Both the position numbers and the translations under genes were made by a program. A stretch of 35,831 nt of DNA from Candidatus Nanoarchaeia archaeon. Lineage in GTDB: Archaea; Nanobdellota; Nanobdellia; SCGC-AAA011-G17; VGLX01. Shown piece by piece: positions 1 to 35,831 of the stretch (within the stretch, counting starts at the first letter, position 1; every line of letters starts with the position of its first letter). Below the pieces are notes generated by a model that did no database searches, had not been told where the DNA came from, and was given only the letters and a program-made list of their open reading frames with translations. Where the stretch lies: the NCBI GenBank assembly GCA_038884815.1, contig JAWABC010000001.1:1-35831 (forward strand), read 5' to 3'.

Positions 1-349
1 ATAGTATTTCCGACCCACCTAATATAGCTTTTATAGTTGCTCCCGTTCCGATGATGTATGCTGTTAAAGCCCCATAACTTCCTATTAGCATTGTTAGGAA
101 CATGAGTTTTTTTGCCCATCCCCCTAAATATTTTTCCGCATACCCTGCTAGTTGGTGTTTTTGTTTTGTTCTTAAAGCAATTTCTCCTAAGTATAGGTGT
201 AGTAGCAGTAGTGCTATGCCTAACGCTACTATCATCAGCATTCCGGTCCAGAATCCTGCTTTGTAAACTACGTAAGGTATCCCCAGAATTCCTGCCCCAA
301 CTATTGTCCCTATAAGTATTGCTACCGCTCTTCCCAAGGAGTTTGCCAT
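1..349 (-). CDS. Amino-acid permease-like transporter, N-terminal fragment (gene continues past the left window edge)
   Basis: Absent from the ORF track because it has no stop inside the window. The reverse complement from ATG at 349-347 reads MANSLGRAVAILIGTIVGAGILGIPYVVYKAGFWTGMLMIVALGIALLLLHLYLGEIALRTKQKHQLAGYAEKYLGGWAKKLMFLTMLIGSYGALTAYIIGTG. It is hydrophobic and helix-rich. The GTIVGAGILGIPY TM1 signature is typical of Aa_trans / Trp-Tyr-permease type carriers (recalled from memory, not searched). Confidence 0.6.
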   Translation of the reverse strand, partial: MANSLGRAVAILIGTIVGAGILGIPYVVYKAGFWTGMLMIVALGIALLLLHLYLGEIALRTKQKHQLAGYAEKYLGGWAKKLMFLTMLIGSYGALTAYIIGTGATIKAILGGSEIL

Positions 350-477
350 TGTATTATTGCTTATTTTTGATTGTATATAAAGTTTGCTGAAAATTTCTTG
401 AAAATTAAATATTATTTTAAAAATAAAAAAATATATAAATAAATCTTGTTTGTACTAACTTAGTTGGGTGGTTTACA

Positions 478-846
478 ATGGCTAATATATTGATAATAGA
501 TGATAACGAATCCGATTGCAATACTATGAAAACACTTCTTGAGAAAGAAGGTCATAAGATTTCTGTAGCTATGAACGGTAAGGAAGCTATTAAGAAGGTT
601 AAGTCACAAAAGTTTGACCTGATTTTGTTGGACATAATCATGCCTAAAATGTCTGGTTACGAATTGCTTTCTCTTTTTAGGGAGAAGATGAATCATCAGT
701 TGAAAATTTTTTATGTCTCAATAATACCTAAAGATGAAGTGGACACGTTTAACGTTGACGGCTTTATTCAGAAGCCTTTCAGCCCCTCTTCTTTTTTGAA
801 AAGTGTTGAGGAGGGTCTTAAAAGGGGTGTAAAGAAAGGTGGCTAA
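478..846 (+). CDS. Stand-alone response-regulator receiver (CheY-like) protein
   Basis: 122 aa. Receiver signature residues are present: IIDDNE acidic pocket, LILLDIIMPKMSG phospho-acceptor Asp, YVSIIP, and QKPF conserved Lys. There is no output domain. An SD-like GGGTGG precedes the ATG. Confidence 0.85.
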   Translation: MANILIIDDNESDCNTMKTLLEKEGHKISVAMNGKEAIKKVKSQKFDLILLDIIMPKMSGYELLSLFREKMNHQLKIFYVSIIPKDEVDTFNVDGFIQKPFSPSSFLKSVEEGLKRGVKKGG

Positions 847-1192
847 AGTCATAATGATTGTTGATGACGAGCAAGATATTAGGGACTCTATCAAACTTAT
901 TTTAGAAAAAAATGGTTATAGGGTGATTACCGCAATTAACTCTGACGATTGTTTGAATAAACTTAAAGCTGAAAAGCCGGACTTGATTCTTATTGACATA
1001 ATGATGCCAGGCACCCCCGTTAAGGATATAGTACCGAAACTGAAAGATGTTAAGGTTGTTTATTTGAGTGTTGTGCGTGTTTCAGAAGCTGAGAAGGAAG
1101 AGCTTCTTAAATCTCCTAACATAGTTGGTTTTATTCAAAAACCTTTTGACATAAACACTTTGGTCAAGAAGGTTAAAGAATATGTTGGTTAA
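839..1192 (+). CDS. Second stand-alone response-regulator receiver (CheY-like) protein
   Basis: 117 aa with IVDDEQD, LILIDIMMPG and QKPF motifs. The track start is GTG at 839, overlapping the upstream stop. An alternative ATG at 854 lies about 12 nt after an AAGGTGG SD-like sequence. Confidence 0.85.
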   Translation: MAKVIMIVDDEQDIRDSIKLILEKNGYRVITAINSDDCLNKLKAEKPDLILIDIMMPGTPVKDIVPKLKDVKVVYLSVVRVSEAEKEELLKSPNIVGFIQKPFDINTLVKKVKEYVG

Positions 1193-1727
1193 GATGGATA
1201 TCAAGAAGGAGTTGGATGAGTACAAAACCGTCCTCTTGGTAATCCCTGGTCAGGAATACAGTACTGTTGTTCTTGATACAATGAAGAGCTTGTCTGGCAA
1301 CACTGTAGGTTATGTTACGCTTAACAAGACTTTTGGTTCTTTGAAAGACTTATTTGCTAAGAACAATATTAGCTTAGATAACGTGGTTTTTATAGATGGT
1401 ATTTCTAAGATGGTGATGGACGTTCCCAGCCAGACTGATGGCTGTTATTTTGTGAGTTCTCCTAGTTCCTTAACTGAGCTTTCCATCCTCATTGGCAGGC
1501 TTCTCAATCATAACTTTAAGTACATAATTTTTGATTCATTAACAAATCTTTATATCTATAAAGATAAAGATGCTGTTACTAAATTTATTTCTCTCATTAT
1601 TAATAAGATAGAAAGTCATGAAGCGAATTCCATTTTCTTTGCAGTTAAGTATTCTGATCAGGAGAAGGTGATTGAGGAAATTTCTATGTTTTTCAACAAG
1701 GTTATTGATTTAAAGACTGAGCATTAA
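1182..1727 (+). CDS. RecA/KaiC-like fold protein with degenerate P-loop (function unknown)
   Basis: 181 aa. The pattern VLLVIPGQEYSTVV...VGYVTLNK...FIDGISK...SPSSLTELS...YIIFDSLTNLY...IFFAVKY...VIDL mirrors the strand/helix order of COG0467-type KaiC/RadA-like ATPases. The Walker A position reads PGQEYST rather than GxxGxGKT. An alternative ATG at 1194 directly follows the upstream stop. The fold assignment is from memory. Confidence 0.4.
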   Translation: MLVKMDIKKELDEYKTVLLVIPGQEYSTVVLDTMKSLSGNTVGYVTLNKTFGSLKDLFAKNNISLDNVVFIDGISKMVMDVPSQTDGCYFVSSPSSLTELSILIGRLLNHNFKYIIFDSLTNLYIYKDKDAVTKFISLIINKIESHEANSIFFAVKYSDQEKVIEEISMFFNKVIDLKTEH

Positions 1728-1787
1728 GTTTTATTCTAGTTTGAAGTTTAGGAAACATTTATATATTTTTCAGCATATATTTTATTT

Positions 1788-2396
1788 ATGAAAAAAATAA
1801 TCATTCTATCGGTTTTGTTTGCTGTGTCTTTTGTCAGCTTTGTTTGTGCTGACGTCATAATGCCTGGTGAGCGCACCATAACAGTTAAGAACGTTATTTC
1901 CAACATGGCAGATTATCCTGACTATGTTTTTTTTCAGGTTGGTTATTTAGGTCCTTCTATGTGCCCTGCCCAAGTCATTCAAGATGATGGTATTATTCCA
2001 GGTGGTTACAAGTTCTGTGACTTTTCTGTTTTTGCCATTGAAAAATCGAAGTTTGACAGTAACTTTTTGTCTAATGTGAACTCCGCTTTTGTTGACATCC
2101 AGGAAAGGGCTCGTAACTCCAAAGTTCAGATTGATGTTAAAGAAGAGTTGAAATCTTACCTCGCTTCCAAGGGCGCTAAGGAAGTTATTAGCGACATAGT
2201 AACGATGAAGACAGTTCCAGAGTCAAGTACCGAGCAGTCTTACACAGAGTACTACACGGTCGATTTGGAATCTGTTCAGAAAAAGGCTGCATCCACAGAT
2301 GTTGAGCGAAACAGCCTTGTTTACCTCTACATAATAATTCCAGTGGTTGCTCTTTTCATAATACTATTCTTGGTTATTAAGAAAAGGCAGAAATGA
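1788..2396 (+). CDS. Secreted, C-terminally membrane-anchored protein of unknown function
   Basis: 202 aa. N-terminal signal-like MKKIIILSVLFAVSFVSFVCA, and a C-terminal TM helix followed by KKRQK. Its stop overlaps the next start (ATGA at 2393-2396). Confidence 0.6.
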   Translation: MKKIIILSVLFAVSFVSFVCADVIMPGERTITVKNVISNMADYPDYVFFQVGYLGPSMCPAQVIQDDGIIPGGYKFCDFSVFAIEKSKFDSNFLSNVNSAFVDIQERARNSKVQIDVKEELKSYLASKGAKEVISDIVTMKTVPESSTEQSYTEYYTVDLESVQKKAASTDVERNSLVYLYIIIPVVALFIILFLVIKKRQK

Positions 2397-2719
2397 TTTT
2401 CTCTCTTTTTTATTTCCTGATTACCTTCTTACTTGAGTTTTTGATTGTTTTGTTGTTCTTGAGAAAGAATTTCTTTGAGATTTCATCGCGTGTTTTTCTC
2501 ATAAACCTTTTTACATGGCCTCTTGCTAACCTTGCCTATGGCTCTGGCTTTAATTTTTATGTGGTAGAATTTTGTGTTTTCGTTGTTGAAGCTATCCTCT
2601 TGATGTCGTTGTTGGAAGTTAAGTTTGTCAGGGCATTGTTAATCTCTTTGGTTGCTAACTTGTTAACTGCTTTGGTGAATTTGGCTTTCTCTTTGTCATT
2701 TTACGGACTCTTAATATGA
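2393..2719 (+). CDS. Small polytopic membrane protein, unknown function
   Basis: 108 aa and almost entirely hydrophobic (3-4 predicted helices). It is translationally coupled to the upstream gene by an ATGA overlap. Confidence 0.5.
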   Translation: MIFSLFYFLITFLLEFLIVLLFLRKNFFEISSRVFLINLFTWPLANLAYGSGFNFYVVEFCVFVVEAILLMSLLEVKFVRALLISLVANLLTALVNLAFSLSFYGLLI

Positions 2720-3338
2720 ACACAATCAGTGCTATTATGCCCAGAAGTACTATCAGCATTGAAATTCCTACTGTGTTTGTGAATGCCTTGTACCATGGCT
2801 TTCCAAAGAACTGCATCTTTATTTTTGGCACGCTAATGAATGTTTTTAGTATCTCTCCAGGAGGGAATGATTCTATTTCTCCCACAGCTAATGTATACTT
2901 GCCTGTGTTGTCGTTGCTTGAAACATTCATGTAGTATATTCCCTCTTCCAATTCCCTTCTTAGTTCAGGTCCCATCATGTAATAATCCCTGCCAAACTTC
3001 TCATAGTAAAGCTTCCACTCGCCCTGTGTCCCGTCTAAGAAAGTCACCCTGTCATTTTCAAAATCCCTTACCTCTACAAAGAAGTCTTTCCTGTTCTCCA
3101 TCAGGTTGTAAGGAGTTAGTATGTTGAGGTAAAGTTTGGATGGTTTCTCTGATATGATCATATAATTGTCTTCATTTCCATCCAGTTCTCCGTAAAATGC
3201 CCTCGAGATTTCAGGGTCTTTTATTATGATGGGTCTGTCTGGTGTTGCATCCTTGTTGTATACTATTCTTGGCTGGTGTGCGCTCGCTATTAAGGATAGA
3301 ATCAGAATTATTGGTAGGATTATTTTGAAAATTTTCAT
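2655..3338 (-). CDS. Secreted, C-terminally anchored protein of unknown function (predicted mature N-terminus begins with His)
   Basis: 227 aa. Signal peptide MKIFKIILPIILILSLIASA followed by HQPRIVY, a soluble beta-rich looking domain, and a C-terminal TM plus RVRKMTKRK. Its 3' end overlaps the convergent gene at 2393-2719 by 65 nt. Confidence 0.65.
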   Translation of the reverse strand: MKIFKIILPIILILSLIASAHQPRIVYNKDATPDRPIIIKDPEISRAFYGELDGNEDNYMIISEKPSKLYLNILTPYNLMENRKDFFVEVRDFENDRVTFLDGTQGEWKLYYEKFGRDYYMMGPELRRELEEGIYYMNVSSNDNTGKYTLAVGEIESFPPGEILKTFISVPKIKMQFFGKPWYKAFTNTVGISMLIVLLGIIALIVFILRVRKMTKRKPNSPKQLTS

Positions 3339-3369
3339 ATTATTTTATAGAATTTTCTTATTTATATTT

Positions 3370-4656
3370 TTATTCGTATCTTAAGGCATCCACAGGGTTC
3401 ATTTTTGATGCCCTGTACGCTGGTATCACACCAGCAAGTATCCCTATGCCTATGGATAATCCGAGAATAAGTATCAGCGTCTCTGGTGTTACCACTGCAG
3501 ATCCCAATCTCATCCTTCCCATGTTTATGTTGGCTGTTATTATGCTTGACATAACATATGAAGCTCCTATCCCAACCAGCGCCCCGATCACGCCTCCAGC
3601 CAACCCAACCATTCCTGAGTTGAAAAGGAACATTAACATTATGTCCTTGTTTTTTGCCCCTATTGATTTCATTATGCCTATCTCTTTTGTTTTTTCTAAT
3701 ACCGTGGTGAACATCGTGTTTGCTATCCCGACAGCTCCGACAAGTAAAGCTATGGCTGCGATAGCGCTTAAAAATAAAGTCATTGTGCTTAGGCTTTGTG
3801 ATATGGTTTCCTGCATTTCTTTTACTGAACTTACTGAGAAGCTTTTTGTCCTTTCATTTTCTGCCCTTACGAGCATCAGCCTTGAGTTTATCTGTGATAT
3901 TGTGTCTTCGATTAAGTCTGTGTCCTCAACCCTTATCTCTATGGATGTGAATTCCTTTGGGTCAACTTCTTCCAGCGTTGTTCTTGCAGCTTCGATGGGT
4001 ATGTAAACAGTTGAGCCTGACTGTCCTCCTATTCCCAAACCTTCTGATTCTTTAAGTACCCCCACAACCCTGAATGGCTTTCCCTCTATGGTTATCTGTC
4101 TGTTTATTGGTATGTCCTGCTTGAATCTTTCGGTTGCTATGTTGTAGCCTATTACTGCAACGTTGCTGTCCCCCTGTGTTAGGTATCTTCCTGAATCAAG
4201 CCCTGTGGTCTCCATGTCTTTCCAGACTTTTGTGTCAACCCCCTTGACGGTTGCTGATATTGTCTGGTCTAAATATCCTATGTCTGCCCTTTTGGAAACA
4301 ACTCCTTGTATGTATTTTATGTTGGGCACCATTTTCAGTGCCTGCACTTCCTTGTTTGTCAGGTTTTGTATTGTTCTTTCAGAGGTTGTTGTAGTCCGTC
4401 CTCCAAAATTGTCGCCTGCCATTCTGAACTCTGCTTGCCCTCCCATGGCCCTGGAATACCCAAGGGAAACAGTTACTACATCAGCCCCCAAGGTTCCAAG
4501 TCTTTCTTCCATGGCTTGCTGCATTCCTTCTCCGAGGGACATGATTGCTATGACAGATGCTACTCCTATTACTATGCCTATTATTGAAAGCCAGCTTCTT
4601 AGCTTGCTGTGGCTCAGAATATTGTAAGCCAGCTTTATGCTTTTGGACAACCTCAT
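3370..4656 (-). CDS. ABC transporter permease, MacB/FtsX-type with large extracytoplasmic domain
   Basis: 428 aa. The N-terminal TM (LRSWLSIIGIVIGVASVIAIMSLGEG) is typical of MacB_PCD/FtsX permeases. It has a large loop, three C-terminal TMs, and ends ...PAYRASKMNPVDALRYE (conserved FtsX-family C-terminus). Confidence 0.9.
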   Translation of the reverse strand: MRLSKSIKLAYNILSHSKLRSWLSIIGIVIGVASVIAIMSLGEGMQQAMEERLGTLGADVVTVSLGYSRAMGGQAEFRMAGDNFGGRTTTTSERTIQNLTNKEVQALKMVPNIKYIQGVVSKRADIGYLDQTISATVKGVDTKVWKDMETTGLDSGRYLTQGDSNVAVIGYNIATERFKQDIPINRQITIEGKPFRVVGVLKESEGLGIGGQSGSTVYIPIEAARTTLEEVDPKEFTSIEIRVEDTDLIEDTISQINSRLMLVRAENERTKSFSVSSVKEMQETISQSLSTMTLFLSAIAAIALLVGAVGIANTMFTTVLEKTKEIGIMKSIGAKNKDIMLMFLFNSGMVGLAGGVIGALVGIGASYVMSSIITANINMGRMRLGSAVVTPETLILILGLSIGIGILAGVIPAYRASKMNPVDALRYE

Positions 4657-4657
4657 T

Positions 4658-5554
4658 TTAGATTCTTTTTGAGAGTCTCCTTTTTCCCAAAAGCTTTCTT
4701 ACCGGTCCTATAACAAGAAGTATCGCTAAGGCTACTGAAACCCAGAACCAGGTGTTTTTCAAAAAGCTTGATGTTGTTCCTGTGCTTGTCCTCCCAGCAA
4801 ATGTTCCTGCGGTTCCTGTCATGGCTGATCCGCTTAGCGTTGCTGGGTTCACTAGAATCTGTTTTATTGCAGTCCTCCTTGCTCCGAAGGGGTCTGTGTA
4901 GTCAACCTGCACAGTTAACTCTTTTTTCTCAGATACTCCTCTTTGTTTTGGTGATATCTTGAAGGACACTATGGTGTAGTCCCCGCTTTCAAGGTTTCCT
5001 ACTATGGATGCTGAAGTTAGTTCTGTCATAAAGTTTTCCTGTTCTGGTATGCTTACTGTAATAGCATTGGCTGGATTCTTTCCTATGTTTGCTATCGCAA
5101 TGAAAACCCCTTCTGTTGTTATCTCCTGTAGCACAACGTCAAAACTAGTTTGTGCTTCCACTACCGTGATGGGCATTGTTTTTTCTTTCCATTGGCATCC
5201 TGCACAGTCTTTGTATTCAAAAACTATTGAGTTGTCTCCTTCTTTGGCTTGTTCATCTACTCTAACTTTGAATCTTTTTGTGACAGCGCTCTTTGCATTA
5301 AGCGTATCTATCACTATCTCTGGTTCTTCAGTCGGGTCTAAAGAGAAAGGGTAAGATTCTTTGAATCTTATTGCTGAGTTTTGTACTGCGTTGTTTTCAT
5401 TGTTGCTGACCCTTATCCATATCGTGAAGTATTCTCCTGCCTGTACCGGCGTTGGGTAGTAGTTGTCCACATTTATGTCAAGGGCATTAACCAATCCTAT
5501 GCTGAGCAGCATAGCAGTTAAAACAAGAAATGTTGATGTAATTTTTTTCTTCAT
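4658..5554 (-). CDS. Secreted Ig/CARDB-like (COG1361-type) protein, accessory component of the ABC operon
   Basis: 298 aa. It has a signal peptide, two beta-sandwich-like modules (YFTIWIRVSNNENNAVQNS... and FIAIANIGKNPANAITVSI...), a Thr/Gly-rich linker and a C-terminal TM. It sits between the ATPase and permease with a 4-nt overlap at 5551-5554. Confidence 0.6.
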   Translation of the reverse strand: MKKKITSTFLVLTAMLLSIGLVNALDINVDNYYPTPVQAGEYFTIWIRVSNNENNAVQNSAIRFKESYPFSLDPTEEPEIVIDTLNAKSAVTKRFKVRVDEQAKEGDNSIVFEYKDCAGCQWKEKTMPITVVEAQTSFDVVLQEITTEGVFIAIANIGKNPANAITVSIPEQENFMTELTSASIVGNLESGDYTIVSFKISPKQRGVSEKKELTVQVDYTDPFGARRTAIKQILVNPATLSGSAMTGTAGTFAGRTSTGTTSSFLKNTWFWVSVALAILLVIGPVRKLLGKRRLSKRI

Positions 5555-6270
5555 TTGCTCTTCCTCCTTCTATTTTTATGTTTGTTTGTATCGCTCTCTA
5601 TTTTACCGTCTTTCAGCTTGATTATCCTTTTTGCAAAATTCACCAATTCCAGATCATGCGTTACCATGATTACAGTCTTGCCCTGTTTTTCATGCAACTC
5701 GCATAAGAAGTCCATTATGTACTTGCCTGTTTTGCTGTCAAGGTTTCCTGTCGGTTCGTCTGCCATTACTATTTCAGGGTCGTTTGCCAAAGACCTTGCT
5801 ATCGCAACCCTTTGTGACTGTCCTCCGCTTAGCTCCGTGGGTTTGTGATGTGTCCGGTCACCCAACCCTACCACCTCTAACAGTTTCCTTGCCCTTTCTT
5901 TTGTTTTGTCTATTGTGTTATTCTGGAATTCGATTGGCAATGCTACATTCTCGAGGGCATTTAACGTTGGAATTAAGTTGAATTGTTGGAATATGAACCC
6001 TATCTTCCTACCTCTTATTTCTGCGAGTTTTGATTCGCTCATCATGGATATGTTTCTACCTTCAAGAAGTATTGTGCCTTGTGTGGGTTTGTCCAAGCAT
6101 CCTATTAAATGCATTAGTGTGCTTTTACCGCTGCCGCTTGCCCCTGTTATGGCTACGAACTCTCCTTTTTTTATCTTAAGGCTTACCCCCCTTAACGCCT
6201 CAACCTCTGCCTCTCCCATTTGGTAAACCTTCCAGACTTCTTTAAGCTCTATCAGCGTTCCATCGCTCAT
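5551..6270 (-). CDS. ABC transporter ATP-binding protein (MacB/LolD-like)
   Basis: 239 aa. Walker A GASGSGKST, Q-loop, signature LSGGQSQRVAIARSL, Walker B IVMADEPTGNLD and H-loop VTHD are all present. Confidence 0.95.
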   Translation of the reverse strand: MSDGTLIELKEVWKVYQMGEAEVEALRGVSLKIKKGEFVAITGASGSGKSTLMHLIGCLDKPTQGTILLEGRNISMMSESKLAEIRGRKIGFIFQQFNLIPTLNALENVALPIEFQNNTIDKTKERARKLLEVVGLGDRTHHKPTELSGGQSQRVAIARSLANDPEIVMADEPTGNLDSKTGKYIMDFLCELHEKQGKTVIMVTHDLELVNFAKRIIKLKDGKIESDTNKHKNRRRKSK

Positions 6271-6330
6271 TTCTTTATTTCAAACATTTTGGCTATTTAA
6301 AAAACCTATGGATTTCAAGTCCATTTACAA

Positions 6331-6344
6331 AAAGTTTTAAATAC
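6331..6344 (+). promoter_or_regulatory. TATA-like box upstream of the small membrane ORF
   Basis: AAAGTTTTAAATAC is centred about 27 nt upstream of ATG 6365, the spacing expected for an archaeal leaderless transcript. Confidence 0.35.
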
Positions 6345-6364
6345 CCTCCAGCGTTTTGATTTGT

Positions 6365-6580
6365 ATGGTTTTGCAGTCAATAAGTTTTTACATGATTGGT
6401 GGCATGTCTGTAGTTGCATATTTGAGTATATTGACGATTCTTCTGCTTTTCACAACAGCCATCCTTGGTTTTATGAGCATGAGGGGCAAGGTCAGGTTTA
6501 AGTACCACAAAATCCTTGCTATTATTACAGTAATTTCTGCAATTGTTCATGGCGCATTAATCATAATTTCTCGGTTCTGA
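6365..6580 (+). CDS. Small two-helix membrane protein, unknown function
   Basis: The track ORF starts at TTG 6356. ATG 6365 fits the upstream TATA-like box better. The product has two hydrophobic helices with conserved-looking His residues (KYHKILAIITVISAIVHG). Confidence 0.4.
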   Translation: MVLQSISFYMIGGMSVVAYLSILTILLLFTTAILGFMSMRGKVRFKYHKILAIITVISAIVHGALIIISRF

Positions 6581-6641
6581 TTTTTTGGTATTATGTTTGG
6601 AAAGCCTTTTATCTCGTCATCCGACAAGTGTACACATAAGG

Positions 6642-6650
6642 TTTTTATAA
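6642..6650 (+). promoter_or_regulatory. TATA-like box upstream of the LAGLIDADG ORF
   Basis: TTTTTATAA is centred about 28 nt upstream of ATG 6674 (MFISSEVAEICG...). Confidence 0.4.
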
Positions 6651-6673
6651 TCACCAACATTAGATATGAATTA

Positions 6674-7456
6674 ATGTTTATAAGTTCAGAAGTAGCTGAA
6701 ATATGCGGAATTCATGCAGGGGATGGTCACCTCAGGAAAAATGGTAAAGAATTTGAAGTTAGTGGGGGTATTGAAGAAAAGGATTATTATGTAGGACATG
6801 TTATCCCTTTATTTAATAGAGCATTTAATTTGTCTATAAAAGGTAAATATTTTAAATCAAAAGGTACTTATGGTTTTAGAACATCTAATTCTCATATTAT
6901 TAACACTTTAAAAGGAGCAGGATTTAAATTAGGTAATAAAACTTTAACTGCAAGTGTACCTAAACAGATATTGTATTCAAAAGATCTTGATTTAATTACT
7001 GCATTTCTAAGAGGTTATTTTGATACAGATGGCTGTTTCACATTTGATAAGAAAATTGGTAACCCTTTATCATTCCATAAAACAAGGAATTACTACCCTA
7101 GGATATTATTTACCACATGTTCAAAAAACCTAGCAAAAAACCTTAAATACCTAGTTCAACTATTGGGATTTAAAGCGCATACTTATGTATACATTCCAAA
7201 AGTGCCTACAGAAAACAAGAAGTATAAAATGCAAATAGTTGGAGTCAAAGCTTTAAACTTATGGATGCAATTGATAGGAACAGAGAACCCATCTAAACTT
7301 TCAAGATATTTAGTGTGGGATAAATTTGGTTTTTGCCCACCATACACCACATATGAACAAAGACTAAAGATGTTAAGTGGTAGGTTAAAGCCAGATTTAC
7401 TTTATATAAAGGGCCTATGGTGTAACCTGGAAAGCACGTACCGCTTCGGACGGTGA
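6674..7456 (+). CDS. Double-motif LAGLIDADG homing-endonuclease-like protein (3' end reads into tRNA-Arg)
   Basis: Two LAGLIDADG-type motifs are present: EICGIHAGDGHL and FLRGYFDTDGCF. The track ORF opens at 6593, but ATG 6674 fits the TATA-like box. There is no stop before the tRNA gene. The final 15 codons and the TGA stop (7454-7456) lie inside the tRNA. Confidence 0.75.
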   Translation: MFISSEVAEICGIHAGDGHLRKNGKEFEVSGGIEEKDYYVGHVIPLFNRAFNLSIKGKYFKSKGTYGFRTSNSHIINTLKGAGFKLGNKTLTASVPKQILYSKDLDLITAFLRGYFDTDGCFTFDKKIGNPLSFHKTRNYYPRILFTTCSKNLAKNLKYLVQLLGFKAHTYVYIPKVPTENKKYKMQIVGVKALNLWMQLIGTENPSKLSRYLVWDKFGFCPPYTTYEQRLKMLSGRLKPDLLYIKGLWCNLESTYRFGR

Positions 7457-7484
7457 GATGGGGGTTCAAATCCCTCTAGGCCCA
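7411..7484 (+). tRNA. tRNA-Arg (anticodon TCG)
   Basis: Manual cloverleaf: acceptor GGGCCTA/TAGGCCC; D-arm GTGT-AACCTGGAAA-GCAC; anticodon arm TACCG-CTTCGGA-CGGTG with TCG at 7446-7448; 4-nt variable loop AGAT; T-arm GGGGG-TTCAAAT-CCCTC; discriminator A. No encoded CCA and no intron. Confidence 0.9.
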
Positions 7485-7507
7485 TGTTATATAAGTTTAG
7501 AAAACGG

Positions 7508-7870
7508 TCAAAATGGTGGGTAATCTTTTCTGTATCTCCATTTTGGGAACTCTTTACCTCTGCTCCATTTTTCAACAAGGTCGTAAAGCCTGCTCGTCTT
7601 TTGTTTTTTTCCCTCGTTTATGTTTTTTATCACTTCTATTAGTTTATAATTTGTGTCTTTGTAATCTGCTATTACATGAATCAGATACTCTATTACACCT
7701 TCGTCACCCCATTTGCTTTTGACCTCTTGAAGGTATTCTATACAATGTCTCATCTCTCTGTGGTTCCTTCCCATCTCCTTGTGGTATTCATCCATCCAGA
7801 TATGTAGGTCTTTGTATGTTTTCCCTGTTCTCATTTTACTCATTTTGCAGTGTTCTTCTAAGTTGGGCAT
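7508..7870 (-). CDS. Hypothetical protein (His-rich N-terminal motif; possibly a DUF6915-like family)
   Basis: 120 aa. The N-terminus EEHCKMSKMRTGKTYKDLHIWMDEYHKEMGRNHREMRH resembles a small conserved family often seen in phage or mobile contexts (recalled from memory, low certainty). Confidence 0.55.
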   Translation of the reverse strand: MPNLEEHCKMSKMRTGKTYKDLHIWMDEYHKEMGRNHREMRHCIEYLQEVKSKWGDEGVIEYLIHVIADYKDTNYKLIEVIKNINEGKKQKTSRLYDLVEKWSRGKEFPKWRYRKDYPPF

Positions 7871-7987
7871 TTTTTAGAAATGTTTTTTATGGTTGTTGGA
7901 ATGCTCTCTCCAATATCAATGAGCTTTATTACTCTTTCGCTCAAAAATCCGTAAATCTTTCAGAATAAAAAATAAGAAAATTTGTTC

Positions 7988-10585
7988 TTATTCTATTACC
8001 TTACCCCTCTTTATGTTGATTATTTTTATAGCATCAAATATACCTACTATGCTTAGTGATATTATTACTGCAAAAATCCAGTTCCAGGGCCCTATCGGAG
8101 CGGTGTCAAATATAGTGTTTGCTTTTGTGTATATTATTGCCATCGTGGTAAGTATGGATGTTATTGAAGCTAATACCAACCATTTGTTTGCGAATATTTT
8201 TATTTTGTGCATTGGCTTTCTGAATGACCTGAAGTTAAACGCATTTACTATTTCAAAAAGTATCAGCGTTACTAGTGCAGTCGTTCTTGCAGTGTCAACA
8301 TCATGGTTCAGTATCTTTATTTCATAATAGAATAGTCCTATAACACCTATTGATATTACTGCTGCGGCTATTATCATTAGCATAACAAGTTGTTTGTTTA
8401 TAAGATTAGAGTCTTTTCTCGGTTTTACCTTCATTATGTCATGTGAAGGAGGGTTGAAACCAAGTGTTAATGCGGGTAGGTTGTCAGTCACCAAGTTCAT
8501 GAAAAGGATTTGTAGCGCCAGCAGGGGTAGAGGTAACCCTAATATCACTCCCAAAAGTATTATTAGCAGTTCTGCGTAGTTGCATGATAGTTGGTATGAT
8601 ACGAACTTTCTTATGTTGTTGAATATTGTCCTTCCTTCTTTTATAGCGCTTACTATGGTTGCGAAGTTGTCATCTTTGAGTATCATGTCTGATGTCTCCC
8701 TTGACACATCAGTTCCTGCCTTCCCCATAGCCACCCCTATATGAGCTTCTTTCAGCGCTGGTGCATCGTTAACACCATCGCCTGTCATGGTTACTGTCTC
8801 ACCATTCGCTTTGAGCGCTTTTACTATTCTTATTTTGTGTTCTGGCTTCACTCTTGCGAATATCCCTATATTCCTTATAATTTTTGGCAATTCTTCATCT
8901 GTTATTTTGTCTAAATCATCTCCTGTTAGCACTTCTCCTTTTATTCCAACTTCTTTTGCTATTGCAAGTGCTGTCTGTTTGTTGTCTCCTGTTATCATCT
9001 TTACTTTTATCCCTGCCTTTTTGCATAATGCGACAGCTTCCTTAATCTCTTCTCTTGGCGGGTCGTCTATGGCTACTAACCCAAGAAATGTTAACCCCTT
9101 CTCTATGTTTTCTATGTTTATTTTCTCATTTGATTTTTTATATGCTAATGCCATTACTCTGAATGTTTTCGAGGTTAGTTTTTTGCTTTCTTGTAGTATT
9201 TTTTTTCTTTCTCGTTCTGTCAGTTTGCATTTTTTTAGAAGTATTTCAGGTGCTCCTTTTGTGTATACGTAATATCCTGTTTTTTCTTTGCACAGGACAG
9301 ACATTATTTTCCTCTCAGGTGTGAATGGTATCTCTTCCTTCCTAGTGCATTCAAAATCTTCTTTGAATATGTCTGCTTTTGCTGCCATTATCAGAAGCGC
9401 TGCCTCTGTCGTTGACCCGTTTATGCTGTACTCTTTGTCAGTTCCTTTCCTCTGTATTATTGCATCGTTACACAAAACTGCTGCTTTGTAAAGTAAGTGC
9501 AGGTTCTCTGCTCTTCTTATGTCTATCTTCTTTCCATTGTGCAGCACGTCTCCCTTCGCCTCGTATCCGGCTCCTTGTATATCGAATGTTTTTCCATCCA
9601 AGTAAATCTTTTTGACTGTCATCTCCCCTTTTGTTATTGTTCCTGTTTTGTCGGTGCATATTACTGTTGTTTCTCCCAGCGTCTCTATTATTGACATCCT
9701 GTTCACTATTGCGTTTTTCTTTGCCATCCTGTAGGCGCCTGATGAGAGCGTTGATATGAGCACGACAGGGAACCCTTCTGGGAAAGCAGATACGCACAGT
9801 GCTATCACAACAAGTAAGGTGTCAAACAGGACTGTTTTTGTGACTGGGGTGTTTGTCAGCAGCATTATTGCTCCTGTTATAACCGATATTATAATCGATG
9901 CAATGGTCATCTGTTTTGTTATTTTGTTGAATTTTTTTTGCAATGGCAGTTCTTTTTCTGCTGTTGATATCATCCCTGCTATCTTTCCGAATTCCGTGTT
10001 CATCCCTGTGTGTATTACCTGTGCTGTACATTTGCCCTTGGTGATGTATGTTCCCATATAGATTATGTTGTCTTTGTTGTATTTCCTGATGTCTTTTGCA
10101 GCGCTCTTCTTCACTTCCCTTGATTCTCCTGTCAGCGTTGACTCGTCAACCTCAAGGTCTTTTTCTTCCAGGATGATGCAGTCTGCTGGTATCCTTTCCC
10201 CTGTTCTTAGAAGTATTATGTCCCCAGGCACTATCTCCCTTGATGGCACTTCTGTTTCTTTGCCTTCTCTCATTGCTATAGAGATGGGCATTATCATCTT
10301 TCTTAAGGCTTTTATTGACCTTTCAGCCTTGTACTCCTGCAGAAATCCCACAATTATGACAATCAGTATTACTACTATTATGGTGTATCCTGTTATCGCT
10401 TTGTCAAGTATGAATGATATTACAGTTGCAACTAGAAGCAGGTATATTATGAAGTTTCCTTTTACCTGTCTTAATAGTATTTTTAATGCAGAAATGTGTT
10501 TGAGCTCTCTTATCTCATTGTAGCCGTATTTTTCTAATTTTTTGGCCGCTTCCCTCCTGCTAAGACCAAGCCCTCTTTTTTGCAT
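7988..10585 (-). CDS. P-type cation-transporting ATPase, P2 (Ca2+-ATPase-like) subfamily
   Basis: 865 aa. Motifs: TGES, phosphorylation site CTDKTGTITKG, KGAPE, MITGDN, hinge TGDGVNDAPALKEAHIGVAMG, TM4 PEGFP and TM6 NLVTDNLPALTLG. The TM4 and TM6 motifs resemble SERCA-type PEGLP / NLVTDGLPA. Confidence 0.93.
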   Translation of the reverse strand: MQKRGLGLSRREAAKKLEKYGYNEIRELKHISALKILLRQVKGNFIIYLLLVATVISFILDKAITGYTIIVVILIVIIVGFLQEYKAERSIKALRKMIMPISIAMREGKETEVPSREIVPGDIILLRTGERIPADCIILEEKDLEVDESTLTGESREVKKSAAKDIRKYNKDNIIYMGTYITKGKCTAQVIHTGMNTEFGKIAGMISTAEKELPLQKKFNKITKQMTIASIIISVITGAIMLLTNTPVTKTVLFDTLLVVIALCVSAFPEGFPVVLISTLSSGAYRMAKKNAIVNRMSIIETLGETTVICTDKTGTITKGEMTVKKIYLDGKTFDIQGAGYEAKGDVLHNGKKIDIRRAENLHLLYKAAVLCNDAIIQRKGTDKEYSINGSTTEAALLIMAAKADIFKEDFECTRKEEIPFTPERKIMSVLCKEKTGYYVYTKGAPEILLKKCKLTERERKKILQESKKLTSKTFRVMALAYKKSNEKINIENIEKGLTFLGLVAIDDPPREEIKEAVALCKKAGIKVKMITGDNKQTALAIAKEVGIKGEVLTGDDLDKITDEELPKIIRNIGIFARVKPEHKIRIVKALKANGETVTMTGDGVNDAPALKEAHIGVAMGKAGTDVSRETSDMILKDDNFATIVSAIKEGRTIFNNIRKFVSYQLSCNYAELLIILLGVILGLPLPLLALQILFMNLVTDNLPALTLGFNPPSHDIMKVKPRKDSNLINKQLVMLMIIAAAVISIGVIGLFYYEIKILNHDVDTARTTALVTLILFEIVNAFNFRSFRKPMHKIKIFANKWLVLASITSILTTMAIIYTKANTIFDTAPIGPWNWIFAVIISLSIVGIFDAIKIINIKRGKVIE

Positions 10586-10657
10586 AGTATTGTTTAATTC
10601 TTGTTTTTTATTAAGCTTTTGTTATATCCTCACAAGTATTTGTTTATTTTCTTTTCA

Positions 10658-12901
10658 TTATTTCTTCTTTTTTAGGAACCATGCTGTTATGATTCCTACT
10701 GCTGCTAAGAATGCTAAGAATATTATTACTCCAACAGCTCCGATACCAGTTTTTGTTTGTTGAGTTGGTATTGTTGTAGTTTTTTCTTCTTGTTGTTGGC
10801 TTGGTGTTTCTTGCCCCGGTATTTCTATACCTTCTGTTTTTTCTTTAGGTTCTTTGGTAATTCCTTCATCAACAATCTCTCCTGTGATCCCAACACCACC
10901 ATCTCCATAGCTTGTTGAGTAGAATACCTGGAAGTTTTTGCTCGTGCTTGCTTTATTCCCATTAGAGTTTTCCACCTCACATTTTACTGTGTATGTTCCT
11001 GCTTGGTTTGTATCATCTCCGGTGAAGGTTGCCGTGTCTGTTGTTGTGCTTCCCCCTGTCTTTGTTACTGTTGTTAGGTCTGGCTTTGTCAGCGTCCATG
11101 TCCAACTGCTTGCTACGTTACTCTCACACTTGTATGTTATGCTGTCTCTTATCCCTATTGTTGTATCACTAGGTTCAGTAATTGTTGGTGCGTTTAACGT
11201 TATGGCTCCTACTGTTAGGGTAAAGTTGGAACTGCTAAATGCAGTATTTCCTGCTGTATCATTGCATTCCACATTCCATGTATAAGTGCCATCGCTTAAA
11301 TTAATGCTTGTGAAGTTTGTCTGAACATTATTTGTGTAAGTAACAGACTGATTAGCATGCCATTCTATTAAGCTACTAGTGAAGTATAAAGTGCACGTGT
11401 CAGGATGCAATTCAATAGTTGTAAAACCAAATACTACATCCAATCCGTCAGCATCATCGCTATTGTCAACAGGCTCTAAACTAACAACAGGAGCTATGTC
11501 ATCGTAAGCATAGACATAAGCTTGACCAGAGTCAGTAGCATAAGAGGCCCCTACTGTAACCTCTGTGTACCCATCACCATTAACATCACCATTACAAACA
11601 AAGCTTCCAAAGGTGTCTCCAGCTTGCGTCCCATTAAGGGTTATATTAGAATAAGATGAAGAGTCCACGTTGATGATTGAGTTGTAATCGGCTCCGAAGA
11701 ATATATACACTTGACCAGCACCAGCAAGACCCAAAGGATCGGAATAAACTGATGCTATTATGTCATCATAACCATCATTGTTAACGTCTCCAGAACTGAT
11801 GTAATAACCAAGGTAGTTTTCTTCTGCAGATCCGTTAAATGTAATGTTTGCATATGCTGTAGCCTCGACATCAACTATGGAAGTATAGTTCACTCCAAAA
11901 AATACAAAAATCTGACCAGCTTCATTAAGTTCATTGGCGGTGCCATCAGCATCCACTATTATATCCGCATACCCATCATTGTTTATATCTCCACTAGAGA
12001 TAAATGCACCAAAGTTTCCATCTATTTGTGTTCCATTGAGGGTTATGTTGGAATTGGTTGTATTTGTATATAACATACTGATATCACTACCAAAAAACAC
12101 AAAAACATCGCTCCCAGCATTACTTATTATGTCATCATAATAGTCATTGTTTATATCTCCGCTGCCGATATGATAACCTAATCCATCAGCAATTGCCGTT
12201 CCATTAATTGTTATGTTAGCGTATAATGAAGCATCTTCATTAATAATTGAAGTGTAATTGGCTCCAAAAAATACAAACACTTGGCCGGCATTGGTAAGTC
12301 CTGTAGGGTCTGCTCCATTAGCCCCTACTATAATGTCAGCATAACCGTCCCCATTTATATCGCCACTTTCGACAGAGACACCAAATTGGTCTCCTGCTAG
12401 CGTTCCGTTGATAGTTATGTTGGCAAAGGATACAGCATTTTCGTTAACTGGAGATGTATAGTTTGTTCCAAAAAAAACATACACTCTACCACCATTGTCA
12501 TTTTCTTGCGAATTACCTATGATAATGTCAGAATAGCCATCATTGTTGATATCACCAGTACTGATACCATTACCAATCTGTCCTACAGTCCCGTTAAGGG
12601 TTATGTTAGCATACATAGCATCCGTATCTTGTATACCATTAGGACCTCCAAAAAAGACATACACGATGCCTACATCGGTAACACCTGAAGGATCAGCATA
12701 ATTAGCCCCTATAATAACATCAGCATAACCGTCCCCATTAACATCAGAACTTATGCCAGCACCATTACCGAACATATCACCTGATGCGGTTCCATTAAGT
12801 GTTGCTATTTTCACAGCTCCAGCTGCGATAGCAAAGTTAGAACTAACGATTATTACACTCACAATTAGTATTGTAAATATCAAACTCTTTTTTAATATCA
12901 T
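10658..12901 (-). CDS. FG-GAP repeat (integrin-alpha-like beta-propeller) surface protein with PKD/Ig-like domains and C-terminal membrane anchor
   Basis: 747 aa. It has a signal peptide, seven repeats each carrying a Ca-binding-like D(I/V)N(G/N)DGY(A/D)D loop and a V(F/Y)VFFG strand, then two Ig/PKD-like modules (TYTWNVECNDTAGN..., GTYTVKCEVENSNGN...). These are followed by a T/Q/E/P-rich linker and a terminal TM ending KKKK. Confidence 0.9.
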   Translation of the reverse strand: MILKKSLIFTILIVSVIIVSSNFAIAAGAVKIATLNGTASGDMFGNGAGISSDVNGDGYADVIIGANYADPSGVTDVGIVYVFFGGPNGIQDTDAMYANITLNGTVGQIGNGISTGDINNDGYSDIIIGNSQENDNGGRVYVFFGTNYTSPVNENAVSFANITINGTLAGDQFGVSVESGDINGDGYADIIVGANGADPTGLTNAGQVFVFFGANYTSIINEDASLYANITINGTAIADGLGYHIGSGDINNDYYDDIISNAGSDVFVFFGSDISMLYTNTTNSNITLNGTQIDGNFGAFISSGDINNDGYADIIVDADGTANELNEAGQIFVFFGVNYTSIVDVEATAYANITFNGSAEENYLGYYISSGDVNNDGYDDIIASVYSDPLGLAGAGQVYIFFGADYNSIINVDSSSYSNITLNGTQAGDTFGSFVCNGDVNGDGYTEVTVGASYATDSGQAYVYAYDDIAPVVSLEPVDNSDDADGLDVVFGFTTIELHPDTCTLYFTSSLIEWHANQSVTYTNNVQTNFTSINLSDGTYTWNVECNDTAGNTAFSSSNFTLTVGAITLNAPTITEPSDTTIGIRDSITYKCESNVASSWTWTLTKPDLTTVTKTGGSTTTDTATFTGDDTNQAGTYTVKCEVENSNGNKASTSKNFQVFYSTSYGDGGVGITGEIVDEGITKEPKEKTEGIEIPGQETPSQQQEEKTTTIPTQQTKTGIGAVGVIIFLAFLAAVGIITAWFLKKKK
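11491..12811 (-). repeat. Seven tandem intragenic FG-GAP coding repeats (about 170-210 nt period)
   Basis: The motif CCAAAAAA(T/C)ACA(A/T)A(C/A)A on the + strand (encoding V-F/Y-V-F-F-G) recurs near 12648, 12467, 12260, 12090, 11892 and 11692, with matching DxNxDGY loops. Confidence 0.8.
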
Positions 12902-12951
12902 TTATAGTGCTTTTTATAGTTAAGATAATATTTAAATTTTTTGTTAAAAAG

Positions 12952-12965
12952 ATAAATTAATATAC
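12952..12965 (+). promoter_or_regulatory. TATA-like box for the Cys-rich protein / ACP bicistron
   Basis: ATAAATTAATATAC is centred about 30 nt upstream of ATG 12989. Confidence 0.35.
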
Positions 12966-12988
12966 TACCTCTTTTTTTACCTTGTTTT

Positions 12989-13243
12989 ATGGTCCAGGTT
13001 CCTTGTTGGGATATGAATAAAAAATGTGTGGTGAAGGGTCTTCCTAAAGATGAATCCCATTGTCCTGTTTATTTGTCTGGCAGGTCTTGTTACGAGTTTG
13101 ACTGGGCTGCTTTCATAAAGGACTTGCCTCCTGATGAGAAGAAATATTGGAAGGTTCATCTTGGCAGGTGCAAGAACTGTAATGTCTATAAGGTTTACAG
13201 GAAGGATATGGATAAGGTTTTGTCTGAAGTCAAGAAGTTGTAG
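12989..13243 (+). CDS. Small Cys-rich protein (six Cys; pattern reminiscent of the two-CW domain)
   Basis: 84 aa. The pattern is PCW-x5-C-x11-CP-x7-C(Y)-x26-C-x2-C. The layout CW...C...CP...GRxC(W/Y)...CxxC resembles what I recall of two-CW domain proteins (from memory). It is probably metal or Fe-S binding. Confidence 0.6.
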   Translation: MVQVPCWDMNKKCVVKGLPKDESHCPVYLSGRSCYEFDWAAFIKDLPPDEKKYWKVHLGRCKNCNVYKVYRKDMDKVLSEVKKL

Positions 13244-13255
13244 GGGGTTTTGAAA

Positions 13256-13504
13256 ATGTTGGAGGATGATGTTATAAAGATAATTGCTGATCAGCTGGAT
13301 GTCAAACCCAGCAAGATAAGTTTGGAGTCGAAGTTTGTTGATGACCTTGGTGCTGACAGCCTTGACTTGGTTGAGCTTGTGATGACTTTTGAGGACAACT
13401 ATGGTATTGAGATTAGCGATGAGGATGCTGAGAAGCTTGTATATGTCAAGGATGTTGTTGAGTACATAAGGAACAACGCTCCTGCTTATAAGAAGGTAGC
13501 GTAA
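13256..13504 (+). CDS. acpP: Acyl carrier protein, bacterial AcpP-like
   Basis: 82 aa from ATG 13256 (the track uses TTG 13250). An SD-like GGGGG lies 7 nt upstream. The core [35 protein letters not shown] closely parallels E. coli Acp[36 protein letters not shown]. The phosphopantetheine Ser codon AGC is at 13358-13360. Confidence 0.9.
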
Positions 13505-13505
13505 G

Positions 13506-13515
13506 TTTTATATAA
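13506..13515 (+). promoter_or_regulatory. TATA-like box for proS
   Basis: TTTTATATAA is centred about 28 nt upstream of ATG 13538, implying proS has its own (leaderless) transcript. Confidence 0.45.
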
Positions 13516-13537
13516 CTCGTTTCTTTGAATTCTTTTT

Positions 13538-14974
13538 ATGTCCAAAGAGCTTGGATTAACGGTCAGGAAGTCTGAAGATATAAGTGAGTGGTACACGCAG
13601 GTTATTCAGAAGGCTGACCTGATTGAGTACAGCGCTGTTTCCGGCTGTTACATTCTTAAGCCTGGTGCTTATTTTATTTGGGAGCAGATACAGGGCTTTG
13701 TTGATAAGGAGTTTAAGAAGGTTGGCATACAGAATGTTTATTTCCCTCTTTTTATCCCTGAGAAGTTTTTGGTTAAGGAGCAGGAGCACGTTGAGGGTTT
13801 TGCTCCTGAAGTTGCCTGGGTTACAGAAGCTGGCAACACAAAATTGGATGAAAGGCTTGCTATTCGCCCGACTTCTGAAACTATAATGTATCCTACTTTT
13901 TCAAAAATGATTAGGTCCTGGCGTGACCTTCCTTTGCGCTATAACCAGTGGAACAACGTTGTTCGTTGGGAGTTCAAGCACCCTGTTCCTTTTTTGAGGT
14001 CTCGTGAGTTTTTGTGGAATGAGGGCCATACTGTTTTTGCAACGGAAAAGGAGGCGTTGGCTGAAGAGAAGGAAATTCTTGGGATTTACAAGAAGGTTAA
14101 TGAAGAACTGTTGGCACTTCCAGGGATCATAGGAAGAAAGACTGATAAGGAGAAGTTTGCCGGTGCTGTTTTTACTTCAAGTATTGAGCACTTATTGCCT
14201 GATGGTAAGGCTGTCCAGGGTCCTGACTTTCATCATGACGGGCAGAATTTTGCAAAGGCTTTTAACATAACTTTTTTGGATGCTAACAAGGAGAAGCAGT
14301 TTGCTTACCAGAACACTTGGGCCATAACAACAAGGCAGATTGGTGTTATGGTGATGGTTCATGGTGATGATAAAGGTTTAGTCCTTCCACCAAAACTTGC
14401 CTCAACTCAAGTTGTTATAGTTCCCATTTTTGATGCTAAAACAAAGGATAAGGTTTTGAAGGAAGCTAAAAATGTAGAGTCTAAAATAAAAAACAATTTT
14501 AGGGTTTTGCTTGATGATCGTGATGAGGTCTCTCCTGGTTGGAAGTTTAACGAGTGGGAGTTGAAAGGTGTGCCTATAAGGGTTGAGATAGGTCCGAAGG
14601 ATATTGCAAAGAAGCAGGTTATTGTTGTGAGGCGTGATACTTTAAAGAAAGAGCCTGTCAAGCTTACTAAGCTTCCTGAAAAAATTAGTAGCTTGATGGT
14701 TGAAATTCATAAGAATTTGTTCAGTAAGGCTTCTGACTTCTTGAAGAAGAACACGCATAAGGTTAAGTCTTATTCGGAATTAAAGGAGATGCTTAAGAAA
14801 GGTGGTTTCTTGCAGGCTTGTTGGTGTGGTGACCGTGCTTGCGAGGATAAGGTTAAGGATGAAACAGGTGCTAAGATTACCAATATTCCTTTTGAGCAGG
14901 GAAGAATATTTTCTGATTGTGTTGCTTGTGGCAAGAAAGCCAAGTTCGTTGTCAACTTTGCCAAAACTTATTAG
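13538..14974 (+). CDS. proS: Prolyl-tRNA synthetase, archaeal/eukaryotic type
   Basis: 478 aa. It shows the class II aaRS core plus an anticodon-binding domain and a C-terminal Zn-binding domain (CWCGDRACE...CVACGKKA), with an N-terminus (ISEWYTQVIQKADLIEY) typical of archaeal ProRS. Confidence 0.95.
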   Translation: MSKELGLTVRKSEDISEWYTQVIQKADLIEYSAVSGCYILKPGAYFIWEQIQGFVDKEFKKVGIQNVYFPLFIPEKFLVKEQEHVEGFAPEVAWVTEAGNTKLDERLAIRPTSETIMYPTFSKMIRSWRDLPLRYNQWNNVVRWEFKHPVPFLRSREFLWNEGHTVFATEKEALAEEKEILGIYKKVNEELLALPGIIGRKTDKEKFAGAVFTSSIEHLLPDGKAVQGPDFHHDGQNFAKAFNITFLDANKEKQFAYQNTWAITTRQIGVMVMVHGDDKGLVLPPKLASTQVVIVPIFDAKTKDKVLKEAKNVESKIKNNFRVLLDDRDEVSPGWKFNEWELKGVPIRVEIGPKDIAKKQVIVVRRDTLKKEPVKLTKLPEKISSLMVEIHKNLFSKASDFLKKNTHKVKSYSELKEMLKKGGFLQACWCGDRACEDKVKDETGAKITNIPFEQGRIFSDCVACGKKAKFVVNFAKTY

Positions 14975-16905
14975 ATTTTCAAGTAATTAAGTAGTTCTGC
15001 ATACCAAGGAAGATTTAAAATGTTTAGCTCAAGGTTTTCTTCATCTCTTTTTATTAGATCCCCGCTCTCATCGCTGTATTCCATATGTAACTGTATGAAC
15101 CCTCTTCTGAATTGTTTTCCTTTAACAGGTATTTCTATTGTATAACTTCCTTCAAGCTCTTCGATTGTTATTTCCCCGACGTTTTTTATTATTATTCTGA
15201 TGTCTTTTGCTTTTGTTCTGGTGAGCAGTGTTAGGTTTAGCGTTGTTTCTTCATTGTAGCCAAGTTTCTTGGGTTCGTACGCTACTATTTTTATGTCTGG
15301 TATTTCCTGAACGTTCAGCGTTATACTTGTTTGTTTGATGTATTTTTCTGTTTCGGCAGTGACCGTTAATGTTTCATTCCTTCTTAGTTCTATCTCAAAT
15401 TCTATTTCTCGCTGCTCGGCTATTGTAAGTTTTGTTTCATTGCATTGGTCTTTTATGCAAACATTTATTTTGTCTAAATTTTTATTTCCAAGATTCCTGA
15501 CCATACATGTTATCTTTGCGTTTTCAGAGCTCGTGTACATTTCCTTGTCAGTTTCGCATTTCAGCTCTATGTTCGTAAACAGTATTTTGTTTTCTCTTTC
15601 TGTCAGCATTTCAAGTATTTGTTCAGCCCATTCTTTTGTGTATTTCTTGAACCCAGGCCCGTATTTTATTTCGCTTTCTGCTGTTTCTGCAAAGTTGCTC
15701 GTTACCTCTATGTCAGCTATGTATATGTAGTTGCTATCTAGGTTGTCAGGTGTTTTTAGTGTCCAGTAGAATTTTTTCTTTTCTCTTGGTTTTAGAACTG
15801 TATGTATTGATGGGTTTTTCTCTACTGTCTGTGGGGCTTTTGTGAGTGTAAAGCTTAATGGCAGGTAATAGTCTTGTGTGTTCTCTGCTTCAACTTCCAG
15901 TATCGTATAGCTTCCGAACGCTACCTCGTCTTCTAAAGGTGCTACTTTCAGTTTTGCTAGTTTTTTTACCTCTCCTCCTTTCTTAAGGACTCTTGTTTTT
16001 ATGTCTGGTGGTGTTGTTTTTATTTCAACCCCTCTTGTTCTTGATGTGTATGTTACAGATGCCTCTCCTGAGTCAAGTGAGTCTTGCATTTTTACATGAC
16101 CGGGATCCACCCATCCGTACTGTCCGAATGTCACATCTACTGGTATCCATCCTTGACCTGGCATGTAGACTTCTGCCCATCCATGGTTTTCGAATTGGTA
16201 ATTAACATTAGAGTACACGACTCCTGAAACGAATCTTGTTGGCACGCCTAAACTTCTCATCATTGATATATACAGATTTGTTATCTCATCGCAAACCCCC
16301 TCTTTGTTTGTTAGAACCCATGATGATTTTTGTACCACTGTTGCTGTCAATGTGTTCAGATCGTATTTTATGGTTTTCCTTACCCATTCCCCGACTTTGT
16401 ATGTTACCATGTACAGGTCTGTTTCCCCTTCTGCTATCTCTGCTGCTTTTTGCTTTATTTGGTCATTTATGTCTATGTATTCTGATGGCATTGTGTACCT
16501 TCTTTCTTCAGGCTCAAGCTCTTGTATAGGGAAGTCAACCTTGCTTGTTATTTTCTTTATTTTGTTGTATGTCCTTACGTCAGAATTTACGTTGTATGTG
16601 AGCTCGTATTTTTGTGGCTCTTCCCAAGTGATGGTTATCTTTCTTTCTCCTTTTTCTACTTCTGCTTGAGGTTCTGTTTTAACATCTAAGCTTAAAACTT
16701 CTTGGTCGTCTGTGTTTATAGGGAACAATTCAAGGTCTGCTTGTAAAGATTCTATGCTTGCTTTGCTTGATTTTTTTTCAGCCTGTATCGTTGTGAATAT
16801 CTCTATGTTAAGGTCTAAGCTTGAGTACTTGCTGTAGCTTTCCTCTGCGGCTGTTGCTATCTGTAAAAGAATCAGTGCTGTTACTATCACCATTAATTTT
16901 TTCAT
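14971..16905 (-). CDS. Secreted transglutaminase-like (Cys-His-Asp) protein with multiple Ig/CARDB-like domains
   Basis: The transglutaminase-core triad context is EGVCDEITNLYISMMRSLGVPTRFVSG, ENHGWAEVYMPGQGWIPVDVT. I place the start at ATG 16905 (MKKLMVIVTALILLQIATA signal peptide). The track start at 17139 would overlap the divergent gene at 16987. The stop overlaps the proS stop (TTAG at 14971-14974). Confidence 0.85.
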   Translation of the reverse strand: MKKLMVIVTALILLQIATAAEESYSKYSSLDLNIEIFTTIQAEKKSSKASIESLQADLELFPINTDDQEVLSLDVKTEPQAEVEKGERKITITWEEPQKYELTYNVNSDVRTYNKIKKITSKVDFPIQELEPEERRYTMPSEYIDINDQIKQKAAEIAEGETDLYMVTYKVGEWVRKTIKYDLNTLTATVVQKSSWVLTNKEGVCDEITNLYISMMRSLGVPTRFVSGVVYSNVNYQFENHGWAEVYMPGQGWIPVDVTFGQYGWVDPGHVKMQDSLDSGEASVTYTSRTRGVEIKTTPPDIKTRVLKKGGEVKKLAKLKVAPLEDEVAFGSYTILEVEAENTQDYYLPLSFTLTKAPQTVEKNPSIHTVLKPREKKKFYWTLKTPDNLDSNYIYIADIEVTSNFAETAESEIKYGPGFKKYTKEWAEQILEMLTERENKILFTNIELKCETDKEMYTSSENAKITCMVRNLGNKNLDKINVCIKDQCNETKLTIAEQREIEFEIELRRNETLTVTAETEKYIKQTSITLNVQEIPDIKIVAYEPKKLGYNEETTLNLTLLTRTKAKDIRIIIKNVGEITIEELEGSYTIEIPVKGKQFRRGFIQLHMEYSDESGDLIKRDEENLELNILNLPWYAELLNYLKI

Positions 16906-16953
16906 CTTTATAGTCAATCTTTTCCATGTATTTAAATCTTTACTCATTTCAAA

Positions 16954-16965
16954 AAATATATAAAA
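16954..16965 (+). promoter_or_regulatory. TATA-like box for the ORF at 16987
   Basis: AAATATATAAAA is centred about 27 nt upstream of ATG 16987. Confidence 0.4.
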
Positions 16966-16986
16966 GAGTTTAATCACATTTTTTTT

Positions 16987-17733
16987 ATGATTGTTAGTTT
17001 TTTTGAGGAGTTTCCAAAAAAAGAGAACCTTTCTAAGCTGAAGCTTGTTGAGTGGCCTACCAAGGTTTACATAGCTGCTAGGAGCCTTAAGGAATTCAGG
17101 AAGTACAAGGCCATGGTCAAAGGCAAGAATGTTATCCAAGTTGTTTATTGGCCTGTTCTTGATAAGTTGGAAGGTTATTGGATTTCTCCCTTTTCCGATA
17201 AATCAGCACTTTTAAGAGTTCTTGGCGAGCTTAAAGGCAAAAACATCCCTGTTATGATAGATGCGGAAATTCCTTTCGCTACGAATGTCCATCTTTATTT
17301 CCGGTCATTTAATTTTTTCAGCAACAAGAAGTTGATTCAGGATTTTGTTAAGAAGCATAAGGATGTTTATGTTTGTGAGTATTATCCTGACGGCAAGCTT
17401 AATGAGGACCTCCTTTCCTTGTTCGGCCTTCATTTTGACTCAGGCAAGTATAAGAGTAAAGTCATAAGGATGGTTTACCACTCCATGCGCAGGTTTGACG
17501 AACCCTTTATACTCTCTGAGATAAAACGTGGCAAGAAGCAGTTCGGCAAGAACTTTATAGTTGCTTATGGAACAATTGCTAAGGGCATTAAAGGTCATGA
17601 ACGGATACTCTCACCTTCTCAGCTTGAGAAGGATTTGAAAATTGCAAAAAAGCTGGGTGTGAAGGAAGTTGTTATTTATCGTCTTGGTGGTTTGAATAAT
17701 GACTATGTTTCTGTAATCAAAAAGTTTTTATAA
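16987..17733 (+). CDS. Hypothetical protein, 248 aa (no family recognised)
   Basis: A long ORF with codon usage like its neighbours and a well-spaced TATA-like box. I found no motif I can name. Confidence 0.6.
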   Translation: MIVSFFEEFPKKENLSKLKLVEWPTKVYIAARSLKEFRKYKAMVKGKNVIQVVYWPVLDKLEGYWISPFSDKSALLRVLGELKGKNIPVMIDAEIPFATNVHLYFRSFNFFSNKKLIQDFVKKHKDVYVCEYYPDGKLNEDLLSLFGLHFDSGKYKSKVIRMVYHSMRRFDEPFILSEIKRGKKQFGKNFIVAYGTIAKGIKGHERILSPSQLEKDLKIAKKLGVKEVVIYRLGGLNNDYVSVIKKFL

Positions 17734-17754
17734 GCTTACCTTTGGTTTTTAGCC

Positions 17755-17994
17755 ATGCATTACTCCATTTATTTTATTAACAAGAATAACTTGTACGTAG
17801 AGGTAGGTTTTAAGAATCGCCGAGAAGCTAAGAGTAAGCTTGAGGAGATAGCTAATTGCTTTCCAGAAGATAGCGCAGTGGGGGAAATTGTGTTCAGGGA
17901 TAATTACATTAACAAAACAACGCAGTATCTGATAAATTATGAAAATAAAAAGGCTTTCCTTAAGTATAAAAGTTCTAAAAAAGCTCTTGAGTAG
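17755..17994 (+). CDS. Hypothetical small protein, 79 aa
   Basis: The call rests on the ORF alone. It fills an otherwise empty gap, and I recognise no motif. Confidence 0.35.
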   Translation: MHYSIYFINKNNLYVEVGFKNRREAKSKLEEIANCFPEDSAVGEIVFRDNYINKTTQYLINYENKKAFLKYKSSKKALE

Positions 17995-18046
17995 TTAACA
18001 AAACTAGTGAGGTAATTTTTTCATTATTCTATTAATAGATGTAAAC

Positions 18047-18247
18047 TTATAATTCGAATTTAGGGTATTCGATAGGTTTTGTTAGCTCTTCTTTTTTACC
18101 TTCCTTGTATTTTTTCATAGTATAGTCCCTGATTCTTCCTGGGATGAAAATTGTTGGTATCAAGTACGGGTTGGTAAAAGAAAACCCTGCTAATATTGTA
18201 GTGGATGGATTCGTGGAAGGTTGATTTTTTGTTTCTGCAGGGGTCAT
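18047..18247 (-). CDS. Hypothetical protein; the frame is open for 35 further codons upstream without ATG/GTG/TTG
   Basis: 66 aa from ATG 18247. The same frame stays open up to 18352 (LFLIDKPLDEKLQQDIKEKFTQHPGYECIIEIPND-MTPAE...), beginning right at the radical-SAM stop codon. Confidence 0.3.
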   Translation of the reverse strand: MTPAETKNQPSTNPSTTILAGFSFTNPYLIPTIFIPGRIRDYTMKKYKEGKKEELTKPIEYPKFEL

Positions 18248-18342
18248 ATCATTTGGTATTTCTATTATGCACTCATACCCGGGGTGTTGTGTAAATTTTT
18301 CTTTGATGTCTTGTTGCAGTTTTTCGTCTAGCGGTTTATCAA

Positions 18343-19224
18343 TCAGAAATAACTATGAGTTAGACTTCCTCTAAATCTTCTTCCTGCTAGTTTTGCTTTT
18401 TCTTCTATTTTCTTTGCATATTTCGTGCCAAAGAGTTTTATTGCTGGGAATTTTGTTATTGCATTAGCTCCTGCTCTCAACAACAAATCAATTTCATCAA
18501 GCTTATTAACCCAGCTTCCTGCTATTATCTCAATTTTTGGGAATTTTATTCTTGTTTTTGCAATCCATTTGGTATAATATTCGCTTTCTGGTCCTTTTTT
18601 GTAAATCGTTCCTTTGTGTGGGTTCAGTCTGTAGAACGTTACCCTATCTATTTTGTATTTTTTTATGAATTTGTGTAGTTTCTCAATGTCTTTTTCAGTT
18701 TCGCCAAGACCAATTATTATCGTAATCCCTTTTTTTAATCCTAACTTATCCGCTTCTATCAACATTTTCTTTATTTCTTCCAAGGGTTTGCTTGGGCATG
18801 CCTCTTTCCTTACTTTCTCATTTATGCTTTCTACTGCTCCAACAACTCCTTCGATGTAAGGCTTGAATTTTTTCATTTCTGTTTTTGATAAAACGCCTAT
18901 GTTGAGCCATTGCTTCTGTCCTGTTGCCTCATAAACTTTTTTTGTTATCTCCACTAATTCTTTTATTGTATAGCTATCATACCCTCCTGATAAGAATTCT
19001 ATTTTCCATCCTTGCTTTTTGCACATCTCTGCTTCCTTCAATATGCCCTCTATCCTTCTCCTCGCCAGTTTTGGGTTCTTTATCCTTGGTTTTTGTATGC
19101 TCATGTAGCAAAAATTGCAGTCTCCTTTGCTGCAGTACCATGAAAGGAATATTGCCCTCTCGAACCAAGTCTCTGCCTTAAAATTTTTCAAGAACACCTT
19201 GTTCGCTTTTTGTATTAAATTCAT
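18343..19224 (-). CDS. Radical-SAM-like (BioB/HydE-fold-like) protein with non-canonical CX4CX2C cluster motif
   Basis: 293 aa. FLSWYCSKGDCNFCYMS gives C31, C36 and C39, verified codon by codon at 19108-19134. A GG-type SAM motif (FLSGGYDS) and an alternating beta/alpha pattern follow. There is no SPASM or extra domain. Confidence 0.75.
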   Translation of the reverse strand: MNLIQKANKVFLKNFKAETWFERAIFLSWYCSKGDCNFCYMSIQKPRIKNPKLARRRIEGILKEAEMCKKQGWKIEFLSGGYDSYTIKELVEITKKVYEATGQKQWLNIGVLSKTEMKKFKPYIEGVVGAVESINEKVRKEACPSKPLEEIKKMLIEADKLGLKKGITIIIGLGETEKDIEKLHKFIKKYKIDRVTFYRLNPHKGTIYKKGPESEYYTKWIAKTRIKFPKIEIIAGSWVNKLDEIDLLLRAGANAITKFPAIKLFGTKYAKKIEEKAKLAGRRFRGSLTHSYF

Positions 19225-19244
19225 AAACGTTCTTCTACTAACAA

Positions 19245-19255
19245 AATTTATAAAC
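19245..19255 (+). promoter_or_regulatory. TATA-like box for the ATP-grasp gene
   Basis: AAATTTATAAA is centred about 27 nt upstream of ATG 19277. Confidence 0.4.
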
Positions 19256-19276
19256 TTTCCTTGTTATGTTTATTTT

Positions 19277-19897
19277 ATGCGTGTTTTGTTGGAAAAGGAG
19301 GCTGAGGATTTTCTTGCTAGGAATCGCTTTAACGTGGTTCCAAGGTTGATCGCTAAAAATGACAAGCAAGTTTTTTCTAAAGCTAACAAGCTTGGTTTCC
19401 CAGTTGTTGTTAAGTTGTTGTCAAGGGATTTTGTCCATAAGACTGAGAAAGGTGCTGTCGAGGTGGATATTCGTGATAAGAAGGAGTTGAAGAAAGCTGT
19501 TAATGAGTTGAAAAAAATTAAGGCTGATGGTTTTTTGGTGCAAAAATTTATTCCTGGTGACTGGTTTTTGGTTGGCTTGAAGAAAGATTCCAGCTTTGGT
19601 CATGTTGTTGCTTTTGGTTTGGGTGGTATTTACACTGAGGTTATGAAGGATGTTTCGTTTAGAGTTTGTCCTCTTTCTAAAAAAGATGTTGATTCCATGC
19701 TTAAAGAAACTAAGGCTTTTGGCATCCTTTCCGGTGCCCGTGGCCGCAAGCATGATATTAACTCTATTAAGAGGTTGTTGTTGAGAATTTCAAGGTTGCC
19801 TCAAAAACATCCTGAGATTGTTGAGCTTGATATCAACCCATTGGTTGTTAATGCCAAACAGGCTGTTATTGTTGACGCAAGGGTTGTTCTTGAATAG
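19277..19897 (+). CDS. ATP-grasp protein resembling the beta subunit/domain of ADP-forming acetyl-CoA synthetase (AcdB-like)
   Basis: 206 aa from ATG 19277; the track start at 19115 overlaps the radical-SAM gene. LLEKEAEDFLARN...FPVVVKLLS..HKTEKGAV...GFLVQKF...GLKKDSSFGHVVAFGLGGIYTEVMKDVSFRVCPL...ELDINPLVV matches the ATP-grasp_5 layout of NDP-forming acyl-CoA synthetases (from memory). Confidence 0.7.
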   Translation: MRVLLEKEAEDFLARNRFNVVPRLIAKNDKQVFSKANKLGFPVVVKLLSRDFVHKTEKGAVEVDIRDKKELKKAVNELKKIKADGFLVQKFIPGDWFLVGLKKDSSFGHVVAFGLGGIYTEVMKDVSFRVCPLSKKDVDSMLKETKAFGILSGARGRKHDINSIKRLLLRISRLPQKHPEIVELDINPLVVNAKQAVIVDARVVLE

Positions 19898-20912
19898 CTT
19901 CTCTGAATTGTTTAATAAATCTTGTAAAGTCTTCTTTTTTTATGTTGGCCCCACACGTGTATTCATGCCCACCTCCATACCCCTCTATCCCAGTAAGTGC
20001 TTTTTTTAATGGTTCATCTATCCTTTTGGTCCTACTTCTAAAGCTTAGTTTTATCTCTCCGCTTTTTTCCCTCCCAACCACTATTATTTTGTCAGGGTGC
20101 CTGTAAGAAAGCTCTACTGACAAGTCTCCTGAAAGGCTGATTTTTTTACTAGGATAAGTAAATAGTAAAATTTCATCCTTTTTTACCCACTTCTCTGCTT
20201 TGTTAAGCAATTCCTTGTACTCCTTTTCTACTTTTTCTGCTCTTTTCCAAAGGTATTTTGCTCTTGGTGTTTCTTTGTTTAATAATTCATATGGTTCGTC
20301 TATCTTTGTTAGTATTGCTATTGATTTATTTACGTCTGATGTTTTTCCTTTTAGCAGGAAATTATACATCCTTATGAGTTTTCCAAATTCTGTCTCATAG
20401 ATTATTCTGCCAGGCTCTTTTTCCTTGCCTATTAAGTCAGGGTATTTTTTTCTGAATTCTTCTATAAAGTCTGGTATTGCATAATCCCCTATTATTCCCA
20501 GTGCAGCTACCCACATCTCGCCATCTGCTACTTGGTACGCTAAGTATGTTGTTGGCAGATAAAGATCTGGATACTTTTGTCGGGGGTTGTAGTATTTGAC
20601 CCCTTTAACATCAGAAAGAGGGTGGTGGTCTAACCATATGATGGGCACATGTACCTTATCTATGAAGTCTTGGCTTATTAGAGGCTTGTCTAGAACCACA
20701 ACAAGGTCGGGATTGTGCTCTTCAACCTTCCTCAGATATGCTACATCCAAGGTTGCGCTGCCCTTGACAACAACTCCTTTTCCTTTTTGGTACTTTTTGT
20801 ATAGTAGGATGTATGATGCCAATCCATCATTATCACAATCGAAGAAGTATAACGGATTCTCAGAATTCTCTATGATTTCTCTTATCTCCTTTACCTGTGT
20901 TTCGGATAGCAT
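19866..20912 (-). CDS. DHH/DHHA1-family phosphoesterase (RecJ-like / nanoRNase-like)
   Basis: 348 aa. Motifs: motif I FFDCDNDGLAS, motif II VVLD, motif III WLDHHP, motif IV GIIGD, and DHHA1 GGGHEYTCGA. The 3' end overlaps the convergent ATP-grasp gene by 32 nt. Confidence 0.85.
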   Translation of the reverse strand: MLSETQVKEIREIIENSENPLYFFDCDNDGLASYILLYKKYQKGKGVVVKGSATLDVAYLRKVEEHNPDLVVVLDKPLISQDFIDKVHVPIIWLDHHPLSDVKGVKYYNPRQKYPDLYLPTTYLAYQVADGEMWVAALGIIGDYAIPDFIEEFRKKYPDLIGKEKEPGRIIYETEFGKLIRMYNFLLKGKTSDVNKSIAILTKIDEPYELLNKETPRAKYLWKRAEKVEKEYKELLNKAEKWVKKDEILLFTYPSKKISLSGDLSVELSYRHPDKIIVVGREKSGEIKLSFRSRTKRIDEPLKKALTGIEGYGGGHEYTCGANIKKEDFTRFIKQFREAIQEQPLRQQ

Positions 20913-22675
20913 TATTTTTTCAGCGTTTTGTCTTGCTCTGCTGCTTTGAATGCTTCATTTATTTTGTCGTCTGACCATCCGACTTTTTTAAGCTTTTCTT
21001 TTATTGCTGCCGGAGTTTCGCCCTTAGTCAAGCTTCTTTCTACGTAGTGTTTTAGTAAAACTTCATTCACAGATTTTTTTGTTGCATCCCACTTTGGTGT
21101 TGTTTCTTCTTTTGCAACCTCTTTAGCTTCTGGTTGCTTTATTGCTAACTTAACATTGGTTGCATCTCCTGTATACTTTGGTTTCCACCCTCCAAACAGC
21201 GTCTTGCTTTTGTAGTACTTGTATATCAGCAGGGTTGCTGCTGCAAAAACTAAGAATCCTCCGATTACTATGATTGTTAGCATAAGGTTCGACTTTTTTA
21301 CTATTCTTGTGCACTTCCCGTCTTGACATACATACTCCGGTGGGCATACCACGTCTTGTGGGCACGTCGAGCATGTTTCTCCTTTTTCCACCATCCCATT
21401 ACCACATAATTGTCGTGGTTGTGGTGGTGTTTCTGGTATTTCTGGTTGTGTAGGCCCTGCTATGGGTTGTACATTTACTGTCCAGTTTTCTGAGTCTGAA
21501 AGCTCTCCATCGCTCACAATCGCTCTTATGATATAGACCCCTTGTGATAATGCTAAGAAGGTGTAGCCGTTCTTGTTTCTTGATTCTTTTTGTTCTTCAT
21601 CATCAACGTACCATCTTATTGTGAGTGTGTCATTGTCATCATCTTTTGCTTGTATGCTGAACTCAACCACATCACCAACATTTTTTAGGGGGTTTATTTG
21701 TGGTGACCTCGATGTTATGACGGGTGCATGTTTGCCTGTTTCTGTTTGCCCGCTCACATTTATCATTACTTCGTTGCTGTCTAGGCTTCCTCCTTGACCG
21801 TCGTACGCTGTGAATATTGCTTTGTCAGTTCCAGTCCAATCTTTTTCAGGCTCAACTCTTGCCTCTGCTGTTGAGTTGTCTATGGTTATGTTTATGTGGT
21901 GCGTATCACTTGTTGTGAACCTGAATGTGTAGGTTAATGTGTCGCCATCATAATCTCCGAAGTAATCATCTAGGTCTATCACTTTTGTCTCGTTTAATTT
22001 CATTGTTACATTATTCAGGTATTCTGTTTTGTTGTAGGGTGGCATATTCACAAATGTGACAATTATGCTTACTGTTGTGCTATTCTCCCCTCCCTTACCA
22101 TCATTGGCAGTAAAGGTTACAGTCCCAGTTCCATACCAGCTTTGCGGTGTCATGGTTGCTGTTGCTCCACTTATCGATATTGAAACACCCGTGCTCGTGC
22201 TTGCGCTATACGTTAAACTATCTCCATCAGGGTCTGTGAAGTAGTTGCTTAGCGTAATACTTTTTTGTTCATTCCTTGGCCATATCTGTTGTGGTATTTC
22301 CGTGAATACAGGAGCCCTGTTTGGTGCTACATTGACTAGGAAGGTGTTGTTTGATGAGGCAAAAACATTGTTGGTGCTGTTAGATGCCATGCAGTTCCAT
22401 TCATACCCTCCATTTGGCACATTGTTTATTGTGAATATGTACTCAGAGCCTTCTGTTACTGCTGTTGAGTTTGTTTGGTTTGCTTGGAATATTCCGTCTA
22501 TGCTGTGCCATAGAGTCAATGATGCTAGGTTTTCATCTGTTGCGATCACGCTGCACCCAAAGTTGATGGTGCTTGACGTTTGCATTCCTGTAGGCCCGCC
22601 AAGCGTCACGGTCATTGCGCTGACGCTCGCTATGGATATTAAAAGAAATATTATTGCTAGTAACCTCTTTTCCAT
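20912..22675 (-). CDS. Type-I membrane surface protein with cadherin/Ig-like repeats, Cys-rich stalk and cytoplasmic tail
   Basis: 587 aa with a signal peptide. Three modules carry (Y)F.DPDGD.LTY-type motifs (NYFTDPDGDSLTYSAS, DYFGDYDGDTLTYTF, DDDNDTLTIRWYV). A Cys-rich CGNGMVEKGETCSTCPQDVVCPPEYVCQDGKC segment, a TM helix and an approximately 100-aa K/E-rich tail follow. There are many N-x-S/T sequons. Confidence 0.8.
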   Translation of the reverse strand: MEKRLLAIIFLLISIASVSAMTVTLGGPTGMQTSSTINFGCSVIATDENLASLTLWHSIDGIFQANQTNSTAVTEGSEYIFTINNVPNGGYEWNCMASNSTNNVFASSNNTFLVNVAPNRAPVFTEIPQQIWPRNEQKSITLSNYFTDPDGDSLTYSASTSTGVSISISGATATMTPQSWYGTGTVTFTANDGKGGENSTTVSIIVTFVNMPPYNKTEYLNNVTMKLNETKVIDLDDYFGDYDGDTLTYTFRFTTSDTHHINITIDNSTAEARVEPEKDWTGTDKAIFTAYDGQGGSLDSNEVMINVSGQTETGKHAPVITSRSPQINPLKNVGDVVEFSIQAKDDDNDTLTIRWYVDDEEQKESRNKNGYTFLALSQGVYIIRAIVSDGELSDSENWTVNVQPIAGPTQPEIPETPPQPRQLCGNGMVEKGETCSTCPQDVVCPPEYVCQDGKCTRIVKKSNLMLTIIVIGGFLVFAAATLLIYKYYKSKTLFGGWKPKYTGDATNVKLAIKQPEAKEVAKEETTPKWDATKKSVNEVLLKHYVERSLTKGETPAAIKEKLKKVGWSDDKINEAFKAAEQDKTLKK

Positions 22676-22766
22676 ACCTCTTTGGTTTATTCTGTGCTTT
22701 AAATATTTTTTGAAATTGAGAAGTGAAAAGGATAATTTTATAAAACATTATTTGTATTGCTAATTC

Positions 22767-23042
22767 ATGTTAAAGTACTTCCTTTTTGGTGCTTTTATAT
22801 TAATTGCAATCCTTGTTTTTATTAAGTTGAGTTCTCTCCGTCACCATGGCAAACCAATGATAAGCTTATCAAGCAGAATTGTAATTTCTTTGTTTTTTCC
22901 AGTTGTTGGTCTTGTTATAATCTTACTAGGCTCTTTCATCCTTGTGCTTGTGGTTTCACTTTTTGTATTGATACTTTTGTTTTTGTTTTTAGTCTTTTTG
23001 TTGTCTAGGCCTAAAGTTTATGTTTTTAAGAAGAAGTTTTAG
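22767..23042 (+). CDS. Small hydrophobic membrane protein
   Basis: 91 aa with three hydrophobic helices. Its stop overlaps the rpl15e stop (TTAG at 23039-23042). Confidence 0.45.
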   Translation: MLKYFLFGAFILIAILVFIKLSSLRHHGKPMISLSSRIVISLFFPVVGLVIILLGSFILVLVVSLFVLILLFLFLVFLLSRPKVYVFKKKF

Positions 23043-23608
23043 TTTTTACCTCTTTTTCCGTGTGCTGCAAGGCTTGGTCTTATTTTTTCTGCTCCCTTGC
23101 CTTTGTGCCTTAAGCCTCGAGATTTCCTTCCAGCTGAGGTTATTCCCCTGAATGCCCTTCCTCTTGACTTTGCCAGCCATTCCATCCCTTTGTACTTGCT
23201 TACCAGTTGTCTGTCTGCTAGTATGATTTCGAACCAGTAGTGTTTGCCGTCTTTTGCTATTTGGTAGCTTCCTAAGACTTCGCAGTTTTTGTATTTTCTT
23301 GATGCCCTTTCTTCTGCTACCCACCTGTAGTTTTTTCCGACTATTTTTCTCCTTCTGTATGCCTTTGGTCTTCTCCCACCTTTGAACTGTTCTCTTGTCC
23401 TTCCTCCTCTTTTTACTTTTACCCTTACCACAACGTATCCCTGCTTTGCTTTGTAGCCTAGGGCTCTTGCTCTGTCTACCCTTGTGGGTTTTTCTATTCT
23501 CGTGATTGCTGGTTCCTTTCTCCAAGCTATCATCCTCTCTCTCCATATCGCTTTAAATTCATCGCTCGGGTTCCTGTATTCCTGTTCTAAGTATTTTCCT
23601 ATTGACAT
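23039..23608 (-). CDS. rpl15e: 50S ribosomal protein L15e
   Basis: 189 aa. YLEQEYRNPSDEFKAIWRERMIAWRKEPAITRIEKPTRVDRARALGYKAKQGYVVVRVKVKRGGR is the characteristic L15e N-terminus. This is an archaea/eukaryote-specific protein. Confidence 0.95.
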   Translation of the reverse strand: MSIGKYLEQEYRNPSDEFKAIWRERMIAWRKEPAITRIEKPTRVDRARALGYKAKQGYVVVRVKVKRGGRTREQFKGGRRPKAYRRRKIVGKNYRWVAEERASRKYKNCEVLGSYQIAKDGKHYWFEIILADRQLVSKYKGMEWLAKSRGRAFRGITSAGRKSRGLRHKGKGAEKIRPSLAAHGKRGKN

Positions 23609-23650
23609 ATCCTTTTCTGTTCTGAAACTGGGTTTTTAAAAGTTTTGTTT

Positions 23651-23971
23651 TTAAGCCTTGTAGAAATCCTCTTTTCTCATCATTTTTAGTTGTATTTCAC
23701 TTATCTTTTCTTTCAATATTTTTGATTGTTGTCTTGCTGCTATCGCATTTACGTACATTTCTTTCAGTTCATTTTGCAATTTTGTTAAGGCACCCTGTAA
23801 TTCTTTGAGTGCCTCATAACACTTATTCTCCACATAATTCAATTCTTTTAGTTTGTCTTCTATGTTTAGCTTCCTTAGTTTTTCTTCTCTTTCAAGGCAT
23901 TCCTCTATCAAATCCTTATGTTTCTCCCTTTCCTCAGGTGTTAATGTTTTTATGTATTCTGACACTTTCAT
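23651..23971 (-). CDS. Coiled-coil protein, unknown function
   Basis: 106 aa with K/E/L-rich heptad-like sequence throughout. Confidence 0.5.
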   Translation of the reverse strand: MKVSEYIKTLTPEEREKHKDLIEECLEREEKLRKLNIEDKLKELNYVENKCYEALKELQGALTKLQNELKEMYVNAIAARQQSKILKEKISEIQLKMMRKEDFYKA

Positions 23972-24009
23972 TTTGTCTTCTGCTTATGCCCTTGTTTATA
24001 AAGCTTGTG

Positions 24010-24567
24010 TTAGTAGCTGAAGAAGTAAATCTTTACGTTGGCCATTTTTCTGTAGAACTTAAGTTCAGGAGTCTTTTCTCTAGGCATTACAAATATTCTG
24101 TCAAGCCCATTCCATAATGTGAACCAACCAGCTGGTTCGAACAGCACAAATAACATGTTGAAGAGGAACCCTTCCTTTGTGTAGAGCCATGTTGCGATGA
24201 ATATAAGGGTTGCACCCAGCAAAAACCAGATCAGTCCTTCTTTCCTGGTCTTCTTTACTTCATTCTCTTTTTCTTTGTAGTGCTTCTGAAAATGGTTTTT
24301 CAGCCTTTTTCTTATCTGTTGCTCATAATCATAGTTCCTTCTGTGACTTGGAATTAATAACCTCAGTTCTAACCCTTCTTCCCGTTTATCCACCGATGCC
24401 TTCTTGCATTCTGTGAGGAAATCGTCAGAAAGCGCTTTTTCAGAGTATGGTCTTGGGTCAAAGCTTGAGAATATGTCGTTGTAGGAATCGAGTATCAGGC
24501 TTATGTTTCCTTGTTTCAGCTCTTCGGAAATCTTTTCTTTTTGTGTTTTTGTACCTCTTTTCTCCAT
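24010..24567 (-). CDS. Membrane protein, unknown function (charged N-terminal domain plus two TM helices)
   Basis: 185 aa. It has a hydrophilic N-terminal half and two TMs (GLIWFLLGATLIFIATWLY and FLFNMLFVLFEPAGWFTLW). Confidence 0.55.
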   Translation of the reverse strand: MEKRGTKTQKEKISEELKQGNISLILDSYNDIFSSFDPRPYSEKALSDDFLTECKKASVDKREEGLELRLLIPSHRRNYDYEQQIRKRLKNHFQKHYKEKENEVKKTRKEGLIWFLLGATLIFIATWLYTKEGFLFNMLFVLFEPAGWFTLWNGLDRIFVMPREKTPELKFYRKMANVKIYFFSY

Positions 24568-24665
24568 ATTATTGTTTTTGGGTTTTCGGCTTTAAATGTT
24601 TTGTGTTTGGAAAATCTTTTTAAACTAGTTTTTCATCAATATTAATCAAAAAGGAGGTTGATGTT

Positions 24666-24944
24666 ATGAATGACATACTGCTCGCAGGTATAATGGGTGG
24701 TTTTGGTGGTGCTGTGAGGGCTACGGTTGGTTTGTCAAAGGCTGTTAAAAAAAGGAGAAAGATTAAGTGGGATTATTGGTTGACAACAACCGCCATTGCA
24801 GTCGTTATAGGTACCTTCGCTGGTATGGTTCTGAATTTGGATTACAAGATGAGTCTTCTTGCTGGCTATGCCGGTACTGATTTGTTAGAGGGTTTGTTTA
24901 AAACTATTTCAGGGAGAGGTTTTGACATTAGGTGTAAATTCTGA
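24666..24944 (+). CDS. Small membrane protein (Gly-rich TM helices)
   Basis: 92 aa. A strong SD (AAGGAGGT) lies 7 nt upstream of the ATG. TM segments: LLAGIMGGFGGAV and TTTAIAVVIGTFAGMVL. Confidence 0.55.
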   Translation: MNDILLAGIMGGFGGAVRATVGLSKAVKKRRKIKWDYWLTTTAIAVVIGTFAGMVLNLDYKMSLLAGYAGTDLLEGLFKTISGRGFDIRCKF

Positions 24945-24945
24945 A

Positions 24946-25158
24946 TTATTCTTTTGACCTTAAGCCTAGTATGCTTATTATGAATACTACTAAGTACATC
25001 GTGAACCCGTAAACGCACACTGGTATCCCACCTATATTGCTGCACCCTCCTATAGGACAGACGCCTGAGAATAGTTCTGTGTAGCTTAGGTATCCTGAAA
25101 ATATCATCCCCAGTATTGATAATACCATTATTGTTTTTAGCGCAGTATGTTTTTTCAT
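24946..25158 (-). CDS. Small two-TM, Cys-containing membrane protein (weakly VKOR-fragment-like)
   Basis: 70 aa. FSGYLSYTELFSGVCPIGGCSNIGGIPVCVYG resembles the helix-loop region of VKOR/DsbB-type thiol oxidoreductases (weak, from memory). Its start overlaps the stop of the upstream micro-ORF (ATGA). Confidence 0.45.
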   Translation of the reverse strand: MKKHTALKTIMVLSILGMIFSGYLSYTELFSGVCPIGGCSNIGGIPVCVYGFTMYLVVFIISILGLRSKE

Positions 25159-25325
25159 TTTTTATTCCTCACAGAATTACACAGCAGCATCCCGAGGAAA
25201 CCTATTCCTAATCCTATAAACATCCCTGCTACAACCTCATCGAGTAAAAATCCGAATCCCATGCCGAGGAATATCCCTGCTGGTATGAATAGTCCAGAAA
25301 GGTTTTCTTTCTTTTTTTTCTTCAT
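25155..25325 (-). CDS. Micro membrane protein, 56 aa (below ORF-track cutoff)
   Basis: Manual translation: MKKKKKENLSGLFIPAGIFLGMGFGFLLDEVVAGMFIGLGIGFLGMLLCNSVRNKK*. A GAGGTGG SD lies 5 nt upstream of ATG 25325. The stop is fused to the next start by ATGA at 25155-25158. Confidence 0.5.
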   Translation of the reverse strand: MKKKKKENLSGLFIPAGIFLGMGFGFLLDEVVAGMFIGLGIGFLGMLLCNSVRNKK

Positions 25326-25441
25326 TGGACCACCTCTTTAGTGTATATTTTAGAATTTATGGATTTTTATGTTTTTCTAAAAGCAATATTTTAAATACTC
25401 TTTTTTACATAAAAATATATATTGAAAAGGAGGTTTTCAAA

Positions 25442-26143
25442 ATGGTTGATTATTCAGCTTCTGTAAAAAGGCCTTTTTTGGACATTAAGAACCTGATTAT
25501 AGGTATACTTCTGAGTATCCTACCTGTTGTCAGGTGGTTCGCTTTTGGCTACATACTTGAGTGCACAGGTTTGAGTAAGAAAAAGGTTCCTATTAACAAG
25601 TCCCCTGTTTGGACTGACTGGCTTGACTTGTTTGTTAGGGGTTTGTTGGCGACTGTGATTTACATACTATACTTCTTGCCAGCTATTGTGATTGGAGTGA
25701 TCAGTATTGCTTCTTTTTTGGGCATTCTGATTTCAACGGTTGGCTGGACTGCTTTGTTGACTGGGGATTCCATGGCAATTTCTCAGGCTATAAGCGCTGA
25801 GTGGGCTAAGTTTGGTGGCGCGATAATTGCTGCCATGCCATTTCTGTTCATAGCAGGTATTTTGGCTTTGCTGGCTGCCTATGTTTCTCCGATGGCTCTG
25901 TTGAACTACGTCAACTTTAACAATTTCTCCAAGGCTTTCGCCTTTTCAGATGTTTTTAAGAAGGCTTTTACAGGCAAGTACTTTGTTGTCTGGCTTGTTG
26001 CTCTTCTTATTTCGATAGGCGTTGGTTTGGTTCTTGGCTGGATTCCTTGGGTTGGTGAGCCTGCTGCCTATTTCATTGGTGGTGTTATTGGCTTCACTTT
26101 ATATGGCCAGATTTATAAAGAGCTTAGCGGTAAAAAAGCCTAA
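25442..26143 (+). CDS. DUF4013-like polytopic membrane protein
   Basis: 233 aa from ATG 25442 (SD AAGGAGGT upstream). The track start at 25325 is an untenable extension. N-terminus: MVDYSASVKRPFLDIKNLIIGILLSILPVVRWFAFGYILE, followed by multiple TMs typical of DUF4013 (from memory). Confidence 0.65.
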   Translation: MVDYSASVKRPFLDIKNLIIGILLSILPVVRWFAFGYILECTGLSKKKVPINKSPVWTDWLDLFVRGLLATVIYILYFLPAIVIGVISIASFLGILISTVGWTALLTGDSMAISQAISAEWAKFGGAIIAAMPFLFIAGILALLAAYVSPMALLNYVNFNNFSKAFAFSDVFKKAFTGKYFVVWLVALLISIGVGLVLGWIPWVGEPAAYFIGGVIGFTLYGQIYKELSGKKA

Positions 26144-26153
26144 GTATTTTTTA

Positions 26154-27020
26154 TTATTTTTTTATTCCTTTTAGAAGTAGTGCAGCCCCTATTATACCTC
26201 CATCCTCCAGTTTTGTTTTTGCTATTTTTGTTTTTACGAACTCTCTTTGTCTGATTGTTTTAATCATTTCTTTTTGGAATAAGTTCCAGCTTTTCGCCAG
26301 TCCCCCTCCAATTATTATAACCTCGGGATCAAAGCTGTTTGCTATGTTTACTAATCCCACCCCTAAATGCTTGCCAAACTCCTTGTAAGCCTCCTTTGCT
26401 TTTTTGTTCCCTTTTTCTGCCAGCTCTGCTATAGTCTTTGGGTTTATCTTTTTTCCGAATGTCCTTTGTATTGCTCTTGCCGAAGCGTATTCTTCAAAGC
26501 AACCATAGTTGTTACAGCACGTGCTTTTTATCCCGTCAAAGTTTATTGTCATGTGTCCTATTTCAACTGCGTTTCCTTTCCCACACCACATTTTTCCATC
26601 GGCTATAACGCCACCCCCTATTCCAGTACCTAGCGTTATAAAAACAAAATTTTTATGACCAACTCCTGCACCATATTTTGCCTCTGCAAGTGTTGCAGCC
26701 TTTACCTCATTGCTTATTATTACTTTTTTTCTAAATTTTTTTTGCAAGTGTTTTTTTATGTTGAATCCATTTAGGCATTTTATGTGAGGGCTCCTTATCA
26801 CAATGCCTTTTTTAACATCCACCATCCCAGGAAACCCTACTCCTATCCCTTTCACGCTTTTATCATTTAGTAAGTCAACAAGCCTTGTTATTTTTTGCAC
26901 TACCTTATCTCTTCCTTGGCTGGCTTTTGTTTCAACTTCTATCTTTTTTATCACTCTTGAACCTTCAACGAGTCCTGCCTTTATTTTCGTTCCGCCAATG
27001 TCAAGTCCTATTACTTTCAT
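26154..27020 (-). CDS. ROK-family sugar kinase (glucokinase-like)
   Basis: 288 aa. It has the N-terminal ATP motif MKVIGLDIGGTKIKAG and the ROK Zn motif GHMTINFDGIKSTCCNNYGCFEEYAS. It overlaps the upstream PGI/PMI gene by 4 nt. Confidence 0.85.
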   Translation of the reverse strand: MKVIGLDIGGTKIKAGLVEGSRVIKKIEVETKASQGRDKVVQKITRLVDLLNDKSVKGIGVGFPGMVDVKKGIVIRSPHIKCLNGFNIKKHLQKKFRKKVIISNEVKAATLAEAKYGAGVGHKNFVFITLGTGIGGGVIADGKMWCGKGNAVEIGHMTINFDGIKSTCCNNYGCFEEYASARAIQRTFGKKINPKTIAELAEKGNKKAKEAYKEFGKHLGVGLVNIANSFDPEVIIIGGGLAKSWNLFQKEMIKTIRQREFVKTKIAKTKLEDGGIIGAALLLKGIKK

Positions 27021-27937
27021 TTTTTTGTCAGTTGTTTTTTCAAGTAGGTTATTAGCTTGTTTTCGTAAGGGTTAATCCTTTCAAGAATTCCTAGTTGGTA
27101 TGTTACCCAATCTCCGAAGTGTATAGCATAAAATATCTTTGCTAAGTCGCTTTTTCCTCTCATCCACACCTCGTTCACTTCTATCTTCTTAGCTATTATT
27201 TTTTCTGTTGCCTCAATTCTCTTTTTTTCTTTCTTACTTTCACCTTTATGCCTTATGACTATTAATTCAAATCTTGCTGGTCTTTCATATCCTTCTATTG
27301 CGTTGTGGTCAAGTTCGGGAAACTCAAGTTCTATTGCTTGCATCTTGCTGTTTTCATTGAATTGTTGCCTCCACCTTAAACCTACTGACTTGTATTTGTT
27401 TGGCACGCAAATTATCGGCACCTTACCTTTCAGCCCTTTTGCTAATTTTTTGGTTTGTTTCTTGTCCAAGCTTTTTATGACTTTAATAACTTCTGCTATG
27501 TTTTGTTTCCCGATAATGCCAGAATTCTCCAGTATTTTCAGCATAGGGAAGAATAGGTAATGCAGAGCATACCTTGTTGGTGTTATCCGCGGTATTATTA
27601 TTGCATTTTTCTCAATGCCAAGTTGTCCACCTGATGTTATTATCACTATGTTCTTTGTTTTTTTCTTCGCTTTTTTGTAGCAGCTTATGGTTTCCTCCGT
27701 TTCTCCAGATGCGCTCACTATAAAGACAAGTGTTTTTTTGTCTACGTATTTTGGTATTTCATAATCCTTGTTTGTTATAACTATCTTGTCTTTTAGCAAA
27801 TCTTTGAGTATGTCTCCTGTAATCCCGGAAGCGCCCATACCGCACACTACTATCTTGTCTGCTTTCTCTACTTTTATGTTTCCTAGTTTTGTTGCTTCCT
27901 TTATCTGTTCAGGTACTTTTTTTAGAATTTCTTCCAT
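27017..27937 (-). CDS. Bifunctional phosphoglucose/phosphomannose isomerase (archaeal PGI/PMI, SIS domain)
   Basis: 306 aa with SIS motifs VVCGMGASG and VSASGETEETIS. Size and layout match the crenarchaeal-type PGI/PMI family (from memory). Confidence 0.8.
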   Translation of the reverse strand: MEEILKKVPEQIKEATKLGNIKVEKADKIVVCGMGASGITGDILKDLLKDKIVITNKDYEIPKYVDKKTLVFIVSASGETEETISCYKKAKKKTKNIVIITSGGQLGIEKNAIIIPRITPTRYALHYLFFPMLKILENSGIIGKQNIAEVIKVIKSLDKKQTKKLAKGLKGKVPIICVPNKYKSVGLRWRQQFNENSKMQAIELEFPELDHNAIEGYERPARFELIVIRHKGESKKEKKRIEATEKIIAKKIEVNEVWMRGKSDLAKIFYAIHFGDWVTYQLGILERINPYENKLITYLKKQLTKK

Positions 27938-27938
27938 C

Positions 27939-29045
27939 TCACTTTACTTGTTGGAACCTATTTTTTAGTCTCTTCATCACATCCGGAAGTGTTGTGTATT
28001 CCATGTCCGCTAAGGGTAACCTGTGAGGTTCGAAAGGCCCGTGTCTTCTCATGTAGTCTGCTGCTTCTTGTGCTCTTCTCCTTGTGAAATCGTAAGCGAC
28101 ATCTTCAAACAGGTCAACGGGTCCTACCAGTTTTCCGTTTGCAACTTGGAAACCTAAGGCTACAACTCTTGGTGGTCCGTCAAACCTTGTGCATCTCGCA
28201 TCTTTTAAGCCAACTGGCATTAGTGGTCCGTTGTGGCTTCCTCTCATCCACCCATCAACTAGATGGGGGAATGAGAATGCTTCTAAAACTTCTCCCAGTG
28301 CTGGTAACCCTGACTGTGCTCTCACAATGCCACAAGGATCATCTTTTCCCACGTATTTGTGTGCAGTCTGGTATAATTTTTCTGTTGACATCACTGCTAC
28401 TGGCTCGTCTCTTGGTAGTTTTTCTCCTCTTGGGTAAACCCTTTTTATTACGTATCTTGACCTGGCACCAATCAAAGTTAGCAAATCGTATACTTCTTCT
28501 GGGCAGTCAAGCATTATTCTTTTGTGTTCCATTATGTCCCAGACCTCAAACCTGAAGCCTGGCCTCATGGTTGGGTCTATTACTAGTCCTGCTGTGTTGA
28601 ACGGGTCAGCGAACATCTTGAATATGGGGAAGTTGAACGCTCCTGGTTCTGTCTTGTCCAACATGAAAACAACTAATGGTTCTCCTGGCCTTTCTGTGAA
28701 TTCCATTTCTGCTACACCAGGCCCCATTCCTTTGACGTTTCCTGAGAATGCTTCTTTTAGAAGGTCTTGTCCTGCTCCGTATAGTTTTAGTTTTTTTGCT
28801 ATTTTTGTGCATGCAACAAAAGTGTCCCATGCGAGTTTGTGTATGGTTGTTGAGTCAACCCCTTTGTTGTGGCTCATTATCAGCTCTAAATCGTCTCCGC
28901 AATGGCTTATGTGGTAGTCTATTAGAAGTTTTTTCTTTTTTTTAAGCTGTTTTTCAGCCTCTTTTATGAGTTCTGGGTGTACTGTGCTGTGCCCGGGCCA
29001 TCCTCCTACGTCTGCCTTTATTACTGAGATTGTAACCTTTGGCAT
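27939..29045 (-). CDS. fbp: Fructose-1,6-bisphosphate aldolase/phosphatase (class V FBPase)
   Basis: 368 aa from ATG 29045 (SD AGGTGAT upstream; the track start at 29069 adds 8 aa). MPKVTISVIKADVGGWPGHSTVHPEL is the hallmark N-terminus of FBPA/P. The family signature runs throughout (GDDLELIMSH..., MGPGVAEMEF...). Confidence 0.92.
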   Translation of the reverse strand: MPKVTISVIKADVGGWPGHSTVHPELIKEAEKQLKKKKKLLIDYHISHCGDDLELIMSHNKGVDSTTIHKLAWDTFVACTKIAKKLKLYGAGQDLLKEAFSGNVKGMGPGVAEMEFTERPGEPLVVFMLDKTEPGAFNFPIFKMFADPFNTAGLVIDPTMRPGFRFEVWDIMEHKRIMLDCPEEVYDLLTLIGARSRYVIKRVYPRGEKLPRDEPVAVMSTEKLYQTAHKYVGKDDPCGIVRAQSGLPALGEVLEAFSFPHLVDGWMRGSHNGPLMPVGLKDARCTRFDGPPRVVALGFQVANGKLVGPVDLFEDVAYDFTRRRAQEAADYMRRHGPFEPHRLPLADMEYTTLPDVMKRLKNRFQQVK

Positions 29046-29093
29046 GAATATCACCTCTTTATTATACATATTCGGGAATTTGAAAATATTTAA

Positions 29094-29465
29094 ATGTTTT
29101 CTTATTTACTCAAAACAAGGGTGATGGGGGTTAAGATGAAAGCAAAGGAGTTTTTTGAGTTGGCTGCTAAGGAAATATTCTATGCACAGGGCTTTGTAGG
29201 TGAAAGTGTTAAACATCCAGATGTTGTAATCTTAACAAAGGATACTGCTGAGGCCACAGCAGGAAACTTAAGGCTCTGTATGTGTGAAACTATAGATGAT
29301 AGAACACTAAAAAGTTTTTTGGATCAGGCCACAAAAACCAAAGAGCTTGGCATAGGGCTCAGGGTTAATGAGCATTTTGTGGGTAGTGGTTGCTATTTTG
29401 TAGAAACAAAGGTTCCTGTCCACTGGTATCTTGCAGCTAGAAACGAGATTTTGCCTGAGCATTAA
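29094..29465 (+). CDS. Hypothetical protein between fbp and the GAPOR-like gene (start uncertain: 29094, 29124 or 29136)
   Basis: 123 aa maximum. A TATA-like AAAATATTTAAA at 29083-29094 favours a downstream ATG (29124 or 29136). I recognise no motif. Its stop overlaps the GAPOR-like stop (TTAA at 29462-29465). Confidence 0.5.
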   Translation: MFSYLLKTRVMGVKMKAKEFFELAAKEIFYAQGFVGESVKHPDVVILTKDTAEATAGNLRLCMCETIDDRTLKSFLDQATKTKELGIGLRVNEHFVGSGCYFVETKVPVHWYLAARNEILPEH

Positions 29466-31342
29466 TTAATATTTTTATTATTTTTGTCTATTACTTCATT
29501 GACCCCCCTTATTACTTCTTTCCAGTATTCCTCTGCTGCTTTCCACTTGTCTTTTCTGAATTTGTTCACCCATTCCTCCAGTTCCTTATTCTGTTGGTCT
29601 GCCCTGTAAAGCTTCTCGTAATACATTTGTATAACATCTATTACTTTTTCACTCTCCCACATTTGTGGTTGCTTACACAGATTGTTCAAATTCCTTATTC
29701 TCTGCACGAGTTTCCTGTGATGCTCATAGTAATTCATATTCAACCCCATCAAACTATTTACCATTTTTTCTATAAGCTTTTCAGACCATTTTCTGTGGAA
29801 TCTGCATATCCCTGTATTTTCAGAGTACAACTCTTTAATTATCCTGTCTGCTGAGCTTTTTCCCAATTCGTAAGGTGTTTTGAATCCTATCTCGTAATCG
29901 CTTAGGAATTTTCCTTGTATCGGTATTGGTAAGAAAAATGCTGGCACCCAGTACTGGCATGGTGCTATGCTTCCGTTTTCACAGTTCGGTGTGTACAATG
30001 CTAGGTTCATCGCCTTTTTTCCTAGTTTTCTACTTGCTTCCCTTATCCCTTTTTGGAATATTTTTCCTTTTTCTGTAAGTATCATCTCCGCTATCTGTAT
30101 TGCATATTCAGCATTGTGTTTTGAATCATTAACAACATCAAAGTTCTCGTACCTGAATCTCGGTTTTCCTTGCAAGCCATAATTTTCAGGGTTTATTACA
30201 TCCTGGTCTATTAAATCCATTATCCAGCTTATCATGTTGCCGCCTTCTATGGCATCGTAGCCAAGTTCGTCTATCCTGTGTACCAGTAATTCTGCCGCCC
30301 TCTGGTCGAATATTCCAGAATTCGGGCCGTTTGCTTCGTAAGGTTCGTAATCCTTCTTGTATTTCTTATCCCATTTCTTGCACATTATCGGGCATGTTTC
30401 GCCGCATGTGGTGAAGTTTTTTGGCTGTATTATTTCTTCGTTGAATTGTTTTAAGTAATGTTCCTGGATTAGTGTTTTGTACATTTCTTGTCTTTGTGAA
30501 TCTGTGTAATAAACCGAGTTCCAGTTGAAACTTAAGAACCATTCTTTGAGGGTTGTGAAGTTGCTCCCGAAGGTGCCCCCTGATTTTAAAGTGTCATCAT
30601 AGTAATATTTTTTGCCAGCATTCATTATTGCCTTTGCCATTACTTCTTTGAATTCTTCTTGGAATATCTTGTTTATTTTTTGTAAGTCCTTTAGCCTTGC
30701 ATCATTCTCGTAGTTGCCGCCGTATATTATTGCCACCACTTTATGTTTTTGTGCCAGTAAACTTCCAAATCCTCCTCTTCCTGCCCATGAGTCAACCCCT
30801 TCTCTAAAATGGTTTTTATCTATGACTGTGCTTACTATCGCCCCGTAGTTTGTTTTGAGTGCTGCTGGTCCTACAACGAGTATTCTGAATTGCGCATTGT
30901 CGTTTATGTAGTCCTTTGCATATTTGTCAAATACGTATTCTTGCAAGGCGTGAGCTCCTTTCTTGTTTTTGTATTTCTTAAATATTTTTTCCAAATCTTC
31001 TTCTTCTATATCGTAAAATTCTACTTGTTGATTTTTTAGCTTTAATATTTGGTATTTTTTTCCTTTTCCTGAGATTGCGACGTAATTAACTCCGAGGCTG
31101 TACATGGGATGCGCTGCTCCCCCTGCCGTTGACGTTACTATGCCTTCCCACAAGGGTGATTTGTTTACAAATATTAACCTGTGAGTTCCGGGTACTATGG
31201 ACCCTGCAAGTGGCCCCATCCCAAACATGAAAAATTCTTTTTCGTAGTTGTTTACTGCAAAGTCTACTGGTCCAAATCCTTCAATGTCTTCTACTCTCCC
31301 TATTTTCTTGTCCAGATTTATGAATAATGCTTTTTGTTTCAT
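29462..31342 (-). CDS. gor: Aldehyde:ferredoxin oxidoreductase family protein, most like glyceraldehyde-3-phosphate:ferredoxin oxidoreductase (GAPOR)
   Basis: 626 aa. The segments GMGPLAGSIVPGTHRLIFVNKSPLW, FRILVVGPAALKTNYGAIVS, IQPKNFTTCGETCPIMCKK...YEPYEANGPNSG and ICRFHRKW closely parallel what I recall of Pyrococcus furiosus GAPOR, rather than AOR or FOR. It is translationally coupled to tpiA by ATGA at 31339-31342. Confidence 0.72.
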   Translation of the reverse strand: MKQKALFINLDKKIGRVEDIEGFGPVDFAVNNYEKEFFMFGMGPLAGSIVPGTHRLIFVNKSPLWEGIVTSTAGGAAHPMYSLGVNYVAISGKGKKYQILKLKNQQVEFYDIEEEDLEKIFKKYKNKKGAHALQEYVFDKYAKDYINDNAQFRILVVGPAALKTNYGAIVSTVIDKNHFREGVDSWAGRGGFGSLLAQKHKVVAIIYGGNYENDARLKDLQKINKIFQEEFKEVMAKAIMNAGKKYYYDDTLKSGGTFGSNFTTLKEWFLSFNWNSVYYTDSQRQEMYKTLIQEHYLKQFNEEIIQPKNFTTCGETCPIMCKKWDKKYKKDYEPYEANGPNSGIFDQRAAELLVHRIDELGYDAIEGGNMISWIMDLIDQDVINPENYGLQGKPRFRYENFDVVNDSKHNAEYAIQIAEMILTEKGKIFQKGIREASRKLGKKAMNLALYTPNCENGSIAPCQYWVPAFFLPIPIQGKFLSDYEIGFKTPYELGKSSADRIIKELYSENTGICRFHRKWSEKLIEKMVNSLMGLNMNYYEHHRKLVQRIRNLNNLCKQPQMWESEKVIDVIQMYYEKLYRADQQNKELEEWVNKFRKDKWKAAEEYWKEVIRGVNEVIDKNNKNIN

Positions 31343-31983
31343 TTCAGCCCCTCTACCAGTTCTTTTATTGCTTTTTTTTGCCTTTTTGATTTTACAACTC
31401 CTGAGGCAACTAGAACACCTTTAGCTCCGAGCTCTATGCTTTTTTTCACGTCTTCCTTGTTTTTTACTCCGGCCCCCACAATTACCGATGTGCTTACGCT
31501 TTGTACAATATCTTTTATGACCTCTGGTCTTGCAGTCGATACGGATACGTTGCCACCAATAAGTTCTGGCGGCTCGTAAGCTATGTAATCTGGCTTGAAT
31601 GCATCTACTTTTTTTGCTTCTTCTATGTCTTGTACGCATACTACTATTGTAAATTGTTGTTGTTTTGCTTTTTCAACTATTTTTTGTATTTTCTCTATAG
31701 GTATTCTGTTCTCTGAATGGTTGATTATACTTCCCTTTGCTCCTACTTGTTTTGCTGCTTCTATTAGAATGCTTCCTGTGTTTGCACCGTAATCTTTTTC
31801 ATCCACATGTTGTGCATAAACGTCAATATTTACTTTTTTTGCAACTTCTTTTAAGTCCAAGAGTGGTGGTATTACTATTATTTTTTGTCCGGTTTCCTTT
31901 GCAATTTTTTCTGCTGCTTTTGCTAATTTGATAGCATTTTTTCCTGTCGATTCTTCATATGTCTTAAAATTAATCATTATCAT
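31339..31983 (-). CDS. tpiA: Triosephosphate isomerase, short archaeal type
   Basis: 214 aa. It has the INFKTY start, catalytic IINHSENR and AYEPPELIGG motifs, and the phosphate-binding VGAGV. Confidence 0.92.
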   Translation of the reverse strand: MIMINFKTYEESTGKNAIKLAKAAEKIAKETGQKIIVIPPLLDLKEVAKKVNIDVYAQHVDEKDYGANTGSILIEAAKQVGAKGSIINHSENRIPIEKIQKIVEKAKQQQFTIVVCVQDIEEAKKVDAFKPDYIAYEPPELIGGNVSVSTARPEVIKDIVQSVSTSVIVGAGVKNKEDVKKSIELGAKGVLVASGVVKSKRQKKAIKELVEGLK

Positions 31984-31992
31984 TTTTTCACC

Positions 31993-32169
31993 TCAATCAT
32001 GTTCAAGTATCCCTACTCTCTCGAGCATGAACCACCCTATAAGGAAGAATATTACTATGGTTACGACAACCATGCTCGCTGTTATCTTTCCTCCTGTGAA
32101 CCATAACCTTATCACCATGAATCCAAGATATATGAAAAGTATGTCTTTTATCAGTCCTCTTAAGCCCAT
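31993..32169 (-). CDS. Small two-TM membrane protein, 58 aa
   Basis: MGLRGLIKDILFIYLGFMVIRLWFTGGKITASMVVVTIVIFFLIGWFMLERVGILEHD, from ATG 32169. The longer track ORF (to 32481) overlaps the poly-Gly end of the upstream gene and is rejected. Confidence 0.4.
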   Translation of the reverse strand: MGLRGLIKDILFIYLGFMVIRLWFTGGKITASMVVVTIVIFFLIGWFMLERVGILEHD

Positions 32170-32213
32170 TTTAATTTTTTTTGTAATTTTGTTTATATAA
32201 TTTGTGTTTAAGA

Positions 32214-33995
32214 TTATCCTGCTCCTCCACCTCCGCCTCCTCCACCTCCTCCACCTCCTCCGCCAAAACCTCCTGAGCCTGAGGTGGCTGATGCTGAAGC
32301 GAAAGCAGAGCTGAAGCTGTTTGGAGTGTTGACAAATGCTCCCACGTTGAAGGTATGGTAATTCATTCCTCCTACGAATATTGCTGATTGCACGTTGCGG
32401 TCTGGTAATATGAGGTTCATCCCTTCTTGTACTTTGTCGGCCACGCCCAAAGTTATTGCATAGACAAGGAAATGCTCCCACAGGACGATGGAGTCTGGCG
32501 GGTGTTCTTTCATAGCACTAAAATCTTTGAGGAACTTTTTTAGGTTCATCCATTTTTTGTAGTGTAGTGCTCCTTTTTTAGATCTCCTTGGTAGTGCATT
32601 CCTAAATAGTAATGAAACAAACAAGCCAATGAACGATGAAATCATGAATCCCATGCCTATAAGTATATAATTGTGAGTGAAGAAAAAGAAGTATGATGTT
32701 GCATAAAAAGCCCCGCATATTATATAGAAGATTATGGCAAATTTGTTTTTTTCAAAAAACTTTTGGGATATCGCTTCTTCTTTTACTTCTTTCTGCCATT
32801 CCAAGAATTTTTTTCTGAAATAGAGACGTTCACTTGTCATTTTTATTTTATCTTTCAGTTCAGAAAATTTTATAGAGTCACCATCGGCATAGTGTTTTAG
32901 TATATCGATTACAATTTTTTCCTGTTTTGTCAGCTTTGAAATGTCCTTTTTTTGGAATATTATCTCATAGTCCTGGTCAGGGCCGAAAATTTTGAATTTT
33001 TTTTGTAGTTGAATTGGTCTTAGCTTTAATTGCCCTTTTAGGCATAGGTGGAGTATGACTGCAGTGAAGTCTTTCGCATTTGGCATTTTGCTGAATTGGT
33101 TTATTAGCGAGCTCAGTATTGCTGGAGAGTAATCATAAGGCAATTCTCTTTCATATATGGCATTGTACCCTATTGTTTTTGGCTCTCTTCCTGTGAAAAA
33201 ATAAAATGCTAAGAATACAAGTATTATTACTATACTAGGCCCTACCAAGAAGTATACTCTGTATTTGTTTATCAAAAACCCTGAGAACCCGCTGAGGTGG
33301 CTGTTTTCTTCTTTTATTATCTTTTGTAAGCCATCTGAATCTATCTTTTTTGCATATTCCGTGCTTTTTATTAAGTCTGGTGGGAAAACAACCCTTAGTT
33401 CAACCCATTGTTTTGTCGGTACGTTGAATGCTTGGAATACTATGGTCTTGTTTCCAAGTATTGCTATCTTGCCGTCAAGTTTAGGGTGGCCCCATGTGTA
33501 AACGTCTTTGTTGTTTTCCACTTCTTCTGGTAGTTCAAACGTTCCTTCTATTTCCTTCAGAGGCACCTCCCAGCCTTCCCCCCAAATTTTCCAGTAGAAT
33601 TCTGCAGCGTCATTGTATACCTTTAATGCTTCTTTTAAGGTGTAGCTCATCACGAATGTTTTTTTCTCATTTATTGCCACATAGTACCACTTCACTCTTA
33701 TCGTGTTTTTTCCAACATTTGAAGTCTCGTATTCTAAAGGCACCAGTCTCCCGTTTATTTTCTCATACACGTCTATATTTTCTATTCTTTCTTCCCCGTA
33801 CTTTATGTCCCTGTAAGCATATGTGAAACCTCCATCAAAGTTGAACGTTATTGTCTCATTTATCAATATGCTTGAATCACCATTTACGCTGATGTCTATT
33901 TTTGCTTTTTCAAGTGTGTATGACTTAGCGCTTACAAATCCTGTGCAGAGTATCAAGAACAAAAAAATTAGTGTTGCCTTTTTTTTCAATAACAT
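32214..33995 (-). CDS. DUF2207-like membrane protein with C-terminal poly-glycine tail
   Basis: 593 aa. It has a signal peptide, an N-terminal extracytoplasmic domain (YTLEKAKIDISVNGDSSILINETITFNFDGGFTYAYRDI), internal TMs, and a C-terminus ...GSGGF(G)14AG. This architecture is typical of DUF2207 (from memory). Confidence 0.72.
   Translation of the reverse strand: MLLKKKATLIFLFLILCTGFVSAKSYTLEKAKIDISVNGDSSILINETITFNFDGGFTYAYRDIKYGEERIENIDVYEKINGRLVPLEYETSNVGKNTIRVKWYYVAINEKKTFVMSYTLKEALKVYNDAAEFYWKIWGEGWEVPLKEIEGTFELPEEVENNKDVYTWGHPKLDGKIAILGNKTIVFQAFNVPTKQWVELRVVFPPDLIKSTEYAKKIDSDGLQKIIKEENSHLSGFSGFLINKYRVYFLVGPSIVIILVFLAFYFFTGREPKTIGYNAIYERELPYDYSPAILSSLINQFSKMPNAKDFTAVILHLCLKGQLKLRPIQLQKKFKIFGPDQDYEIIFQKKDISKLTKQEKIVIDILKHYADGDSIKFSELKDKIKMTSERLYFRKKFLEWQKEVKEEAISQKFFEKNKFAIIFYIICGAFYATSYFFFFTHNYILIGMGFMISSFIGLFVSLLFRNALPRRSKKGALHYKKWMNLKKFLKDFSAMKEHPPDSIVLWEHFLVYAITLGVADKVQEGMNLILPDRNVQSAIFVGGMNYHTFNVGAFVNTPNSFSSAFASASATSGSGGFGGGGGGGGGGGGGGAG
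32223..32264 (-). repeat. Low-complexity (GGN)14 tract encoding 14 consecutive Gly
   Basis: The + strand reads tcc tcc acc tcc gcc tcc tcc acc tcc tcc acc tcc tcc gcc. I checked it codon by codon. Confidence 0.9.
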
Positions 33996-34079
33996 CTCTT
34001 ACGTTCTATACTTTCCATTATTAAAAAGCTTTTTGTTGTTCTAGTTTAACATAAAACTTTTATATTTTAAAAACATCTC

Positions 34080-35309
34080 ATGGTTATGAAGATTCTTTGT
34101 GTCAAGTGTAAGGGTAGGAGGTTTTGTGGTAGGCTTTATTGCCCAATAATAGCAAGGTCCGAGGCCATGTTCCGGGTTGAGAAGATGGTTGAGAAGGATT
34201 TTTATGGTTCTTCTCCTGCGCCTTTTGTAGGTCATGTTGGCTACCCTTATCTAAACGTTGGTATTTTAAGTCCTCCTTACACAGCTGATGATGCTTGGCG
34301 TTATGATGCACCTCGTCATTGGTCTTTAAATGATTACAAAATCCCAGAATTGGTTGACTTGCGTTCTTCTCTTGTTAACTCTCGTTTTAACGTTAATATT
34401 AAGCAACGCACAAAGTTTCTTAACATAGCCCAGGAGGTTGGTATGGCTTCCAGACCTGTTGACATTGAGGTTAATCTGAAGAAGAAACCTAAGTTTTTTG
34501 TTAACGTTAATGACATGGTTGCTCCGATGGGTCCTCATGCCCCGCTTGAAAAGGTGAGATTGACTGAAAACCCTAAAGTTTCTAAGAAGGTTGAGAAGGT
34601 TGTTTCTGATTCAGACCTTAAGGCTGCTGATGCCATGCTTTACCTTTACAGCGATGAGTTTGATGAGAATTTTTTATCCAGAATCCTTTCCATAGGTAAT
34701 ATTGGTTTGAAGAAGAATCGTAAGCTTGTACCTACGCGCTGGTCCATCACAGCTGTTGATGATACTTTAGGTAAGAACTTGATTTCTGAAATAAAAAATT
34801 ATCCTCCCTCTGATTATCAAGCATATTTTGGTGGTTATCTGGGCAACTATTTTCTTTTCCTGTTTTTTTCTGATGTGTGGTCCTATGAGTTGTTCGAAAC
34901 TTACCTTCCTAAGTCATCTTGGAATATTTCTTCTGAGATTCAGTTCTCCACGGATTATGAACCTTATGATGGTAGGAAAGAATATGCTGATAATTGTGGT
35001 GGTGGTTATTATGCTTCGAGGCTTCCTGCCTTGGAAAAGCTTTCTTCTACAAGGCGCCAGTCTTCAGTCTTAGCTCTCCGTTTTATTACTGGAGAGTATG
35101 CTGTGCCACTTGGAGTGTGGGTTGTTAGGGAGGCCAGCAGGAAGGCCTTGTCTTCCCAACCTTTGTTTTTTGATTCTAAAGAATCTATGTTGAACTATGC
35201 TGCTGGCTTTGTCAAGGAAAAATTCAATTACGACTTGAGGTACATCTTTTCTTCAAGTAAGCTGTTGGAAAATATAAAGAAACAGGTTAAGTTGTCAAAA
35301 TTCTTCTAG
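34080..35309 (+). CDS. nreA: NreA-like archaeal DNA-repair protein (DUF650/DUF651) with C-terminal PIP box
   Basis: 409 aa. N-terminal Zn-finger-like CVKCKGRRFCGRLYCP, the FYGSSPAPFVGHVGYPYLNVG block, and C-terminal QVKLSKFF (canonical QxxLxxFF at 35283-35306). The family assignment is from memory. Confidence 0.68.
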   Translation: MVMKILCVKCKGRRFCGRLYCPIIARSEAMFRVEKMVEKDFYGSSPAPFVGHVGYPYLNVGILSPPYTADDAWRYDAPRHWSLNDYKIPELVDLRSSLVNSRFNVNIKQRTKFLNIAQEVGMASRPVDIEVNLKKKPKFFVNVNDMVAPMGPHAPLEKVRLTENPKVSKKVEKVVSDSDLKAADAMLYLYSDEFDENFLSRILSIGNIGLKKNRKLVPTRWSITAVDDTLGKNLISEIKNYPPSDYQAYFGGYLGNYFLFLFFSDVWSYELFETYLPKSSWNISSEIQFSTDYEPYDGRKEYADNCGGGYYASRLPALEKLSSTRRQSSVLALRFITGEYAVPLGVWVVREASRKALSSQPLFFDSKESMLNYAAGFVKEKFNYDLRYIFSSSKLLENIKKQVKLSKFF

Positions 35310-35614
35310 GTCCTTCTGTGTTCCCTTCTCCTGTTTATTTTTTTCATGTACAAGTCCGCATGTTCCTCTGAGCAGAATCTGTACACATCTTCGTCTATTT
35401 CCCTTTCCACGAAATCGTATTCCACAACTTGCCCGCAGACAGGGCACTTTGCTGCTTTTGCCCCTTCCTCGTAGCCTTTCATGAATCCCTCATCTAAGTC
35501 TGTTATCTCATCGTCCTCTTCAAACATCTCTTCTCTGCCTTCTTCAGTGTATATGTTCTCTTCTAATTCACCCTCTTCAATCTCTCTCTTCTTTTGCTCC
35601 TTTGTTTTTGGCAT
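35306..35614 (-). CDS. Acidic small protein with C-terminal zinc-ribbon (TRASH-like C-x2-C-x20-C-x3-H)
   Basis: 102 aa. An E/D-rich N-terminal half is followed by CPVCGQVVEYDFVEREIDEDVYRFCSEEHADLY. Its stop overlaps the nreA-like stop through the palindrome CTAG (35306-35309). Confidence 0.6.
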   Translation of the reverse strand: MPKTKEQKKREIEEGELEENIYTEEGREEMFEEDDEITDLDEGFMKGYEEGAKAAKCPVCGQVVEYDFVEREIDEDVYRFCSEEHADLYMKKINRRREHRRT

Positions 35615-35740
35615 AGTTGTTAGGTTTTTGTTTTTATTATTAAAGCTTTCGCTGAACCTTTAAAAACGGCTTTTAAATCTTGTGAAAAATACTTCTCTAT
35701 TTTGCCTTCATAAGTTATTTATTACTTCCCTCATCATTGG

Positions 35741-35831
35741 TTACCATGAAAAGTAAACCTCCAGGTTAGTGTAGGGCATTGCTGTTTTGCACCTCTTTTT
35801 CAGCTTTGCCCTATCTCCTTCTTTTAGAATT
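35741..35831 (-). CDS. Possible 3' end of a gene entering from the right window edge
   Basis: An open frame from the edge reads ...ILKEGDRAKLKKRCKTAMPYTNLEVYFSW* (stop TAA at 35741-35743). It is too short to identify. Confidence 0.25.
   Translation of the reverse strand, partial: ILKEGDRAKLKKRCKTAMPYTNLEVYFSW

Follow-up and report, generated by a model that had tools for sequence, protein, structure and literature searches.

A free-standing LAGLIDADG gene overlapping tRNA-Arg(TCG) as part of a probable homing-type cassette in DPANN archaea

Free-standing homing endonucleases come mainly from phages and organelles, and archaeal LAGLIDADG genes from rRNA introns and inteins, a residence that is usual for them without defining them. 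Elements of the integrase type that target tRNA genes rely on att sites and a tyrosine or serine recombinase. As a rule they exchange just the 3' part of the tRNA; they restore its function with a partial tRNA copy and leave displaced tRNA fragments at their borders. In ClvR, an engineered Cas9 system in animals, the nuclease is linked to a cleavage-resistant copy of an essential gene and spreads by killing non-carriers. In phage T4, the cluster of tRNA genes also encodes SegB, a free-standing GIY-YIG homing endonuclease that recognizes a site containing a conserved tRNA-gene motif; its gene is missing from related genomes, and homing transfers the tRNA genes around it along with the endonuclease gene, at the expense of recipient markers (PMC2330249). 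Our literature search found no earlier description of a tRNA-linked LAGLIDADG gene in DPANN or other archaea. Here we describe such a gene, which probably forms one compact, selfish cassette of the homing type with the tRNA-Arg(TCG) that it overlaps, and which is widespread in DPANN archaea.

The endonuclease ORF and tRNA-Arg(TCG) in the window

ARAGORN found a single tRNA in the window (the whole 35,831-nt stretch of DNA analysed), a tRNA-Arg with anticodon TCG on the + strand, and the Rfam tRNA covariance model was covered in full by positions 7411-7484 with 59.8 bits (Table 1). This agrees with the tRNA called in an earlier sequence-only reading. The same reading had stated that the upstream ORF has no stop before the tRNA, continues 46 nt into it and ends there in a TGA, with GLWCNLESTYRFGR as its C-terminal tail; the ORF list and ARAGORN together bear this out in full, and the TGA corresponds to tRNA nucleotides 44-46, at the junction of the anticodon stem and the variable loop. 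The 5' extension of the mechanical ORF is probably not translated, since homologues begin at ATG 6674, which is the likely start given these homologue starts and the TATA-like TTTTTATAA upstream. From its spacing, TTTTTATAA is a putative promoter of a nearly leaderless endonuclease mRNA. A bacterial-type (sigma-70) promoter and terminator scan of the window gave 7 sites against 6.9 expected and no terminator, sigma-70 not being relevant to archaea.

Table 1 Features of the endonuclease and tRNA-Arg(TCG) locus.
Feature	Position	Strand	Description
Mechanical ORF	6593..7456	+	287 aa; TGA at 7454-7456
In-frame 5' extension of the mechanical ORF	6593..6673	+	27 codons; homologues begin at ATG 6674
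TATA-like box TTTTTATAA	6643..6651	+	Direct reading; ~23-31 nt 5' of ATG 6674
LAGLIDADG homing endonuclease ORF	6674..7456	+	260 aa plus TGA; double-motif monomer
Region matching the ORF-embedded tRNA promoter of relatives	7370..7390	+	Comparison of 77 loci
TTATATAA	7402..7409	+	Ends 1 nt 5' of the tRNA; encodes the conserved ..LY.. C-terminus
ORF/tRNA overlap	7411..7456	+	46 nt; encodes the tail GLWCNLESTYRFGR, predicted unstructured; TGA 7454-7456
tRNA-Arg(TCG), cassette-linked	7411..7484	+	74 nt, no intron; ARAGORN, Rfam tRNA
Second TTATATAA	7487..7494	+	3 nt 3' of the tRNA, within a T-rich stretch

The ORF had been read as a double-motif LAGLIDADG gene, for which an HMM match was the obvious check. 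It matches Pfam LAGLIDADG_3 (E=3.3e-9, 37.3 bits against a cutoff of 22.5) and carries two motifs (EICGIHAGDGHL and FLRGYFDTDGCF), with catalytic Asp17 in GIHAGDG and Asp119 in FDTDG, both invariant in an alignment of 25 relatives. The Pfam search of the ORF returned no intein domains and the tRNA is uninterrupted by both ARAGORN and Rfam, so that the endonuclease is indeed free-standing, outside any intron or intein. AlphaFold2 modelled the protein with a mean pLDDT of 92.3, which falls below 50 for residues 249-260, within the tRNA-encoded tail, and this tail is predicted to be disordered. The best structural match of the model is the archaeal intron endonuclease I-Tsp061I (2dch; TM 0.80, rmsd 2.6), and the Foldseek matches (E 1e-10 to 1e-6) include I-Tsp061I, I-DmoI, PI-SceI and the TliVMA intein endonuclease domain. 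Model and matches alike have the LAGLIDADG fold, a pseudo-symmetric alpha-beta-beta-alpha-beta-beta-alpha unit present twice with a DNA-binding saddle. A sequence search of the PDB returned only intein endonuclease domains (E about 1e-6).

The ORF has the lowest GC (0.305) and GC3 (0.204) among the 30 window ORFs of at least 150 aa (mean GC 0.393, sd 0.031; mean GC3 0.389, sd 0.061), which confirms the by-eye impression that it is more AT-rich than the flanking genes. The dN/dS of the endonuclease family is 0.06-0.18, and the alignments show a gene under purifying selection with its catalytic residues kept.

Linkage across DPANN and the tRNA promoter at the end of the ORF

A homology search returned 215 homologues of about 250 aa (42-66% identity), all from DPANN, and at least 325 DPANN species encode relatives (GTDB species representatives). 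Of 81 loci, 77 have a tRNA-Arg(TCG) whose 5' end coincides with the conserved C-terminus or follows it closely, the other 4 contigs ending first. Every linked tRNA examined is complete and its acceptor stem pairs, and introns occur in 39 of 69 linked tRNAs, some of them in the D-loop. Comparison of these loci shows endonuclease and tRNA-Arg(TCG) to be conserved as a unit across DPANN phyla. Cassettes of the Pacearchaeota type also carry a small conserved upstream ORF, for which no Pfam match was found and which, as a candidate regulator, is absent from the window.

Stop positions, computed from the ORF start (the query's own tail being translated tRNA), range from 1 to 49 nt across loci. Among 75 intact loci, the stop falls within the tRNA in 47, with overlap modes of 10 and 15 nt that reflect the usual stops of the family, a TAG at tRNA U8-A9-G10 or a D-loop TAA. 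It precedes the tRNA in the other 28, of which 17 have a canonical promoter in a 23-36-nt spacer. As the overlap recurs throughout the protein family, it is not due to chance. Its 46-nt length in the window, however, reads as a lineage accident, because the window tRNA has G9 where the family TAG uses A9; this turns the usual TAG into TGG, and translation continues.

A position-specific comparison of 77 loci located a TATA-like box at about -34..-22 in most relatives, some 26-34 nt ahead of tRNA +1. It sits in the last codons of the ORF or in the short spacer and is present in both architectural classes. The I-L-N/K-G codons at this site read ATTTTAAATGG in relatives, and the Leu codon at the box site is TTA in 68% of loci versus 41% overall. 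We infer that this box in the 3' end of the ORF is the tRNA promoter, and its position in the last codons would explain why ORF and tRNA abut so tightly. The equivalent in the window is ATGTTAAGTGG (7370-7380) followed by GGTTAAAG (7383-7390, -28..-21 from the tRNA), both weak TATA candidates; the upstream TTATATAA is the only strong TATA, yet lies too near the tRNA to initiate at +1. TTATATAA is found just 4 times in the 35.8 kb, once on either side of the tRNA among them; the downstream copy could be either a terminator or a neighboring TATA box.

These data bear on the proposal, made in the sequence-only reading, that one transcript is both mRNA and pre-tRNA and that 5' maturation by RNase P removes the stop codon, coupling or limiting endonuclease expression. 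Where the stop lies inside the tRNA gene, the mRNA must extend into the tRNA; the ORF has a promoter-like box of its own, and in the window the internal box is weak and the strong TATA badly placed, so that ORF and tRNA may still be co-transcribed there. Against this, the well-placed box before tRNA +1 in most relatives means that the tRNA can be transcribed independently, the ORF ends before the tRNA in more than a third of intact loci, often with a promoter in the spacer, and one tRNA (L130, below) is preceded by just ~50 nt of ORF. With a stop position so variable and a disordered tail, the overlap looks incidental rather than regulatory. RNase P coupling is not required to explain the arrangement, and we consider it unlikely. 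None of the RNA runs searched for the window sequence matches it, only one hot-spring DNA metagenome containing the window, and none of those searched for the sequence of L111 (one of the filled loci below) matches either.

Filled and empty sites in relatives

Related genomes have tRNA-Arg(TCG) both with and without the ORF, the polymorphism that the sequence-only reading had put forward as a check. Metagenomic tRNA-Arg(TCG) loci that fit one Pacearchaeota-type sequence pattern and have at least 800 nt of upstream sequence number 88; the gene is present at 3 of them, so that about 95% lack it, and most of the remaining loci carry low-GC DPANN-type tRNAs. There are four syntenic filled/empty pairs (L071/L173, L054/L199, L180/L200 and L111/L190), and in the first three the flanks are 76-88% identical. 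As for T4 seg/mob-type genes, the gene thus lies between host genes in relatives, and the same locus occurs without it in related genomes. These sites stem from Pacearchaeota-type relatives; their proteins share about 44-51% identity with that of the window. For the window's own lineage no empty site was found, since the contigs of the closest homologues (L201-L203) do not share its flanks; a homologue search with the 120-aa ORF downstream, meant to locate such sites, matched only the ORF itself.

L071 (filled) and L173 (empty) share flanks with 87.6% identity across 2075 nt. In L071 an additional 1775 nt take the place of the promoter and tRNA positions 1-52, its new tRNA is only 74% identical to the native tRNA of L173, and the native T-arm/acceptor fragment persists directly after it. 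Native 3' fragments lie downstream in L061 as well as L071, and native 5' fragments, each with its own TATA box, lie upstream of the cassette in about 10 loci; in L065 the ATG of the ORF falls within the D-loop of such a piece. In the window, native tRNA fragments were found neither by local alignment against shuffles nor by Infernal at E<=10. When flank identity is equal, tRNAs are less alike between a filled and an empty locus than between two empty ones, a pattern consistent with co-conversion of the target gene to the donor allele, and cassette-linked and HEG-less tRNAs differ systematically in the D-stem, anticodon stem and variable region, by statistics that ignore shared ancestry. The locus comparisons show that the cassette has replaced the native promoter at filled sites along with the native tRNA-Arg, in whole or in part, that orphan 5' and 3' fragments persist around it, and that the cassette tRNA is much more diverged than the flanks.

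L130 and the decayed copies may represent other stages of a homing cycle. L130 retains only the last ~50 nt of the ORF (including the TATA box), a cassette-type tRNA, presumably functional, and a native 5' half. Decayed copies have a premature stop (L038), a frameshift (L078) or a C-terminal deletion (L075). L143, by contrast, has a cassette-type tRNA allele with the native promoter and no endonuclease, which speaks against co-conversion; either transfer does not always involve both tRNA and ORF, or clean loss of the ORF can occur.

From patchy presence and broken native tRNAs, the gene looks like an accessory, selfish element, and both support the suggestion of the sequence-only reading that this is an undescribed persistence or hitch-hiking arrangement of a selfish endonuclease. 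Its picture of the locus stands in part: the ORF does adjoin the 5' end of the tRNA, but instead of being a passenger in the leader of a host tRNA, it would have arrived with the tRNA as part of the incoming cassette. We favor, with fair but not high confidence, a free-standing homing endonuclease, of putative cleavage specificity, that travels with a replacement tRNA. A LAGLIDADG gene fused back-to-front with its own tRNA-Arg(TCG) would produce an enzyme that cuts HEG-less tRNA-Arg(TCG) genes, probably between the D-arm and the T-arm, a part that native copies have lost. Were the break then repaired from a donor that bears the cassette, the endonuclease gene would be copied in along with the diverged tRNA allele, which presumably resists cutting and preserves the essential function. 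With the tRNA promoter within the last ORF codons, the genes would have to abut and the ORF to continue until the tRNA supplies a stop, and this sharing would prevent the endonuclease from being separated from the tRNA or losing its 3' end by deletion.

More tentatively, the cassette might be a natural cleave-and-rescue element, in which the essential single-copy tRNA-Arg(TCG) is destroyed and the cassette supplies the only surviving, cleavage-resistant copy; we regard this as possible but doubtful. If it were true, a recipient cell could not revert or shed the 3' end of the endonuclease gene, the introns of linked tRNAs, unusually common and variable in position, would protect at the DNA level against the endonuclease family, and intron proliferation in archaeal tRNA genes would have a concrete selective reason.

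A LAGLIDADG protein that was domesticated and has been passed on vertically since early DPANN, with a host role (e.g., as a DNA-binding regulator or in the biogenesis of tRNA-Arg) and regulatory signals shared with the tRNA, would fit the spread over several phyla, the clade-specific architectures and conserved neighbors, the strong purifying selection and the scarcity of pseudogenes: decay is visible in only 4 of about 85 endonuclease-bearing loci, which is few for a purely selfish element. In an Iainarchaeota-like clade the gene keeps a conserved neighborhood in about 15 loci, which fits long vertical residence; this does not exclude homing, because the element always targets the same tRNA locus. 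HEG identity correlated with the identity of a neighboring aaRS at r=0.75 in one subset, as domestication would predict, but at r=0.11 in the other (computed after splitting the neighbor cluster into two paralogous groups), which is not decisive. However, the gene is missing from most sampled Pacearchaeota-type loci and differs in presence between relatives with closely similar flanks, native tRNAs around it are disrupted, its composition in the window is atypical, and the invariant Asp residues and gene-free loci set it apart from the WhiA/maturase type, in which catalysis is lost and the gene fixed. We therefore judge domestication to be improbable.

That the ORF resides in a bulge-helix-bulge intron or between split tRNA halves, the upstream 5' fragments being real exons, is very improbable: the 5' pieces with promoters, the L065 start codon and the introns of linked tRNAs (also in the D-loop) suggest it, but every locus has a complete downstream tRNA with a pairing acceptor stem, no free 3' half matches the fragments, whose sequence is not that of the complete tRNA, and the window, with its intact 74-nt tRNA, has no upstream exon. 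An assembly or sequencing artefact that deleted a stop codon is scarcely credible, even for a window from a single hot-spring metagenome assembly, as the same abutment and in-tRNA stop recur in dozens of independent assemblies and an identical protein fragment is present in an NCBI MAG (P0001).

Significance and comparison with known systems

A homing cassette with a replacement tRNA would be a third way for a LAGLIDADG gene to occupy an essential gene while sparing the host, with the target replaced by a linked copy at the DNA level and with the target's promoter and the endonuclease's stop codon shared through tight gene overlap. It would account for the orphan tRNA fragments around these loci. 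As the family occurs in so many DPANN species, annotation of tRNA-Arg genes and their neighborhoods is affected; the C-terminal tails GPVV, GPVM and GLW..., for instance, are translated tRNA. Through the cassette, the puzzling abundance of disrupted, intron-rich archaeal tRNA genes could be tied to selfish nucleases in a way that can be tested, and the enzymes would be new compact meganucleases with tRNA-gene targets.

Among proteins sharing the fold, WhiA and the bI3 maturase (weaker Foldseek hits) have lost the catalytic residues and are fixed in their lineages, whereas the DPANN family keeps both Asp residues and is patchy. I-Tsp061I and I-DmoI are, like the DPANN family, archaeal, monomeric double-motif enzymes with a conserved stable-RNA gene as target. 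They lie inside spliced rRNA introns, however, and the host gene is restored at the RNA level; the DPANN family has no intron, and a second, whole tRNA gene would restore host function in the DNA itself. In sequence, the family is only 13-21% identical to these enzymes, which lack its C-terminal helical region of about 50 aa. With integrase-type elements the DPANN cassette shares insertion at a tRNA gene without loss of function, a supplied replacement and border fragments, but it has no integrase, spans 1-1.8 kb, and carries an endonuclease and a whole tRNA with its promoter inside the ORF. With ClvR it would share a nuclease aimed at an essential gene and a tightly linked, putatively resistant copy of that gene.

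The closest known analogue is T4 SegB, likewise free-standing, among tRNA genes and absent from related genomes. The DPANN family is LAGLIDADG rather than GIY-YIG and resides on a cellular chromosome rather than in a phage. SegB is not tied to one tRNA identity, whereas the DPANN cassette is tied to tRNA-Arg(TCG), and only the latter has an ORF/tRNA overlap and a putative tRNA promoter inside the ORF. Cleavage has been demonstrated for SegB; for the DPANN endonuclease, we infer it from the replaced and broken native tRNA genes.

An endonuclease gene joined to tRNA-Arg(TCG)

The sequence-only reading had described an AT-rich LAGLIDADG ORF that runs without a stop codon into tRNA-Arg(TCG) and terminates at a TGA inside it, and every element of this description was borne out. 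ARAGORN found this tRNA as the sole tRNA of the window, and it covers the full Rfam tRNA model (59.8 bits). The mechanically called ORF is stop-free up to the tRNA and ends 46 nt into it, its product matches Pfam LAGLIDADG_3 (E=3.3e-9) with both motifs there, and among the 30 window ORFs of at least 150 aa it has the highest AT content (GC 0.305, mean 0.393; GC3 0.204, mean 0.389). Alignment to relatives places the probable start at an internal ATG, giving a protein of 260 aa. The 46-nt overlap is the second-longest among the loci compared: in the same reading frame, relatives stop at a TAG formed by tRNA positions 8–10, where the window tRNA has TGG, so the long overlap is a local accident of a general design. 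In the AlphaFold2 model (pLDDT 92.3, confident to about residue 245, below 50 for residues 249–260), the tRNA-encoded tail is predicted to lie outside the protein fold.

Two further observations concern the immediate surroundings. The 35.8-kb window has four copies of the motif TTATATAA, against 1.3 expected, and two of them flank the tRNA at 1 and 3 nt; the upstream copy supplies codons for the conserved ..LY.. tail and the downstream copy sits in T-rich sequence of the kind usual at archaeal terminators, and their flanking position could be chance. The 120-aa ORF right after the tRNA found no homologue but itself among 5.8 billion proteins and matched only DUF6915, below threshold; it could be cassette cargo, or no gene at all.

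Positions of features in the window and in compared loci
Feature	Locus	Position (strand)	Remark
ORF, mechanical call	window	6593..7456
TATA-like TTTTTATAA	window	6643–6651	spacing fits a nearly leaderless mRNA
Probable start ATG	window	6674
ATGTTAAGTGG	window	7370–7380	weak box
GGTTAAAG	window	7383–7390	weak box
TTATATAA, upstream copy	window	7402–7409
tRNA-Arg(TCG)	window	7411–7484 (+)
TGA stop	window	7454–7456
TTATATAA, downstream copy	window	7487–7494
120-aa ORF	window	7508–7870 (−)
ProRS-like gene	window	~13.7–14.7 kb	BLAST; ~6 kb from the pair
Second complete tRNA upstream of ORF; further copy of its 3' end near	L034	3723–3850 and 3919–3940
Linked tRNA, called Arg(ACG)	L032	4726–4813
Left homologous block	L173 / L071	1–2072 / 982–3055	87.6% identity
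Right homologous block	L173 / L071	2170–2397 / 4831–5053	78% identity
Additional ORF	L071	3056–3750 (−)	not in L173

A protein search returned 215 homologues, nearly all of ~250 aa and 42–66% identical, which come from Woesearchaeota, Nanoarchaeota or Diapherotrites where a source is named. Many aligned homologues end in GPVV, GPVM, GPMV, GPVAQ or GL..., tails that read as the translated 5' end of the tRNA (GGGCCCGT...). Scanning one genome per species, we found a relative encoded in at least 325 species, and the best 80 of these species' loci (Woese-, Pace-, Nano-, Iain-, Micr- and Aenigmat-archaeota) were compared, with linked tRNAs called by ARAGORN, introns permitted, and the tRNA 5' end also anchored by pattern. 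With the window included, the tRNA starts at or just past the conserved C-terminal ..LDPxxxY in 77/81 loci; in the remaining four the contig ends before the tRNA position. Where readable, the anticodon is Arg(TCG). Stop positions, computed from the ORF start for the 75 intact loci, fall within the tRNA gene in 47 and before it in 28, with overlap modes of 10 nt (tRNA U8-A9-G10 as TAG) and 15 nt (a D-loop TAA).

Introns are present in 39 of 69 linked tRNA genes (those longer than 78 nt), in the anticodon loop, with the D-loop frequently interrupted as well. The linked genes of L001, L003, L005, L010, L016, L017, L020, L027, L040, L055 and others often carry 1–3 introns, whose sites vary (D-loop near position 20–23; in or beside the anticodon; T-arm in L017 and L020), and many of these genes are misassigned by ARAGORN to SeC, Pro, Leu, Val or Ser. 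An ACG anticodon, which is unusual in archaea, was called for the linked tRNA of L032 and likewise for the second tRNA of L034, which has an intron inside and whose first 26 nt are almost the same as in the linked tRNA-Arg(TCG) (23/24). Some contigs with the DPANN-type cassette (L003, L004, L007, L015, L028, L029, L055, L078, L079) sit in public MAGs labelled Methanosarcinales, Aminicenantes or Falkowbacteria, probably through binning or labelling errors.

A candidate tRNA promoter at the end of the ORF

We aligned the 45 nt before tRNA +1 across all loci, which yielded two classes. In class 1 (60 loci), the ORF abuts the tRNA and its I-L-N/K-G codons read AT(A/T)TTAAA(A/T)GG at about −36 to −22, a TATA-like box at archaeal distance. 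In class 2 (17 Iainarchaeota-like loci), the ORF has a ~30-aa extension, the tRNA lies 23–36 nt past the stop, and a conserved AAAGATTAAAAAC at about −33 to −21 contains the ORF's TAA. At the Leu position of the box 68% of loci use TTA, compared with 41% of all Leu codons. Because of these boxes and the TTA preference, the tRNA promoter appears, judged by its position, to lie within the ORF end or to overlap with it, which would account for the fixed ORF–tRNA spacing.

The window's counterparts of the box are weak, and the lone strong TATA of the region, at 7402–7409, is too near the tRNA; the window tRNA is therefore possibly co-transcribed from the ORF's promoter. To this extent the window could accommodate the earlier proposal that endonuclease expression is coupled to tRNA maturation through RNase P. 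However, given the TATA-like boxes before the tRNA and the stop positions across the family, such coupling is unnecessary for most of the family.

Filled and empty sites

The simplest reading is a homing-type selfish cassette, in which the endonuclease gene is combined with a tRNA-Arg(TCG) of its own. We call loci with the endonuclease gene filled and those without it empty, and the resident tRNA-Arg of a target locus native. Metagenome contigs were scanned with an ORF-independent, Pacearchaeota-type tRNA-Arg(TCG) pattern (GGTTTCGGCCCN{9,12}GGTTCRAWTCC), giving 120 loci, of which ~15–20 are bacterial and the others low-GC DPANN-type tRNAs. Only 3 of the 88 loci having at least 800 nt upstream contain the endonuclease gene, and in one more locus the gene runs off the contig. 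Synteny with filled loci was seen at several empty ones. Coordinates are tRNA-forward (L111, L143, L190 and L199 are reverse complements of the stored locus), and the case for insertion is drawn from relatives with ~44–51% protein identity to the window's endonuclease, rather than from the window's own lineage, for which no empty site was found via homologues of the 120-aa ORF or the contigs of the closest homologues (L201–L203).

Filled L071 matches empty L173 on both sides (see table) and has 1775 extra nt in place of the L173 promoter and tRNA positions 1–52. Besides an additional ORF and a small conserved one on the minus strand, the extra sequence contains the endonuclease gene, a complete tRNA-Arg(TCG) and 16 nt of spacer, and the native T-arm/acceptor remnant ATTCGATTCCTCCCAAGTTCA is kept directly after the new tRNA. 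The new tRNA is 74% identical to the native one, against 96–100% for tRNAs of empty/empty pairs with 82–83% flank identity. Empty L199 and filled L054 have flanks 76–80% identical and tRNAs 68% identical, with homology stopping after TTATTCAATT and restarting directly past the tRNA, and relative to empty L200 the cassette of L180 starts within the native TATA box. In about 10 filled genome loci the ORF is preceded by an orphan 5' piece of a tRNA (positions 1 to ~20–34), each with its own TATA box at about −30 and an acceptor strand that still pairs 6–7/7 with the downstream tRNA's 3' acceptor strand. L061 has two extra 3' fragments past its tRNA, as expected from repeated invasions.

Stages of decay were also seen: a premature stop interrupts the ORF of L038, that of L078 is frameshifted, and that of L075 has a deletion at its C-terminal end. 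In the wreck L130, the 5' half of a native-type tRNA still has its promoter; after it come ~130 nt of unrelated sequence, then the final ~50 nt of the endonuclease ORF (..QRKDILNGKLDIFSV, with a TATA-like box) and a cassette-type tRNA. Linked (13) and unlinked (85) tRNAs from the same search pattern differ in the D-stem, anticodon stem and variable region (Fisher p ~1e-2 to 1e-6, uncorrected for shared ancestry). L143 complicates the picture: it shares its tRNA allele with filled L054, yet its promoter is native and it lacks the endonuclease gene.

Vertical inheritance of a domesticated protein would suit the clade-specific architecture, the few pseudogenes, the synteny of ~15 Iainarchaeota-like loci (Rad50-like and EF-1beta-like genes upstream, CCA-adding enzyme downstream) and the prolyl-tRNA synthetase (ProRS) gene within ~2.6 kb of the pair in 29/80 loci, on the opposite strand where it is upstream and on the same strand where it is downstream (L201 with Pfam ProRS domains). 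It is contradicted by the filled and empty sites, the native tRNA fragments and the accessory distribution in relatives, and by the persistence of the catalytic residues. Since every downstream tRNA is complete, a reading as an intron or split tRNA fails, and an assembly artefact is excluded because the arrangement recurs across independent assemblies.

Cassette orientation relative to ProRS flips among lineages. Pacearchaeota-type cassettes (L021, L036, L038, L043, L051, L054, L057, L060, L063, L071, L111) have a conserved ~43-aa minus-strand ORF, divergent from the endonuclease gene and ~100–250 nt upstream of its ATG (MTGK(D/E)KKMNYPEIYLIR(V/I)(D/N)KKLKxKLKK(I/L)GSKKVRE..), for which a Pfam search gave no match. 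The repeat GTATTAC(A/T)AATA occurs in the shared intergenic region and right before the endonuclease ATG, and the two may act as a small repressor with its operator; the window has neither. The additional L071 ORF, between the left boundary and this regulator-like ORF, is missing from L173, so cassettes can carry extra cargo.

Proposed homing mechanism and known systems

For the homing-type cassette, we propose that the enzyme would cut an endonuclease-free tRNA-Arg(TCG) gene, likely between the D-arm and T-arm, the portion missing from native remnants. With a filled donor as repair template, the ORF and its diverged tRNA allele would be copied in, and this allele would presumably be resistant while retaining function. 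The putative promoter within the final codons of the ORF may bind both genes together and shield the ORF 3' end from deletion, as L130 illustrates.

The best structural match is the archaeal rRNA-intron endonuclease I-Tsp061I (2dch; target-normalised TM 0.80, rmsd 2.6 Å), and I-DmoI and two intein endonuclease domains, TliVMA and PI-SceI, are also among the best matches; WhiA and bI3 maturase match more weakly, and a sequence search of the PDB detects nothing beyond intein endonuclease domains. The window protein thus shares its fold with archaeal intron endonucleases, but its gene is not in an intron. Neither catalytic Asp varies among the aligned relatives, pairwise dN/dS is 0.06–0.18, and the protein is under selection as an enzyme. 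For DPANN or any other archaea, a literature search with subscription journals incompletely covered turned up no account of a tRNA-linked LAGLIDADG gene. The nearest analogue is T4 SegB, a free-standing GIY-YIG endonuclease within a phage tRNA cluster, whose site takes in a conserved tRNA motif and whose homing also transfers the tRNA genes beside it (PMC2330249). The novelty lies in bringing together an archaeal chromosome, a LAGLIDADG-type nuclease and a target restored by a linked whole-gene copy, together with a stop codon and, as its position suggests, a promoter common to both genes.

Follow-up and report, generated by a model that had tools for sequence, protein, structure and literature searches.

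Among the genes of a DPANN archaeon, the window analysed here (the whole stretch of 35,831 nucleotides) carries a gene for an acyl carrier protein (ACP) of the bacterial AcpP type. This gene stands second in what appears to be a two-gene operon, the first cistron of which codes for a small protein with six cysteine residues. The pair seems to be fixed in one narrow DPANN lineage, with metagenome-assembled genomes (MAGs) labelled either Aenigmatarchaeota or Woesearchaeota. What looks new is the operon that pairs an ACP with the six-Cys family; the ACP by itself belongs to a kind already known. Tentatively, and with somewhat less than even confidence, we favour the view that the two genes form a co-expressed pair, in which a bacterial-derived ACP would serve acquired acyl or lipid enzymes and the six-Cys protein would be a metal-binding accessory or regulator. 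The features of the locus are collected in Table 1.

Table 1. Features of the six-Cys/ACP locus, in window coordinates.
Feature	Position	Strand	Basis
Upstream element GATAAATTAATATACTACCTCTTTTTTTACCTTGTTTT, 38 nt; putative promoter and very short leader	12951-12988	+	Conserved in seven loci
Six-Cys protein ORF, 84 aa, all-helical (model), first cistron	12989-13243	+	Orthologues, dN/dS, AlphaFold2
GGGGG, Shine-Dalgarno-like run	13243-13247	+	Present in six of seven loci
AcpP-type acyl carrier protein ORF, 82 aa, second cistron	13256-13504	+	PF00550, TIGR00517, NF002148, PDB matches
ACP-ProRS spacer, putative ProRS promoter	13505-13537	+	Kept in all six loci with ProRS next
Prolyl-tRNA synthetase (ProRS), canonical archaeal type, syntenic neighbour	13538-14974	+	TIGR00408, Pfam

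The second cistron had been described, from its sequence, as an AcpP-type carrier, and the profile search bears this out. Three profiles score well above their cut-offs: TIGR00517 (96.5 bits against 70.45), NF002148 (104.9 against 71) and PF00550 (49.4 against 20.8). The top matches in the PDB are the ACPs of Thermus thermophilus and Aquifex, with E-values of about 1e-22. The serine to which phosphopantetheine would be attached, Ser35, is encoded by an AGC codon at 13358-13360, precisely where it had been located before. It belongs to a D34-S35-L36 triad that opens the acidic helix II and is invariant in the eight ACPs of the clade as well as in 115 bacterial homologues. Nearly all residues of that helix, from D30 to M43, correspond to the consensus of the 115 bacterial AcpP sequences, and the hydrophobic core is preserved. 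Judged by these features the ORF is a genuine, canonical AcpP-type acyl carrier protein. With its bacterial counterparts it shares a length of about 80 residues, the DSL serine, the acidic helix, the core and scores above the curated cut-offs; 37 of 76 residues are identical to those of E. coli AcpP. Since serine, helix II and core are all intact, conversion of the protein to holo-ACP is most likely, through a phosphopantetheinyl transferase (PPTase) that would be encoded elsewhere in the genome.

The differences from bacterial AcpP are of two kinds. Some lie in the protein: the clade has I7 where bacteria have a lysine and Y63 where they have threonine or serine, it has lost the conserved Gly15, and it carries a C-terminal extension with an invariant tyrosine, Tyr78. 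Others lie in the setting, which is that of a DPANN archaeon, with a six-Cys partner and with neither fabD/G/F, plsX nor rpmF alongside. Orthologous ACPs are 63-85% identical, with dN/dS values of 0.10-0.49 (pairwise Nei-Gojobori estimates). [quoted passage not shown] The changes specific to the clade, together with its faster evolution, could reflect a different or reduced set of partners.

The host context, as read from the gene content, is archaeal and belongs to DPANN. The window, with 38% GC, codes for ribosomal protein L15e, a class V fructose bisphosphate aldolase/phosphatase, Nre, an enzyme of the AFOR family, TIM, a P-type ATPase and surface proteins. ProRS, downstream of the ACP gene, is a full-length enzyme that scores 582.5 bits with TIGR00408 (proS family I; cut-off 437) and comprises the Pfam domains tRNA-synt_2b, HGTP_anticodon and ProRS-C_1. 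Among GTDB species genomes its closest relative, at 71% identity, belongs to a MAG of Candidatus Aenigmatarchaeota; proteins of DPANN and other archaea come next (52-63%). That the genes around the pair are firmly archaeal, as the preliminary description had put it, is thus upheld for L15e, the class V enzyme, Nre and ProRS.

Finding a bacterial-looking gene in such company raises the question of an assembly chimera, or of bacterial contamination at the locus, the more so because, outside the clade, the ACP finds its nearest homologues in bacteria. This explanation is refuted. The same gene order is found amid archaeal genes at seven orthologous loci, in assemblies that were produced independently (JGI, NCBI and Logan), which excludes the chimeric or bacterial contig that had been envisaged at first. 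Furthermore, the pair does not stand out from the neighbouring genes in GC content (0.41) or GC3, and its upstream elements are of archaeal style, like those of the other genes of the window.

The seven loci comprise that of the window, of which L136 (NCBI MAG GCA_038884535.1) and L137 are further assemblies of the same sequence, and six others: L001 (JGI 3300069122), L002 (JGI 3300049914), L003 (Logan SRR12594517), L004 (NCBI metagenome GCA_900174595.1), L121, also present as L138 (GTDB MAG CAYSAF01, labelled Woesearchaeota), and L134 (JGI Ga0194111). In each of them the six-Cys gene comes first and the ACP gene second, so that the conservation of the pairing in relatives, at first a point to be checked, is now established for these loci. 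A scan of metagenomes contributed a single contig, of 1.25 kb. The genes upstream of the pair vary from locus to locus, coding for an FG-GAP protein, DHO_dh, TrmB or a P-type ATPase. As the flanking genes vary in this way, and in L134 downstream as well, the pair stays together amid rearranged surroundings. Both genes evolve under purifying selection, with dS values from 0.5 to more than 2, and the ACP gene is less constrained than its partner. The clade is young on this scale of dS, and adjacency alone is therefore weak evidence of functional coupling. Our search of the literature found no paper describing this gene pair.

The anatomy of the operon adds to the picture. A TATA-like box (12952-12964) lies about 26-38 nt ahead of the ATG of the first cistron, within an element, GATAAATTAATATACTACCTCTTTTTTTACCTTGTTTT, that is almost unchanged from one to another of the seven loci; the sequence beyond it varies, as do the upstream genes. 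In most of the window's genes the ATG is preceded, at 25-32 nt, by a TATA-like box, a spacing from which we infer leaderless or near-leaderless transcription. Between the two cistrons there are 12 nt in the window (1-14 nt across the loci). The GGGGG run, which overlaps the TAG stop codon of the six-Cys gene and ends 8 nt before the ATG of the ACP gene, is missing in L001, where the ORFs stand 1 nt apart. The earlier reading of the ACP gene as a second cistron, with this gap and a Shine-Dalgarno-like sequence, agrees with these positions. The spacer that separates the ACP gene from the ProRS gene contains a box of its own, TTTTATATAA, at 13506-13515. The spacer is conserved wherever ProRS comes next, L121 included, where the ProRS shares only 37% identity. 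Because ProRS thus has its own box, and because what follows the ACP gene of L134 is an unrelated gene in the opposite orientation, the transcription unit would be restricted to the two genes: a bicistronic unit under a putative promoter of its own, with ProRS outside it.

This bears directly on another idea, prompted by the presence of the ProRS gene next to the ACP gene in six of the seven loci, with a spacer of 32-33 nt: the ACP might carry proline as an aminoacyl carrier, charged by the enzyme next to it, an analogy with such ligases as act on carrier proteins or with prolyl-S-PCP pathways. The aminoacyl-tRNA synthetase-like ligases that charge carrier proteins with amino acids are truncated homologues, devoid of tRNA-binding domains and dedicated to a neighbouring carrier. 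The ProRS found here is, by contrast, canonical and full length, with its anticodon-binding and C-terminal domains, and it is preceded by its own TATA box. Moreover the enzyme of L121 is the divergent xenologue just mentioned, the pair in L134 does without a ProRS neighbour, and in 80 other archaeal ProRS loci neither an ACP gene nor the gene for the six-Cys protein occurs within 6 kb. A prolyl carrier is largely refuted by this set of observations, and we regard it as highly improbable.

Where does the ACP come from? In a neighbour-joining tree made of the best 115 homologues and E. coli AcpP, the eight ACPs of the clade are monophyletic and nested among bacterial AcpP. An old transfer from Bacteria into the ancestor of the lineage is therefore likely, one of the possibilities raised before any phylogeny was at hand; the tree is short and without bootstrap, so that the donor cannot be named. 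Among the matches listed, the nearest homologues outside the clade are 58-66% identical, and those whose source is named are bacterial. The closest (P0011, 66% identity) is found in an arrangement typical of bacteria, L32-PlsX-ACP-RNase III-SMC-FtsY-Ffh. The composition of the gene, which no longer sets it apart from its neighbours, fits a drift towards that of the host since the transfer. The clade is also exceedingly rare. A search of 5.8 billion proteins retrieved five close relatives and then generic AcpP-type homologues, the clade having about eight ACP sequences in all among these proteins, and a degenerate DNA pattern designed for the clade matched a single genome among 185,579 GTDB species representatives.

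[quoted passage not shown] The statement that archaea lack ACP, from which the preliminary description started, stands for nearly all of them but is too general. ACP and ACP synthase have indeed been described as missing in nearly all Archaea (bioRxiv 10.1101/2024.07.05.601840), but a few archaea possess ACP, ACP synthase and MCAT, acquired from bacteria by transfer (PMC3533463). Other DPANN MAGs code for FabG, FabI, FabZ, a bacterial glycerol-3-phosphate (G3P) dehydrogenase and further bacterial fatty-acid or lipid genes (PMC10936187, PMC8204110). The present case resembles the former in having an ACP of bacterial descent inside an archaeal genome, and it would resemble the latter in being a DPANN that carries genes of bacterial lipid pathways. 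It departs from the published archaeal sets in that the ACP comes without PPTase, MCAT or Fab proteins on about 36 kb, and in that its operon partner is a Cys-rich protein.

The enzymes expected to work with an ACP are missing from the contigs that were scanned. When every non-shadow ORF of at least 100 codons in the window was scanned, no PPTase, ketosynthase, acyltransferase, Fab or Pls domain was found, in keeping with what had been noticed by eye for PPTase, ketosynthase, acyltransferase and fab genes. The 35.8-kb window, L001, L002 and L138 hold no gene for a PPTase, for fab or pls functions or for an acyl-ACP synthetase, and no ACP-related gene was found in the full L121 contig. A role in acyl-lipid metabolism consequently has no local support on these contigs. 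Association with fab or pls genes is typical of the housekeeping carrier of FAS II, though by no means obligatory. An ORF of 248 aa at 16987-17733 was considered as a possible Sfp-type PPTase and set aside, having no Pfam or NCBIfam hit.

Our tentative preference nevertheless goes to an ACP that works with acyl enzymes encoded elsewhere, in a sequence of events that could run as follows. The ancestor of the lineage would have acquired AcpP from Bacteria, and the composition of the gene would later have come to match that of the host genome. A PPTase encoded elsewhere would convert the protein to holo-ACP, and a few horizontally acquired enzymes of the bacterial acyl or lipid type would then have their acyl groups carried by it. 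Salvage, elongation or transfer of host-derived fatty acids are examples of what this could achieve. The six-Cys protein, which most likely holds a metal or Fe-S centre, would be co-expressed with the ACP and have an accessory or regulatory function of a redox or metal-dependent kind. Such an acyl-enzyme setting is made plausible by the published occurrence of bacterial FAS-type genes in other DPANN (PMC10936187, PMC8204110).

We now come to the first cistron. Its cysteine pattern is as it had been announced, CW-x5-C-x11-CP-x7-C-x26-CxxC, or, with residue numbers, C6W-x5-C13-x11-C25P-x7-C34-x26-C61xxC64. Four homologues were found at E<=0.01 among the 5.8 billion proteins. After correction of start codons, all six cysteines are present in every orthologue, and pairwise Nei-Gojobori estimates between orthologues give a dN/dS of 0.035-0.19. 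It follows from this conservation that the ORF is a real gene. A profile search among 1.84 billion cluster representatives (50% clustering) extended the family to 49 proteins at E<=1e-3, mostly stand-alone and 77-95 aa long. In an alignment of 39 of these sequences, designated A3, C6, C25, C34, W39, C61 and C64 are invariant and C13 is nearly so. The consensus reads CWExN..C...CPAY....CWExDW...W...C..CPVY.H; in the clade of the window C6-W7 is kept and the second CW becomes C34-Y35.

What is this family? Pfam gives no hit for the protein of the window, and no meaningful one for any other member. The sole recurring NCBIfam match is NF045718, the two-CW domain, for which our search of the literature found no paper. 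The protein had been called two-CW-like, and this label survives in part. In its favour, NF045718 describes proteins of about 80 aa, and the match of the window protein, although weak, is nearly full length (residues 5-72 against positions 2-79 of the 80 of the model). The Cys-Trp motifs point both ways: the consensus of the six-Cys family comprises two of them, but the second is CY in the window protein. Against the label, the score is 15.4 bits (E 0.018) when 35 are required, and while 15 of the 39 aligned members have a sub-threshold match (E<=5, best 0.0057), none of the 39 passes the cut-off. With all scores so far below 35 bits, a remote sister relation to the two-CW domain is the most that can be claimed for the family. 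The two members that bear an NCBI name are both labelled 'hypothetical protein'.

AlphaFold2, given alignment A3 as input, predicts an all-helical structure with a pLDDT of 88.8 and a pTM of 0.73. With this model as query, Foldseek returned nothing at E<=0.001 from the PDB or BFVD, and a sequence search of the PDB with A3 came back empty. A small helical protein encoded together with an ACP, with an Fe-S link that is conceivable, calls to mind the ACP-LYRM pairs of mitochondria. The likeness is an analogy only: the six-Cys protein differs from the mitochondrial LYRM proteins in having no LYR motif, no hit to Complex1_LYR (PF05347) in Pfam and no Foldseek match at E<=0.001 to the LYRM chains, with their three-helix fold, of the PDB, a database that does include LYRM-containing complexes. 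An LYRM or Complex1_LYR adaptor was rejected on these grounds.

The family is scattered through Bacteria and Archaea, with a skew towards anaerobes. A DNA-pattern scan of GTDB genomes yielded 46 six-Cys loci, 42 of which were confirmed by HMM. The bacterial hosts include Thermoleophilia, Actinomycetes, Bacillota, Nitrospirota, Thermodesulfobacteriota, Eisenbacteria and Aminicenantes; the archaeal ones include Theionarchaea, Thermococci, Altiarchaeota and Aenigmatarchaeota. Several neighbours recur. In 11 loci elsewhere a flavodoxin-like FMN reductase or a WrbA-like protein is encoded next to the six-Cys gene; in five actinobacterial loci rpoD is immediately upstream; and in three archaeal loci a radical SAM gene of the NrdG/AmmeMemoRadiSam type lies 33-42 nt upstream. 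Taken with the invariant cysteines and the bias towards anaerobes, the redox-type neighbours suggest that the protein binds a metal or an Fe-S centre.

Within this broad family the association with an ACP is exceptional. L121 is the only locus of the GTDB scan where an ACP gene stands beside the six-Cys gene, and in 41 other genomes there is none within the locus, from which it follows that the family can as a rule fulfil its function without an ACP. The adjacency could then be fortuitous, the ACP gene having been transferred on its own and its product having some residual or moonlighting task, perhaps in the apo form, and the six-Cys protein having an unrelated role in redox sensing or regulation. 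This would account for the habits of a family that is normally stand-alone and keeps other company elsewhere (FMN reductase, rpoD, radical SAM), for the relatively fast evolution of the ACP and for the absence of partner enzymes from the contigs that were scanned. It sits badly with purifying selection on both genes, with the invariance of Ser35 and of the helix II motif in all eight ACPs of the clade, and with the conservation of a shared promoter-like element and of the Shine-Dalgarno-like run. We hold a coincidence to be clearly unlikely.

The opposite view, a closer bond than the one we favour, is that the pair would make a dedicated module, where the six-Cys protein, with its metal or Fe-S centre, binds holo- or acyl-ACP directly and no fatty-acid synthase is involved. 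It might act on the tethered cargo or its thiol, or else the acylation state of the ACP might be a regulatory signal, as in the ACP-LYRM system of mitochondrial Fe-S biogenesis. Several observations speak for a bond of this sort: the tightness of the operon, down to the single nucleotide of L001; the survival of the pair through several local rearrangements, including loss of the adjacency to ProRS in L134; the absence of FAS genes nearby; the surface changes of the ACP that are specific to the clade, with its C-terminal extension; and the tighter constraint on the six-Cys protein than on the ACP. Yet most of the family lives without an ACP, the protein resembles neither LYRM nor any solved fold, and in so narrow a clade conserved linkage is weak evidence. 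We thus see direct binding within a dedicated module as rather unlikely. The boldest form of the idea, that the six-Cys protein and its orphan ACP constitute a two-component system dedicated to an undescribed ACP-dependent pathway or regulatory switch, strikes us as improbable. Were it true, a DPANN lineage would have built a pathway by joining a carrier of bacterial origin to a Cys-rich module widespread in anaerobic Bacteria and Archaea, and it would provide the first functional handle on the two-CW-like family.

The interest of the co-expressed pair that we favour is twofold. A conserved ACP operon under selection, with a putative promoter, makes of this DPANN lineage a clean test case for the fate of a lone bacterial carrier in an archaeal cell, where the ACP may take part in salvage of host lipids, be the remnant of a transferred pathway or do something new. 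The reach of the finding is limited by the tiny size of the clade. For its part, the six-Cys family, unannotated and about 80 aa long, is newly defined here, with a confident predicted fold that has no solved relative, and its pairing with an ACP offers the first concrete hypothesis that can be tested for it.

Other identities were considered for the six-Cys protein. That it could be a precursor of the RiPP or SCIFF type was rejected: the sequence is conserved throughout, the predicted fold is confident and a maturase gene is usually lacking next to it. A HiPIP-like reading has no support, by profile or by fold. The zinc-binding anti-sigma factors (ZAS) were set aside as well, the score with NF052368 being 12.7 bits where the cut-off is 50. 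The clade of the window does contain an H-x3-C-x2-C motif of the ZAS type (H57-x3-C61-x2-C64), but H57 is not conserved across the wider family. Finally, some rare members of the family have the six-Cys domain fused to HD_4 or to ATC_hydrolase.

The gene that stands behind the ACP gene looks as if it had been exchanged in place in a related genome. At L121 (= L138), the orthologous locus of the Cys-rich/ACP pair in a GTDB genome labelled Woesearchaeota (CAYSAF01), the ProRS shares only 37% identity with the window ProRS (13538-14974), although the stretch between ACP and ProRS is conserved together with the TATA-like box that it carries, and although the ATPase, Cys-rich and ACP genes alongside reach 72-77% identity. 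Judged from these alignments, the aminoacyl-tRNA synthetase gene would be the product of an in-situ xenologous replacement. Upstream of the pair, the same locus has the ATPase gene directly adjoining it, so that the surface-protein gene of the window looks like a lineage-specific insertion.

Features around the pair and at its L121 counterpart
Feature	Position	Strand	Remarks
Tandem stand-alone response-regulator receiver genes (two)	478-846; 839-1192	+	
DUF7090/DUF7504 protein	1182-1727	+	3' of the receiver genes
LAGLIDADG_3 homing-endonuclease-like ORF	6593-7456	+	287 aa
tRNA-Arg(TCG)	7411-7484	+	
FG-GAP/Ig-like surface protein	10658-12901	-	747 aa; between P-type ATPase and Cys-rich/ACP pair
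Transglutaminase-like gene	14971-17139	-	mechanical ORF, 722 aa, TTG start
Radical SAM protein with BATS domain	18343-19224	-	NCBIfam equivalog PRK06267 'hypothetical protein', 389 bits
ACD-beta-like ATP-grasp gene	19277-19897	+	divergent from radical SAM gene
Sugar-phosphate cluster	26154-31983	-	ROK kinase, PGI-like SIS protein, FBP aldolase/phosphatase, AFOR-family enzyme, TIM
L121 ProRS	L121:4603-6105		slot after ACP; counterpart of window ProRS

Downstream of ProRS, the mechanical ORF of the transglutaminase-like gene overlaps another (16987-17733). Gene calls on related contigs make the protein 644 aa long, and its true start is thus probably near 16905. Further on, the radical SAM and ATP-grasp genes are both kept at L001, the orthologous locus in JGI 3300069122, with 85% and 71% identity, respectively. 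In the sugar-phosphate cluster, the score of the AFOR-family enzyme against GAPOR_Arch is 435 bits, well short of the 1300-bit cut-off, which makes the substrate of the enzyme uncertain. In the 5' part of the window, the LAGLIDADG_3 ORF and the 5' part of tRNA-Arg(TCG) overlap by 46 nt.

Among loci of the six-Cys family in other phyla (L088-L133, from GTDB genomes), certain neighbours recur. A gene for a flavodoxin-like FMN reductase or a WrbA-like protein lies nearby in 11 of them, rpoD is found immediately 5' of the six-Cys gene in five actinobacterial loci, and an NrdG/AmmeMemoRadiSam-like radical SAM gene sits 33-42 nt upstream in three (L089, L128 and L133). The family also comprises fusions, with an HD_4 domain and with an ATC_hydrolase domain.
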